A stretch of 64,000 nt of DNA, taken from assembly GCA_002269645.1 (NCBI GenBank), contig NIVC01003617.1, positions 23,301-87,300 of the forward strand. The letters are read 5' to 3'. The translations under genes and the position numbers were made by a program. This stretch comes from Macrostomum lignano (taxonomy: Eukaryota). Under the pieces are notes generated by a model. That model worked only from the letters and a program-made list of their open reading frames with translations, was not told the origin of the DNA and ran no database searches. Below are positions 1-64,000 of the stretch, in pieces; the first letter of the stretch is position 1; each line of letters starts with the position of its first letter.

Positions 1-1255
1 TCTCCCATTCTACCCTTCCCAGGCTACCTTCCCATTCTACCCCTCCCATGCTACCCTTCCCAGGCTACCCCTCCCAGGCTACCCTTCCCAGGCTACCCCT
101 CCCAGGTTACCCTTCCCAGGCTACCCTTCCAATTCTACCCTTCCCAGGCTACCTCTCCCATTCTACCCTTCCCAGGCTACCTCTCCCATTCTACCCTTCC
201 CAGGCTACCCTCCCATTCTACCCCTCCCATGCTACCCTTCCCAGGCTACCCCTCCCAGGCTACCCTTCCCAGGCTACCCCTCCCAGGCTACCCTTCCCAG
301 GCTACCCTTCCAATTCTACCCTTCCCAGGCTACCTCTCCCATTCTACCCTTCCCAGGCTACCTCTCCCATTCTACCCTTCCCAGGCTACCCTCCCATTCT
401 ACTCCTCCCATGCTACCCTTCCCAGGCTACCCCTCCCAGGCTACCCTTCCCAGGCTACCCCTCCCAGGCTACCCTTCCCAGGCTACCCTTCCAATTCTAC
501 CCTTCCCAGGCTACCTCTCCCATTCTACCCCTCCCAGGCTACCCTTCCCAGGCTACCTCTCCCAGGCAATCCTTCCTGGCTACCCTTCCCAGGCTAGCCC
601 TCCCAGGATAACCATCCGAGGATACCCTTCCCAGTGAGCTCTCAGCTCTCCCAAGCTACCCCGTCCAGTTTACCCCTCCCACTATACCCTTCCCAAGCTA
701 CTTCTCCTATGCAACCCTCCCAGGCTATCCCCTCCTATGCAACTCTCCCAGGCTACCCCTTCCATCACAACCTCTTCCAGGCTCTCTCCCAGGCTACCCG
801 TCCTAATCAAACCATCAGGCTCCTCTTTCCTACTCTTCCCCTCCTACTCTTCCCCTTCTACTCTACCCCTCCCAGGCGAACCTTCCCAGGCAGCCCTCCC
901 AGCCTACCCCTCCTAGGCAGCCCTCCCTGCCTACCCCTCCCAGGCAGCGCTCCGAGACTACCCACCCCTCCCAGGCAGCCCTCCCAGCCTACCCCTCCCA
1001 GCCTACCCCTCCCAGCGTACCCCTCCCAGCGTACGCCTCCCAGCCAACCCCTCCTAGGCAGCCCTCCCTGCCTACCCCTCCCAGGCAGCGCTCCGAGACT
1101 ACCCCTCCTACTCTACCACTCCCAGGCAGCCCTTCAAGGCTACTCCTCCCAGGCTATCCTTCCCAGGCTACCTCTCCCAAAACCCCTTCCTGACTACTCC
1201 TCCCAGGCTACCCCTTCCATGGCAACCACTTCCAGGCTATCTCCCACTGTGCCCC
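1..1255 (+). repeat. Degenerate 14-bp minisatellite (CTACCCTTCCCAGG), C-rich on + strand; left arm of a large inverted repeat, running off the window start
   Basis: Unit visible throughout 1-1255. The PSQATLP-type ORFs are translations of the repeat. Confidence 0.95.
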
Positions 1256-1504
1256 TGTGTACTGTCTCCATTTATGTTCGAAACTGAGAAGATTGTTTCG
1301 TTTTGGTATTATTTAAAAAGATAATGCATCATTATTTACTTCAGACGCTTCACTCTCATTATTTCTGGTGCGTACATGCGAGTCAGCTAACGCTGACGCC
1401 GCACTTAGTATTCGGCTTTCCAACGGGGAACTGTGCGTTTATGAAAGCCATTTAGGATTTGGGATGCCAGAAAAGAAATTCTATTTTGCAAGGATCCGAT
1501 GAAT

Positions 1505-1680
1505 GCTGCCGCTTCGGCTGCAGTGACCACCGGCTCAAGCGGAGGCGATCGCAGGACTGTTTGCTGCCTGCCGCTTCGGCTGAAGTGACCGCCGGCTCAA
1601 GCGGAGGACGATCGCAGGACTGTTTGCTGCCTGCCGCTTCGGCTGAAGTGACCGCCGGCTCAAGCGGAGGACGATCGCTG
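1505..1680 (+). repeat. 63-bp GC-rich VNTR, ~3 copies (left arm inner end)
   Basis: GTGACCGCCGGCTCAAGCGGAGG... recurs at 1585 and 1648 (period 63). Confidence 0.9.
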
Positions 1681-2469
1681 CTCGCGTGCTGTCATCCGGT
1701 TCCGCGAGGACCTTAACGAACAGTGGCATAGTGAGGGTTATTTAATAAACTATGGTTATGACCTGAACGATTGTCTGAAGTGATGCGTGTTTGTGTGACT
1801 CACACCCTGGCGATGCGCAGTCCTGTACCAGCAGCGGTTTGTAGTTGCTGTGTAGCTGCAGTTTCTGCGGGCAGCTCTATGTTGCGCGCATTACTTCAGT
1901 TGGTTTTGCGTAGCTGCATAAAGTTATTCTATCCAAGCGGCTCATCACCTTTGCGTTTATTGAGAGCTGTAAGTTTTTTGTCCTAATAGCAAATAAAAAA
2001 AGCATTTTTCTCGATCGATGTCACCCCGGTAATTTGGCTGTTGCGCCACGCATTTTCGCGCATATTTGGAAGTGTCCGAAGTCGCCCAAGTATTTTTCAC
2101 TTCGCGTTACACTTATTTCAGAAATTTCGCTCGCGCAAAAGAATTGACCAGATCGCAAGTCGCAGAGTTTGAAGTTTGGATCGCGGCGGCCTGAAAATTC
2201 TCTTATTCTGCTCAAAATGTTAAACTATCCTTAGCTAATGGCAAACTATCCACATAGTCTGGCTTATTTGCTACCTCAAGTAAGCTAGGTTTAAAAATAT
2301 CATTAAAGTTGGGTTGCATGAACAAGCGCGCACTAGCAAAAGCAAGCACGGCTAGAATGGAGATTAGCACAAGAGCGTATTGACACTGACGCAAGTATTT
2401 CACCTACATGTACATGTATGCTCAATCATGAATAAGTGCCAGTATGCACACGAGTATGTTTGACTTAGC

Positions 2470-3300
2470 TGCAGAGGGCATCACCGAGGCGCAGGGGTGG
2501 GGGCCCCAGCTGGGCCCGGTCCAGAAGCGCGCCGGCGGAGCCAGCCTTGCCGAGATGGAAACCATAACATCGTGGGCCGGGATCCGCTTGAGCTCCACCT
2601 GGTTGCCCAGCGCAAGCCCATGGAGCCGGGCGTTGCAGTCCAGGGACAGATCTGGAGTTGGTGGTGCTGCAGCAGACGGCCAGAATGGTTGCTTGGCTGT
2701 CGGAGTGAAAAATAAATTTCTGACTGCAAGCTAAACTGCCTTCGACGCAGCTCTGCCACACAGAAGCTGATGGCAAGCACCTCGCTCTGAAAAACACTGT
2801 AATTGAGTCCCAGTGTGCTGCCATTAGGTAGTGATGTAACCGCACTTGTCGCCTGTCCGCTCCGTTGAGGGACGAACGCATGACTAGAGGGGGGCAATGA
2901 CCGTAGGCTGCCTTGACCGGGCAATGACCTGACGGACCTCCAGCACCAGACTGTCCCGCCCACATGCAGATTGATAGCTTTGGTAGCGCTTCGTGACCAG
3001 AGGGCCAAGGACCCACATGGACCCCACCTGTAGCCAAGGTGCAATAGTTGGTCTCTCGGTCATAGTATGACCGAGTGGCTGCCACCACTCTATGTGACCT
3101 GGCGCACCTGGATCTTACTACCAGACCTCTCGAGGCTAGAGCCCCGCCTTGGTTGGTTACCAGGGGATTTAGGCTAACAGGGGAGACACATGCAGCCGAG
3201 TTACAGGGAACTCTGCTTGGGGCATGATCGGGAAATCTGGGCTCAATCTGGAGGATTTCTCAGCAGGGGATCCTTTTGTGGCTGTGAGCGAGGCTGACTT
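2470..3300 (-). mobile_element. Decayed non-LTR retrotransposon fragment (RNase H region, LOA/Lian-like)
   Basis: Minus-strand frames give LGLNYSVFQSEVLAISFC, FxSDSQATILAV and CNARLHGLALGNQVELKRIPAH, matching the VFQAE / SDSQA / L.W.P.H RNase H motifs, split by frameshifts. Confidence 0.75.
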
Positions 3301-4269
3301 GCGACTTTGATTACTATCGAGTAGTATGAGGCGAACATGTACTGTCTATGGTTTAGATTGCTCAGGGCGAAGGGACGCGTCAGCATGGGGTTGCAACCTT
3401 CCTACTGCCATTCTGTGCCAAGACTCGCTGATTCCCTCTATACTGCATGCAACACACGGACCCGCAGCACGCACTCACAGGCGGACTTTGCACGGGGAGA
3501 GGCCATTAGCTTACCCAAACTTCCTTATGCTTCGCCACCCCGGGAGAAAGGCTTAGCAAGCCATGGGTGAAATGATGGTGAAAGAGTGAATAATGATGAG
3601 GTTAGTTAATAATTAATAATTAGGCCCTTAGGCAAATAATCAGGCAATTAGGCGGCTTCACTATTGAGTAAAAGTACAGCAAAAGATACGGTATCACAAT
3701 TGGCTCAGCTCTCTAATCAAGCAATGGAAAATAGGCAAACCCCGGATAAGCAAAGGCAATTAGAGCACAAAATAGTAACAGAAACTTACCGGCAGCTGCA
3801 CAGAGAGAGAGAGAGCGATGGAGTGACCGAGGACGGCTGTAGGCTGCAGTCAGGCAGACAGTGAAGCGGCGATGCGCTGAAGCGACGAGGCGCTGATGTA
3901 GATCAGGCGATGCTGATGTTGCTGGGCGGTATCAGACCGTTGGCCGATAGGCGAGCTCATTTTGGGAGCTAAGGTGACTTGGCGGTATCAGACAGCGGGC
4001 CGGCAGGGATTCGCCCTATAGACGAATAGGTCAGAGCTACGTCTGACAGCAAGTCTAAAGAAAGACGAGGAGCCCGAAGGTTGAGGATTCTCATGCCGAA
4101 ATCGCTTCCTTATATAGCCTTCCCAGCCGCCGCTCCAAGGTCGTTACCATGACTCCCTCTCTCTGATTGGCTGCCGGCAGAATGACGTCAGAATGAGTCA
4201 TGATGAGAAGCATGAGACCGGCATAGCAACATGAGAAATGGGAGAATTGCGCAATCCGGAGGCGGCGTG

Positions 4270-4585
4270 GGGGATAATTGGCGCAGCGGGAGGCCGCGAA
4301 AGTGTTGCGCAATCAAACATTGAGAACAATGGGGCGGGGGTCGAGAACAAAGGAATTGGAAATCGGGGATAATTGGGGAGAACCGAGAACAATAGAAAAG
4401 CAAACATTGGAGAAAGGTGATAATTGCGAAAGGTGCGAAAATGAGAACAATAGAAAGAGAAAATCGGAGAAAATGTGATAATTGGTGGGGATAAAGAGAA
4501 CAAAAGAATAAAAAACGAGAACAATAGAAGCGGAGGTGGGGTGGGTGTCGCATGAGAAATTTGGGGAGGAGAACAATAGCATAAG
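4270..4585 (+). repeat. Degenerate purine-rich repeat with seven GAGAACAA(T/A) motifs interleaved with GATAATTG
   Basis: GAGAACAA at ~4322, 4343, 4385, 4443, 4496, 4517 and 4569. GATAATTG at ~4273, 4368, 4420 and 4478. Confidence 0.7.
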
Positions 4586-6287
4586 AAAAGGTTGCGCAAG
4601 AGAGGGGAATAAGTCGTCGATGAGTCATCGAGGGGATAGAGGGGTCACACGACCTGCGTCACCGTTTGGGAGTTTGAGAAGGGATGGGGGCGGTGAGCAC
4701 ACAAAATACTGTAAGTAGACGCAGGGAAAGGGGGACAGCGCAGGAAAATAGTGCAGAAAGAGACAAAAAGAGAGAAGGCAGGAAAATTACACGAAGAATA
4801 GAGGGAAGCGCAGAGGAGATAGGGTAGAAGGGGAGGTACAGAGAGGGGTAGGGAGCTCCGGAAAGGCAAGTGTGGCGGCAGGGGAGACGGAGCCAAGGCA
4901 GCAGGAGGTGCAGCAGAGCGGTAGTCTGCAGGCCTGGTCGAAGACCTTAGCCCAGTCTCGACGGCTCTGCGCAGGGGGTGCACGGCGATGAGCGGGACCC
5001 TTCGAAAAAGTTTCCCTACCAGAGCGTGGTTACATCAGTAGTTAATAATACATGTACCTTTGCACGCTTAATATTTAACAACAAAACTTATCTCTACTTT
5101 TGCCACTTTAATTTACTGATTGCAAGTGGATCCACACGCAGCCGTGGAGTGGATTGGAGCATAAGAAAACTCCAGCGTTGGAGCGAGTACTGGAGCTGAT
5201 ATAAACGTCCAGTACTGGAGTTTCGGTTTTGGCACTGGAAAAGTGCAGATAACTCTTTTGGATGACCTTCTGGCGCTCTGGGACCGGCGCCAATCGACTC
5301 AGGGAGCCGAAATCTATCAGAAAATGTTGGGCGCATAGGCGCTAAAGCCACTCTGCAAAATGCCAAAATGTTGTATCCTCCCCGCCGGCCTAGGTGCACT
5401 TGTCAAATCTGCACCTGATCAACCTGCTGTCAGTAAAGATTCTGCAAGTAAACCGTCTGTCCTGCAACTTGCAACTAATCAAAACTACGCAAGCCGCTGA
5501 GCAGTGTCGCACTAAACTGCACGCTAAAATCGACCATCAATCTAGTATTGGAGTCTGCAAGGCTCTAATGCTGGAGTTTCCTTTATATTCCACTACTGGA
5601 GTTACGCCAAAATGCACTTCTTTCCGAGCCATACGACTGTAAGATATATATGCTAGTATCAGAGAACTCCGTATAAACTGTAAAAGGCAAACATAGATGG
5701 CTATAACAAAGTTAGCATATATACAGGCCAGGTGTTTGAAAGAAACATTCAGCTACGGCTTCAGTTTGCGAAGTCGGTGAGAGCAAACGGGGGTTAATTG
5801 CCTGGACGTCTCGGGAATCTCACCATGCCTTTATACATGTAGATGAAGTTGGCCAGCCTTCGAGACACTTGCACAGCCGATCTGCATGGGTCCAGTTGAA
5901 CATGGAAAATTTTTTCAAGGATCTTCTCAAATGCAAGCACGGAAGTGTTAGCGCAACGCTGCCCAGAATCAAGAGAATGGGCATGACAGAAGCAGCTGCA
6001 AAGAACTCTCTATAGTAGTGAATTCTCTACAAGCAGTGGAAGTATGACCAGGCAAGTTTGTTTCAATGATTCGACCAGTCTGACAAATTTTATTTGTGTG
6101 AACGTAGTCACTGTAATAAATAAAGGCTTTTCCTCGGTAGAAAATCGAGCAACGTGGATAAACTTACATGTAGCTCGTCAAAACTGACATTCTCTTCAAT
6201 TCATCGGTGACATCATGCTGACAACATGCGGATGGCGAAGCTTGAAGTTGTAGTCGTGAAGTTGAAAAGGCAATTAACGGGAGCACG

Positions 6288-6505
6288 AGAATTTCCCGCA
6301 GGAATTTTTCCCGCCGAGCTTTCTCCGCAGGAGCTTTCCCGCAAGAGATTCTCCCGCAGCGAGTTTTTACCGCAGCGAGAGTTTCCCGCAGGAAATTTCC
6401 CCGTCGAGATTTTCCCGCCGAGCTTTTACCGCCCAGATTTTCCCGCACGAATTTTCCCCGCAGACTTTTTCCAGCAGAAAGATTTTCCCGCAAGAAATTT
6501 CTCGT
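6288..6505 (+). repeat. Array of ~14 TTTCCCGC-like motifs at 15-20 bp spacing
   Basis: About seven exact TTTCCCGC plus about seven one-mismatch variants. Confidence 0.8.
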
Positions 6506-8171
6506 GATTGCCTGTTTACCTTCCTACCTTCCTACCTGTCTGTCTGTCTGTCTGCCTGCCTGCCTGGCTGCCTGTGTCGAATTTATCAAAAGAAAATCGC
6601 GTCTCTGCTAGCTTTCCTTTTTATAATTTCTTTCTTAAGGTAAACTTATTCTTATTCTTCTTATTCTCATAGACCCGCAATTAACGCCTCCTCGCTGCGT
6701 CCGGATGCCTGGAACCCCTGCAGCTAAGTCAAGTAACCCTCTACTACTGTACACAACTCTCAAATCTGCTCAATAACTTGCATGTAGATAGTGCATGTGC
6801 ACTTGCCAAGCAGAGAGAAGGCTAAACACTTCTACCCGGTATTGTGCTTCTCAGTTCAAATACGTATTTAAGAAATTAATAACATGCAATCCGTGTTTCC
6901 CATTCAAGTTATTTTCAGCAGTACAGCATTTTTGCGCCCCCTCATAATTGGTACCCCTCATACTCATGTTGGCCTCCCAAACTTGGACCGCCCCCTCCCA
7001 AAATGAAATTCTAGATCCGCCATTGCTCGTGCATGATAAGACTAACTGAATTTACTATTACTAATATACCTATACAGTGTTTAACCAACAGGTGCTGCAG
7101 AGACAGAGGGCGAGAAGGAGAAAGGGAGGCCAAGAGGGGTAGACAAACTATTGAGACTACTGTAATGTAAAATCATATACTTTATACCTCTCGCCCTATG
7201 GCTCTACCTCCAACTATTCTTTGTGACCGTCGTGTGACCATATTTGTGTCATCAAAGAGAATTCGATAAAACAGGAATGTTTCAGAACAGGACAGAGTGA
7301 ATTATCGTAAAAAGCATAGGTAAAAGCAGTGCAGCCTGTTTTATTTTAGAGTCACATGTTTATAATACCAGGTTTGGCGAAAAAACGCGCTGCATAGTTC
7401 TCTCAAAGTTTGATTAGCAAAACTCGACAGGGGGGACAAAAACTGGTTACAGCAGTACAGAGCGAGAGAAAGAGGGTCACCGTTTGATGGTAGTGAAATA
7501 TTGCAAAGAGGTCACGGATTAAATGTTCTACATGCCACAGTCACAGAGAAGTGTGACCAAACATATTTAAACGGCTAACAGCTAATTTCTGTCCAATGTG
7601 GCTGAATAGTCATACATGTCGTAGTCGTCACTGTCGTCTTCTTTCTGAGATCCTTCTACGAGGATCCTGCGTGCACTCTGCGTTCTGTGCATCGGCAGCA
7701 GCGTAATGCACATTGCTTTGTCTCATCTCGACACCTGCCAAGAATGAGAGAAAAATTCCTTGTATTTAAAATGCAAATGCATGGTGAAAAGCATTCCAAT
7801 ACAGTTCATAGCTAATCTGTATTGTTAGCACTTGATGCTGGAGTGACTATGAGCGGAGAAGCTGAATAGGTTATGTACGCGACCAAAACAATTCACTGAT
7901 TTCACTAGGAAGAAGCTAAATACATGCCATCTTACCATCTACGTACTCTTTTTGTTTCAAACGACCTCATTTAACGAATTCTGCTGATGATATTGTAGAG
8001 TGTATAAGCGGCAGCACATAATACTCATATTTTTTACTCACTGCTAATTCCACGCGAAGATAAATAACTGGCAAAGATTTCCTCTGAAGGAAATCTGATA
8101 ATATGCTCCTTCATTAGTCCTTCGTTCGCCCTTAGCACTCGCAACACTCGTAGATGATAGCACGCGGAGCA

Positions 8172-8470
8172 GCGATCGTCCTCCGCTTGAGCCGGTGGTC
8201 ACTGCGACAAGCGGCAGGCAGCAAACAGTCCTGCGATCGTCCTCCGCTTGAGCCGGTGGTCACTGCAGCCGAAGCGGCAGGCAGCAAACATTCCTGCGAT
8301 CGTCCTCCGCTTGAGCCGGTGGTCACTTCAGCCGAAGCGGCAGGCAGCAAACAGTCCTGCGATCGTCCTCCGCTTGAGCCGGCGGTCACTTCAGCCGAAG
8401 CGGCAGGCAGCAAACAGTCCTGCGATCGCCTCCGCTTGAGCCGGTGGTCACTGCAGCCGAAGCGGCAGCA
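8172..8470 (-). repeat. 63-bp VNTR, ~5 copies (right arm inner end), inverted relative to 1505-1680
   Basis: Reverse complement of the left unit. ORF 8132-8515 shares its N-terminus with ORF 1459-1716. Confidence 0.9.
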
Positions 8471-8724
8471 TTCATCGGATCCTTGCAAAATAGAATTTCT
8501 TTTCTGGCATCCCAAATCCTAAATGGCTTTCATAAACGCACAGTTCCCCGTTGGAAAGCCGAATACTAAGTGCGGCGTCAGCGTTAGCTGACTCGCATGT
8601 ACGCACCTGAAATAATGAGAGTGAAGCGTCTGAAGTAAATAATGATGCATTATCTTTTTAAATAATACCAAAACGAAACAATCTTCTCAGTTTCGAACAT
8701 AAATGGAGACAGTACGCAGGGGCA

Positions 8725-10620
8725 CAGTGGGAGATAGCCTGGAAGTGGTTGCCATGGAAGGGGTAGCCTGGGAGGAGTAGTCAGGAAGGGGTTTTGGGAG
8801 AGGTAGCCTGGGAAGGATAGCCTGGGAGGAGTAGCCTTGAAGGGCTGCCTGGGAAGGGTAGCCTGGGAGGAGTAGTCAGGAAGGGGTTTTGGGAGAGGTA
8901 GCCTGGGAAGGATAGCCTGGGAGGGGTAGAATGGGAGGGCTGCCTGGGAGGGGTAACCAGGAAGGATTGCCTGGGAAGGGTAGCCTGGGAGGGGTAGAAT
9001 GGGAGAGCTGCCTGGGAAGGGTAGCCTGGGAAAGGTAGCCTAGGAGGGGTAGAATGGGAGGGCTGCCTGGGAAGGTCAGCCTGGGAGGGGTATAATGGGA
9101 GGGGTAGAATTGTAGGGCTGCCGGGGAAGGATAGCCAGGAAGGATTGCCTGGGAAAGGTAGCCTGGGAAGGGTAGCCTGGGAGGGCTGCCTAGGAAGGGT
9201 AGCCTGGGAGGGGTAGAATGGGAGGGCTGCCGGGGAAGGATAGCTTGGGAGAGGTAGCCTGGGAAGGGTAGCCTGGGAGGGGTAGCCAGGAAGTATTGAC
9301 TGGAAGGAGTCTGGGAGGGCCTGGGAGGGCTGCGGCTGCCTAGGAAGGGTAGCCTGGGAAGGGTAGCCTGGGAAGGGTAGCCTGGGAAGGGTAGCCTGGG
9401 AAGGGTAGCCTGGGAGGGGTAGCCTGGGAAGGGTAGCCTGGGAGGGGTATAAAGGGATGGGTAGAATTGTAGGGCTGCCGGGGAAGGATAGCCAGGAAGG
9501 ATTGCCTGGGAAAGGTAGCCTGGGAAGGGTAGCCTGGGAGGGCTGCCTAGGAAGGGTAGCCTGGGAGGGGTAGAATGGGAGGGCTGCCGGGGAAGGATAG
9601 CTTGGGAGAGGTAGCCTGGGAAGGGTAGCCTGGGAGGGGTAGCCAGGAAGTATTGACTGGAAGGAGTCTGGGAGGGCCTGGGAGGGCTGCGGCTGCCTAG
9701 GAAGGGTAGCCTGGGAAGGGTAGCCTGGGAAGGGTAGCCTGGGAAGGGTAGCCTGGGAAGGGTAGCCGGGGAAGGATTGCCTGGGAAAGGTAGCCTGGGA
9801 AGGGTAGCCTGGGAAGGGTAGCCTGGGAGGGGTAGAATGGGAGGGCTGCCTAGGTGCCTAGGAAGGGTAGCCTGGGAGGGGTAGAATGGGAGAGCCGCAA
9901 GGAAAGGGTAGCCTGGGAGGGGTAGAATGGGAGGGCTGCCTAGGAAGGGTAGCCTGGGAGGGGTAGAATGGGAGGGCTGCCTAGGAAGGGTAGCCTGGAA
10001 GGGGTAGAATGGGAGAGCTGCCTGGGAAGGGTAGGCTGGGAAGGCCGAAGGGTAGCCAGGAAGGATTGACTGGAAGAGGTAGCCTGGGAAGGATAGCCTG
10101 GGAGGGGTAGAATGGGAGAGCTGCCTGGGAAGGGTAGCCTGGGAGGGGTAGCCAGGAAGGATTGCTTGGAAGAGGTAGCCTGGGAAAGGTAGCCTGGGAG
10201 GGGTAGAATTGGAGGGCTGCCTGGGAAAGGTAGCCAGGAAGGATTGCCTGGGAGAGGTAGCCTGGAAGAGTAGCCTGGGAGAGGTAGAATGGGAGAGCTG
10301 CCTAGGAAGGGTAGCCAGGAAGTATTGCCTGGGAGAAGTAGCCTAGGAAGGGTAGCCATAGAGAAGTAGCCTAATAGGGCTGTCTGGGAAGGGTAGCAGC
10401 CTAGGAGAGATTGAATGGGAAGGATAGCCTAGGAAGGCTACTTGGGAGAGGTAGAGTAAGAAAGGTAGCCTAGAGGGGCTGTCTAAGAGGGCTGCCTTGA
10501 GGGTTTGCTTAGAAGGGCTACCTAAGAAAGATAGCTTAGAAGGACTACCTGGGAGGAATAGCCTAAAATAGAGAGCCTAGATGTCCTGGAAGGGGAACCT
10601 AGAAGGGCTACCTAGAAGAG
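8725..10620 (-). repeat. 14-bp minisatellite (CCTGGGAAGGGTAG on +), G-rich on + strand; right arm of the inverted repeat
   Basis: Pure units at 9345-9420 and 9705-9770, with an internal duplicated block. Units become increasingly G>A-mutated after ~10260. Confidence 0.95.
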
Positions 10621-11760
10621 GTAGCAAGGGAGATCCAAGGGTCCCAAGGGGGCATAGCCATGATATCCTTCTTAACTATGGTTAAAAAACTTTGGATCAT
10701 ATTTTTGGCCTATAACTATATAAGTGCAAGGTCTATTTTCTAATTTTAGGTTATAGTTGCTTTGTATAGTTTGCCCTTTTCAAATTTCTCTAGATATTTC
10801 CTTGAAAGATAATTATAAAGGCTAGCCAAAGAAAAATAGCTTAGAATAAAGAAGCCTAGCTAGAATAAACTAGATTAGGTAGACTAAGTGAGGTAGACTA
10901 GCCTAGTCTAACTAGGTAAGGTAGTCATAAAGGTTGTTTAAAAAAGAATAATAGCCTAGCTAAGCCTTGGTAAGCTATAGTATAGGCAAAACTTTTTTAT
11001 TTACTTTTTTAACTTTAACAACAAAGTAATAGGCTAGGCCTATACTAACAAAATATATTTGTTAAATGTTCATAGTAGTATAGTAGGCTCTATACTAGAA
11101 TTAGAACTAGAAATGTTTATGTTTAATATAGGCTTTACAAATAATTTACTTGTCTAGGCCTAATATTAATAACAAAAACTTTTTTATACTTATAGTCTAA
11201 AGACAAAGTAGCTACCTAGCTATATGAGCTATATGTCCATATAATATATAACACTTGATTAGACCTAGCCCTACCTTTAGATGGCTACAATAAAAACCTA
11301 TACTAGCCATAGATAAGCCTAGCATATGCTATATATAGGCCTAGGGCTGGGGCTAGGCTCTAAAATTTCAACCAAGAAGCCCAGATATAGATTAGAAAGA
11401 ACTTATCTTATCAACTCATATCTAGTCATTATTAGCCTATCCTAGCCTTCTAACTAAAGATAATATATCCCTGTTATTTTAAAGTAGACCAGAAAATGTG
11501 AATTGGCCTATACTATAGTACAATTAAATTCCAACAATGAAATAGTTGCTTGATATCAAAGGTAGCTTTTTGAACTAGGCCTAGTCAATTAGTCCAGTTG
11601 TGTCTAAGCCTAGTAAAGGTAAAGATTAACTACTTGCTAATGCTTAACAATAATGAAATGGCTTAGTATTAAACTGTAACGACTCTTGTACTTAACCATT
11701 ACCCTAGCCTAAAACTATTAGTACTTAGGACTTTCTATCTAGGCCCCTAGCTCATTTTAA
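10380..11760. other. CpG-free, TpA-rich hypermutated tract (RIP-like signature)
   Basis: Manual scan found one CpG (~11680) in 1380 bp versus ~11 in the next 160 bp. Line 10861-10920 has 12 TpA, 1 TpG and 0 CpA. Repeat units read CCTAGGA/CCTAGAA instead of CCTGGGA. Confidence 0.8.
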
Positions 11761-12429
11761 ATCGACGGAAATTTTACCAGCCGATTGAATATATTCGTTG
11801 GCTTTAGTAGGCCTTGCGAACATGATCTTTGAACACAGAACTTGTTCGCAACAGCCTTAAAGGCGGTCAGCGATCATGTTCAATTTGGCTTTATAAAGCG
11901 GCGTATCTGTCAACACGGGTGAATATTAATAAAATAATAATAATATAATTTAGTAATGAAAACGAGAATATAAAAAATAATAATAATATTTAAAATAATA
12001 ATTAAAGATATTTATTACAGTACTCTTACAACAAATTGTTTTCTTTGAAATCAAATTCTGCATTGACAAAAAATGTTATAATGTGTAGCGGTTCGGGGCG
12101 GTGCGGTGCGTGTTTTAGGGAGACCCCTCAACGGATATTTTTTTCTTCAAACAGATAATTAAAACAAAAATGAATTCATGTTTCAGAAATCGAATCATGA
12201 GGCATTCTCTACTCTGACGCCATATTCAGCTTTAAAATAATATAAGTGGAAATTTTTTGTCCTAAAGAAAAAACATTGGCACGAATACAAATTGTGTGTT
12301 TAAAGAGATGAATTTTAGTAGTAGTAAATTTGGCTCAGGCTTAAGGAGCCTGTTATGCCAGTATGATCCGATTTATTTATTCAAAAGGTTAAATTTTACA
12401 CGGTCGCTGAAAACGAGTACTACACGATA

Positions 12430-12900
12430 TTTGTATTAAGTAAGGTATTTGAAAGGGCGTCAAGAATTTTTTTACGGTTTTTTTAGCCGATTAACGACTA
12501 AAGACGGAAGCAGCAAGAATCTAAGCAGGGAAAAATAGAAAATCGATGTTGTATATATATGACCTTAATGCAAAACGATTCTTCTAAAATGCGATTCAGA
12601 AAAGGTAGTTAAATATTATTTTGTCAATATAACAAATATCTAGTATAATTGAGGATTATAATTGAGGGGAAAAAAAGAATTTTAGTGAATTTAGAAGTAT
12701 TTGTTTGACAGAATAATATTTAACTACTCTTTTTGAATCGCATTATAGAATAATCGCTTTGCATCGATCAAGGTCATACGGTATCGGTTTTTTATAATTT
12801 CCTACTTAAAATCTTGTTGTTCTGTTGTTAGTCGTTAGTCGTTCGAAAATACCGTAAAAATTCCAGACGCTCTTTCAAATACCTTACTTATACAGATCAT
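12430..12900. mobile_element. AT-rich imperfect palindrome (foldback MITE-like), arms ~12430-12645 and ~12690-12900
   Basis: TAAGTAAGGTATTTGAAAGGGCGTC pairs with GACGCTCTTTCAAATACCTTACTTA. ATGCAAAACGATTCTTCTAAAATGCGATTCA pairs with TGAATCGCATTATAGAATAATCGCTTTGCAT. GTAGTTAAATATTATT pairs with AATAATATTTAACTAC. Confidence 0.7.
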
Positions 12901-13950
12901 TTTTAGAAAGCTCTTGAGGTTTACATTGCAGATAATCAGCGTGATAAATAGTTCAATTTTTACTTTACATCAGCGGCCTGGCTAAACAAAAGAATCATTT
13001 TGTCAATCATAAAAGACTCGTCATGTAAATCATAAAATGAATTGTCATATGTCAGCTAGCCATAAAAGACTTTCTAAAGATGCCAATTAAGGTTAATAGG
13101 AGGGAATTGCTGAGTTGCCAACGCTCATGGGGAAATCGCTAAAATTCTGTGGCTAAATGCTCATGAAGAATCGCTGAGATGTCAACGGCTTTCGGAGGAG
13201 GTTTGGTGCAATGTACGTTGCACATGGCTTTTGATTATGAGATGTCAAGGTTCATTTGGGAAAGGAAGAATTTGTTTCAGAATAACCTACACTTGTGGGT
13301 TTTGAACAATTTTACAGCCACAACTGTTAGTAATTAAGGAAAATAATGTTGAAAGCAAAAAAGCATCCTAAGCTCCCATAGCAAATCACCCTTTGAGCTT
13401 TGGCTGAGCATCTGAGCAACCTCTCCAAGAGCCACAGCGTTTTAGGAATCCCCATGCACGAGACTTTTACATTTCAGAAATCCCCTTCGAGACTTTTCCC
13501 AAACAAAAATGTGACAACGCAAAACTGCCGTCAAAAAGAAACGCACCAGCTCAGCTACTGTGTAATTACAAAGCGTGCATCACACACCGTACTCAACAGC
13601 CTCTCACACTACGACGCCTGATATTCTGACGTAAGGAGCCTTGAAGGAAGATGCGCCTCAGAAGCCTACATCAGCAGGAGATTTCCGCGCTGTCGATGCA
13701 CAACGATCGAGGGTCAAGTAAGAGCTAACAAGAGAGTGACCCTAAGTGACCCAGTCGATGTTCACCTAGTGGGAGGGAACTGAAGTCTCAGTCGTTCTCA
13801 AGCGAGTCCACCAACAGTCCGACAGGTTCTGCGGGGTGAGGGCTCAGTGGGCTGACTTATAGAAGGCTGCGTGCCAACACCGCACTCCACAAACTCAGCA
13901 AAGCCTCAAGGAGCGGGAAAACAGACGGACGCCCGCCCGCTCGCCGCGAC

Positions 13951-15435
13951 AGATGGCTCGCTCACAGACAACACACCAGATGGCTCGCTCACAGAAACAA
14001 CACACCAGATGGCTCGCTCACAGACAACACACTAGATGGCTCGCTCACAGACAACACACTAGATGGCTCGCTCACAGACAACACACTAGATGGCTCGCTC
14101 ACAGACGACACACTAGATGGCTCGCTCACAGACAACACACTAGATTGCTCGCTCACAGACAACACACTAGATGGCTCGCTCACAAACAACACACCAGATG
14201 GCTCGCTCACAGAAACAACACACTAGATGGCTCGCTCAACAGACAAGACACCAGATGGCTCGCTCACAGACAACACACTAGATGGCTCGCTCACACACAA
14301 CACACCAGATGGCTCGCTCACAGACACAACACACTAGATGGCTCGCTCACAGACACAACACACTAGATGGCTCGCTCACACACAACACACCAGATGGCTC
14401 GCTCACAGACACAACACACTAGATGGCTCGCTCACACACAACACACCAGATGGCTCGCTCACAGACACAACACACCAGATGGCTCGCTCACAGACACAAC
14501 ACACCAGATGGCTCGCTCACAGACACAACACACCAGATGGCTCGCTCACAGAAACAACACACCAGATGGCTCGCTCACAGAAACAACACACCAGATGGCT
14601 CGCTCACAGACAACACACCAGATGGCTCGCTCACAGACACAACACACTAGATGGCTCGCTCACAGACACAACACACTAGATGGCTCGCTCACAGAAACAA
14701 CACAACAGATGGCTCGCTCACAGAAACAACACACCAGATGGCTCGCTCACAGAAACAACACACCAGATGGCTCGCTCACAGACACAACACACTAGATGGC
14801 TCGCTCACAGAAACAACACACTAGATGGCTCGCTCACAGAAACAACACACTAGATGGCTCGCTCACAGACAACACACTAGATGGCTCGCTCGCAGACACA
14901 ACACACTAGATGGCTCGCTCACAGACACAACACACCAGATGGCTCGCTCACAGACACAACACACTAGATGGCTCGCTCACAGACACAACACACTAGATGG
15001 CTCGCTCACACACAACACACCAGATGGCTCGCTCACAGACACAACACACCAGATGGCTCGCTCACAGAAACAACACAACAGATGGCTCGCTCACAGACAC
15101 AACACAACAGATGGCTCGCTCACAGAAACAACACACTAGATGGCTCGCTCACAGACACAACACACTAGATGGCTCGCTCACAGAAACAACACAACAGATG
15201 GCTCGCTCACAGAAACAACACACCAGATGGCTCGCTCACAGACACAACACACCAGATGGCTCGCTCACAGAAACAACACACCAGATGGCTCGCTCACAGA
15301 CACAACACACCAGATGGCTCGCTCACAGACACAACACACTAGATGGCTCGCTCACAGACACAACACACTAGATGGCTCGCTCACAGAAACAACACAACAG
15401 ATGGCTCGCTCACAGACACAACACAACAGATGGCT
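13951..15435 (+). repeat. 27-29-bp tandem satellite (AGATGGCTCGCTCACAGACACAACACACY), ~50 copies
   Basis: Direct inspection. The MARSQTQHTRWLAH ORFs are repeat translations. Confidence 0.97.
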
Positions 15436-16350
15436 GTCAAGTGTTGTCAAGTCGCTGAAGAATCCCAGAATTTATGACTTTATGTGCTCAGCTCCAATTT
15501 TGTTGTCCAGCACAGAAAACACTTATAAACTTCAAGTAATTTACAGGCCAGTAATCTCAGTTGTAGGTATGCAGATATTTCTCTTCCCGACACAGCCGAT
15601 CAATAGTGCTACCTTCATAAAGCGAAGTTAATTACGTAAAAATACCCACAGGGAAGTCAAGTCATAAGCTAACATTGGAGCGAAATTCATTGCTTTCACA
15701 GATTGATTCAATTCAGGGAGTGGCGACAATAAACAGTTCCCAGCCTTCTTGCATTGCCACTCAGTTGAGATGTAGCAGGCAATTAACAAATTGCAAGGCT
15801 GGTCTGCTCCCAGATTTCTGCTTAGATCCTATATGCCAAAACTGGTTTGTTTATTCCTGGAAATGTTTCATTTGGCACCGTATATGAAAATGTAGATTTA
15901 CGTGCAACCGATAAAAGATTTAATTTTAATTCAATCAAATTTCAGTCACTTTCCAATCTTTTTCCCATCCTTTTCCCGTCTTTTTCATCCTTTCCCCAAA
16001 TTTTTCCCCGCCTTTTCCCATTCTTTCCCCATCTTATTACCATTCGAATGACTCTTATTTTATTTTACTAATTTTAGCGTTTGCATTAAGCTCTGCCGGC
16101 TTCTTAAGATTTCATTATAAATATAATTCTTTCAAACAACTCATTCGGCGAAAAGCAATAGTCTATGGCCAACAAATTTATGATCATCAATAAACCCGTT
16201 GGGATATCGAAGATGAAAATTATTCAGCATTTGAGCACCCAAATCGTTTGGGCAGCAACTAAAAATTTGTCGAATCCTGTTGCGGTAACGCCTAAAAGCA
16301 AATCGTGAGATCGGTTAAATAATTGTCCAAGTCAACAGTACCGACTCAAA

Positions 16351-18852
16351 ATGGCGTCGGCAAGCACCTGCGGCAGGCAGCATGCTCCAATGGGCACGCC
16401 AACCAGCGATGGATTCGAACCCAAGCAGCCTGACTTAGAGAAGAAAAAGGTTGTCATCGACTACTCACCTGGTCCGGATTCCATTAGCAAAGTGATGCGG
16501 AAGCGAACCCTGTCGATGATGGAACTCCTAGGTGACAATTTTGACGGCAAAGAAGCTCGGCCTACGGATTTTCCTAAGTTTTCTGCATCCAGCAGAGGAT
16601 TTTCAATTGAAAAGCACTCATGCAAACCGCCTGTAGCATCGAAACCTGATATTAACTGTGAGGCTAAGCAGGTGGAAGATCGCAAAAGTGCAAAAAGATC
16701 GCAGTGCGGCATGCGCCAGGAAGATGACGTCCAACCGGATCAGCAGTTTTCCATACAGCAGTCCGACCACCGATGCCGCAGAGTGGCGCCCGGACAAGAA
16801 TGCAAGCCTAAGCCAAAGACGAAGCCTTGCACATTTCCGCAACTATCGTTAGCACTGTTCCCAATGCCTATGCCTATGGACGATATGCAACAAGTTCGAC
16901 AACCAAAAAGTGGTAAGCGAGCAGATCAAACCACCAGACACAGTGCTTCCACACGGTTCCCACAATTTGAGGATAGCAAAGGTAAGAAGAAACTTCGGGT
17001 TTCCTTCGCTCAAGAAGCTGAAGAAGACATCACAGCAATGTACACGCGATGTGATCCGAAATGGCAGGAGAGACTAGCCAACGAAACAGCCAAAAAGGGG
17101 CGAAAAACAGCTGCAAAAGAAAACCAAAGCCGAGAACAGATCAATCCAGACATTGGTAAGATGCCAAACTACACTGAGCAGTCGGGGAAACACCAGACGG
17201 TGCAACAAAAGCAGCCGAGTGTCAAAATTCAGCAGGAAACAAAGCGTAACATCACGGAAACGCAACTGAATGAGCTCCAAAGGTGCGTAGGCATGTATGA
17301 TGATGGCAACTATCCTCAGGAAACAAACGCTGAACCAGAACTACCGGAAGCACCCCAGTATAGAACTCCAAAAAAATACCGCGGTTCATGCTGGGACATG
17401 TACCAGCAAGAAAGTCCGGGAGGCAGCAAGGAAAGTGAGCAAATGGAGCAGCTGCAATGTACAGAAAGTTCTCTGGGCGATGAGAAGCAGCAAAGTGGAA
17501 GCGAGACGCTTCAGGATGCTGAACGACTGCATCAGTGTAGCGGCAAAATTTACAGCGAATATAATCGTGTAGAATTTGAGGCAAATAGGGATGAAGAAGA
17601 CGAAGACGACACCGAGTCCAGAAAGCCTATAGGGAACGAAAATTTCGAAAAACAAGCAACCGATAAACAAAGACCTCGCTCAAGTGTTCTAGCAGAACTT
17701 GAAGTTAGTCGAATGGAACCAATCCCTATCCAGCAAACAAAGCGCGTTAGTCAGGACTACACGCTTCAAATTGGTGTAAGAAATTCCACTACAGGAGAGA
17801 GTTTTGCAGAAAACCAGCAAAGCACGACAAGAGACCAAGCTGTCGACAAGACACGTATTCAAGCCAGTCCAGAAGACCAACAGCAGCGAGTTCGGAGATG
17901 TAATTCTCAACATAGACCACAAGCACTGGCAAATCAAAAGTCAGTTCAACGACAGAGTCGCGCTGAAAAGCCACCTTGCATTGGCTTCCAACGGACTGGA
18001 GGAGTAAATCAGCATCGGCGCAGCGAGAGCGAACCGAGTATGCAGCGAGACCGTCGGATTTCTCCGTCCGGTCAGCGGCCTGAACGAAGTGACGCACTCA
18101 GACAAAATACCTGGAAACGTGACGACAACAAAGTCGACCCGCCGCCTCAAATAGTAACCAAGTGCTTGGAGCAAACGGTGCAGCAACGACCAAAAGAATC
18201 GACAGATATTTCAGATGCATGCAATGAAGCTCTTCGACAAGACTCCGAGCGCAAAAGAAGGCGAGAGCAAGCTGAAAGAGCCCAGGAGATCGCTTTACTA
18301 GAAGCTCTAAAGCCGAAGCGCAAAGCTGCCCCGGAGCAAAACCAGCCAGCAACGACCTGCCCCAAGGTTGAATGCCATTGCTCGCTGCACTCGGAGCAGA
18401 CCTGTAAAGGACCAGCTAAGAAGCGGCCAGTGGCCAAGCCAATAGCAGATTCTGACTGCAATAAACAAACAAAAGAGAGCACTAGCGACAGAATCAATCC
18501 GGAATCCGCCTGCTCAGAGGACGCAGGCAAAGTGGAATGGGTTCGAGAGGGCCACCTCCTCGTGAAGCTCAACAACGGCAAGCCGAGCGGTGCAAAGGTT
18601 GTGAGCAAAGGTAGCCTCTCCGACGACATATACAGTAGCGGCGATCAGCCGGTAAAGGCGGAGTCCAGTGAGGCAACGACGCCGGAACAGAAAACGCTAG
18701 AAGAAGAGACAATGGAAGATTCATCAATGGTGGAGACTGTTCCTCAGCCTCCTCGAAACGATTTGCTGTGGGGCGCCGGCGAGGGCGAAAATACATTAGA
18801 GACCACTGATGATGACCCAGTCGCGGGATCTAAAAAGAAGTGCTGCTGCTGA
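16351..18852 (+). CDS. Single-exon 833-aa Q/E/K/R/S-rich, probably disordered protein with KKKLRVSF (PP1 RVxF) motif and C-terminal KKKCCC
   Basis: 2.5-kb uninterrupted ATG-initiated ORF that is not tandem-repetitive. No recognisable folded domain. ATTAAA near 19103. Confidence 0.8.
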   Translation: MASASTCGRQHAPMGTPTSDGFEPKQPDLEKKKVVIDYSPGPDSISKVMRKRTLSMMELLGDNFDGKEARPTDFPKFSASSRGFSIEKHSCKPPVASKPDINCEAKQVEDRKSAKRSQCGMRQEDDVQPDQQFSIQQSDHRCRRVAPGQECKPKPKTKPCTFPQLSLALFPMPMPMDDMQQVRQPKSGKRADQTTRHSASTRFPQFEDSKGKKKLRVSFAQEAEEDITAMYTRCDPKWQERLANETAKKGRKTAAKENQSREQINPDIGKMPNYTEQSGKHQTVQQKQPSVKIQQETKRNITETQLNELQRCVGMYDDGNYPQETNAEPELPEAPQYRTPKKYRGSCWDMYQQESPGGSKESEQMEQLQCTESSLGDEKQQSGSETLQDAERLHQCSGKIYSEYNRVEFEANRDEEDEDDTESRKPIGNENFEKQATDKQRPRSSVLAELEVSRMEPIPIQQTKRVSQDYTLQIGVRNSTTGESFAENQQSTTRDQAVDKTRIQASPEDQQQRVRRCNSQHRPQALANQKSVQRQSRAEKPPCIGFQRTGGVNQHRRSESEPSMQRDRRISPSGQRPERSDALRQNTWKRDDNKVDPPPQIVTKCLEQTVQQRPKESTDISDACNEALRQDSERKRRREQAERAQEIALLEALKPKRKAAPEQNQPATTCPKVECHCSLHSEQTCKGPAKKRPVAKPIADSDCNKQTKESTSDRINPESACSEDAGKVEWVREGHLLVKLNNGKPSGAKVVSKGSLSDDIYSSGDQPVKAESSEATTPEQKTLEEETMEDSSMVETVPQPPRNDLLWGAGEGENTLETTDDDPVAGSKKKCCC

Positions 18853-20667
18853 TTTACTGCTCACCGTTTTGTTTCCCATTCGGGCAAAATGCATATAAGC
18901 CTTGCAAATTTAATTTCTCAACAGCGTTAAAACCTTTTTCCCCCGACATGGCGTCAAACTGCTACTGAAATGCAATTTATCTCCTGTGACATTTAATGCT
19001 TGCGAAGCATTTGGTCACGATAGAAATTTTCTTTTTGCAAAACTGTCTATTGATTTTGTTTTTTTCTCTGGGAAACAAGAAATTGTTTTAAGTGTTGCAC
19101 TTATTAAAAGGAGCCGCGAAATCACGCCAGACTTTCGTGATTAGTCCAGATGGGACCATATAATCAATCTAGTCACGAGATAAAAGATCGCAACTCATTA
19201 ATCTTTCCCTTTTCATAGGGCGAGGGCTTAGGAGTAGTTGGGTGGAAAAATCTAGGTACGGTCAAAACTCACGACTTGAAAGCGTGATCCGGCCTGAAGG
19301 CAGGAGGGAAAGAAGCAATCATTTTTTCATGAATTTCGTAAATCAGTCAGGCCCTGCTAAGGCTTTTCCCGAAAGCAGAAAATTGCAGGCATGTTTGCGT
19401 TAGCCGCTAATATTAGCAAGGAAAAGATAAATTACATGATGCGGGAAGCTGAGACCCTGCAGACCCGGGATGAGGAGCAATTACTTGCGCGGGCTACCCT
19501 GCAAAATGATTTGATAGAGGAGCCCCGGCAAAGCAGCGGGGATATGGATGCATATTCAAAGAGGTTGTAAATCAAAATTTTGTAAATGGTACAATTAAAT
19601 CGACGATAATTTTTTGTTTTACTATACTGAATATAATTTTGAAAACATACTTTCTGGTCTGATGAAACCTGAACTGAAGGGCTGTATAAAATCGATGAAA
19701 CGGAGAATCAGCTCCTAAAATCTACGAGCGTACCACTCAACGTTGCTGTGCTAGCTTGCCCGTTATTTTCGAATATTTGGCTTCTTCTACCAGTCATTAG
19801 TCATTTGCTGCCCCGCTGACCGAATCTCTCAATCTGACTATATCCGACGAATCTTCTCCTGCTCTCAAGGTGCCTTTCGCCAGGCAAAGAGAGTAGAGAA
19901 AGTGATCTATAAAAACAATTATATTCTTCTTTTATTAGCCGGCACAACTCTCCAGTTGCATTCCCCTTTCTCAGCGCATTCTCAAAACGGAGTATGAGAA
20001 AACCAATCGATCTGAAGTCTCTTGGTTCCAGTCACAGTGCTTGAGTGCAATTCCATTGTCTATTTCAGTGGTAAATTTAGAACAGTTTCACTAGGAGAGA
20101 TGGCAGATTAAAAAAACCATTCATACATATTTGATACGGTGCTGAAAAGTACAAAACGGATGAAGCCGCTTCGCAGTGATTCGATTTTTCGGTGCATAGG
20201 TTGAGCCTATTGACAAACATCATACAGTCAAGCAGATACATTTATACATAGAATTAACCTACAGTTAGATATACCTTTAAATTATTATATGCACTTATAA
20301 TTGGCTAGTACAGTAACATTCAAAGCCCCACTCAATTATAGGTTTGGTTGCACCAAGGCAATGCAAATTGGTTTCATGATTTAACACGCTTTGAAACAAG
20401 ATGAAACACGTTTTGAGAGAAAGAAAAAGAAAATTAGCAAAAAGTCATCTACTATTAATTATGGAACACCTGCTGACCAATGCTGACCACTGCAAACAGG
20501 TAACACAAAGAAAGCAAGATAAATTGCATTGCCAGGTAGGTATCGATTTTTGATTCAACGGGATGCAATTTTGAAGGAGGGGCCATGACTGACAGAGGTG
20601 ACGCTGGGCTTTCATGACAACCAGACGGGACGCTCCTTAGCTACAATTCTTGACTTGATTAGCCCAG

Positions 20668-20980
20668 TTATTGTCTCTTGACTGCCGTGAGAATCGCGGG
20701 CGCCGCCTCTTCCTCGTCGATGCTATCCTTTGCGGAGCACCGACTCAACTTCAATGGCGCGCGCTTCTGCTTCGGCTGCTGATGTCGAAGGCCACGCTCG
20801 CTCTCGTGCCGGCGCAGCAGTCCGCAGGCCGGTGGCTTCAGGAACTGGTTGAACAGGGCGCTACTTCTCTCGTCAATGCTGTAGTCGCGACGTAGCCGGT
20901 GGCGGCGGGCCTCAGACGAGGCTGCGGATCCGCTGCCGCCGCTACCGGATAGGGAGGCTGCTGACGCGGAGACTTGGGAT
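20668..20980 (-). CDS. CBARP: Terminal coding exon of the CBARP-like gene
   Basis: Acceptor CCCTGCAG at 20981. The frame is open to TAA at 20670-20668 and encodes RLRRDYSIDERSSALFNQFLK. Confidence 0.75.
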
Positions 20981-23900
20981 CTGCAGGGTTTGAGATCGAG
21001 GCTAAGCGATGAGGACGAGATTAGGGTATCCGCGGATGTTGTAGATTAAAGCATCAGTACTTTATGCTAGTAGCTTGAAAGGTCCGCACAGCGGAGTTGA
21101 GCTGTCTCATGGAGCTATTAGCTTTGAACGCTGTTTGGAGGAACTATAAATGCTTCAGATGTGAAAAAATAAATCCAGATAACTTCGAGCAGAGTTATAT
21201 TAGGATACATTTCTGTACAGTGTTAACAAGGGGAGGCTCCCACAATTAATCCAGATTCGATTCTGTTCGGAGACTCATCGATTTGCTACTGTGTTGTAAT
21301 AATTAACATTACACGCTCGTAACAGGTGAATGGCGTGTGCGATTCACGCCAATGACAGCCAACGCCATAGGCGCAGACATGCCTGACGATGAGAAAATAC
21401 ATGCTGTTTGTTTGCCTGCTTACGTGTCCGCGTGCGTGCCTAAGGCGGGTCAGTGGACCAGCGAACTGCTTTCCACCTCTCTGGCAACCTGACAGTGCTC
21501 AAAACTGATAAACTAATACTAATATACGAGATACATGCAGCTGCAGCGTTAGCAAGTGGGTCTTCAAAATTTTGTTTGATAAAATCGATTGCTGCGTCCT
21601 GATACAACGATAGCTTCTCGGGAGTACCGTAGTGTTTGGGTTGTCTCCGTGCGAAATAGCTATTCAAACGGATGATGCTTTGGCGTAAAATTAATGGGTT
21701 GTAACTACAAATTCAAGCGCTTTTTGTGCTAAACTTTGAAGTACGCTCGTAAGTTAACCAGACTCATAAGAGCATCTATTTAGACGAGAGCTTCAACGCG
21801 CAGGGTCAGCTGCTGAAGATCGAGCTCAGGAGAGCGAATCATGATCAAGAACAGTTTATCATGCTGTTGGGCAGCCATCATAGGTGAAGATTGAACAATT
21901 CCAAGTGCATATAATAGTGGACACTTGTCACTATCATATACCATTATAGAGCATTACAAAAGTTTCTGTAAGGAATAAGGTAGTGAAAGTTTTTTTTTAA
22001 AAACGCTTGAAACTTTTGTTACCATTAACCGTAGTTCCCTAAGAAAAGACCCCAAGTGGGTGACGTACAGTGGCAAAGCTGTAACGCTGTAACCCTCTAA
22101 TTAAATTTTACATCTCCTGTAAACTGACTAAGCTGTTAATGAAACGCTCGGTACCTTCTCTATTTGTACAAGTTTATTACGCCTTATTTCGCCTGGCCTC
22201 GTTTAATCCAGGGCAAGTACGAGCTCGAAAAAGATTTGTTACGCACCTGAGAAACCTAGCAACCAGGGGATTCTCGTGGCAGCCGTAGAAGACGCCACTA
22301 AAGCTTTCTTCCGGACCAAATGCTTCATCGCTTCCGTCGCCTTCGCAGGTTTCGTCCTCGAAGACGCCGTCGCCATCGGTCGCCGACGCTTGAAGACAAC
22401 TGCGACGCTCAACACTGCGGTAGCCGGAATCCCGCTGCAGCAGGCGGAGCTGGCCACGCTTCGCTGAAGAGACGCAGTCACTGACGTCCTCTGCTATCTC
22501 GATGCTGTCCTTACTGTCCTCGGCTTCATCCTCATCGTCGTCGAGCTCGTCCTCGAAGCTGGAGCGCAGTCGCCAGAGGTCGCGCAGCTCGACTATAGTC
22601 AGCCTCGCCTTGTCGGAGTTGTCGCTGGTGTTAATGACGATCTCAGTCAGTGAATTCGGTGTCGCTTTGTTGCCTTGTTGGGCTGTCACTTCCGGGGGAT
22701 TTTTTGGTCTGGTGGTTTCCGGTGTGGGTACGTGTGCTTCGTGTGAGGCCTGGGTTTGACCCCATCTGCGGAGGGCAGATTTTTATCAACTGTAATACGA
22801 GCTAAACGCTTGCAATTACAAAAAGTGGCAAGCGGAACAAGGCCATAAGATAAATTGTGCAGAACTCACTCACTTCTTTGTGAAATTAATTTTGTGCTGG
22901 CAGACGGGCGCTTGCGGTAAAGTTGATACAGTAATAACAGCGGAGGCTGAAATGGATGAAAAATTAATATGAATAGGTAGGTATGCTTTTGTCATGACAT
23001 TTTCTAGAGTTAAGCCTTACTTGGTTGAAAACTTAAAAAGATTGTAAAAATCGATTCAACACGTAATCGGCTGGCCCTTTTTGGTTAGTCGTATGGTTGG
23101 TTATGTAATAAAAATACCCTACAAGGTCATATTCATAGGGAAAGGTTTGCGGTAATGACAATAAAACTTATTGGGTAGTAGAGGAAAGCAGAATTATTTT
23201 AGAATTCGCTGGAATCAGCTACAGACAGCAAGCATGAGTGGAAGTGCACGCACATTTATTCGCCGCTGACTCAATTACATTCGACAGCTCGACTAGACTA
23301 AATAACCAAGATAGATTATCCCGTGACGAGATCAGACGGCATATTCCATTCCCGCAGTCAGACAGCACCATAATTGCACCCGACAGCCGAAATGGTAAAT
23401 CGCTATATTTTAGCAAGGGGGAAATTTCAAACTGCAAATACCGGTTCCGCACTAGCGATTTTTCGAACTACTATCGGATCCAGGAGACGAATTATTCAAA
23501 TGATCTGGGACCGTATAAATCGAACTGAATTTTTCATCTGATTTCCAATTCCAGCCACTGTATAAGCTCTCTAATAAATGAAAATAGTCCTAAATACACC
23601 ATAAAAATGAAATGTCATTAAAATTGAATCGGTTTCAAAATGTAGCTTTTTGTAGACGGCTCACTAAACACCCCCTGTGTAGATCAGATGTAACTATGGG
23701 CCGTATGCAGAAAGCTCTGTCTAGGGTAGTCTGGTCTTGAAAAGCTAGTCTAGACTTGGATTTGGTATGCAGAAACGCAAAGTTAGACCGGTCTTCTATA
23801 GCAGAACTAGGCTAGCTAGACCATAGACCATAGACTGAACTACCCAAGCCCGGACTAGCTAGTCTGGACTAGGCTTTCTGCATACGGCCCTATGTAACTA

Positions 23901-26900
23901 CCGCTCTATTGTAACGGACGCTACTGGTGCTACAAGCGTACGCATTTGACAATTAAAGAATACCAACGACAAGACCGGGTACAAGTACTTTCAAAATTAT
24001 GCAGCTGATAACTACCTTAACGATTGTGCTTTTGTGCGCCTCGGAAAACTCTAATTGCGACTAAGAAGCGCTAGCTTTTAAAGCGTCTCAACAACGCGGC
24101 ACTTAAGTATGTACTAACTATAACAAAAAGGACATCCGTGTTAACTTAGATTCTGAGTGTTTTGCCTCAGGAAGCCGATCAAGGCTAAAAAATCAGGCAA
24201 GGATAAAAGCTGCTCTAGCTATAGTTAAAGAGGCTGGTTTGCCCAGCAAAAGCAGTTATTGTTTATGCCAAGAAAAGCGTGGAAAGAACTTTGCATTTGC
24301 CTCTACGTGTGTATGCGGGTACATTGACGGAAAATAGCCAGTAACAACACTGAAAATACGTAACGCTGGGTGTTCTAAATGGATCGATCTGCGATGGCGT
24401 TTCTATACTTTTAATTGTTCGAATGACGCAGTACAGAGAGTCAACAAACAGCACCATATACGAGTGTAGCTTCACTATACCACTTGAATGAATGTATCGA
24501 TCACGATGGTCTCTGCATTACTCTATCAGTCTCTCTTTCATTGCACTCCGCAATTATTTGCGGACTATTGTGATGACTCTCGATCTGGAAGGTGAAATCA
24601 ACGATCAACCAAAATAAGCAAAACTTTATTGGGATGAAAGCCACAAAATATTCGGTATTGCCTGGCGCAAACTGTTAAATCGAAGCTGTTTCAAAGCAGC
24701 TTACGAGCAAGTAGATTCTGTTTGCATTCACCGATTGACACATTTACGAGTATGCCAATTACATTCTCGGAAAAATGTACTTCAAGTCACTGAGTGGGGC
24801 TCATTTTTCACACACCGAATCTATTGTTTTAGAAATTCTCAACATAATTCCAGTCAAATTCCCATTAATCCTCCGGTAGAATCACGCATCGAAGCACTCC
24901 CTAAGGATTGTTTTTTTCCCAATCGGTGCAGCTCATTCCGCAGAGCATCGACAAGCTCCTCCTTTTTAAAGTCAAAGATCCTCCGCTTAAATTTCTCCTT
25001 CATTCTGAAGAATAGAAGGAAACAGAAAAGCGCCAGGTCAAGGGCAGCAGAGCATGGTGACTGTTGAAACGCCTATTTTATTCTTTGACTTTGAGAGCTA
25101 GAGAGCCCATCAGCAGCTCCAGAAACAACTGTGGTAAGCACACCGTACTGTACCATTCAGCCGGCACAGTCGCCACCTGATTGAGCACAACGGGCAAAAG
25201 GAAAGTTTGCCAATGTTTGAAGCATCCTTTGCGAAACTTGATTGAAGCATCCTCGGCATCGCTGACCCATTGACGGCTCTGCTGTTTAGCCTCAGGGTCA
25301 TAGTAGTACCCAAGTTTCGCCACCTGTGGAAATTTAATCCACCAAGTTCGATTGCCCTCCATTGAACTTGGCAAGCATGAACTGGGCGAACTCGAAATTC
25401 ACTCTGCATTTGGCTGATGTAGCACCCAGCTAAGATTTTTGTGTAGGATCTTAATAACTGTTGAGTCCTACACCCCAAAAAGGTGCTATAGTCAAAGAAT
25501 TTCCATACGCTGATCTATGCCCTGTACTTTCCGCACAGCTTTAGCCACTACGGTGCATCATAACGTTAGGACGATTGCGGAGAATTCAACTTGATGGCTT
25601 TGGTTGAAATTTGATCAATGCCACACAATGCGACAAAGACTATCGCACATAATACTAGCATATAATTAAATCTTTAGAAATGCAAGAACTTTATTTGGAT
25701 CGAAAATTTGATTCCATAATTAGTGCCCATAGCCCTGAGGCAGCCATCGTCTTGAAACTGAAGACATGCAACGCTTGAAAGTTCATTTAGATAAAAGTAC
25801 ACCGCACGCATGCAGTGCTGCAGCAGACAGCACCTGAAATCTATCTGCACAGACTTACCATAGGCCTCTTGTTGATTGCTGAATGATTCGAACAGAGTCG
25901 AATTGCCGACGCCACCGACCAGGTCTACTGCACTCGGCGGCTCGCGCTGCGGGCCCTGCAGCTCGGCCTCTTCGGCTTTCCTCTCCTCTCTCGGACTGTC
26001 CGTCAGGCCGCACTCCTCTTCTTCAATAAGCGATTGGCTGGGAAAACAGAATTTTTCCGTCTGATTAGCAGCTATTACTTTTAGGAGATCGAATCTGCTT
26101 TTTGGCGTCGGTAATAATGCCTACTTACTTGAACCGCCCCATCTGTATATTAATTTCTATATACGCTCGCATGGATGGACGGATATTTGAAATAAGTGCA
26201 CGGCCAGCAGTGGGAGACTCAACAGTGGAGTACAAGCTATAGGCTGCAGAAGCAGCAATTAATTCCTCCCTAAAGGCAAAAAATTTGTCTCGCTTAGCTA
26301 ACTCCCCGCCGAAGCCCGCTGGCCGCTGTAATTAAAGAGAAAGGCAAAGCAGGAAAGAAGAGAGCGGGAAAAAGAGAAAGTGAGGACGAGTTACTGAGCC
26401 GCCGAATTTGTCAGCTTTTCTCACTCTCGCAGGTCGGACTCGCGCGAAAGGGAGCAGGATTTAGAAAGGAGAGTGGCAGGTATTTACAAATTACGGGCAC
26501 GCTGGGCTTGGCACCTGGCGCTGGCCTGGCCTAGACAACTCGGCACGCTCGGCAAGATTTATCTCCAGATGAAATTCAACACAAAGCCGACAAAAATAGT
26601 TCGGAAATTGTTTTGGATGTTTTATTTTAGGGATCTTTACAGAAACATATTTACCTGAGGCAAGCCGAGATAAAGTTAGTTGTCGGCCAATCTTCAGCCA
26701 GTGCATCCACGTGGATGTACAACAAGTAACTTACGAGCGTAGAAGCCGCTACACTCGCAATTCGTGCGATTGTCTTTTCGACAACTGTGTTTTGCTTGTT
26801 GCCAGATCTATAGACAGCTGAGATATTGTTAATTTTCTGGTGAACGAAAAAATTTCTGTCCTGTTTAAGCAGCTTCAGCGAAAACTGGCCTTTCAGTTAA

Positions 26901-29900
26901 AAAAATTTCACGACTTGCGAGTGTAGCGAACTCCTACCTCAATGGTTCATGGTATGCCCGCCTGTAGTTCTGCCCAAGTACCCATCTCCCCCAAGTACCC
27001 AGCTGCTCCGATCTGTAAGCAGCAATTGTATCTGCATAGTGTAGGACTGATAACCCCCCCCCCCTCTCCATGAACCTGAATGCGTAGAATCCTATTTTTA
27101 GGGTTTCAAAAGAAAACGCAATGATGCGATTTGACAAGTCTGTCTCGTAGCAAATTGACTGTATTGCAGCAGCAGGTTTGCCAGCTCTTTGCATCCGTCA
27201 TCCTGAGAGCCCCCTGACTGTTCCCATCAACTCGGTTCTGCAAACGTACTCATTTTGACTGTAGTAAAGAATATTCCTCAAGGCACGCAAGTGGGACGTT
27301 TTCATGCCAGGAAAAATTTTGACAGATAGGAGCAGAGACGCGGCAAGTGCGGGGTCGGGGCGGGGCATCAGCTGCTGCAGAAATTCAGGTACAGCGCGAG
27401 GCTCCCCGCGCCTCATTTCCTGATTCATTCGTGTTGAAAAAGCAACCTCAGACCTTTCTCTACTCAGTTCCACCCTTGCGTCTGCCGGCCTTTCCCTCGG
27501 CTGCCATTCTCTTTGTTCTTTTTCTTTATAGACACAAAATCAAGCCAGAGCATCAGTAGCCGCGCTAACAACCTATCCTTTCTTTCTCGGACTGCTAAGA
27601 CTGACCGAACAGCTCAGTCAGACGGAAACATCACATTTTGCATTCATTATACTAGACTGTACAATCTTCAGGTACTCATGTGAAACACCCAGTCGATTCT
27701 TTTTGAGCCTGATGTCTCATCCAATTCATTGATCTAATCTTAATTACAAGCCGTGCATGGCTGCTCCTCTCATGTCAGCAACATCCGTGATCTTCTATCT
27801 TATTATTTTCAGCTAGCAGCAGAGTGGGGGTTGTTTTATTTAAATAAATTTTCAAAAAGCAAGTATTGCGTCGCATCATTTCGAGCGCTACCATCAGTAA
27901 AAGTATCTGAGAACGGACGAACTAACCAGCTGCAGTAGGTATTGGAGAGCTAAAATTCTAACAAGATTACAGTAGACATCAAATTGTCAGTTTTACTGTG
28001 CATATTTTCTGTTCTGTAGCTCGTATTGATTAGCCTTCCAGCCAAAATGCGAAGGCGTTTTACGGCTGGGTAGCAATAAACTAAGGGCTCGGAGCTACGA
28101 AATTCCTTCCTAATGCGTCGTCTTAATTTCTACGGCTGGCTTCTACCCTGATAACTGGCAGGGTTCCTTCAAAGCCAAGGAAAAGGAAGCAACGAGAGAG
28201 AGGAGACGGAAAACTATGGGAAATCTTCCCCTTAACTGGGCTGCGACAGATGGCCGACGTTCTTAGTTAAGCCTCGTCATCCTCGCAGAGTTGAGGCAAC
28301 GGAAGGAACGTAAAAAATCAGCATCTATCTCTCATGCGGCCTGTAAAAGTTAATTAACAACAGGAACCGTGGGACCGATTTTTGCCCAGTTCAAGGAAAC
28401 CTTGCAGGCGGGAGTTTTCTATTTTCAACTTCGAAAACTCCCAGCTAGTAGGTCAGTTGCGTCAGTTCCGCGGCCCCCTGAACGCACTTGCGTGCCCGAA
28501 CTCTAGCCGGTAAACAGTCAATACGAGTTTGGAAAGTTCATCTTACATGGGAAACTCAATTTTCATTGATGCTAACCACATTTAATGCCTCTTAAACTGT
28601 ATTTATAAACTTTGCTACCCTTCAATTCTCTTAGAGTCTTAGAGGTCCCACAGTGTTCCAGCTAGCTGCGAAGGCGTAATCAATACAGCTGTAACATTAA
28701 AAGTTAAAAGTTCATACACTTCCTTGACAGTTTTCATTTCCTTCTCAAAACGTGTCTGCGCACCTTACCTACACTCGTAGCTATCCTAACTGCTTGAACT
28801 TTCGTATTGATCCAGCTACCCCATGACTCTCCTTTTAAGTGTAACTATTGCTCCTTGTTTCACCTTTTCTGTCTTTCTCTCTCTCCAGTTCAATCAATAG
28901 CTAATCTTTTTTTAAAAAACGTGACCAAATATTACAGATCAGGTGCCTTTCTGGCTCGTACACTTGGAAATCATACAGTTCTTTATCAGGTACTCTGATT
29001 GAAGTTGATTTTTGAAACAAAAATTGTTCTTACCCTCTTTGGTAGGGCTCCATGGTTGAGCAGTCCATCCAGCTTGGTGTCTCGGAGCACGAGAAGCTGT
29101 CCAGCTCCTGCGGGATCGCGGCCGAACTGCCGTAGGCGTACGTACCGCTGTGTTTGCGACTGGAATTGTGTTCGGGAGTTCGGAGACCGGTTGTGAGGCT
29201 GCGGTCAAGCTGAGTACCCGGAGCTCTCTAGACTGCTCAGAGCTGACTTCCTGTCCCAGCTGACAGCTCTTCCTGCCTCCGCTCGCAATTGCTCAATTCG
29301 GATGCATACAGGGATCGTGGCACGTGACTCGGGGGGGGGGACTTATGCCCTCAGTTCAGACTGTCACCACTGTCTCTAGCGGCCAGTTAAACCTCAAGCC
29401 AAGCCATTCATTACATTCAATAAATATCCATACACTTGTCTTCCAAGTAAGCTCTCCTGAGAAGTGCACTGCCAACAAGACAAATGAGGGACAGAGTTAA
29501 ACCCTTTATCTCGAGCGCAGGCGCGCGTACAAGAGAAGCGAGCTGAAGGGAAAGTCATTTTGCGCGCGAGAGAAGCAGCCCCCCTACCCGCGGCATATGT
29601 CTGCAAACATGAATACTTCATATTTTCCCCGGAGGCTCAAGCTGCTGATTAAAGAGAGTTTCTACCCAACTGTGCATAATTAATCGCCTATCCATCAATT
29701 ATCAACAGAGCGCGCGCTTACTGAAGGTTATGAATGATCCCGAAATCCCCCAAAATAAAGGGGATAAAAATAAATTTCTAAGAAACAGCATACAATGACG
29801 GCGAAGGCGAGTCGCACTTGCAGTCCCAAACTTAGTGAAGCTGTCAGGCATATCGATAGCAGCTTCCTGCATTTCTGAGCCCAGAGAGACTGGCTTCAGT

Positions 29901-31639
29901 TGGATGAATTGAATTTTCTGATTTTCTCCCAGAAGATTTTCTGCGCAATTTCTGTAGCGTCTGTCTGAGCGGGCTTAAAAGCTCGCTAATCTCTCGAATT
30001 CTTTCGTCTTGGCAGTTGATTTCTTTTGCAAGCACAATGCTCCGGGAAATATTCTGAGCAAATATTTATCGTCTAAAATTAATAAATTCTGTCTTGGCCA
30101 AGCTAAACTGCAAACCTTGGATAACATTACTGAAAAGTGCCGGCAAAGTTAAGCAGCATTGGCCGCGGTTAGCACACAGAGAGGCAGATAAAGCTGAGCC
30201 TCACAGTTTATCTGCTGCGGTAGGGTGGGTTGCAGCTCTGAGCAATGGGTCCTTTACGAGTGAAATTAGATAAGTTACCAAAATCTACTAGCAAAATTTT
30301 AGCATGGATCCTTTTTATTAGATCATAATAAAAAATGAGTGGCAATTAGGATAAAAGAATGAGGGTAGCAATTAGACAAACTTTGATTATAGACGAATCA
30401 AATAATTGATTTGCGGACAAAGTTCTGACTGAGTCCAGCTTATTTAATTTTTCATTTTATTTACCTACTTTTTTACAATTCGTACCTAATACCGGAAACT
30501 GAAGATCGTTAATTTTTATTTCATTTTATGCCTTTTATGCAAAGAAGCCCCCCCCCCCCCAACCGCGGCTGTTCATCACTTCAGAGTGTATATTTTTGGT
30601 GAATTTAGATTGTATCCATATTGAAAGAAAAATCAACTTCAGCTTATGGAGATATTTGAAAGCAGTATGTAGGGATATGGGATCTTGGAATATGGGATAT
30701 GGGATGTTAGGATATGGATATGGGATATGAGATATTGGGATATGGGATATTGGGATATGGATATGGGATGTTAGGATATGGGATATGGGATATGGGATAT
30801 TGGGATAAGGGATATTGGGATATAGGATATTGGGATATTGGGATATGGGATGTTAGAATATTTGATATGGGATATTGGGATATGGGATATGGGATATGGG
30901 ATATGGGATATGGGATATAGGATATTGGGATATGGGATATGAGATATAGGATATGGGATATTAGGATTTGGGATATTGGGGTATGGGATATTGGGATATG
31001 GGATAATGGGATATGGGATATTGGGATATGGGATATTGGGATATAGGATATTGGGATATGGGATATTGGGATATGGGATATGGGATATGGGATATTGGGA
31101 TATGGGATATTCGGATATAGGATATTGGGATATTGGGATATGGGATGTTAGAATATTTGATATGGGATATTGGGATATGGGATATGGGATATGGGATATG
31201 GGATATGGGATATTGGGATATAGGATATTGGGATATGGGATATTGGGATATGGGATATTGGGATATGGGATATTGGGATATGGGATATGGGATATGGGAT
31301 ATAGGATATTGGGATATGGGATATGGGATATTGGGATATGGGATATTGGGATATGGGATATTGGGATATGGGATATGAGATGTTAGGATATGGGATATGG
31401 GATATGGGATATGGGATATGGGATGTGGGATATTGGCTATTTAAACATGGTGGATCTGCAGTGCTGAGGCCTGACGCAGCAGGACTCCCCACTCACCCAT
31501 TCTGGCTGTGGCTTTGGCTGTTAAAGCAGAACTTGCAGACCAGCAGGACGCCCACCACCATGAGGACACCGCCGAGCACGCCGCCAGCTAGGAACAGCAC
31601 CATCAGCCAGGGGGTCACGCTGCCTTCCTGAGTGGCCAT
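20668..31639 (-). CDS. CBARP: CBARP/BARP-like single-pass membrane protein, spliced. Exons: 31639-31497, [unresolved], 26060-25859, 22946-22874, 22765-22247, 20980-20668
   Basis: Exon 1 MATQEGSVTPWLMVLFLAGGVLGGVLMVVGVLLVCKFCF has an N-terminal TM plus CKxC. The last exon carries RLRRDYSIDERSSALFNQFL, resembling the CBARP RRDYSIDEKTDALFHEFL motif (recalled, not searched). The last four exons join through GT-AG introns in compatible phases (1, 2, 2). Confidence 0.7.
22247..22765 (-). CDS. CBARP: Internal exon of the CBARP-like gene (acidic stretch, QRDSGYRS)
   Basis: Acceptor CCCTCCGCAG, donor CAG|GTGCGT. 519 nt, phase 2-2, overlapping ORF 22177-22689. Confidence 0.75.
23698..23890. mobile_element. 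193-bp MITE, PIF/Harbinger-like
   Basis: Perfect 18-bp TIR GGGCCGTATGCAGAAAGC with a 3-bp TAT duplication on both sides (23695-97, 23891-93). Confidence 0.85.
24820..25500 (-). mobile_element. Decayed mariner transposase remnant inside a CBARP-like intron
   Basis: Frameshifted pieces TGGETW / YYYDPEAKQQSRQW, TVPAEWYSTVCLPQLF and FLFFRMKEKFKRR...ELVDAL match the mariner TGDETW-YYDPE-KQQS-QW, TV-AEWY-T-CL and FLF-KMK-L motifs. No TIRs resolved. Confidence 0.7.
25859..26060 (-). CDS. CBARP: Internal exon of the CBARP-like gene
   Basis: CAG acceptor and ATG|GTAAGT donor. Only one frame is open (TEKFCFPSQSLIEEEE...QEAY), and its phase-1 end fits the 73-nt exon 22946-22874. Confidence 0.6.
30672..31435 (+). 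repeat. GGGATAT / GGGATATT (7/8-bp) simple repeat in intron 1 of the CBARP-like gene
   Basis: Direct inspection. The GYGIL/WDMGY ORFs are repeat translations. Confidence 0.97.
31497..31639 (-). CDS. CBARP: First coding exon of the CBARP-like gene (transmembrane helix)
   Basis: ATG at 31639, ~24-residue hydrophobic run, donor GG|GTGAGT. Confidence 0.65.
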
Positions 31640-34600
31640 ATTTGGAGATTGAGAGACAGAAATCGGGAGTCAGGCCTGTCCTGGTAGGCGGCAGCTCAAA
31701 GCTTGGTTAAGAGCTCAGCTTCTCTCTGTGAGCAGCTTTTCTACTCCCAAAAGTGCAGAGAGGCAGAGAGAGAGAGAAGGGAAGCGACTGTCCAGTGGAT
31801 AGCTGCCTAGTGTTCTGCTCGTGGGATCTGGATCCCCATTGGCTGGATTAGGAGCGGAGCGTTTGCAAGCAGATAAAGTGCTCAAGCTCGGTAGCTACGT
31901 GTTTGAAATTTTGCCCATCCGTCAGACACAGAGCGAGAAAAGATCTACTCAGTCTTAATCCGAGTAAGATTTTGCGAAGCTTTGAGTAGCCTCTGAAAGG
32001 ATGGCTGCTTTGAAGATGGGACTTGCACCAGAATCAGATAATAATTATTTACGAATGCTGGGTGCTGAAGATCCCCTGATTGTTTTGTTGAGGTGCTCTC
32101 TTGGGCACTTGGTTTTTTTCAATGGGTCAGCTGACCTCCTTGACCCCTCCTTGATAAAGGGGCAGAGCAGTTCAGCGGTAAACTCGTCCAAATATCCTTC
32201 TAAGATTCCTGACTCGATCCCGTGCTGAGCCACGTCTATTTGGGCTTTTTGGCCTGGGGTTGTCCTGCCATTGTCCATGACGGCCAACCCTGACAATTAC
32301 TCGTAGAAAGTCTGGGCCGTTGTACACCCTGTGTGAGCGTACGTAAGCTCGTACTAGTGGGTGCCTGTGCTCAGGAGTCAACGGAATGGGTACTGAATAT
32401 TTATTTTTTTATTTGACCACCGATTGTGTCGATGGGTCAACTAACCCCATTTTAGCCTAGGCCCTCTTAGCGAAGCCTATTTATTTGAGCTTTGCATTCT
32501 TCTCTTTCATAAAAGCTAAATATTGGCAGTTGGCCAAGTTAGAAGCATAAACAAGTGTGCATCATCCAAGTCGACAGAAACGGTTCAACTTACGCTGCCA
32601 GCGGAGCGGAGAAAAAACGGCCGTGACGAATGCGTCCGAAATCCTGCATGCGGTGCACGGGCCTGAATTTTCGCAGCGCTTCTATACGGCTCGGTTCCGC
32701 GTTGGGGAAGAGAGGCTCGGAAGCGCTGCAAGCTGGGTGAGGGATCCGAAGGCACGTTCTGGCGGACCCATGCAGCCCAGCGGCCCTGGTAGGAGGCCTC
32801 TAAAGCATCCCATCAATGCCTGCGCGCGTCCATGGGAGATTCCCAGAAACCAGTCCGGGCGCTTCCTCGATCCCCCAAATTCACTTCCTGCTTTTTCAGC
32901 CCCCTCTCATCCCCTGAACGCTCCAAAGCTTGCCCGAAATTTTCTTTCCTCATTTTGATACGCGCTCAGGCCGTGCACTATTCCAATGGAGCAGCGGCTG
33001 CAGATGCCTCCGCGTCTTCATGTCCCGCGGCCTTATTTGTGAACCTTTCCTTAGCGAATTCCTCCAACCAGCTGCCTCTCTGCGACGCCCCGCTAAGAGG
33101 GCGTGGGAAAGTCAGGCCTGCCGCTCCTGCGTCATCAAAGCTGGCACCTTTTCTGTTCTTTTTCTGCTAATAATAAAAAAGACAAAATTGATTTTAGCCC
33201 ATATTTTTTCTGTCGGCAAAAGATCAATACAATAATTTCTATAGGGCCTTTTTTAGCAGCTCTTCAATAGACAGCTGAACTGGTAACAAATAGGCCTCTA
33301 GTTCCTATTTTTAGGGGGGGATAGAAAAAGAGTCTGGTTGAGCTCCATCATCAGCTAAGGGAAATAATACAGGAACTGAGCCCCTTTGGCGGCTCCTGCA
33401 AATTGTATTGAAGGTTGCGATTGCCTCTGGATGGGGGCGTTTCACTTCTTGCTCGACGCAAATTTCGTACAAAGGAGTTCCATCTAGATCTTTGATTTCT
33501 TATCGTCAAAAGACTGAATCTTTCACAAACTGATCTATTATGGATTGGATGTGAAACATTGAGTTGGTGAAAGCAGTCATGCCTGCTGATCACTGAGCCC
33601 GCAAACGCTCACACAGGTTGCACAACGGCCCTAACTTCCCCATCGTCAGACATGTACACTTTCTGTGCCTTGGCCGTTGGCCCTCGTGGTCGAAGAATCG
33701 CACAAACCTCGGGCCAATTTTTGTCCACGGGCACCAAAGAAATCGCCGGAGTCGGACGCATTTACCGCTGAGCTCTGCAAGTGAGTTTCTTGTGCTTGTG
33801 CCCGCGATGCTCTTCATCCTTGGAAATAATTGAGAAATTGAAGAATAGACAGTTTTCATTTCCTTCGAATAGAACCGATTGAAATTAAATAACAAGGGTG
33901 AGCGAGTGCGACAGACAGGGAAGTCAGAGAGAGTGACAGCAATTATGAAAATCAAACAGCGGGATGTTTCCCACAGCGAGAAGACAGAAAACCGCTTAGC
34001 AACCGGGAAGGCCGGGAAGGCGGCTTTCCATTGTGCGCAGAGGGGAGAGCTGGCAAGAGTTCCAGCGCGGAGGTGGATAAAAGCGGGGAGGTGGAGAGCA
34101 ATTTGCAGCAGACAGGAGGTAAGAATGCCAGAGACTCAACATGAGGAAGGCGTTTTGCTTCTTCTCAGCTGAAAATTAGTCATGCTGAGAATCTGGGATC
34201 CAAGGGGAATCATTTCCCACCGAGACCTGTTCGCATCGACCTCTTATAATCTTCTTTTTTTCTCATCGTACTCACGAAAACAGGCGCTATCTTCTAATGC
34301 CTTCTCAGAGTGACGACAGCTCGCCCGAGGCCCGCTGACGACATCAATTTTCCACAGCGCAGTGCAAAGCGGCATTTCCCAGTCGCCGAGGAAAAGAGAG
34401 AAGATCTTGCCTCTAATTGCGCTTCTGCTGCTGCTTCTGCGTCGCTGCCTTTTTATTCACCATCAACGCACTGCTCAAATAACAGACTGCCGATAGAGTG
34501 ACTACATCGGATTCTGGCGTCTCCGCATGAATAGCGAAAATACATCTACTGCCGCACTCTTCCACGGATGTAGAATAGTAGAAATCTCAGGCTCACCTAT

Positions 34601-35000
34601 TGTGCCTGGACAATGCCTAACCTGCTCAGCCTTGTCTCGTTCAAACGAAAGACTTTTACAGACAGCATTCAGCTTTGCGGATGCTGGGGCAGATTACTAA
34701 GCAGAGATCTAGACCGAGATTTAAAACTCTTGCAGTGTATGCTCTTCGATTTTACTGCCACTATTAGGCTTGGGGAAAGAAAAAACTTGAATAGTGTAAA
34801 CTTAAATAGTTAGGCAACATTTCAGAGTCAAATTTCTTCATCAGTAGTTAGTGTTTTTTAATACTGTATAATGTCGTGCAGTTCAACAAATCAAATCTGG
34901 CCCTCTTTCTTTTGCCTAGCCAATCAACGAAAACATTTGCGGATGATATTACAGTCAGAATCTTAATCTTCCGGCTATGCATTGATTCTGCCGCTGCCAA

Positions 35001-35882
35001 TGATTGTACATTCTGCTTAAACCCACCCCACTCCCTGATTGTACATTCTGCTTAAACCCATCCCACTCCCTGATTGTACATCCTGCTTAAACCCACCTAA
35101 CTCCCTGATTGTAAATCCTGCTTAAACCCACCTCACTCCCTGATTGTAAATCCTGCTTAGACCCACGTCACTCCCTGATTGTACATTCTGCTTAAAACCA
35201 CCCACTCCCTGATTGTACATCCTGCTTAAACCCACCTCACTCCCTGATTGTAAATCCTGCTTAGACCCACGTCACTCCCTGATTGTACATTCTGCTTAAA
35301 CCCATCCCATTCCCTGATTGTACATCCTGCTTAAACCCACCTCACTCCCTGATTGTAAATCCTGCTTAGACCCACGTCACTCCCTGATTGTACATTCTGC
35401 TTAAACCCACCCCACTCCCTGATTGTACATCCTGCTTAAACCCACCTAACTCCCTGATTGTAAATCCTGCTTAGACCCACGTCACTCCCTGATTGTACAT
35501 TCTGCTTAAAACCACCCACTCCCTGATTGTACATCCTGCTTAAACCCACCTCACTCCCTGATTGTAAATCCTGCTTAGACCCACGTCACTCCCTGATTGT
35601 ACATTCTGCTTAAAACCACCCACTCCCTGATTGTACATCCTGCTTAAACCCACCTCACTCCCTGATTGTAAATCCTGCTTAGACCCACGTCACTCCCTGA
35701 TTGTACATTCTGCTTAAACCCATCCCACTCCCTGATTGTACATTCTGCTTAAACCCATCCCACTCCCTGATTGTACATCCTGCTTAAACCCACGTCACTC
35801 CCTGATTGTAAATCCTGCTTAAAGCCACCTCACTCCCTGATTGTAAATCCTGCTTAAAGCCACCTCACTTCCTAATTGTACT
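35001..35882 (+). repeat. 35-bp tandem repeat (CTCCCTGATTGTACATCCTGCTTAAACCCACCTCA), ~25 copies, with a 3-unit 105-bp higher-order pattern
   Basis: Variant units ending ...AGACCCACGTCA, ...AAAACCACCCA and ...AAACCCACCTCA recur in fixed order. Confidence 0.95.
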
Positions 35883-36005
35883 CTGAACATGGCTGCAATT
35901 TCATTCATACTTAATAATTTATTTCAGAAATTCAACAAAAATTATCACACGAGTCCAACAGCAACCCAGTCATTTTAAAGAAAAATTCCAGATAAGGACC
36001 GGCGG

Positions 36006-39000
36006 TCAGGATTTGTGGTAGCGGGTGTACTTTCTGCTGTTCTTATGAACTGGCATCTCCTTGGACTTGAACGCATTGAGCTCCTTCCTTATCTTCTCCT
36101 GCAATGGGTTTGGGGAGAATTTTCCCGGCTTAGCACAGCAGACTCCATAATCTTGAGGATTATTAATCTTCTGGCGTAATCTATTGACAGTTCAATGTCA
36201 CCGTTTAATCCCAGATAGAAGGATAATCTTATTTGATACTAAAATGATTAAAATCTGCACTGTAATTTAGGAAATCATCTCCACACTCATATAAATGCGA
36301 ATGCTAGCATCAAAATTTTTAATAAGACGCGTTTTGACCGACGCGAACTATTTTTGAAAAACAATGACGAGCATGAACTTATACGTCGAACCAAACGGTT
36401 GAGCAAATATGTATGATGTATGAAATTCAATATTCAAGCCAAGGACTGAAGCTTAAGAATGTACAAATGGACACTAGCTAATAAAGAAAGGGCAGGGACA
36501 AAATTTAGAATAGAATGCAGTTTTAAGGCTTCAAGTAAATCACTCCCGTTTCATACAATCGAGTTCCATATTGTTTATACTTGCACATGTACATGCTCAA
36601 TCGTTAGGTCTAAGTAATTGAAGGGGAACACTTTACCGCAGGTAATCTTCAGTTTCTCACCTTGTCCACCTCCGAGAGGCAGGTCCAAGGCTTGTCAGTC
36701 ACCCTGTCGTAGTCCTCAGTGCGGGTGACCTCGACGTAGTCGCTGAACTTGATTATCTGCCGGTCGCGGAGCTCCTCGACAGTCGGCCGGTAGCTCAGCT
36801 TCCTGGCTAGCAGGCGGATCTGCTGTCGCCGCTCGGACTCCAGCTGCTGGCTGCCGGTGGAGTGCAGGATGTTGCGCTCCAGCAGCTGCTCGCTGGTTGG
36901 CCTCAGGCTGAGCCGCCGCTCCAGCACAGCGCCGATTCTGTCCCGCTCCGACGGTGGCAGCTGCGAGCGAAGCCGCTGCAGGCCGGCCCGGCGCTCCTGA
37001 CGGCCGTTTTCCAGGAAACGCGAGAACGGATCGCGACGTTTGAGAGAATCGAAGTTCTGCCGCTGCTGCTGCTGGCCCTGATGGGGCTGCTGCTTTGAAG
37101 CAAGCTGACCGCTACTGCTGCACTTTTTAATGATGCCCTTGGCTGGCTGGCGACCAAAGTCGGGCTCCTTCGAAGGGACCTGCTCATAGCCTTCAGGCAC
37201 CGGCTCCTCTGATTCGGCAGGTTTGCAGGCTTCAACAGCGGTGACAGCCGTTGAGAACTCGGTCTGCCGCTGCTGGCCCTCGGGGATGAACTGAGACAGC
37301 GTCGCGAGCTCTCTCGGGTCCTTGCTTGGTTCGCATTCCACGGCGAGTCTAGAGGTGCAATTTTCTGTGGCTGTGAAGGCCAAGTCCGCACTGCTGACAG
37401 TCTGGACTATCGTTGCCGGGAGAGCCACGGCAACTGTTCCATTCTGTGCGGCTAATGAGATGGGTTAGATAGATTAGCAATCCATTCATTCGTGATAGCT
37501 AATGTAGACCTATATACGAGCAATATTAAGAAAAATAAAGATCGCAGCAGCTTCCGCAATGTTGATAATTGCAGCGAAACAGTCAGGCACGCAAGAACTG
37601 GTCGGATGCTTCCATCTCAAAAGTGACTCTGAAAACCGCTGAAGTAGTGAAAGAGCCCCAGGGAAAAGTTAGCCAAACGCCTTAAGCCCAGACTTCAGCC
37701 CTGTGCACGCATGAAATGTTGCCACTTCGTCAAGTGCTAATAGTTCCCGAGGCCCCTGCGGCCCCTCCAATCAATATTGACCGGCCGTTAGTCCGTCCAT
37801 TAGCAAAGCGAAAGCACTGCAGCTCATGAATTATTGATGAGCGGAGGGCAAGAATCAACTGCTAAACTGGGGACGGCTCTTGAGAAAGCAGTCTTGCCCG
37901 AACTGTTTCTTTGTGGAGTTGAGCGTTCTAGAAATTCATCTTTCTTGCTTTATTGACTTGGTTTCAAACTTAGAAAGTACTCGCCCTCTGGGGGGAATAC
38001 TGTACAAAAAATACACAAAAGCATTTAAATTCCTCTCAACTGAAAGCCCTCCCTGTTAATACAATACCGCACCCAGTCCCTTCTGCTAAAATTTCACTTA
38101 ATGAAGTTTCATCTCAAGCATTGGAGTCTTGGGGGTTACAAGTCGAATTTAAAGTCGGATCTACCGCGGGATGAAATAGATAATTTTTTAGGAAGGGTAC
38201 ATGAAAAAGGAAATATTTGCTTATTAGGGAATTATCATTAGGGTTTGTGTGCACCCTGGCGCACTGCACTTTAAGCGACATTGTCACACAACCGGCAAGA
38301 GGCACAACTGCCCATTCCGCCGACTCCCCTGAGCAGGTACACGAGCGCGTGGATACGTACACAGGCACACACGCACACTGGAGTGTACAGCGGCCCTAAC
38401 TTTATTTATCGTTAGGCATGTACATTTCACTGTGCCTTGGGCGTTGACTCTCAAGAGCGTTAATTGCACGAGCAGAGCCAAGCCGAGATTCCAATTTAGC
38501 CCCAAATTAATGTGACTGTACTTGGGACCGAGCCTGGACCGCTGGGACATCAGAGCGCCGCGCCAGACCACTGGGCGACGGCCTCCCTAATGACCTTAGT
38601 AATTTTTTGAACGAATTAAAATATGAATCACACAAAAATGATAATAATTTTCGTTCAACTAAGAAAGTGCGACTGCTGTAAATCGGAGCATTCCAATAAA
38701 ACTATTCGTCCCATCACCGATGCGCTCCCTGCGTACTCAAGTAGAAGGATGCTGAACTCTCAAACTGTTGTATCTTAATTCACCAGAACGTGGAAAGCTA
38801 CCTGGGACGATTTGGAAGTCTAAAAGGTAAGATACTTGTTAGTCACTTGCTAAGAAGGTTGACCTTTCCTACCGCTATTAATTCAAGAACAACTTTAGTC
38901 AGCCATTGTGGTGAAAAAGTCCTTTTCCTAGTGAACTTCTCAGGACTTGAGAGTGCTTCTATTGAGTAGTCCATGGCCTGTCCTCTATTCCCAAGAAATC

Positions 39001-39260
39001 CAAGAGGCTTCACCCGCTAAGCGACCTCCGCTGTTTCCACGCGTCCTGGCCTCCTGTTCGGACAGCCGAAGCAGTGATTCCGCGCCGAACTCCGAGCCAA
39101 TGCGCCGAGTGTAGCGCCGGGCGGTCACCGAGGACAGCGTCGTGACGCTGTCGGATAGATGGCGCCGGCAGCCGCGTCCGGCTTGCTGCTGGCTCCTGTG
39201 GTGCAGCCGCAGTGACTCGCTGCGCCGGCTGGACAGAGGCGTGGACTGGCAGCTGCCCAT
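36006..39260 (-). CDS. PHACTR: Phosphatase and actin regulator (Phactr): join(39260-39014, 37451-36661, 36098-36006), ~376 aa
   Basis: RPEL repeats LERRLSLRPTSEQLLERNIL and LARKLSYRPTVEELRDRQII. PP1-binding tail KFSDYVEV...YDR...DKPWT. The last exon EKIRKELNAFKSKEMPVH...TRYH follows a 562-bp GT-AG intron. Exon 1 is assigned on phase compatibility only. Confidence 0.92.
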
Positions 39261-39706
39261 CGCTGGACAGAACAAGTTGGTAGGAGAGAAAATCTCTGTG
39301 TCTGTTCTGTAATGTAAGTTCGCGACAAGTCAGAAGTCTCAATCATTTAAGCCCGTCGGTTCGTCCAGTTCCGCTCCGTTGCTCAGACAGAATGAACGGG
39401 AAGCAAAAACTCTTTGCGGTGTCAATTTTTTTGCTTCTGTTCGTGCGCCATGAATTGAATTCACTTGGCTTCGTTGGACCCTTCCTGCTGCTGTTCCTGT
39501 TAACTTATGACCTGAGCAACGCAGAGAGAAAATGTTTGAATAAACCAAAGGACACAATCGTGCAACATTCCTACACTAATTAAACAGGTAGGAATGTGTT
39601 TCTTAATTTATGCTCTGCTTATTACTTATAGTACCATATGCATGGCTTTAAGCAAGTGAGTGATTTTAATGTTTCTAAGTGTGTTTCACGCATTCACATG
39701 TAAACA

Positions 39707-40020
39707 GGGACTGTAGCCTAGTGGTTAGTGTCGGACACCGGACTAAAAGGTCGCGGATTGGATTCTGGATCCACTCGGAACAATTTGTGTCCTTAAGCAA
39801 GACACTTACCAGTAACTCTGCATTGCTTCAGTTCACCCAGCTGTAAAATGGGTGCCAGCATCAGCTGGGGTAATTAAGGCTGTGTGTGGCGACCCCCCGT
39901 CCTTGGATTGAACAGTCGTACGCCTCCTTCAGATGCGCCACGCAATAGCTGCGGCTGAGCTGTCGGTTGCACATCTGCCCATAGGCGCAGGTGCAATCAA
40001 TTATTATAACTGTTATCATC
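39707..40020 (+). mobile_element. tRNA-derived SINE with CORE/Meta-like central domain
   Basis: A-box TAGCCTAGTGG and a degenerate B-box, then GTGTCCTTAAGCAAGACACTT...CACCCAGCTGTAAAATGGG, then an AT-rich tail. Confidence 0.8.
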
Positions 40021-40627
40021 ATTCACGCATACATACAGAGAGCTATTGTGAAGATAGACAAAGAGCGCACGTATTATTGAGATACAATTTTATATCAAAA
40101 TTATTCCGGAAAACGTTGACACAAGAAACTATCTCTTTCCTGTGTGCAGTGTTCTTACTGTCTTTTTTGAATTTGAAATCGTTTTTTCCTTGCTTAAAAT
40201 CTGTAAACTAGTATCTAAACACGGAAAATCTAATGAGCCAGGGCCAGCAACGAGGCAGATCATCAGTAAAAAGTATAATACTGGGGTAGAGTTGCTCTCT
40301 TAGTAAATAGAATGACAAAGAGAACGACAATGCAAGCATTAGTTTTAATAGCCAACGCGTTTTGTCAAAGCTGTGGTCAGGATTCTTGAGGCTACGTACA
40401 TTCGTTTGCACAAGCCATCGTTGAATGTGCAGCTGGCTGGCATGGCAGGGGCATATTATATTCATTTTAAAAGTTCACAAATAGGTCTTATACTAGCAAT
40501 CTTCGCCCCCCGATGGGGGACATCTGGATAGAATCTCTGTTTTCTACAAGTAACAAAAAGACAGCCAAAAATCCTTCAAAAAGACAACAGACAAACTGCT
40601 CAAATGAAGCGCAGTGCAAAAAGAAAT

Positions 40628-41855
40628 CATCCCAAGACTGCAAGCATCCCCCAGATAGCAAGCATCCCCTAGATAGCAAGCATCCCCCAGATAGCAAGCA
40701 TCCCCCAGATAGCAAGCATCCCCAAGATAGCAAGCATCCCTCAGATAGCAAGCATCCCCCAGATAGCAAGCATCCCCCAGATAGCAAGCATCCCCCAGAC
40801 AGCAAGCATCCCCAGATAGCAAGCATCCCCTAGATAGCAAGCATCCCCAGATAGCAAGCATCCCCCAGATAGCAAGCATCCCCCAGATAGCAAGCATCCC
40901 CCAGATAGCAAGCATCCCCCAGATAGCAAGCATCCCCCAGATAGCAAGCATCCCCCAGATTGCAAGCATCCCCCAGATAGCAAGCATCCTCAGATAGCAA
41001 GCATCCCCCAGATAGCAAGCATCCCCCAGATAGCAAGCATCCCCCAGATAGCAAGCATCCCCCAGATAGCAAGCATCCCCCAGATAGCAAGCATCCCCCA
41101 GATAGCAAGCATCCCCCAGATAGCAAGCATCCTCAGATAGCAAGCATCCCCCAGATAGCAAGCATCCCCCAGATAGCAAGCATCCCCCAGATAGCAAGCA
41201 TCCCCCAGATAGCAAGCATCCCCCAGATAGCAAGCATCCCCCAGATAGCAAGCATCCCCCAGATTGCAAGCATCCCCCAGATAGCAAGCATCCCCAAGAT
41301 AGCAAGCATCCCCAGATAGCAAGCATCCCCCAGATAGCAAGCATCCCCCAGATAGCAAGCATCCCCCAGATAGCAAGCATCCCCCAGATAGCAAGCATCC
41401 CCCAGATAGCAAGCATCCCCCAGATAGCAAGCATCCCCCAGATAGCAAGCATCCCCCAGATAGCAAGCATCCCCCAGATAGCAAGCATCCCCCAGATAGC
41501 AAGCATCCCCCAGATAGCAAGCATCCCCCAGATAGCAAGCATCCCCCAGATAGCAAGCATCCCCCAGATAGCAAGCATCCCCAAGATAGCAAGCATCCCC
41601 AGATTGCAAGCATCCCCCAGATAGCAAGCATCCCCCAGATAGCAAGCATCCCCCAGATAGCAAGCATCCCCCAGATAGCAAGCATCCCCCAGATAGCAAG
41701 CATCCCCAGATAGCAAGCATCCCCCAGACAGCAAGCATCCCCCAGATAGCAAGCATCCCCCAGATAGCAAGCATCCCCAGATAGCAAGCATCCCCCAGAT
41801 AGCAAGCATCCCCAAGATAGATAGCATCCCCAAATAGCAAGCATCCACCAGACAA
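40628..41855 (+). repeat. 18-bp tandem repeat (AGATAGCAAGCATCCCCC), ~65 copies
   Basis: Direct inspection. Variation is mostly C4 versus C5 runs. One + frame reads (DSKHPP)n. Confidence 0.97.
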
Positions 41856-41949
41856 TAAGTAGCTAGTGCGACAATTTCCTTAGCATTATAGCGGCTCCTT
41901 TAAAATTCGCTTACTTTTACGTTTGAAATTGTGTATCTTTTATGTTTAA

Positions 41950-44185
41950 CAGGGTGGCTCTTTTATGTTCTACGCTCGTACATGGTAACTCTTTTATGTT
42001 TGATACGGTGGCTTTTCAATGTCTGACATAGTGGCTCTTCTATGTTTGACATGGGGGCTCTTCTATGTTTGACATGGGGCTCTTCTATGTTTGACAAAGT
42101 GGCTTTTTAATGTTTGACATGGTGGCTCTATTATGTTTGACATGGTGGCTCTTTAATGTTCAAAAAGGTGGCTCTTTTATGTTTGACATGGTGGCTCTTT
42201 AATGTTTGACATGGTGGCTCTTTAATGTTTGACATGGTGGCTCTTCAATGTTAGACAAAGTAGCTCTTTAATTTTTGACATGGTGGCTCTTTAATGTTGG
42301 ACATGGTGGCTCTTTAATGTTAGACATGGTGGCTCTTTAATGTTCGACATAAAGTCACTTATATGTTTGACATGATGGCTCTTTTATGTTTAACATAGTG
42401 GCTCTTTAATGTTTGACATGGTAGCTCTTTTATGTTCGACATGGTGGCTCTTCAATGTTAGACATGGTGGCTCTTTAATGTTCGACATAAAGTCACTTAT
42501 ATGTTTGACATGATGGCTCTTTTATGTTTAACATAGTGGCTCTTTAATGTTTGACATGGTAGCTCTTTTATGTTCGACATGGAGTTACGTATATGTTTTA
42601 CATGGTGGCTCTTTTATGTTCGACGTGGTGGCTCTTTAATGTTTGACATGGGGTCTCTTCAATGTTTGACATGGAGTTACGTATATGTTTGACATGGTGG
42701 CTCTTTAATGTTTTACGTGGTGGCTCTTTAATGTTTGACATGGGGTCTCTTCAATGTTTGACATGGAGTTACGTATATGTTTGACATGGTGGCTCTTTAA
42801 TGTTTTACATGGTGGCACTTTCATGTTTGACCTGGTGGCTCTTAAATGTTTGACATGGTGGCTCTTTAATGTTTGACATGGTGTCTCTTTAACGTTTGAC
42901 ATGGAGTCATGTATATGTTTGACATGGTGGCTCTTGATTGTTCGACATAGAGTCATGTATATGTTTGCCATGGTGGCTCTTTAATGTTTGACATGGTGGC
43001 TCTTTAATGTTTTACATGGTGGCACTTTCATGTTTGACCTGGTGGCTCTTAAATGTTTGACATGGTGGCTCTTTAATGTTTGACATGGTGGCTCTTGTAT
43101 TTTTAACACGTTGGATCTTTAATGTTCGACATGGTGGCTCTTTAATATCTAACATGGAGTCACGTATATGTTTGACATGGAGTCATGTATATGTCTGATA
43201 TGGTAGCTCTTTAATGTTTTACATGGAGTCACCTATATGTTTCACATGGTGGCTATTTTATGTTTGACATGGTGGTTCTTAAATGTTCGACATGGTGGCT
43301 CTTTAATGTTTGACCTGGTGGCTCTTTAATGTTTGACATGGTGGCTCTTTAATGTTTTATATGGTGGCACTTTCATGTTTGACCTAGTGGCTCTTTAATG
43401 TTTGACATGGTGGCTTTTTAATATTTGACATGGTGGCACTTTCATGTTTGACCTGGTGGGTCTTTAATGTTTGACATGGTACCTCTTTTATGTTCGACAT
43501 GGTGGCTCTTTAATGTTTTACATGGTGGCTCTTTAATGTTTGACCTGGTGGCTCTTTAATGTTTTACATTGTGGCTCTTTTATGTTCGACATGGTGGCTC
43601 TTTAATGTTTGATAAGGTGGCTCTTTAATGTTTGACATTGTGGCTCTTTAATATTTGACAAGGTGGCTCTTTAATGTTTTACATGGTGGCTCTTTAATGT
43701 TTGGCATGGTGACTCTTTTATGTTCTACATTGTGGCTCTTTTATGTTCGACATGGTGGCTCTTTAATGTTTGATAAGGTGGCTCTTTAATGTTTGACATG
43801 GTGGCTCTTTAATGTTCGACATGGTGGCTCTTTAATGTTCTTAATGGTGTCTGTTTTATGCTTGACACGGCGGCTCTTTAATGTTTGACATAGTAACTCT
43901 TTTAGGTTTGAAATGGTGTCTCTTTAATGTTTGCCATTGTGGCTCTTTAATGTTTGACATGGTGGCTCTTTAATGTTTGACATGGTAACTCTTTTATGTT
44001 TGATATGGTGGCTCTTTTATGTTCGACATGGTGGCTCTTTAATGTTCGACATGGTGGCTCTTTTAGGTTTGAAATGGTGGCTCTTTAATGTTTGACATTG
44101 TGGCTCTTTAATGTTTGAAATGGTGGCTCTTTAATGTTTGATATGGTGGCTCTTTTATGTTCGACATGGTGGCTCTTTAATGTTT
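41950..44185 (+). repeat. 23-bp tandem satellite (TGTTTGACATGGTGGCTCTTTAA), ~95 copies
   Basis: Period of 23 seen at 42181-42240. Internal multi-unit duplicated blocks are present. Confidence 0.97.
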
Positions 44186-45032
44186 AGAATTTTGTGTTTT
44201 TTAAGGTGTTTTAATAAAAAAACATTTTTCACTACTAAGATTCGAACCAAGGTCGCTACATTAGCATTCCAGTCTGTTTGCATCCGGCTATCTCTTTTCA
44301 ATTGGAGAACATGACTTGTGGCCCTTATAATTCAATACTTATAGCAAGTCGGTTAGAGTAAAAAGTTATGACATAATCAATTTCTCAGTCAGCCAGTATC
44401 AGTCTCAATTTAAGTTAGCGATATTGGTTACGCAATTTAAATCAAGTCGTGTGTGCATTTCTTCGACACTGTTTTCAACTTGTTGTGATGCAATCTTTAT
44501 CAGAATTGAAATTCAGTCAGTCAGGTTTTTCTCTAGCATTCTTACAATGCATTTCAAGTCGAAAATTTTGCTTGACCTTTGCAAAAAAGCATGTTTTTCG
44601 AATATTTAATCCCTTTAGAATTGAGCAATTTCTTAGCCAAGATGCATGTACCGTCCCAGGAAAATTTCTGATCGAATGGTGCAAGTTTGAAGAAAATCGG
44701 TTGAGCCAATTTTTCTGAAATCTATCGCATACCCACAGACAACTCATTTTTAGTATATAGGATTCCACATATATGACGAGCGTACACACAGGAATATAAG
44801 ATCTATAGTCTGCACGCATGTACTTGTAGATTTGTTCTCATAAACTTCACGACTAGCTTCGTTTATGGACAAGATCAAGCAAACCTTCGATGAAATATTT
44901 AATTAAAAAGCGCTCTTTAATCCAGACACGATGCTAGAATATATAGTTTCTGCTCTATTTAGAATGTAAGAAGATTATTGCATTGATTAGCATTCTCACG
45001 CTTAACAATACAAGTGCATCGCTGGCTGAACA

Positions 45033-45521
45033 ATGCAGCCCCGAGCTCAAGTAGAGCTGGACGCGGCGGCGGCCACGGACCTCTCGCCTAATGATGGCTT
45101 TGAATACTACGAGACGCAGCTGTTCGACGTCGGCATTCTGCGACCATCCCGCTGGCCGCAGATGTCAATCAGGCGCTGCCTCTCCCTGTTCCTAGTGGTC
45201 TCGATGAGCAGCACCGTCTCCTCAGCGCTCTACTTTGCTCAGTCTCTGCTTCTGATTCTATTCGTGCTCACTCACCTGGTCTCTACCGTGATAGCCATCT
45301 TCATCATTGTTGAGATCAGCGTCATCACGCAGAATCGGCAGCCATTTGACATTCCACTGGCGTTTCGATTTAACAAAAGCTGCAGTACACTGATTGACGT
45401 GGCTAACGTGCTCAAGTTCTCCTGTTACTCAAGCGCCGTGATCTTCTCCGTACTCATGCTGTTTCTAATTATCGCTCTGCTGCTCTGTCTGGACGTCAAT
45501 CTACATGACAATCTACGATGA
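45033..45521 (+). CDS. 162-aa small multi-pass membrane protein (3-4 hydrophobic helices), family not recognised
   Basis: ATG-initiated GC-richer ORF. Hydrophobic runs CLSLFLVVSM, LYFAQSLLLILFVLTHLVSTVIAIFIIV and AVIFSVLMLFLIIALLLCL. Confidence 0.7.
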   Translation: MQPRAQVELDAAAATDLSPNDGFEYYETQLFDVGILRPSRWPQMSIRRCLSLFLVVSMSSTVSSALYFAQSLLLILFVLTHLVSTVIAIFIIVEISVITQNRQPFDIPLAFRFNKSCSTLIDVANVLKFSCYSSAVIFSVLMLFLIIALLLCLDVNLHDNLR

Positions 45522-46616
45522 AAATCGCGCGGCAGTGCGTCTCAGGGTCTTCACAGCGATAATATAATATTACTCATTACTACGGTTGCAGTTACGAGTT
45601 TCACTGCGTTAAACCTCTTTAAGCCATGCATGCATTTCAACAGCCAGTAGCTCGTATATCGTTGCTAAAATAATTGCTATCTTGTTACGTCGCGTATACT
45701 TAAGCACCGCGGATAGACCATGTACTTTTCGTCTCTGTACTTTTCGTCTTCCGTCAAGCCTGCAGCACCGGTACAACTTTGTGTACAGTGACACCGAATC
45801 TTTCATATTGAATGTACGATATGTACGAGCTATGAATCAATAGTTTTCAATTGATTCAATCGATTCATATATAAATGATTCAATATATGAATCAATTATA
45901 TTATAGTTATTTTAGTTTTCAATTATAGTTTTTTAGCAGAATGTAGGGAGTTTGCGACTACAGATACGTCGTAGGTGCCTACATGTACATTTAATTTTGT
46001 ATAAATAATATATTGTAGCGTGCACACTGGGTGAGCGTACGCATGTATATACGAGTAGTTACTGCATGCCTGCCTGCGAGAATATCCTCGTGCTTGTATG
46101 TGCTCAGGAGTGAGTGGATCGCGGAATAAGCAAAGATTGTCCCATCGCTGCGTGTGGGACGTCATATATGGTGCCAACAGCCCTGCTGCGAACATTCTGT
46201 AGTGCTACTCCTCCTCGGGTTCTTGAAGATGTTCCTAGAAATAGAACCCGCTGCTCCTGAAGTAGCTAGATAGCACCGTTGTACTACCTATCGATTTGCC
46301 TGAAATGAACCTAAAACGTTAGCCTTGACTTGGTAGGGTTGCTGCCACCTTGGTGTGCGGACTCGACGCGTCGGCAGAGTTGTCTATCCGTCACCTGAAA
46401 TAAAATAACGAAGTCGCTCAGAGCAAAGGCAAATCTGTAAAATGTCTCGACATGTCTCTTAGTAGAATGCTGCTCGAACCTGAAAACCTGTAAAACCTGA
46501 AATGAGAGAGGAGAGCTCGGAGGCAGAGAGGCAGCTCCGGTCGAGCCCAGACAGGACGACGCAATCGGTTCCGCGTTGCTCCACGATCTGGAGAAAAATG
46601 GCTCGCAGATGCTCCG

Positions 46617-47043
46617 TATTTATAGCCGAGCGGACCCCCAAAAGTGACGTGAGTTTCATGCGGTGAGCGCGTGAAACTTCCTTATTTGGTCACTAAAATC
46701 ATGCGAGCGACGCGTGATTCAAGGCCAACTTCCAAATAAGGCAACCCTGTCACGCAGCAGTGGCGTGACTCAAGGTCAGTGGCCACGCACAGTGTGCGTG
46801 CACAGTCACGTGCTTTTCTGTGCTAAAAATAGAACATGGGCGGATGAGTCATCCTGTTTACTCCCTCTAGGCCGCCCTTCACTCCGCGCAGGTGATGAGT
46901 CATCCTGCTACGCCTCCTCAGCGCGAGTGGGAAGATATTGAGTGTGGCTGCCCACGCCTGCTCAGGCGATGAGTCATCGGGCAGTAAACACTTAGGCCCA
47001 GCACAGGGTAACTCTCTCTCTCTTGCTCAGGTGGACTGAGTCA
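46617..47043 (-). promoter_or_regulatory. Candidate AP-1 site cluster upstream of a minus-strand TATA box
   Basis: TGA(G/C)TCA at 46766, 46845, 46896, 46970 and 47037. TGACGTGA at 46645. TATAAATA on the minus strand at 46624-46617. Confidence 0.5.
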
Positions 47044-47650
47044 CTGTGCAGCGGACCACAGCACTCTTGGGAAAGCTAGTGAATGCTGCTGAATAGCCAG
47101 TTAGCAGCCAGTCACTACAATTCATATGGATTATTATGCAGACGTTCAAAAAGGGAATAATTCAGCTTCTTAAAAATATTTGCATGGTTCGTAGCGTGTT
47201 GCGTAATTCTATCGAATACTCGAGTAGTCCATGCTTGTCTCCCTGCGACTGCTGCTTGTTGACTATGGGTTGACTGTCCACCTTGATCTGCACTAACAAA
47301 TATACTATTTGCAAATTCAAACTTGTCACAATAATTCCAAGACGCACGAGCGTACTTAGTTACTAGAAGATCGTTAAGCAATCGAAAGTATGAAACGTCT
47401 AATTGGTAAACTACACTCGTAGTTGTGAGCTTCAAGACAAAGAAAACAACAATGCACGGTGTGATTTATTTTCACGCGTTTACTATTTTTAAAACAAAGT
47501 TTGTTCTCTTTTCAACTCAGATTTCCTCACAAGATTTTCAATGTCCAAGAAAAATGAAGATTGCGTTCTCTTGCGCAGATTTAGCAAACAGCAATCATAA
47601 AAGAAAAGGCAGCGCAGTTTTTAGAACGAATAAAAAATTGCGCGTCCGAA

Positions 47651-50482
47651 TCAGTTCAGAACAAAGCGCTCTTTCAGCATGGCCTTCGGCTTGTGCCGCT
47701 TCTCATTGTAGGCCCGGTAGCGCTCCTCTTCGTTCAGCTGCCGCTGTCGTTTCACCTCATTTTCCATACGGCGAACCCGCGTCTGCCTCTTGATGGCGTC
47801 TAGCGGCACCCGGGTGTAGCGCAAGCTGAACGACACGTCCTCTTCCAGCACCGGCACGTTTGCCACCGGCGACGGGAACCGGTAGGTGCACCGATTGGCG
47901 CTCGAGTCCAACGCTTTTTTGGCCGCTTCGGAGTCCATCGCTTTCACCAGCTTCTTGTTCTTCTCCGGGTAATAATCCACGGGCAGGTAGCTGATGCCCC
48001 GGCTTGTAAGGTCCGTTTTGAACTGCTTCTCCACGGCGTACTTTTGCTTGCGGAGCTCGAACATGTCGCAGAGTCGATCAGGCGTGCTGTACAGCCATAT
48101 GAAGTTTTGCCGGAAAACAAGGTCTTCTGGCTTGTAGTAGAACTCCTTGGGTGTGCGCAGCGCCAGGAAGCTTAAGCCTTTGCGCGTGGCTTCGCACACC
48201 AGCGCCAGGCTCTCTACAAGCACACCTGGGATCACTTCACGAATTGTGCGGCTGTTCCAGTTAACGTTCTCCGTGATGATAGATGGGTTTACTTCCAGCA
48301 GCCAAGGCCTGCCACCTTCATCGATACAGATATCCAACGAGAAGACTTGGTAGCAGTTAGCCTTTTCCTTGATCTGGTCCAGTACGCTGCAACAAATGTT
48401 GGACACCATTGAGCGCATGGTGCGAAGGAATGCTTCATTTGTGCTAAAGTGCGTCCATGGGTCTTGACCTGGCGGCACGTCTGCAGGGTCAAAATCGGCA
48501 GCAGGTGCAGCCCCTGTGGCACCGGCAGTCCCAGCAGCACCACTCTCCGAGACAGTCGCACCCGCTGAACTAGTTCCAGGGGCCGCGGCAGCACCAGATG
48601 TAGAAGCAGGGCTGTTGGCTCCTACACTTGGTGATGCGGAACCACTTGGCTGCACAGTACTAGTCGAAGTCGCCTGAGCAGTAGCATCTAGATTTTGAGC
48701 AGTCTTGTCCATCTTTTGAGGTTTTGGGTTGAGCTCTGGCGCCTTAGTTGCCATCATGATGAGTGGTAGATTTTGCTTGTTGCCCTTCAGGCAGCCGTGA
48801 CGCACAGCAAAGTTGTACTCTTCGCACTCGTCATTGTCAAACTCGCCAGCATAAAAACCAACTCGATTAATTGGCTCCAATGGATCCAGTTCGACCGATG
48901 GCTTCCTGTTTTTCTTTTTCTTGGCGTTGTTCTGCGTCTGAAGCACGTCCTCAGAGGTGTTGTCACCCGATGTAGTCGTCGCATTGTTAGCACTGGCCGG
49001 TGGCTGGGTGGCTGGATCGATTTTGGGTCCGAAAGTGCGCCAAACTCGAGTACCTGCTAGGTGCTGTCGAGCTCTGAATTTCTCATTCTTCTGCATTTCC
49101 TTGTACGGATCGGGGACTTTTCTGACAAAGCCCGGATGCAGAAATCCCAGGACGCGCTTAAACCGAGTAACGATTATCAGCAGGAACATTCGAATATCAA
49201 ACTTCTGACCGGTGTTGGTGAGCATAGGATTTTTTATGTACCTCTGCACGACGAAATTTTGTCCCCACATAAATCGGTTGGAAGTCTTCACCTTAAGGAA
49301 GGTGCGAAGTTGCTCCGCAGAGGAAAGAATTCGAACGCCACGTCCGCTGCGCATGTACGACGGCTTCACAATCCAGTGGGCGTCGGGAGCTGTCCTGGAT
49401 ACATCTTCTATGAACACGTTCTGCTGAAGTGACGACGAAAACACCTTTGTCTCGGGCACAAAAATTTTGCTCACGAAACACGGGCACATGCTGCCGTCGT
49501 GCAGTTTGTCGATTCCGAGCTCGTTTCGTGCCTCCTTTGACATGGTTTCGAAGCAGCCAGGCTCTGTACAAGGCTCCATGTTGTGTCGAGCGTACTGGTG
49601 CGGACACAGCATCTGACACGGAATTCGTTTCCGGGTATGAGGACAGAGATGCTCCTTGAACTGTATACCCTTGTGCAGAGTGTTGCTTTGCAAGGTGAAA
49701 GCGAGGCTTTGCTTATCCTTTAAATAGATGTCCAACGGCAAACGGTTGACAAAATGGTGCTCCGGTCGCAGAGTGGGTAGCACCTCGGTGGCCTTGCGCT
49801 TGCCCAGCCAGCAGAAAACACGCTCACCCCCGTCCGTCGGCAGATTCTTGATCTTCTCCATTTTCATAAAGTCGCAGAAGGCGGTAAAAAGCAGATCAAG
49901 GCAGCCCACTCCGTTGTTTTCTGTCTCGATGAAAAACTTTGTATTGTTGCAAAGCAGCTGGGGATAGCTTTCCTGATACAGGCGATTGTACATAGCCAGA
50001 TGCTCGCCGAATCTGTACAGCTGTGTGCTGATAGAAAATGCTTTGCGTTCTTCAACCTTTGGCAACTCAGGCTCACCCTTGCCCTTCTTCTTTTTCTTCT
50101 TAGCGTTGCTCTTGTTTTCAATGTCATCGTTGGATGCATTTGTACTGTGCGAGGCCGGCAGCACCTCAGGAATAACTGCAGCTGTAGTTGCGGGCAGGCT
50201 CGTCTCAGCCACCACCACAGTCTCCGCAGCTTCTGGCGCCGTATTTGGCTCCACTACTCGTGGCACTTGCGAGTTGCTCTGGCTGTTTTGGTGAAAGGAG
50301 GACTCCGTGGACATTGGCTTAGCCTTCTTAAGCGACTGTTGGTCCATAGCGAACACATTCTTTATATCTTCTGTGGTAGCTGTCCCATCGCAATACTCGG
50401 AGTAGTTTGCTCGAAGCACTGCCGCATCGGCGCTGTTCGCTTTCTTTTTTAGAGGCATCTGCACGGGCGCGGCCTCTTGCAT
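47651..50482 (-). CDS. TTLL10: Tubulin-tyrosine-ligase-like (ATP-grasp) protein, TTLL10-like glycylase, intronless, 943 aa
   Basis: WIVKP..GRGV, VVQRYIKNP, KFDIR and SLDICIDEGGRPWLLEVN motifs. EVIPGVLVESLALVCE resembles the TTLL10 C-terminal helix. TTL family is certain; the subfamily call is less so. Confidence 0.8.
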   Translation of the reverse strand: MQEAAPVQMPLKKKANSADAAVLRANYSEYCDGTATTEDIKNVFAMDQQSLKKAKPMSTESSFHQNSQSNSQVPRVVEPNTAPEAAETVVVAETSLPATTAAVIPEVLPASHSTNASNDDIENKSNAKKKKKKGKGEPELPKVEERKAFSISTQLYRFGEHLAMYNRLYQESYPQLLCNNTKFFIETENNGVGCLDLLFTAFCDFMKMEKIKNLPTDGGERVFCWLGKRKATEVLPTLRPEHHFVNRLPLDIYLKDKQSLAFTLQSNTLHKGIQFKEHLCPHTRKRIPCQMLCPHQYARHNMEPCTEPGCFETMSKEARNELGIDKLHDGSMCPCFVSKIFVPETKVFSSSLQQNVFIEDVSRTAPDAHWIVKPSYMRSGRGVRILSSAEQLRTFLKVKTSNRFMWGQNFVVQRYIKNPMLTNTGQKFDIRMFLLIIVTRFKRVLGFLHPGFVRKVPDPYKEMQKNEKFRARQHLAGTRVWRTFGPKIDPATQPPASANNATTTSGDNTSEDVLQTQNNAKKKKNRKPSVELDPLEPINRVGFYAGEFDNDECEEYNFAVRHGCLKGNKQNLPLIMMATKAPELNPKPQKMDKTAQNLDATAQATSTSTVQPSGSASPSVGANSPASTSGAAAAPGTSSAGATVSESGAAGTAGATGAAPAADFDPADVPPGQDPWTHFSTNEAFLRTMRSMVSNICCSVLDQIKEKANCYQVFSLDICIDEGGRPWLLEVNPSIITENVNWNSRTIREVIPGVLVESLALVCEATRKGLSFLALRTPKEFYYKPEDLVFRQNFIWLYSTPDRLCDMFELRKQKYAVEKQFKTDLTSRGISYLPVDYYPEKNKKLVKAMDSEAAKKALDSSANRCTYRFPSPVANVPVLEEDVSFSLRYTRVPLDAIKRQTRVRRMENEVKRQRQLNEEERYRAYNEKRHKPKAMLKERFVLN

Positions 50483-51127
50483 CGTGTCGCGTTGTTTACA
50501 AAATTATTCCGACACGAAAAGCTGCTCAACTTTCTATTGTAAATTGCGGGGAGCTTAGGCTCTGCTTGGCTTAACTTGACTTCTGCAAGGTACAGAAATG
50601 CGTCTCACTATAGAGATGCTTAAACTTTCGGCCACAGACGACTAGGACTGAAAGTAGGCGTAGGCTCGGGTTCGATTATCGCTCAAAATAGTCTATGGCA
50701 TGGACTATTGTACGCAGTCGCTGCTATTTGAAGGATACATCCATCCACTAAACTAAAAATGAGTTGTTTTAGAATAACCAGATATGCAACTCGCCAATAT
50801 GCGCTCAACAACTTGTTTTGTGGTTGTGTAGTTTACATTTTTATTTGGTCATACGAGCGTATTAAAAAAGAAAAAACATTCTGATAACTTGAATTCAAAA
50901 AATAGGCATCGTATATATGCGATCGCGTATTCATGTAGATTACATCTAGATGCAAAATAGAACAAAATGAAATGAGTTCACATACTGTTCAAAAAATGTG
51001 CGTGATGCGTTTAAGATTTAATTTTAATGACCGACGCACAAAGCAAACTGTTTGTGCTACACTACCGTTCAAAAACTACTGTATAGGTGAAATTCCACGT
51101 CTCGGTGTAAAATCCAATCTGCAGGAG

Positions 51128-51706
51128 TCACAGGACCTCGCAGTGAAAAGCTGGTTTTATTGGCTTTTTTGGAACCAACACAGCACGAATAGCCTCGTCA
51201 AACACGCTCTTCAGCCCTTTCTGAGTCAGGGCTGAACACTCAAGGTACTTCGCAGCGTTAATCTCCTTGGCCATTGTCATACCCTGCAGGTGGGTGATGG
51301 GGGCCAGCTTCTTTGCTTTTAGCTCTTTAATTGTCTCCTTGTCGTCGCGCAGGTCCATTTTTGTGCCAACCAGCACGATTGGAGCGTTTGGACAGTGATG
51401 GCTCACCTCCGGGTACCACTTGGATCGAACGTTCTCAAAGCTTGTCGGACTGACGAGGGAAAAGCAGATGATAAACACGTCAGTCTCGGGGTAACTGAGC
51501 GGTCGGAGTCGGTCGTAGTCCTCCTGGCCGGCTGTGTCCCACAGGCCCAGGTTAATAGGCCGGTCATTGGCCACCACGACGGCTGAGTAGTGATCGAACA
51601 CTGTCGGCACATAGGTGCTGGGAAAGGCGTTCTCAACGTAAGAGATGAGCAGACAGGTCTTGCCAACTGTTCCGTCGCCAACAAAGACGCACTTTACCGA
51701 CTGCAT
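51128..51706 (-). CDS. RAC: Rac-like Rho-family GTPase, divergent paralog A (192 aa, CAAX CEVL)
   Basis: [39 protein letters not shown] and ECSAL motifs. True ATG at 51706. Probable 5'-UTR intron with donor at 51889. Confidence 0.95.
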
Positions 51707-51711
51707 TCTTA

Positions 51712-51754
51712 GGATACTGTGAGATACTGTGAGATACTGTGAGATACTGTGAGA
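51712..51754 (-). repeat. Four copies of a 10-bp unit containing CTCACAG (acceptor-like) just upstream of the Rac A ATG
   Basis: GAGATACTGT x4 on the + strand. Confidence 0.85.
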
Positions 51755-52775
51755 ATGAAATTTCCGAAATTCTGTTTCTCGCAAGCCGTGTCAGCGTCAC
51801 GCGTTTTATAATATTTTGGCTTTCGAAATCGCTTATTTTTAGACTATGCCTCACTCAAACGATAGAGAAATAACACAGTAAGCTCGTACCTTCTCTGCCC
51901 AGTCGCCCTCTCCTCTTCATGCCCTCTCTTATTTTTCATGCTTGCTACAAGCTATTAATAGTCAGCTACTGCGTAATTAGTAAGCATGCAAATTCTTTCC
52001 ATAGCATCCTTGGATATGGAAGTGACAGAAACATTGCCACCTACACGAATCTCAACTGCTGCACCGGAAAGCAAATAATTAGTTGAATTTGGGGTTCAAC
52101 TTTTTCTTAGATTCAATGTATCGATTCAATCTAGCAAATTGAAACTGAAAAACAACTTTACGGTTTCTTAATGGTACGAATTGATTAGAAACGCTGTGAC
52201 ACCCTGCCATGCATATTAAAATGTTTAGAAATACAGAAAAATCTGTCTATTCTCAAGCACATTCATTCGCTAAGGAGGGCAAGGCAAGCAGCATGCATCA
52301 ACCTTCCCTCTCGAAAGGGTGAAGCTGCATAAACTCTCCACTTGGCCAGCGCTCGCAACCTTCTACTCATTTCAGAGCCCGATGCGATGCCCAGAGCAAA
52401 AGAGACGATGCCTTTGATGCCATCATCGCCTTCTCTTCTCTGCTGGTATGACTGACTAGCACGCAGCCTGAAAAAAATTGCAGTGTGCACAGAGCGTGCT
52501 TTTGTGCGCGCGCCCCACCCCAACGCCCCCTTGCCTAGCAGTTATCCCGACCCGCAAGTTTTGTCTGTGCAGACTAGCAATAGTCAGATCTATTTTTGCC
52601 AAGTCTACACAGAAACTGGAACTCAGCTATCTATCTACTTGTTTCTTTCATTCCTTTTTGCATATCGAAGCCTATCTCAGACATAAAAGAAAATTCTTAC
52701 CAGGCGCAGAAATAGAATTTAGTTAGAAGATACGCTGTAAGCCAGCTCCTCTCTGTTTTAGACCTTCTGAGCGCG

Positions 52776-53363
52776 ATGCAGGCCATCAAGTGTGTTGTGG
52801 TTGGAGATGGAGCTGTTGGAAAAACCTGCCTCCTCATCTCCTACACGACCAACGCCTTTCCTAACGAGTACATCCCGACCGTGTTCGATAACTACTCGGC
52901 GAATATCATGGTGGACAGCAAGCCCATCAACCTGGGCCTGTGGGACACGGCTGGCCAGGAGGACTATGACCGGCTGAGGCCGCTGAGCTACCCGCAAACT
53001 GACGTGTTTCTGGTCTGCTTCTCCCTCATCAGCCCGGCCAGCTATGAGAACGTGCGGGCCAAGTGGTACCCGGAGGTGAGACACCACTGTCCCAGCGCTC
53101 CGGTCGTGCTGGTCGGCACCAAACTGGACCTGCGCGACGATCCAGAAACGATTGAAAAGCTAAAGGAAAAGAACCAGGCCCCCATCACCCACCTGCAAGG
53201 CATGTCGATGGCTAAGGAGATCGGTGCGGAGAAGTACCTGGAATGCTCAGCCCTGACTCAGAAGGGACTGAAGAACGTGTTCGACGAGTCAATTCGAGCC
53301 GTGCTGCGGCCTCCCAAGCCCACACAGAGAGGACGACTTGGTGGGAAATGCAAAATTTTGTAG
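52776..53363 (+). CDS. RAC1: Rac1-like GTPase, paralog B (195 aa, CAAX CKIL)
   Basis: Canonical [29 protein letters not shown] and all G-boxes. CDS intronless. Probable 5'-UTR intron 52446-52761. Confidence 0.97.
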
Positions 53364-54249
53364 TCAAAGCAGATTTTGGCTTTGACTTTACACACTGACT
53401 TTACACACCGAGTTGCACGAAATTATATTCAAGATCAGCGCAGTTTTCTATAAGTAATAATAAATACTGCTTCTAACCTCAGTTTGTTTATGCAAATTAA
53501 TTCGCGGATCTAAATCAATGCTTTCTAGACGATATTTTTAAGAAGAAGCAACATTAAAGGATGTTAGTTTCGGAGAACAAAGTTTTGCTCCCTTTCTCGC
53601 TTCCAAACAGAAGATTAATCTAAGATGAAAAATGTTTGATACTGCATGTTAATTTTCATATTTTATCCAGTCTTTGTTGTTTTAATCAAGTGGGCCCAAG
53701 CTGATCGAAAAAATTTTCTATTTTTGTTGGCTCAAACATACAGATATTTCAGCTGCGTACGGCTTTAATGCTGCCTTTTATCCTAGAAATAATATTCTAT
53801 ATGTTTATGCTGCATTATGCAAATTTATGGTCGACATTAAGAGGCCTAGCCTCTATTTCTATTCTCTAGAAGACCACAGAAATTGAAGCCAAAATATAGC
53901 GGTGTAGAATCTAACAATATGTACAGACTTTTTCTTCATCGTTTAAAAAACGACATTGTAAACAATGTTCAAAAATGCTATAAATTGATTTTATACTGTT
54001 CTAAAAAGTTATTTTATGGCTATTTTTACTCTTAATTTTTTAGTGCACCCGCTGTGTTTGTATAATATTTACTTAGTTTTCTGAAAAATATTGTTCAAAC
54101 AAATAAATTCAATTTTTATGGTGAATCATTTTAATCATCAAGGAATTTTCGACAATAAACAATATAAACTACCTACGTGTATAAATTCTTCGATCTTTTA
54201 AGTTTGTTTATCATCCTTAGACAACAATATTTGTCTTTAGACTTCTCTT

Positions 54250-54800
54250 GAGTTTCAAATTTCTGGGCCTGCAAACGTCGGGTAGAACCGAGTTCGTCCC
54301 GAGGTGAGTGATCGAGCCTGGCCCTGTTGGAAAACCGGGCAGTGGCAGATAAAGTGCTCAGCGTTTTCACTGTCTGAGCGACAAAAGGGGTATCGCTCCT
54401 CCGGTACCTGGCCCTGAGATGGCGAGGGTAGCAGCCATGCCCGGAGAGGGCTATGCTAACCGCTCCCTGCTCCCTGCTAAAAGATCCCTGCGGTTGAGCC
54501 GAAGAAGGGTCTATATGCATTAAGGGGAGGGGCAGGGGCGGCAGCATGGGATTGCCTGCAGTTCCGAGTGTCGTGCCATCTGGGGAGACGCTCGGAGTCA
54601 GCCCAGCGACTAACTCGGTCAGAGATTGGGGCACCTGGGCCCCGCCGGCGGAGCAAACCTTGGCCAGCAGGTCAGCGCACTTGTTGCCGAGGAAACCAGC
54701 GTGGCCCGGAATCCATTCGAGCTCCGCCCAGCTGGGTGTTGCAGTCCAGGATAGATTTGTAGCTGGCGGTGCTACGTACGGCAGAGAGCCCGAAGGGCTG
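54250..54800 (-). mobile_element. 5'-truncated LINE 3' fragment (RNase H end plus C-terminal region) between Rac B and Rac C
   Basis: ELEWIPGHAGFLGNKCADLLAK RNase H motif followed by LSGHG. GC-rich island in AT-rich intergenic DNA. Confidence 0.85.
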
Positions 54801-55524
54801 CCTGGCTGTCGGAGTGAACAGACACTCAGAAAAGACTTCGGTTCAGGCACATGCTTGCTACTGAAACATTAAGTATATGACGTCTTAGTCGAACAAGGAC
54901 CAGTGCATGCATACAATTATGCTTCAACAAGATTAACCAATGACAAAAATAGGAAATTAGACAACTTTTGGCCTTTAACTTGGATAATTGTGCCGTACAA
55001 GCTCCAATTTTAGTTAGCAATAGAAAAAATAGCGCAAAAACAGAACGATAATTAAATTTCAGTTATATCGCGCGTGTGCATCAGTGCTGCGTGCTTTGAT
55101 TTGCAAAGTAAGAGATTCATGCATCTTCCGTATCATGGATATGCTTAAACTTAAATGAATACCACGAAGGCCAGAATAGAACTAGGCTGTCTCCGAAAAT
55201 ATCTGTCAACGAGCAGCAGCTCGATCCACAACCGCTGCACACCAAGACTAGAGCAGCTATCTTAAACGTTGACGATTAATTCATAATTCTAAAGGCTTAA
55301 AAAGGCATAGCCATATAGCGAACTGCTTATAAACTACTGGCAGTGAAATTTGGCGCGTGCGAGGCACCAAGAAAGCCAGCCAGGCTTATCTAAACACATA
55401 AATAAGGAATCACTGTATCTTCCGTCGTGCATGAATTTCAGGGGTAGGCAATTTCACAGAAAGTCATAAGCAGCCATTTCAGCGTAGTTCAGCTCAGCTT
55501 ACCTACTGAAAGATTTGACTGAAC

Positions 55525-56106
55525 ATGCAAACGATCAAGTGCGTTGTGGTTGGCGATGGAGCAGTCGGAAAAACATGTCTGCTCATCTCCTATACTACCA
55601 ACGCGTTTCCTAACGAGTACATCCCGACCGTGTTCGACAATTACTCCGCCAATGTGATGGTGGACGGCAAGCCCATCAACCTGGGCCTGTGGGACACGGC
55701 TGGCCAGGAGGACTATGACCGGCTGAGGCCGCTGAGCTACCCTCAAACCAACGTGTTCCTTGTCTGCTTCTCCCTCATCAGCCCAACTAGTTACGAAAAT
55801 GTTCGATCGAAGTGGTACCCGGAGGTAAGTCACCACTGTCCCAACACTCCGATCGTGCTGGTCGGCACCAAACTGGACCTGCGAGACGATCCAGAAACTG
55901 TTGAAAAGTTGAAGGCCAGGTATCTGGCCCCCATCACGCACCTGCAAGGAATGACAATGGCAAAGGAAATCAACGCAGTGAAGTACCTGGAGTGCTCAGC
56001 TCTGACTCAGAAGGGGCTGAAGACTGTGTTCGATGAAGCTATACAAGCTGTAATGTGCCCGAAGCCGAAGAGCAGCAAGAAGGGACTCAGCTGCAAACTG
56101 CTTTAG
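55525..56106 (+). CDS. RAC1: Rac1-like GTPase, paralog C (193 aa, CAAX CKLL)
   Basis: All G-boxes intact. CDS intronless. Probable 5'-UTR intron with donor AAA|GTAAGA at 55108. Confidence 0.97.
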
Positions 56107-56884
56107 ACGGCAGAGTGTGCGATCAAATCAAATCTGTTGTGCAGATTTTTCTACTTAGATATGAATTGAGCTTCAGGCCTAAAAAACGATAGCTTTTTCT
56201 TGGCTAAACAGTGATTTTTATTGTCGGCAATTGTGATTAAAGTTGTTATATCGATTTTGAAACGTAAGTAACATACCCCCCTCGTGTCTTGTTTTCTAAT
56301 GCGAATATGCGTGTTGTCAATGTTTAGTACTTATAATAAATAAACAGTCTCTTGCTTATTCAGATTTTTCACATTGAATTTGCTGAACACTTCTAATTAC
56401 TGATTAATGACTACGAGTATCTCAAAATATTATTCATCTCGTTGGATTAGCCTCGTGTGTTAATGAACAATATGTGCTGAATATATAATGTCACTGCTTG
56501 TTATTTCGAGTTTGTAAAGTACGAAGTATTTCTACATAAATATACTCATTTACTTGATTACAAACAGAAAAATGAAGACGTTAAAAACAGTTATTATCAA
56601 CGCCGTTTCGGCCGTACTTTTTAACGCAGAGCTTTTCCCATCATCTACACGCTCCATTTTCCATTACCGGTACTTGTGGCGGTTGTTTAGATAGCCGCAA
56701 AAGTTTTATACAATTTTTTAAACAGTCCTCATGCTTACACGTATAGTTCTCGCCAAGCCAGATCCACCTCAAAATTTTGGAGCGTAGGAACGAGGTGGGT
56801 GCGATTTAACAAAAGCACGCAATCGAGACTCAATCAATCAAGACATCTCAGTAATCCCCGTAAGCCTTGATAGGGATGCATGTA

Positions 56885-57029
56885 CACTCAGCAACAGTCA
56901 AGACTGCCACCCTAGAGAATTGGCAGAGCGACTGACTTCAGCTCACTACACTGCAATAACGCAAGGTTTCGCAACTCTCGCTCAGGCGCACACTTGGTCT
57001 AGGGTGGCGGTTTTGACTGTTGCTGAGTG
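56885..57029. mobile_element. 145-bp Tc1/mariner-type MITE
   Basis: 32-bp TIR CACTCAGCAACAGTCAARACYGCCACCCTAGA (2 mismatches), flanked by TA on both sides. Confidence 0.85.
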
Positions 57030-57047
57030 TATGTGCTTTAATTAGAT

Positions 57048-57583
57048 CAGAGCTCGGCAAACTCCGGCTCACAAGACCACTCAGTCCGGCCCGCGACCCC
57101 CTCCTCACCATCTAGCAATGATAAAGTAGTAATGGTAAAGTAGCAGGTTAGCCTGTAGTCTATACTCTATACTCATTAGGCTAGGCCAGGGCTATCACAA
57201 GTGCTGAGAAGAAGGAGAGGTGGAAGCTAAGTAGAGGGCTACGGACGGGAAAGTGGGGGGGCAGTCACAAACTAAGCTATTCGCGCTTTCAATGTACATT
57301 GACTCAACTCTGGTCATGCCGCTATTAAATGATAGCTCGTACATTGCAGTCTCAATGTACACCGCGTCGCTTTGAGACTCCTTAAAAGCTACGTGAATCT
57401 CCCCAAACTAGTATGCTTTCGTTCAGCTTATTTTATCATCTACAGGACTTTTTGAAGTATCTTAATCTAAGTTTAAAATACAAAAATTTGTGAAAAATTA
57501 AGTTTTAACTTGCATAGTCCGGCCCGTGGCTTCTGCCTACCCCTTTATCCGACTCGGACAAGTAAAAAGTTTGCCGACCCCTA
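57048..57583. mobile_element. Old hAT/Charlie-like non-autonomous element
   Basis: Ends CAGAGCTCGGCAAACT and AGTTTGCCGACCCCTA, with subterminal CCGGCCCG motifs. The 8-bp TSD is not preserved. Confidence 0.5.
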
Positions 57584-59316
57584 GAAAATAAATGGAAAGT
57601 AAAATAGAAAAAAATAGGTAGCTACGTATGCAGCCGAGGCTTGCGTACATTTTGTGCAGTGCTGACCTCGGGGAATGCTGAGCACAGTCGAGTGATCTGC
57701 AGTTCAGCCTAAAATCCTTAACTCGTTCACAGCGGCAGAGGGATGACGCAACACACTAATCCACCGTTATTAAAGTACTCGTGCTTTTAAACCGCATCCC
57801 ACACGATTGATATTTTGCGCTTTAAGATTTTTTAATAACCCCTAAAGCAGCAAATCCTACTTGCAGGATTTTTGATAAACAGCACAAATGCGCTCGTGTT
57901 TTGGCGGTAGCATAGTCAAAGACTACTTAATAAGCGACAATTAATCGTCCTTGACCATAGCATTCTCAACAGGGGCTTTTATAGCGACAAGATCGCTGGT
58001 CGAATGAGCGCACAAGGACCACTGTACGTAGTACAATATAACAGGTTAAACAAAAAAATCGTGTAAATTTTTTGGAGGAAGGTCAATTTCCAGGAAAAAT
58101 ACACTGCGGAGAGAGCAAAATCATTTTTTCATCACATAATCACTGATTGCATTTGATTTGATGCAATGAAGATTACCATTCATTTAGTTAAGCATTCACA
58201 ACATGTTACTCTGTTGTACTTTTATAGTTGTGCAGTGAAAGGTTCATTTTCATATTGTTTTATTTTTACTTTATAAGCTGAAGTCAAAGTTGTGTAAATA
58301 CTCAGAAGTGAGGTTTTTATTTTGTTACTCTGAGTAAAATAATATTTGGTAATTAATTTTTTTGCATCCAGGTGTTCTTCTCAGTCATTTAGTTTCATTG
58401 AGATGAAAATATTAGTAGCTATCATTTTTAGTAGGAGTATAATAGGATTAGTAGCATTACTCAAGAAACATATTGTGTATTTATCGTATCCAATATACTC
58501 AGCAACATCGAAAAGTCGCCAATCGCTATCACAGAAGATTCCGTCTGTGGTCGCCACTTTTGAGTTAAAGTCTCTCAATCTTTGCGAGTGACGCAACTCA
58601 TCTACGCCGCGGCTGACTTCAGTTGAGGCATGAAGTGGGGGAGCGGTGTGCGAGGGTTGGACGGATTAAAGCTACCCCGATCAGTTTTCTCGTATCTTTT
58701 ATTTCAGAATAGTCCAAGAGAAATTGCTCGTGTAGCGACTTTTCAATGTTGCTGAGTAAATGTACTGATTGACAGAGACAAGTGAATCCTCGCACCGTAA
58801 AGCAACCAGTTTTCAACAAAAGAAGTATAAATCGTGTATCGATTTGAATTGAGAATATAGCAATAATGGGCTAAACATATGCACACGCAAAACATTTCAA
58901 GAAAAATTCTCAAGATTACAAGGAAGGACATTAGGGACATTAGGGATCGCAAGTTATTATTCGCAGCACATGACCACCTATTATTAGACTTGCTTCCTGT
59001 AGTGCACGCCTCCTCTATGCCTTTACGCTTTCCTCTGACTCTAGAGCTATAGCTTTCTCGACCAACGTGCACTAGCACTGGCCCCTCCAACTACTCGTAT
59101 TGCGTAACACTGTAGCTGCACATCGGCAGTGAATCTTTATAACAACTCAAATATACGGTCCACAAGACCATGTTATTTCTTAGCGCACAAGCGCCCTTCA
59201 CTTCTTTTCATACGTTAAAGTTATATACGAAGTAGTTAAAATATTTACCATTAATAAAACGAACTTCAAATCTCTAAATTTAACGACTTAACAGTTGAAT
59301 GCTCAATGAGTTTATT

Positions 59317-60088
59317 TCAAGGTTGGCTCAATGCTCTCGAAGGATCCAAGTAGCACTTCTTCGTGAGTCTGGACACTGTTTCCGAGACTGTGCTGAACCG
59401 TCGGTGCCCATGCTGTACCGGAGTGTTCTTCAAACGGTAGGCAACACTGGTCATCATGCTTAGGATATCGTTGCACTGGTACTCATCTGAAATAACTTTA
59501 CTAAGAGCCTGGACGTAAAGCGAGCCCTTGCTCTCATCCCGAAAAGTGACGTTTCCTTCCGTATTAGCAAAGCACATTAGAGTATCGGCGTCACAAGCGC
59601 GAGCGGGCACGCTCGATGACTGCGGCGCATCAACTGCTAAGCCTCTGCTCGAACACGAATTTTCCTCGATATGCTGGAAAGAAGAATAATTTGGGCTTGT
59701 CTCGCAGAGCCTCGCACTCGTTGGCCCGAATCGTGTCGTGATTGAAGAGATTTCCACTGGCACGCCTTCTCGATCATAGATCCAGCCGTTACTTCCGTGA
59801 CCCATCACAAATAAAATAAAGCAGCCAATCTTACTCAGCTCATCCCTCCGGGTGAGCTCGTCGTTGATAAACTCGAAGATTTCATGGCTCTTTGGGTTAA
59901 ATTTCTTCACGTCAAAATTAAGTCTGGTAAACAAAGTTGACAAAATTTCAACATCTATCTCGGATCCGACTCGATCGGAAAATTCAGACTCGCAGTTGTA
60001 CTTGTGCACATTGATCAAGAGAAAGCGGCGCGTTGGCTGAGTCACTGGGTAGGCTTCATCCCCTGCTCCAGGATCGAGCATGTGTAAT
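59317..60088 (-). CDS. Caspase-like protein (p20+p10). The catalytic-Cys motif is out of frame and reads PAYRG, so this is a pseudo-caspase, a pseudogene or an assembly indel artefact
   Basis: R.GS..DVE.L..LF..L.F, FILFVMGHG, DTLMCFANTEG..FRDESKGSLYVQAL and SRLTKKCYL. An alternative frame at ~59725-59663 gives ECEALRDKPKLFFFPAYRG. Acceptor TTTTTTTAG at 60089 suggests further upstream exons. Confidence 0.85.
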
Positions 60089-61076
60089 CTAAAAAAATTG
60101 TTTTATTTTTGTAAAACATGGCTTAAGTTGCAGAACCATGTACGAGCTCGTATTTTTTATATTCAATATCAAATACTTGTAATGCATAAGCTGGGTGCCA
60201 AAAATATAGGCTAACATATTTTGTAGCTCGATAAAACATTAATTCCCGTAAGGGCAACTCCAAAAAGCTCTTTCTCAGCTGTTTGAGAGCCTCGCTTCTC
60301 TCGTAAGCATAATAGACGTCATGATACTTTCCAGCGCGTTGTGCGACTCCTCTGGCGACACCGTGGACAGCTCCAGATATTCCAGCTCCAGTATTCCCTG
60401 CGGCAAGTCCGCAGGCTCCGGAGGCAGTCCTCCTGCTTCCCTCAAGGGCCCAGTGTAGTACCGTGCTGATGGTCCTTTGGTTCGGCCTCTGGTTTTTCCA
60501 AGCCGGGCTCTTAGCCGGGAAGTTTCTAGGTTGCTAGCGGTAGGGCCGGTAAGGGCTTAAGCCACCCCCGGTCGCTACCTCTTGGCCTGGCTGGTGGGTT
60601 TTGGGTTACGGCCCAGCAGCTTCTCACCTATAGTCCCCATTCGCCTTTCAGCGACTCATGGAGTATTCTTTTTCCTCCGACACGTCCGAGGTTGCTGGAG
60701 CACCAACCGAGGTTGGTACCGCGGCCCAGCCGAACATTCGCAACACTGGAACCCCCAGTGCCTCCCAGTCAGCCCCTGCCGCCGCTCAGGACAATACCGA
60801 AGCGGCTGGACAACAGGACAGCGGACCTCAGCCCTCTAAGAAGAAGGCCCGTAGCATTGCTCGCTACAAAGCTTTTCTCCAGCGCAAAGTGGAGGAACGG
60901 AGGAGTGCGAAAGCCGCCCCTCCGGTCGCCCCGAGGAGGGTGCCGGTAACTCTGCGAATCCCGCGGAGGAGCCGACATCCGACAAGGGGGCGGACCCCGC
61001 GCGCCGGTCAGAAGCGTCAGGTGCCGCCGAAGCTCCTGGTGCGGCTGGCCCCTCCCGTGGCGGGACCTCTGCCCGT

Positions 61077-61925
61077 GTGGAAACTCCCACGGCTGCGGAG
61101 GGATCCAAAGCGAGGGGCGCTGGCCAAACCACTAAGCCGAAGCGCACCCATGCGGCTATGGCCAAGAGGCAGCCGGCCCTGATCATTCAAGGCCAGGAGA
61201 CGCCTCTTACGGCCGAACAGCTCGACCAAATCTGGCGCAGGCTGGACTCCCACCTGGTCAAGATGGCCTTGAGCGGTACCGCTATTCAAGTCCAAAAGAC
61301 GAAAGTCAAGGACCAAGCCCTTCATATCCAGCCCGCCGACGGCCAGTCTGGGCAGCAGCTCCTCGAGATGTTGAAAGCCTTCGACTGGGGTACGGAGCTG
61401 GAAAACCTGTTTATCTACAGGGAGGACGAGCGACCCCGGACACACCGGCACCGTGCCTGGATTCCGGCTCGCAGTTCCATCACCAAGGCCGACGAGCTGC
61501 GTCGCCTGCTAGTGGCTACCAACCCGGAGCTGCCGGCTAATGGCGTCGTAGTTCACGAGACCATCTCCAAGCCGGGCGGAGACGGTTTCACGGCTATTCT
61601 CGGACTGTCGGATAGCTGGATGCTCCGCTACCCGGACATGTCCCTTATCCCTGTCGGGCTGATGGGGCTGATGCAGATTCAGCTTTTTAGCTTTGAGTCT
61701 GACGCCACCCGTCCACCGCCCCTGGAGAAGCGTAAGCGGGCGAGCGGGGGCTCTGCCGGGCGGAAACGCCCAGGAAAAGAAGCTCCCGTTCGTCACGACC
61801 CCTCCGAGGACGTGGACCCCGTCAGGGGGAAAGCCGCGAAAGCTGCAGCAACATGCGGACGTGGAAAGGGCCGGAAACCCGCCCGGAACACTATCCGCTC
61901 TGGTCTGACTCAGCGCGCGAAGTAG
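61077..61925 (+). CDS. LINE ORF1 (gag-like; DUF4780-like core)
   Basis: RAWIP...LLVATNPEL...GFTAILGL pattern upstream of the endonuclease. The N-terminal part is probably in frameshifted ORFs 60658-61182. Confidence 0.65.
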   Translation: METPTAAEGSKARGAGQTTKPKRTHAAMAKRQPALIIQGQETPLTAEQLDQIWRRLDSHLVKMALSGTAIQVQKTKVKDQALHIQPADGQSGQQLLEMLKAFDWGTELENLFIYREDERPRTHRHRAWIPARSSITKADELRRLLVATNPELPANGVVVHETISKPGGDGFTAILGLSDSWMLRYPDMSLIPVGLMGLMQIQLFSFESDATRPPPLEKRKRASGGSAGRKRPGKEAPVRHDPSEDVDPVRGKAAKAAATCGRGKGRKPARNTIRSGLTQRAK

Positions 61926-62179
61926 CTGCTGGACACCGCCAAGGCCAACAACCGCAGCAACCCCCAGCCCAGTGTCACCACTGCGCCCCCCTGGAAAACC
62001 GGGCCAAGAGTGAGAATGCCGCCCTTGTGGTGGCCCGCCCTCGACCATGGAGACCATCCGGGAGGAGCCCATGGAACTGGAGCCTGGAGCCATCGGCGAG
62101 GCAGAAGAGGCGGCTCTCCTGCACAACTCGCCCTGAACCGGCAGGAAGCTGCGCGGACCACTCGTGGAATCCCCGGAGT

Positions 62180-64000
62180 GGACATCCTGCAGCTTAACTT
62201 GCACCACTGCATCGCGGCCTCTACCAACCTGATGCAGGTGGCAAACTTCGTGAAACCGGGCATCATCCTCTCCAGGAGCCCTGGACGAAGAAAGGTAAGA
62301 TTCCGAATATTCCTGCTGGTTTTGACTGTTTTCAGGACCCTCAAAACCCCAGAGCAGCCATTTTCGTATCTACCCACCTCAAAACTTGGCACAGATGGGA
62401 CCTCTCTGACTGAGACCTCTGTGTCATTCAATCCAACCACATAATCACCAATCGCACAGTCATCATCGCCTCGATTTATATCCCTGGCGATGGCCCCGCG
62501 GTTCCACCCAGCCTCACCTCTCTCGTGGACTACTGCTCTGACCGCAGGTTCGAGCTGTTGGTGGCGGGCGACGCCAACGCCCACCACACCCACTGGGGCA
62601 GTAATACCTCCAACAGCAGAGCGAGGAACTCCTTGCTTACATCTGCACCACCAATACTGAGTTTTGCAACATTGGTGGAACTCCCACTTTCGACAACGGA
62701 CGATGGACGGAGGCCCTCGACGTGACCCTCGTCTCCCACGGCCTGGCTCCTCTGGTCAAGGACTGGGAGGTGTGGGACGAAGAGGAGTCTCTGTCTGACC
62801 ATCGCTTCGTTCGCTTTCGATTGCAATCCTCTTGCCCCAAACCTAACATCCTGTGGAAAAGGAACGTCTGGAACACTGACTGGACGGCTTTCGCGGAAAC
62901 CCTGAAATGCCAGACAGATCAGCTGACTACCGCCGCTCCAACCACCTGTCAGGAAGTGGATGACCTCGCTGACTTGCTCAGCAAAACCGTCCTGACAGCT
63001 CATGAGGCTTCCTGTCCTCTTAAAGCCTACAAAGGCAAGAAATCCGCCCTTTGGTGGCACCCGGCGCTTGGATCCCTCCGGCGCAAGGCAAAGTGCCTCC
63101 AACGGAAAGCTCGCAAGAGCAAGGACCCAGCCGACCTGGCCGCCTATCAAGACGCGATTCGCGACTTTAAGCGTGAAACCAGGAAAGCCAAGTCCGACAA
63201 GTGGTGCCAATACTGCGCGGAGTTAGAAGGCACCCGCCCTACTTCACGCGTGGTTAAGGCTCTCACCCTCGACAAAATGTCAAAGCTCTTAGTCATTAAA
63301 AGACTGGATGGCCGGCTCGCTGAGAACCCTGGGAATCGCTGGACATTATGCTCTCCAGCTCTTTCCACGTGCCGCACCGACGCTAGGCTCATCGACCACT
63401 CTCCGGGTGGACAAATCCTGGCTTCGACCATCATTACTAGAGAGAGGACGGCTCGGCGCCGTAAAATCCTTCTCTCCTTTCAAGTCACCGGGACCTGACA
63501 AAATTTATCCTGCCTTCCTCCATGAGGCAGTTAAAAATGACAGATTTCTTGGTCTCCTCTGCAACCTCTTCAAGGCCAGCATTACCTCGGGTACGTGCCA
63601 AAAGCCTGGCAAGAGGCCACGGTGGTCTTCATACCCAAACCAGGGAAGGGAGACTATCACTCTGCCAAAGCTTACCGCCCCATCAGTCTGACATCTTTCT
63701 TCCTCAAACTGATGGAACGGCTGGTACTCTGGCGCCTCCTCCTCGTAGAGCTGAGGAACTCCCCGCTCTCCCCTAATCAGCACGCCCCTTTTTGTCCTGG
63801 ACGTTCCATCGAAAGTGCGCTGCACGCCATTGTCGACAAGCTGGAGCGCGCCGTGCTTGGCAGGGGATACGCGCTCTCGCTTTTCCTCGACATTGATGGT
63901 GCTTTCAAAAATGTGCTCTTTGGAGCTTTTAGGCGGGCCCTGGAATCCCGGGGCACGCACGAGCACCTTATCCGCTGGATCATGTAAATGGTCTCCCATC
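62180..64000 (+). pseudogene. LINE ORF2 (endonuclease-RT), broken into several frames
   Basis: Consecutive motifs are distributed over ORFs 62010-62444, 62525-62725, 62722-63498, 63308-63691 and 63595-63987. Confidence 0.85.

What the first reader, a model, noticed from the sequence alone, without database searches (positions are those of the whole stretch)
59655..59730. Caspase catalytic motif hidden in another frame and reading Tyr instead of Cys
Seen: the 254-aa ORF lacks QACRG, but a shifted frame gives ECEALRDKPKLFFFPAYRG (TAT at 59671-59669). It is reachable by one extra base at the G3 run (59725-27) and one fewer in the A4 run (~59660-63). The His motif MGHG is intact. Established: c-FLIP-L is an inactive caspase homologue with Tyr at the catalytic Cys. 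Inference: either a FLIP-like pseudo-caspase obscured by compensating indel errors, or real compensating frameshifts that swapped ~20 active-site residues while keeping the ORF open.
Basis: partly seen in the sequence, partly recalled or inferred. Interest (0 to 1): 0.7.

Follow-up and report, generated by a model that had tools for sequence, protein, structure and literature searches.

The report
Dead caspase copy in a flatworm
This is an unannotated caspase-like reading frame in the flatworm Macrostomum lignano whose active-site stretch is knocked out of frame by two genuine one-base changes and has also lost its catalytic cysteine, so it is most likely a recently dead gene copy, not a new kind of regulator.

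Summary
The 254-aa ORF at 59317-60081 (- strand) is a caspase domain. Its 22 codons for the central strand and QACRG loop are read out of frame. The other frame reads ANECEALRDKPKLFFFPAYRG, with TAT at 59671-59669. Restoring that frame raises the Pfam caspase score from 89 to 118 bits.

The window is from Macrostomum lignano assembly Mlig_3_7, which was polished with Illumina reads. A second contig carrying the same locus differs at 0.6% overall but is identical across the ORF and both shift sites. Indel errors are therefore unlikely, and the compensating frameshifts are probably real.

In either frame the catalytic Cys is missing: Tyr in the old frame, and Gln is also changed to Pro. No active caspase can be made.

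The transcript-based GenBank annotation has no gene here, although all neighbours are annotated. Transposons sit immediately upstream. A clearly rotted caspase copy lies in the same gene cluster. AlphaFold confidence for the central strand falls from about 90 to below 50 in the present frame.

Best reading: a young pseudogene or orphaned terminal exon of an old caspase paralogue. An expressed non-catalytic decoy remains possible. It is not a FLIP family member, because it has no death effector domains. Interest is low to moderate.

The parts
59317..60081 (-). 254-aa caspase-domain ORF (ATG at 60081, TGA at 59319-59317). It has no pro-domain. It corresponds to the single terminal caspase exon of its multi-domain paralogues.
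   Evidence: Pfam PF00656, 89.1 bits; PDB caspases; best relatives 37% identical, all M. lignano; AlphaFold model; Foldseek TM 0.76-0.87 to caspases.
59660..59727 (-). Segment translated out of its ancestral frame. The ancestral frame (codons 59725 to 59663) reads ANECEALRDKPKLFFFPAYRG, which is strand beta-4 plus the active-site loop. The present frame reads PTSARLCETSPNYSSFQHIEEN.
   Evidence: three-frame translation; +29 and +43 bits when restored; the peptide alone finds only caspase active sites; pLDDT 50/45 as is, 94/87 restored.
59725..59727 (-). G3 run: the site (within about 2 nt) of the 1-nt deletion that starts the shift.
   Evidence: The spacing RF-xx-NEC is conserved with paralogue PAA49772.1/PAA63380.1 only if one base is added here.
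59648..59665 (-). Interval that must contain the compensating 1-nt insertion. The A4 run at 59663-59660 is one candidate.
   Evidence: The ancestral frame is still readable through RG (59668-59663). The present frame matches paralogues again from S-RGLAVD (59646 onwards; compare P0006 HRGLAVDQ).
59669..59671 (-). TAT (Tyr) at the position of the catalytic Cys codon in the ancestral frame.
   Evidence: Cys is nearly invariant among the ~220 homologous caspase domains aligned, and none of them has Tyr.
59675..59677 (-). CCA (Pro) at the position of the Gln of QACRG in the ancestral frame.
   Evidence: Q136 is more than 90% conserved in the alignment.
59797..59799 (-). CAC, the retained catalytic His (His95, motif MGHG).
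   Evidence: H95 and G96 are invariant columns.
59311..59316 (-). AATAAA hexamer immediately after the stop codon; a possible poly(A) signal.
   Evidence: sequence only; use not shown.
60088..60097 (-). TTTTTTTAG|A, a splice-acceptor-like site 7 nt upstream of the ATG. It is phase 2, with the same phase and first base as the acceptor of the caspase exon of PAA49772.1. It could be a cis- or trans-splice acceptor.
   Evidence: sequence comparison only; use not shown.
60300..64000 (+). 5' part of a non-LTR retrotransposon, head-to-head with the ORF. It begins about 200-300 bp upstream of the ATG (the start is approximate, taken from the jump in G+C) and runs off the contig end.
   Evidence: G+C 0.41 to 0.59; RVT_1 and RNase H ORFs in the continuation on the sister contig, L004 20961-24233.

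Best explanation
The locus is an old, diverged caspase paralogue of the free-living flatworm Macrostomum lignano. It lies at the end of a cluster of Rac/Ras GTPase genes and Ras-Ras-caspase genes, and its active site has been destroyed in the genome itself.

A 1-nt deletion at or near 59725-59727 and a 1-nt insertion 60-80 nt downstream put the 22 codons for the buried central strand and the QACRG loop out of frame. They restore the frame for the small-subunit half. Within the old frame the Gln and the catalytic Cys codons have also changed, to Pro and Tyr. No reading of this DNA gives an active protease.

The copy is most likely no longer functional. It is either a young pseudogene or a terminal caspase exon orphaned from its upstream exons or promoter by transposon insertions. 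It is still open because too little time has passed for further lesions.

Shown: the hidden frame, its homology, the species, the identity of two assembled copies, the absence of a GenBank gene model, and the neighbouring transposons and dead caspase copy.

Inferred: that it is not expressed or not functional, and the order of the lesions.
For: (1) The frameshifts are real.
- Two contigs, NIVC01003617.1 (the window) and NIVC01003792.1, are 99.43% identical over 18.5 kb, with 26 mismatches and 28 gaps.
- They are identical over 58637-60563.
- The assembly was Pilon-polished with Illumina reads.

(2) The protein is catalytically dead in any frame: Tyr for Cys and Pro for Gln.

(3) The GenBank annotation is transcript-derived.
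- It annotates TTL, three Ras/Rac genes and the Ras-Ras-caspase gene on these contigs, but nothing at this ORF.
- On the sister contig the accession numbers run from the TTL gene (PAA49768) through the 195-aa Rac (PAA49770) to the caspase fusion (PAA49772), and no gene is called at this ORF.
- No protein more than 37% identical exists among 1.8 billion cluster representatives, and the exact product is not on record.

(4) The present frame replaces the central hydrophobic strand KPKLFFF with SPNYSSF. AlphaFold pLDDT for residues 121-140 falls from 94/87 (frame restored) to 50/45 (as is), while the rest stays near 90.

(5) Transposons lie directly upstream in both copies: a non-LTR retrotransposon and a P-element-like transposase ORF. 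All close paralogues carry the caspase domain as the C-terminal part of long multi-domain proteins, so a bare caspase ORF looks like an orphaned last exon.

(6) The cluster shows birth and death of caspase copies. A caspase remnant with stops, frameshifts and a deleted active-site segment lies a few kb further upstream.
Against: - The ORF is completely open for 254 codons.
- 19 of 21 (nearly) invariant family positions are kept. The two lost ones are exactly the Gln and Cys of the catalytic motif.
- The second indel restored 105 downstream codons that would otherwise be lost to a stop within about 10 codons.
- An AATAAA follows the stop and a good acceptor precedes the ATG.

This pattern is what one would expect if the scaffold, but not catalysis, had been under selection, at least until recently.

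Absence from the GenBank annotation is weak evidence, because transcripts overlapping repeat annotations and weakly expressed ones were filtered out. No reads, expression data or orthologues could be examined here.
Confidence: 0.55

Rival explanations
1. It is a functional pseudo-caspase. The ORF would be expressed either as a stand-alone trans-spliced gene or as an alternative last exon of the upstream Ras-Ras-caspase gene. It would act without catalysis, for example by pairing with active paralogues as a decoy or modulator. Known examples of that mode are FLIP(L), Aedes CASPS18 and C. elegans CSP-2/CSP-3. The compensating frameshift would have been retained by selection because it rescued the small-subunit half.
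For: - The 254-codon ORF is intact despite the lesions.
- Every strongly conserved structural position outside the catalytic motif is kept, including both P1-pocket arginines (R37, R181) and the GS-x-Y/F-x-Q motif.
- The flanks have high AlphaFold confidence and a caspase fold.
- An acceptor-like site in the same intron phase (2) as the paralogue's caspase exon would splice in frame to the donor of the upstream gene's penultimate exon.
- AATAAA follows the stop.
- Natural Cys-less caspase domains exist among relatives, e.g. M. lignano A0A1I8JID0 with QAGRG.
Against: - The segment now translated is polar and replaces the buried central strand. Known pseudo-caspases keep this strand.
- The model loses confidence exactly there.
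- There is no transcript-based gene model.
- About 11 kb of transposons separate it from the upstream gene.
- The two assembled copies are identical here, so they give no evidence of constraint.
Confidence: 0.3
2. Both one-base shifts are assembly artefacts of the PacBio consensus at short homopolymers. The true gene would be in frame and would encode a caspase-like protein with PAYRG, still non-catalytic.
For: - Both candidate sites are short homopolymers.
- The two locus copies differ by about 14 single-base indels, several in G/C runs (58636, 60564, 63330), which look like residual consensus errors in this assembly.
- A gene model from the earlier ML2 assembly (A0A1I8JFD3) also reads a perfect [12 protein letters not shown] out of frame.
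Against: - Two separately assembled contigs agree at both sites while differing elsewhere.
- The assembly was Illumina-polished.
- G3 and A4 runs are short.
- One site needs an under-call and the other an over-call.
- The rest of the ORF has no such error.
- Even if true, the Cys-to-Tyr substitution remains, so the gene would still not be an ordinary caspase.
Confidence: 0.08
3. Recoding: the ribosome shifts -1 near 59727 and +1 near 59660 (or the mRNA is edited), so that the ancestral frame is translated from the present DNA.
For: None beyond the existence of the two frames.
Against: - There is no canonical slippery heptamer at either site (established knowledge of -1 and +1 programmed frameshifting).
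- A pair of opposite programmed shifts in one mRNA has no precedent known to me.
- The product would still lack Cys.
Confidence: 0.01
4. The alternative-frame motif is a chance resemblance and the present frame is the original one.
For: None.
Against: - A gain of 29 bits against the independent Pfam model and 43 bits against the family profile.
- The peptide alone retrieves only caspase active sites from the PDB.
- Spacing with paralogues is conserved to the residue.
Confidence: 0

Closest known systems
Macrostomum lignano Ras-Ras-caspase fusion proteins PAA49772.1 (1015 aa) and PAA63380.1 (757 aa)
   Same: They are the closest sequence relatives: 37% identity to the ORF and 40% once the frame is restored. 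They belong to the same gene cluster and lie on the same strand, about 12 kb upstream on the sister contig. Their caspase domain is encoded by one terminal exon with a phase-2 acceptor. The residue spacing RF-xx-NEC-x-L-x-KPKLFF is the same, as is the C-terminal L(T/S)KKC(Y/F)LDP.
   Different: They have an intact QACRG, long N-terminal GTPase domains and GenBank gene models. The ORF here has no pro-domain, a frameshifted active site and no gene model.
c-FLIP(L) / CFLAR, the vertebrate pseudo-caspase
   Same: It has a caspase fold without the catalytic Cys. FLIP has Tyr360 at that position (PMC7586951), the same residue that the hidden frame shows here.
   Different: FLIP has two N-terminal death effector domains, Arg in place of His, and an intact in-frame beta-4 strand. 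It works through FADD and caspase-8. Here there are no DEDs, His is kept, the Tyr is not in the translated frame, and flatworms are reported to lack FADD (PMC11463336).
Aedes aegypti CASPS18 (decoy caspase) and C. elegans CSP-2/CSP-3
   Same: They are short caspase paralogues without catalytic residues that arose by duplication next to, or alongside, active paralogues and modulate them. CASPS18 is described as a decoy that enhances CASPS19 (PMC4840389). CSP-2/CSP-3 are cited from my own knowledge.
   Different: Those are expressed, in-frame proteins with demonstrated activity on a partner. Nothing of the kind is shown here.
Unprocessed pseudogenes with compensated frameshifts / protein segments renewed by paired frameshifts
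   Same: A -1/+1 pair a few dozen bases apart replaces a short peptide and leaves the ORF open. This is a known outcome in both young pseudogenes and some functional genes (general knowledge).
   Different: Here the replaced peptide is exactly the catalytic strand and loop of an enzyme, and point substitutions at the two catalytic-motif residues accompany it.
UniProt A0A1I8JFD3 (M. lignano, ML2 gene model, 231 aa)
   Same: It is another M. lignano caspase-like model whose active site is read out of frame. Its QAEDILHPGLPR is exactly the +2-frame reading of DNA encoding [13 protein letters not shown].
   Different: It is a different paralogue (31% identity). Its hidden motif still has Gln and Cys. 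It comes from an older assembly, and error versus real lesion is unresolved.

Membership tests
Caspase family (MEROPS C14A, Pfam PF00656), by fold and homology | Significant sequence match to the caspase domain over the large and small subunit regions | tested here: met
   Pfam 89.1 bits, E 4.6e-25, model positions 2-233 of 233. PDB caspase-8, -3 and -7 at E 1e-14 to 1e-11.
Caspase family (MEROPS C14A, Pfam PF00656), by fold and homology | Caspase/hemoglobinase fold | tested here: met
   AlphaFold model with mean pLDDT 80.5. Foldseek top 50 hits are all caspases, TM 0.72-0.87. This is a prediction, and residues 124-162 have low confidence.
Active caspase (enzyme) | Catalytic Cys in Q-A-C-x-G | tested here: not met
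   Absent from the ORF. In the ancestral frame the motif is P-A-Y-R-G.
Active caspase (enzyme) | Catalytic His in (S/A)-H-G | tested here: met
   G-H-G, with His95 aligned to the invariant column.
Active caspase (enzyme) | P1 Asp pocket: two Arg plus the Gln of QACRG | tested here: not met
   R37 and R181 are present. The Gln position is Pro in the ancestral frame and is not aligned in the present frame.
c-FLIP / CFLAR | Tandem N-terminal death effector domains | tested here: not met
   The ORF begins 10 residues before the caspase domain. Pfam finds only PF00656.
c-FLIP / CFLAR | Cys to Tyr and His to Arg in an otherwise in-frame pseudo-caspase domain | tested here: not met
   Tyr occurs only in the untranslated ancestral frame, and His is retained. 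FLIP residues are from PMC7586951.
c-FLIP / CFLAR | Heterodimerises with an initiator caspase at a FADD platform | not testable with these tools
   Needs binding assays. FADD is reported absent from flatworms (PMC11463336).
Pseudogene (non-functional gene copy) | Disabling lesions relative to functional relatives | tested here: met
   Two frameshifts over the active-site strand plus loss of Cys and Gln.
Pseudogene (non-functional gene copy) | No expression, or no selective constraint | tested here: inconclusive
   There is no transcript-derived gene model on either contig, but reads were not inspected. The two copies are identical, so no dN/dS can be computed. No orthologue closer than 37% is available.
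Pseudoenzyme (functional, non-catalytic homologue) | Expressed, folded and under purifying selection despite lost catalysis | not testable with these tools
   Only indirect hints: an open ORF and 19 of 21 conserved positions kept, against low model confidence for the replaced strand.

The most novel reading that the evidence does not exclude
The compensated frameshift is a retained evolutionary event. In this reading, a caspase paralogue that had already lost catalysis (Pro/Tyr in QACRG) had its active-site strand rewritten by a -1/+1 pair. It is still expressed, possibly as an alternative last exon of the neighbouring Ras-Ras-caspase gene, to give a dominant-negative or scaffolding isoform. 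Together with A0A1I8JFD3, this would point to recurrent frame-switching of the caspase active site in the expanded M. lignano caspase family.
Probability: 0.1. Interest if true: 0.6.

Novelty: new member of a known kind. Interest (0 to 1): 0.25.

Why it matters
As it stands, this adds one unannotated, inactivated caspase copy to the large and unusual caspase repertoire of a regeneration model flatworm. It also shows that the family evolves there by birth and death within a Rac/Ras-caspase gene cluster. That is useful for annotation and for counting truly active caspases in flatworms, but it is not surprising.

It would matter more if the ORF proved to be expressed. A caspase scaffold whose catalytic strand was rewritten by paired frameshifts and then kept would be a clean natural example of a pseudoenzyme made by frame-switching. 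It would also give a candidate regulator of the odd GTPase-caspase fusions next to it.

Tried and rejected
- The word-indexed homologue search with the ORF returned nothing at E<=0.001. The exhaustive representative search was needed.
- An exact look-up of the ORF product found no record.
- I looked for a third subgenome copy to date the frameshifts.
  - The TTL gene and the Rac genes exist in only two annotated copies.
  - The third copy of the upstream Ras-caspase gene (NIVC01001849.1, L005) is interrupted 364 bp after its stop by a young LTR retrotransposon. Collinearity resumes only 148 bp before the end of the DNA I could fetch. A third copy of the ORF could therefore not be reached.
- No paralogue of the ORF lies elsewhere in the window.
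- An intron that would skip or repair the shifted segment was rejected. The only GT...AG pair inside it (59717-59674) spans 44 nt and would leave the frame broken (read).
- Programmed frameshifting was rejected for lack of slippery sites.
- dN/dS was not possible. The two copies are identical over the ORF and the nearest paralogue is 37-40% identical.
- A mosquito origin, my first guess from the retrotransposon and the caspase, was wrong. The contig is from M. lignano.

Full report
**What is in the sequence**

On the - strand, 59317-60081 is an open reading frame of 254 codons. It matches the Pfam caspase domain end to end: PF00656, 89.1 bits, model positions 2-233 of 233. It also matches solved caspases-8, -3 and -7. 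In every alignment there is a hole where the active-site strand should be.

The three-frame translation shows that the second frame is open from 59773 to 59635. It reads ...IRANECEALRDKPKLFFFPAYRGKFVFEQRLSS*. The codon CCA lies at 59677-59675 and TAT at 59671-59669. GGG lies at 59727-59725 and AAAA at 59663-59660. The His motif MGHG (His95, 59799-59797) is in the main frame.

**Is it more than chance?**

I built a hypothetical protein that follows the main frame to Phe-Gly, the second frame through ...PAYRG, and then the main frame again.
- It scores 118.1 bits against Pfam, 29 bits more than the ORF.
- It scores 306.7 against 263.6 bits on a profile built from the 150 best homologues.
- The 40-residue second-frame peptide, searched alone against all PDB sequences, finds only caspases. 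It aligns to their active-site segment, for example caspase-7 [24 protein letters not shown].

The spacing to the closest relative is conserved to the residue if one base is added at or beside the G run: ours RF-G-A-NEC, relative RF-R-G-NEC. The return to the main frame must occur between the RG codons (to 59663) and S-RGLAVD (from about 59646), which again matches paralogues such as HRGLAVDQ. The A run is therefore a plausible site for the second shift, but not a proven one.

**Where the window comes from**

A neighbouring Rac gene product is on record on NCBI contig NIVC01003617.1 of assembly GCA_002269645.1. The window is the last 64 kb of that 87.3-kb contig. The assembly is Mlig_3_7 of the free-living flatworm Macrostomum lignano, line DV1. 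The best protein relatives carry that species name.

The genome is a recent polyploid in which most sequence is present in about three copies (PMC10733133). Mlig_3_7 was assembled from PacBio reads with Canu and polished with Pilon using Illumina genomic and RNA-seq reads. Its GenBank annotation is derived from assembled transcripts, with non-coding and repeat-overlapping transcripts removed (PMC5730564).

**Error or real?**

A second contig, NIVC01003792.1, carries the same locus. Over 18.5 kb it is 99.43% identical to the window, with 26 mismatches and 28 gaps. Listing the differences shows none between 58637 and 60563. Both contigs therefore have exactly the same ORF, the same GGG and the same AAAA.

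Several of the single-base gaps elsewhere sit in G or C runs and look like residual consensus errors. Such errors do exist in this assembly, but they differ between the two contigs, as random errors should. Two shifts of opposite sign in runs of only three and four bases, reproduced in two separately built and Illumina-polished consensus sequences, are unlikely to be artefacts. I put that rival at about 8%. Even then the Cys codon would read Tyr, because a substitution is not the typical error of this technology.

**Relatives and context**

No protein closer than 37% identity exists among 1.84 billion cluster representatives. The best hits are M. lignano proteins in which the caspase domain is the C-terminal part of a long protein:
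- Ras-Ras-caspase (PAA49772.1, 1015 aa; PAA63380.1, 757 aa);
- ankyrin-kinase-caspase;
- ankyrin-caspase.

These paralogues are only 33-58% identical to each other, and ours is 35-40% identical to them. This is therefore an old lineage, not a fresh duplicate.

PAA49772.1 is encoded on the sister contig, on the same strand, about 12 kb upstream of the ORF. Between the two lie a P-element-like transposase ORF and a non-LTR retrotransposon with reverse transcriptase and RNase H on the opposite strand. The 5' part of that retrotransposon is the G+C-rich block from about 60.3 kb to the end of the window.

The caspase domain of PAA49772.1 is one terminal exon preceded by CAACAATTCCAG|A. Our ORF is preceded by AACAATTTTTTTAG|A at 60097-60088, which has the same intron phase and the same first base. 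The ORF thus corresponds to such a terminal exon. It might have been used by cis-splicing, or by the trans-splicing that is common in this species. Neither use is shown.

Further upstream in the cluster there is a caspase remnant with stops, frameshifts and a deleted active-site segment. A third copy of the upstream gene (NIVC01001849.1) has a very young LTR retrotransposon just after its stop, with 803-bp LTRs that are 99.9% identical. I could not reach a third copy of our ORF behind it.

**What the protein could do**

Among about 220 aligned caspase domains the Cys is nearly invariant. There are a few natural exceptions, such as M. lignano QAGRG, and none with Tyr. Of 21 invariant or nearly invariant positions, the frame-restored sequence keeps 19 and lacks exactly the Gln and the Cys of QACRG.

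In the frame actually open today, the central buried strand KPKLFFF is replaced by SPNYSSF. AlphaFold models were made with the same 29 homologues for both versions.

| Version | Mean pLDDT | pLDDT, residues 121-130 / 131-140 |
|---|---|---|
| Frame restored | 87.1 | 94 / 87 |
| ORF as is | 80.5 | 50 / 45 |

The flanks stay near 90 in both and superpose on caspases with TM 0.76-0.87. These are predictions, but they agree with what is known of the fold. That strand lies in the middle of the sheet, and pseudo-caspases such as FLIP(L) keep it.

**Interpretation**

The product cannot be a protease. I consider it most likely (0.55) that the copy is dead or dying. Four lesions sit on the active site. 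There is no transcript-derived gene model, although every neighbour has one. Transposons lie directly upstream. The domain is bare where all relatives have long N-terminal parts. The same cluster holds a demonstrably rotted copy.

The main rival (0.3) is an expressed non-catalytic caspase-like protein. The evidence for it is:
- the ORF is fully open;
- the second indel rescued 105 codons that would otherwise end within about ten codons;
- the only conserved positions lost are catalytic ones;
- an acceptor-like site and an AATAAA are in place.

That pattern suggests the copy may have lived for a time as a catalytically dead but structurally constrained protein, with Pro and Tyr in frame, before the frameshifts occurred. 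I cannot establish this order of events without an outgroup.

Recoding by two opposite ribosomal frameshifts has no support. Chance resemblance is excluded.

**Comparison with known systems**

The FLIP analogy rests on one residue. FLIP(L) has Arg315 and Tyr360 in place of His and Cys, plus two death effector domains (PMC7586951). Here His is kept, there is no DED, the Tyr is not translated, and flatworms are reported to lack FADD (PMC11463336). It is not a FLIP.

If functional, it would work more like short decoy caspases such as Aedes CASPS18 (PMC4840389) or C. elegans CSP-2/3 (my own knowledge). As a genomic object, it is an unprocessed pseudogene or orphaned exon with a compensated frameshift, which is a known kind of thing.

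**Verdict**

- Observation: confirmed.
- Interpretation: partly supported. The frameshifts are probably real and the protein is not FLIP.
- Novelty: a new member of a known kind.
- Interest: about 0.25.

The decisive data are read-level DNA and RNA evidence over 59.3-60.1 kb, plus the state of the locus in the third subgenome and in sister species. Both exist publicly but were out of reach of these tools.

Noticed in passing
Protein P0015 (UniProt A0A1I8JFD3, M. lignano ML2 gene model); not in the window: Its peptide QAEDILHPGLPR is exactly the +2-frame reading of DNA encoding [13 protein letters not shown] (16 codon solutions, none in the other offset). This is a second M. lignano caspase model with its active site read out of frame, here with Gln and Cys intact in the hidden frame. 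Assembly error or real lesion is unresolved.
   Followed up: partly
L004 about 2150-2750 and L005 about 2000-2550 (sister contigs, upstream of the Ras-Ras genes): A clearly decayed caspase pseudogene. It has several stops and frame changes, MAHR in place of MAHG, and the whole active-site strand and linker deleted.
   Followed up: partly
L004 7526-14642 (NIVC01003792.1); L005 10001-14582 (NIVC01001849.1): A gene encoding two Ras/Roc-type GTPase domains fused to an intact caspase domain (PAA49772.1, 1015 aa; shorter model PAA63380.1). M. lignano also has many ankyrin-caspase and ankyrin-kinase-caspase proteins (Pfam). A 2024 survey states that ANK caspases are restricted to parasitic flatworms and reports only a kinase pro-domain for M. 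lignano (PMC11463336).
   Followed up: partly
window 47651-56106: A gene cluster next to the caspase ORF. It holds a 943-aa tubulin-tyrosine-ligase-like gene (47651-50482, -), a Ras-family gene (51128-51784, -) and two Rac1-like genes (52776-53363 and 55525-56106, +). The two Rac genes are 87% identical in DNA. All are single long ORFs.
   Followed up: partly
L005 14947-24435: A very young LTR retrotransposon (protease, RT, integrase; 803-bp LTRs 99.9% identical). It is inserted 364 bp after the Ras-caspase gene in one copy only. Collinearity with the sister contig resumes immediately after it.
   Followed up: yes
window 58636, 60564, 63330, 63364, 63584 and others, compared with L002: The two copies of the locus differ by about 14 single-base indels, several in G or C homopolymers. 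They look like residual consensus errors of the PacBio-based assembly, not polymorphism.
   Followed up: partly
window about 60300-64000 (+); L004 16343-17980: A non-LTR retrotransposon (ORF1-like, RT, RNase H) runs off the contig end. On the sister contig a 545-aa ORF with a TNP-like RNase H domain (P-element/THAP9-type transposase) lies beside it.
   Followed up: partly
window 16351-18852 (+), 36649-37428 (-), 40544-41848 (-): Other long ORFs in the window: an 833-aa ORF with no Pfam match, an RPEL-repeat ORF, and a hexapeptide-repeat / eIF2B-epsilon-like ORF. They were not examined further.
   Followed up: no
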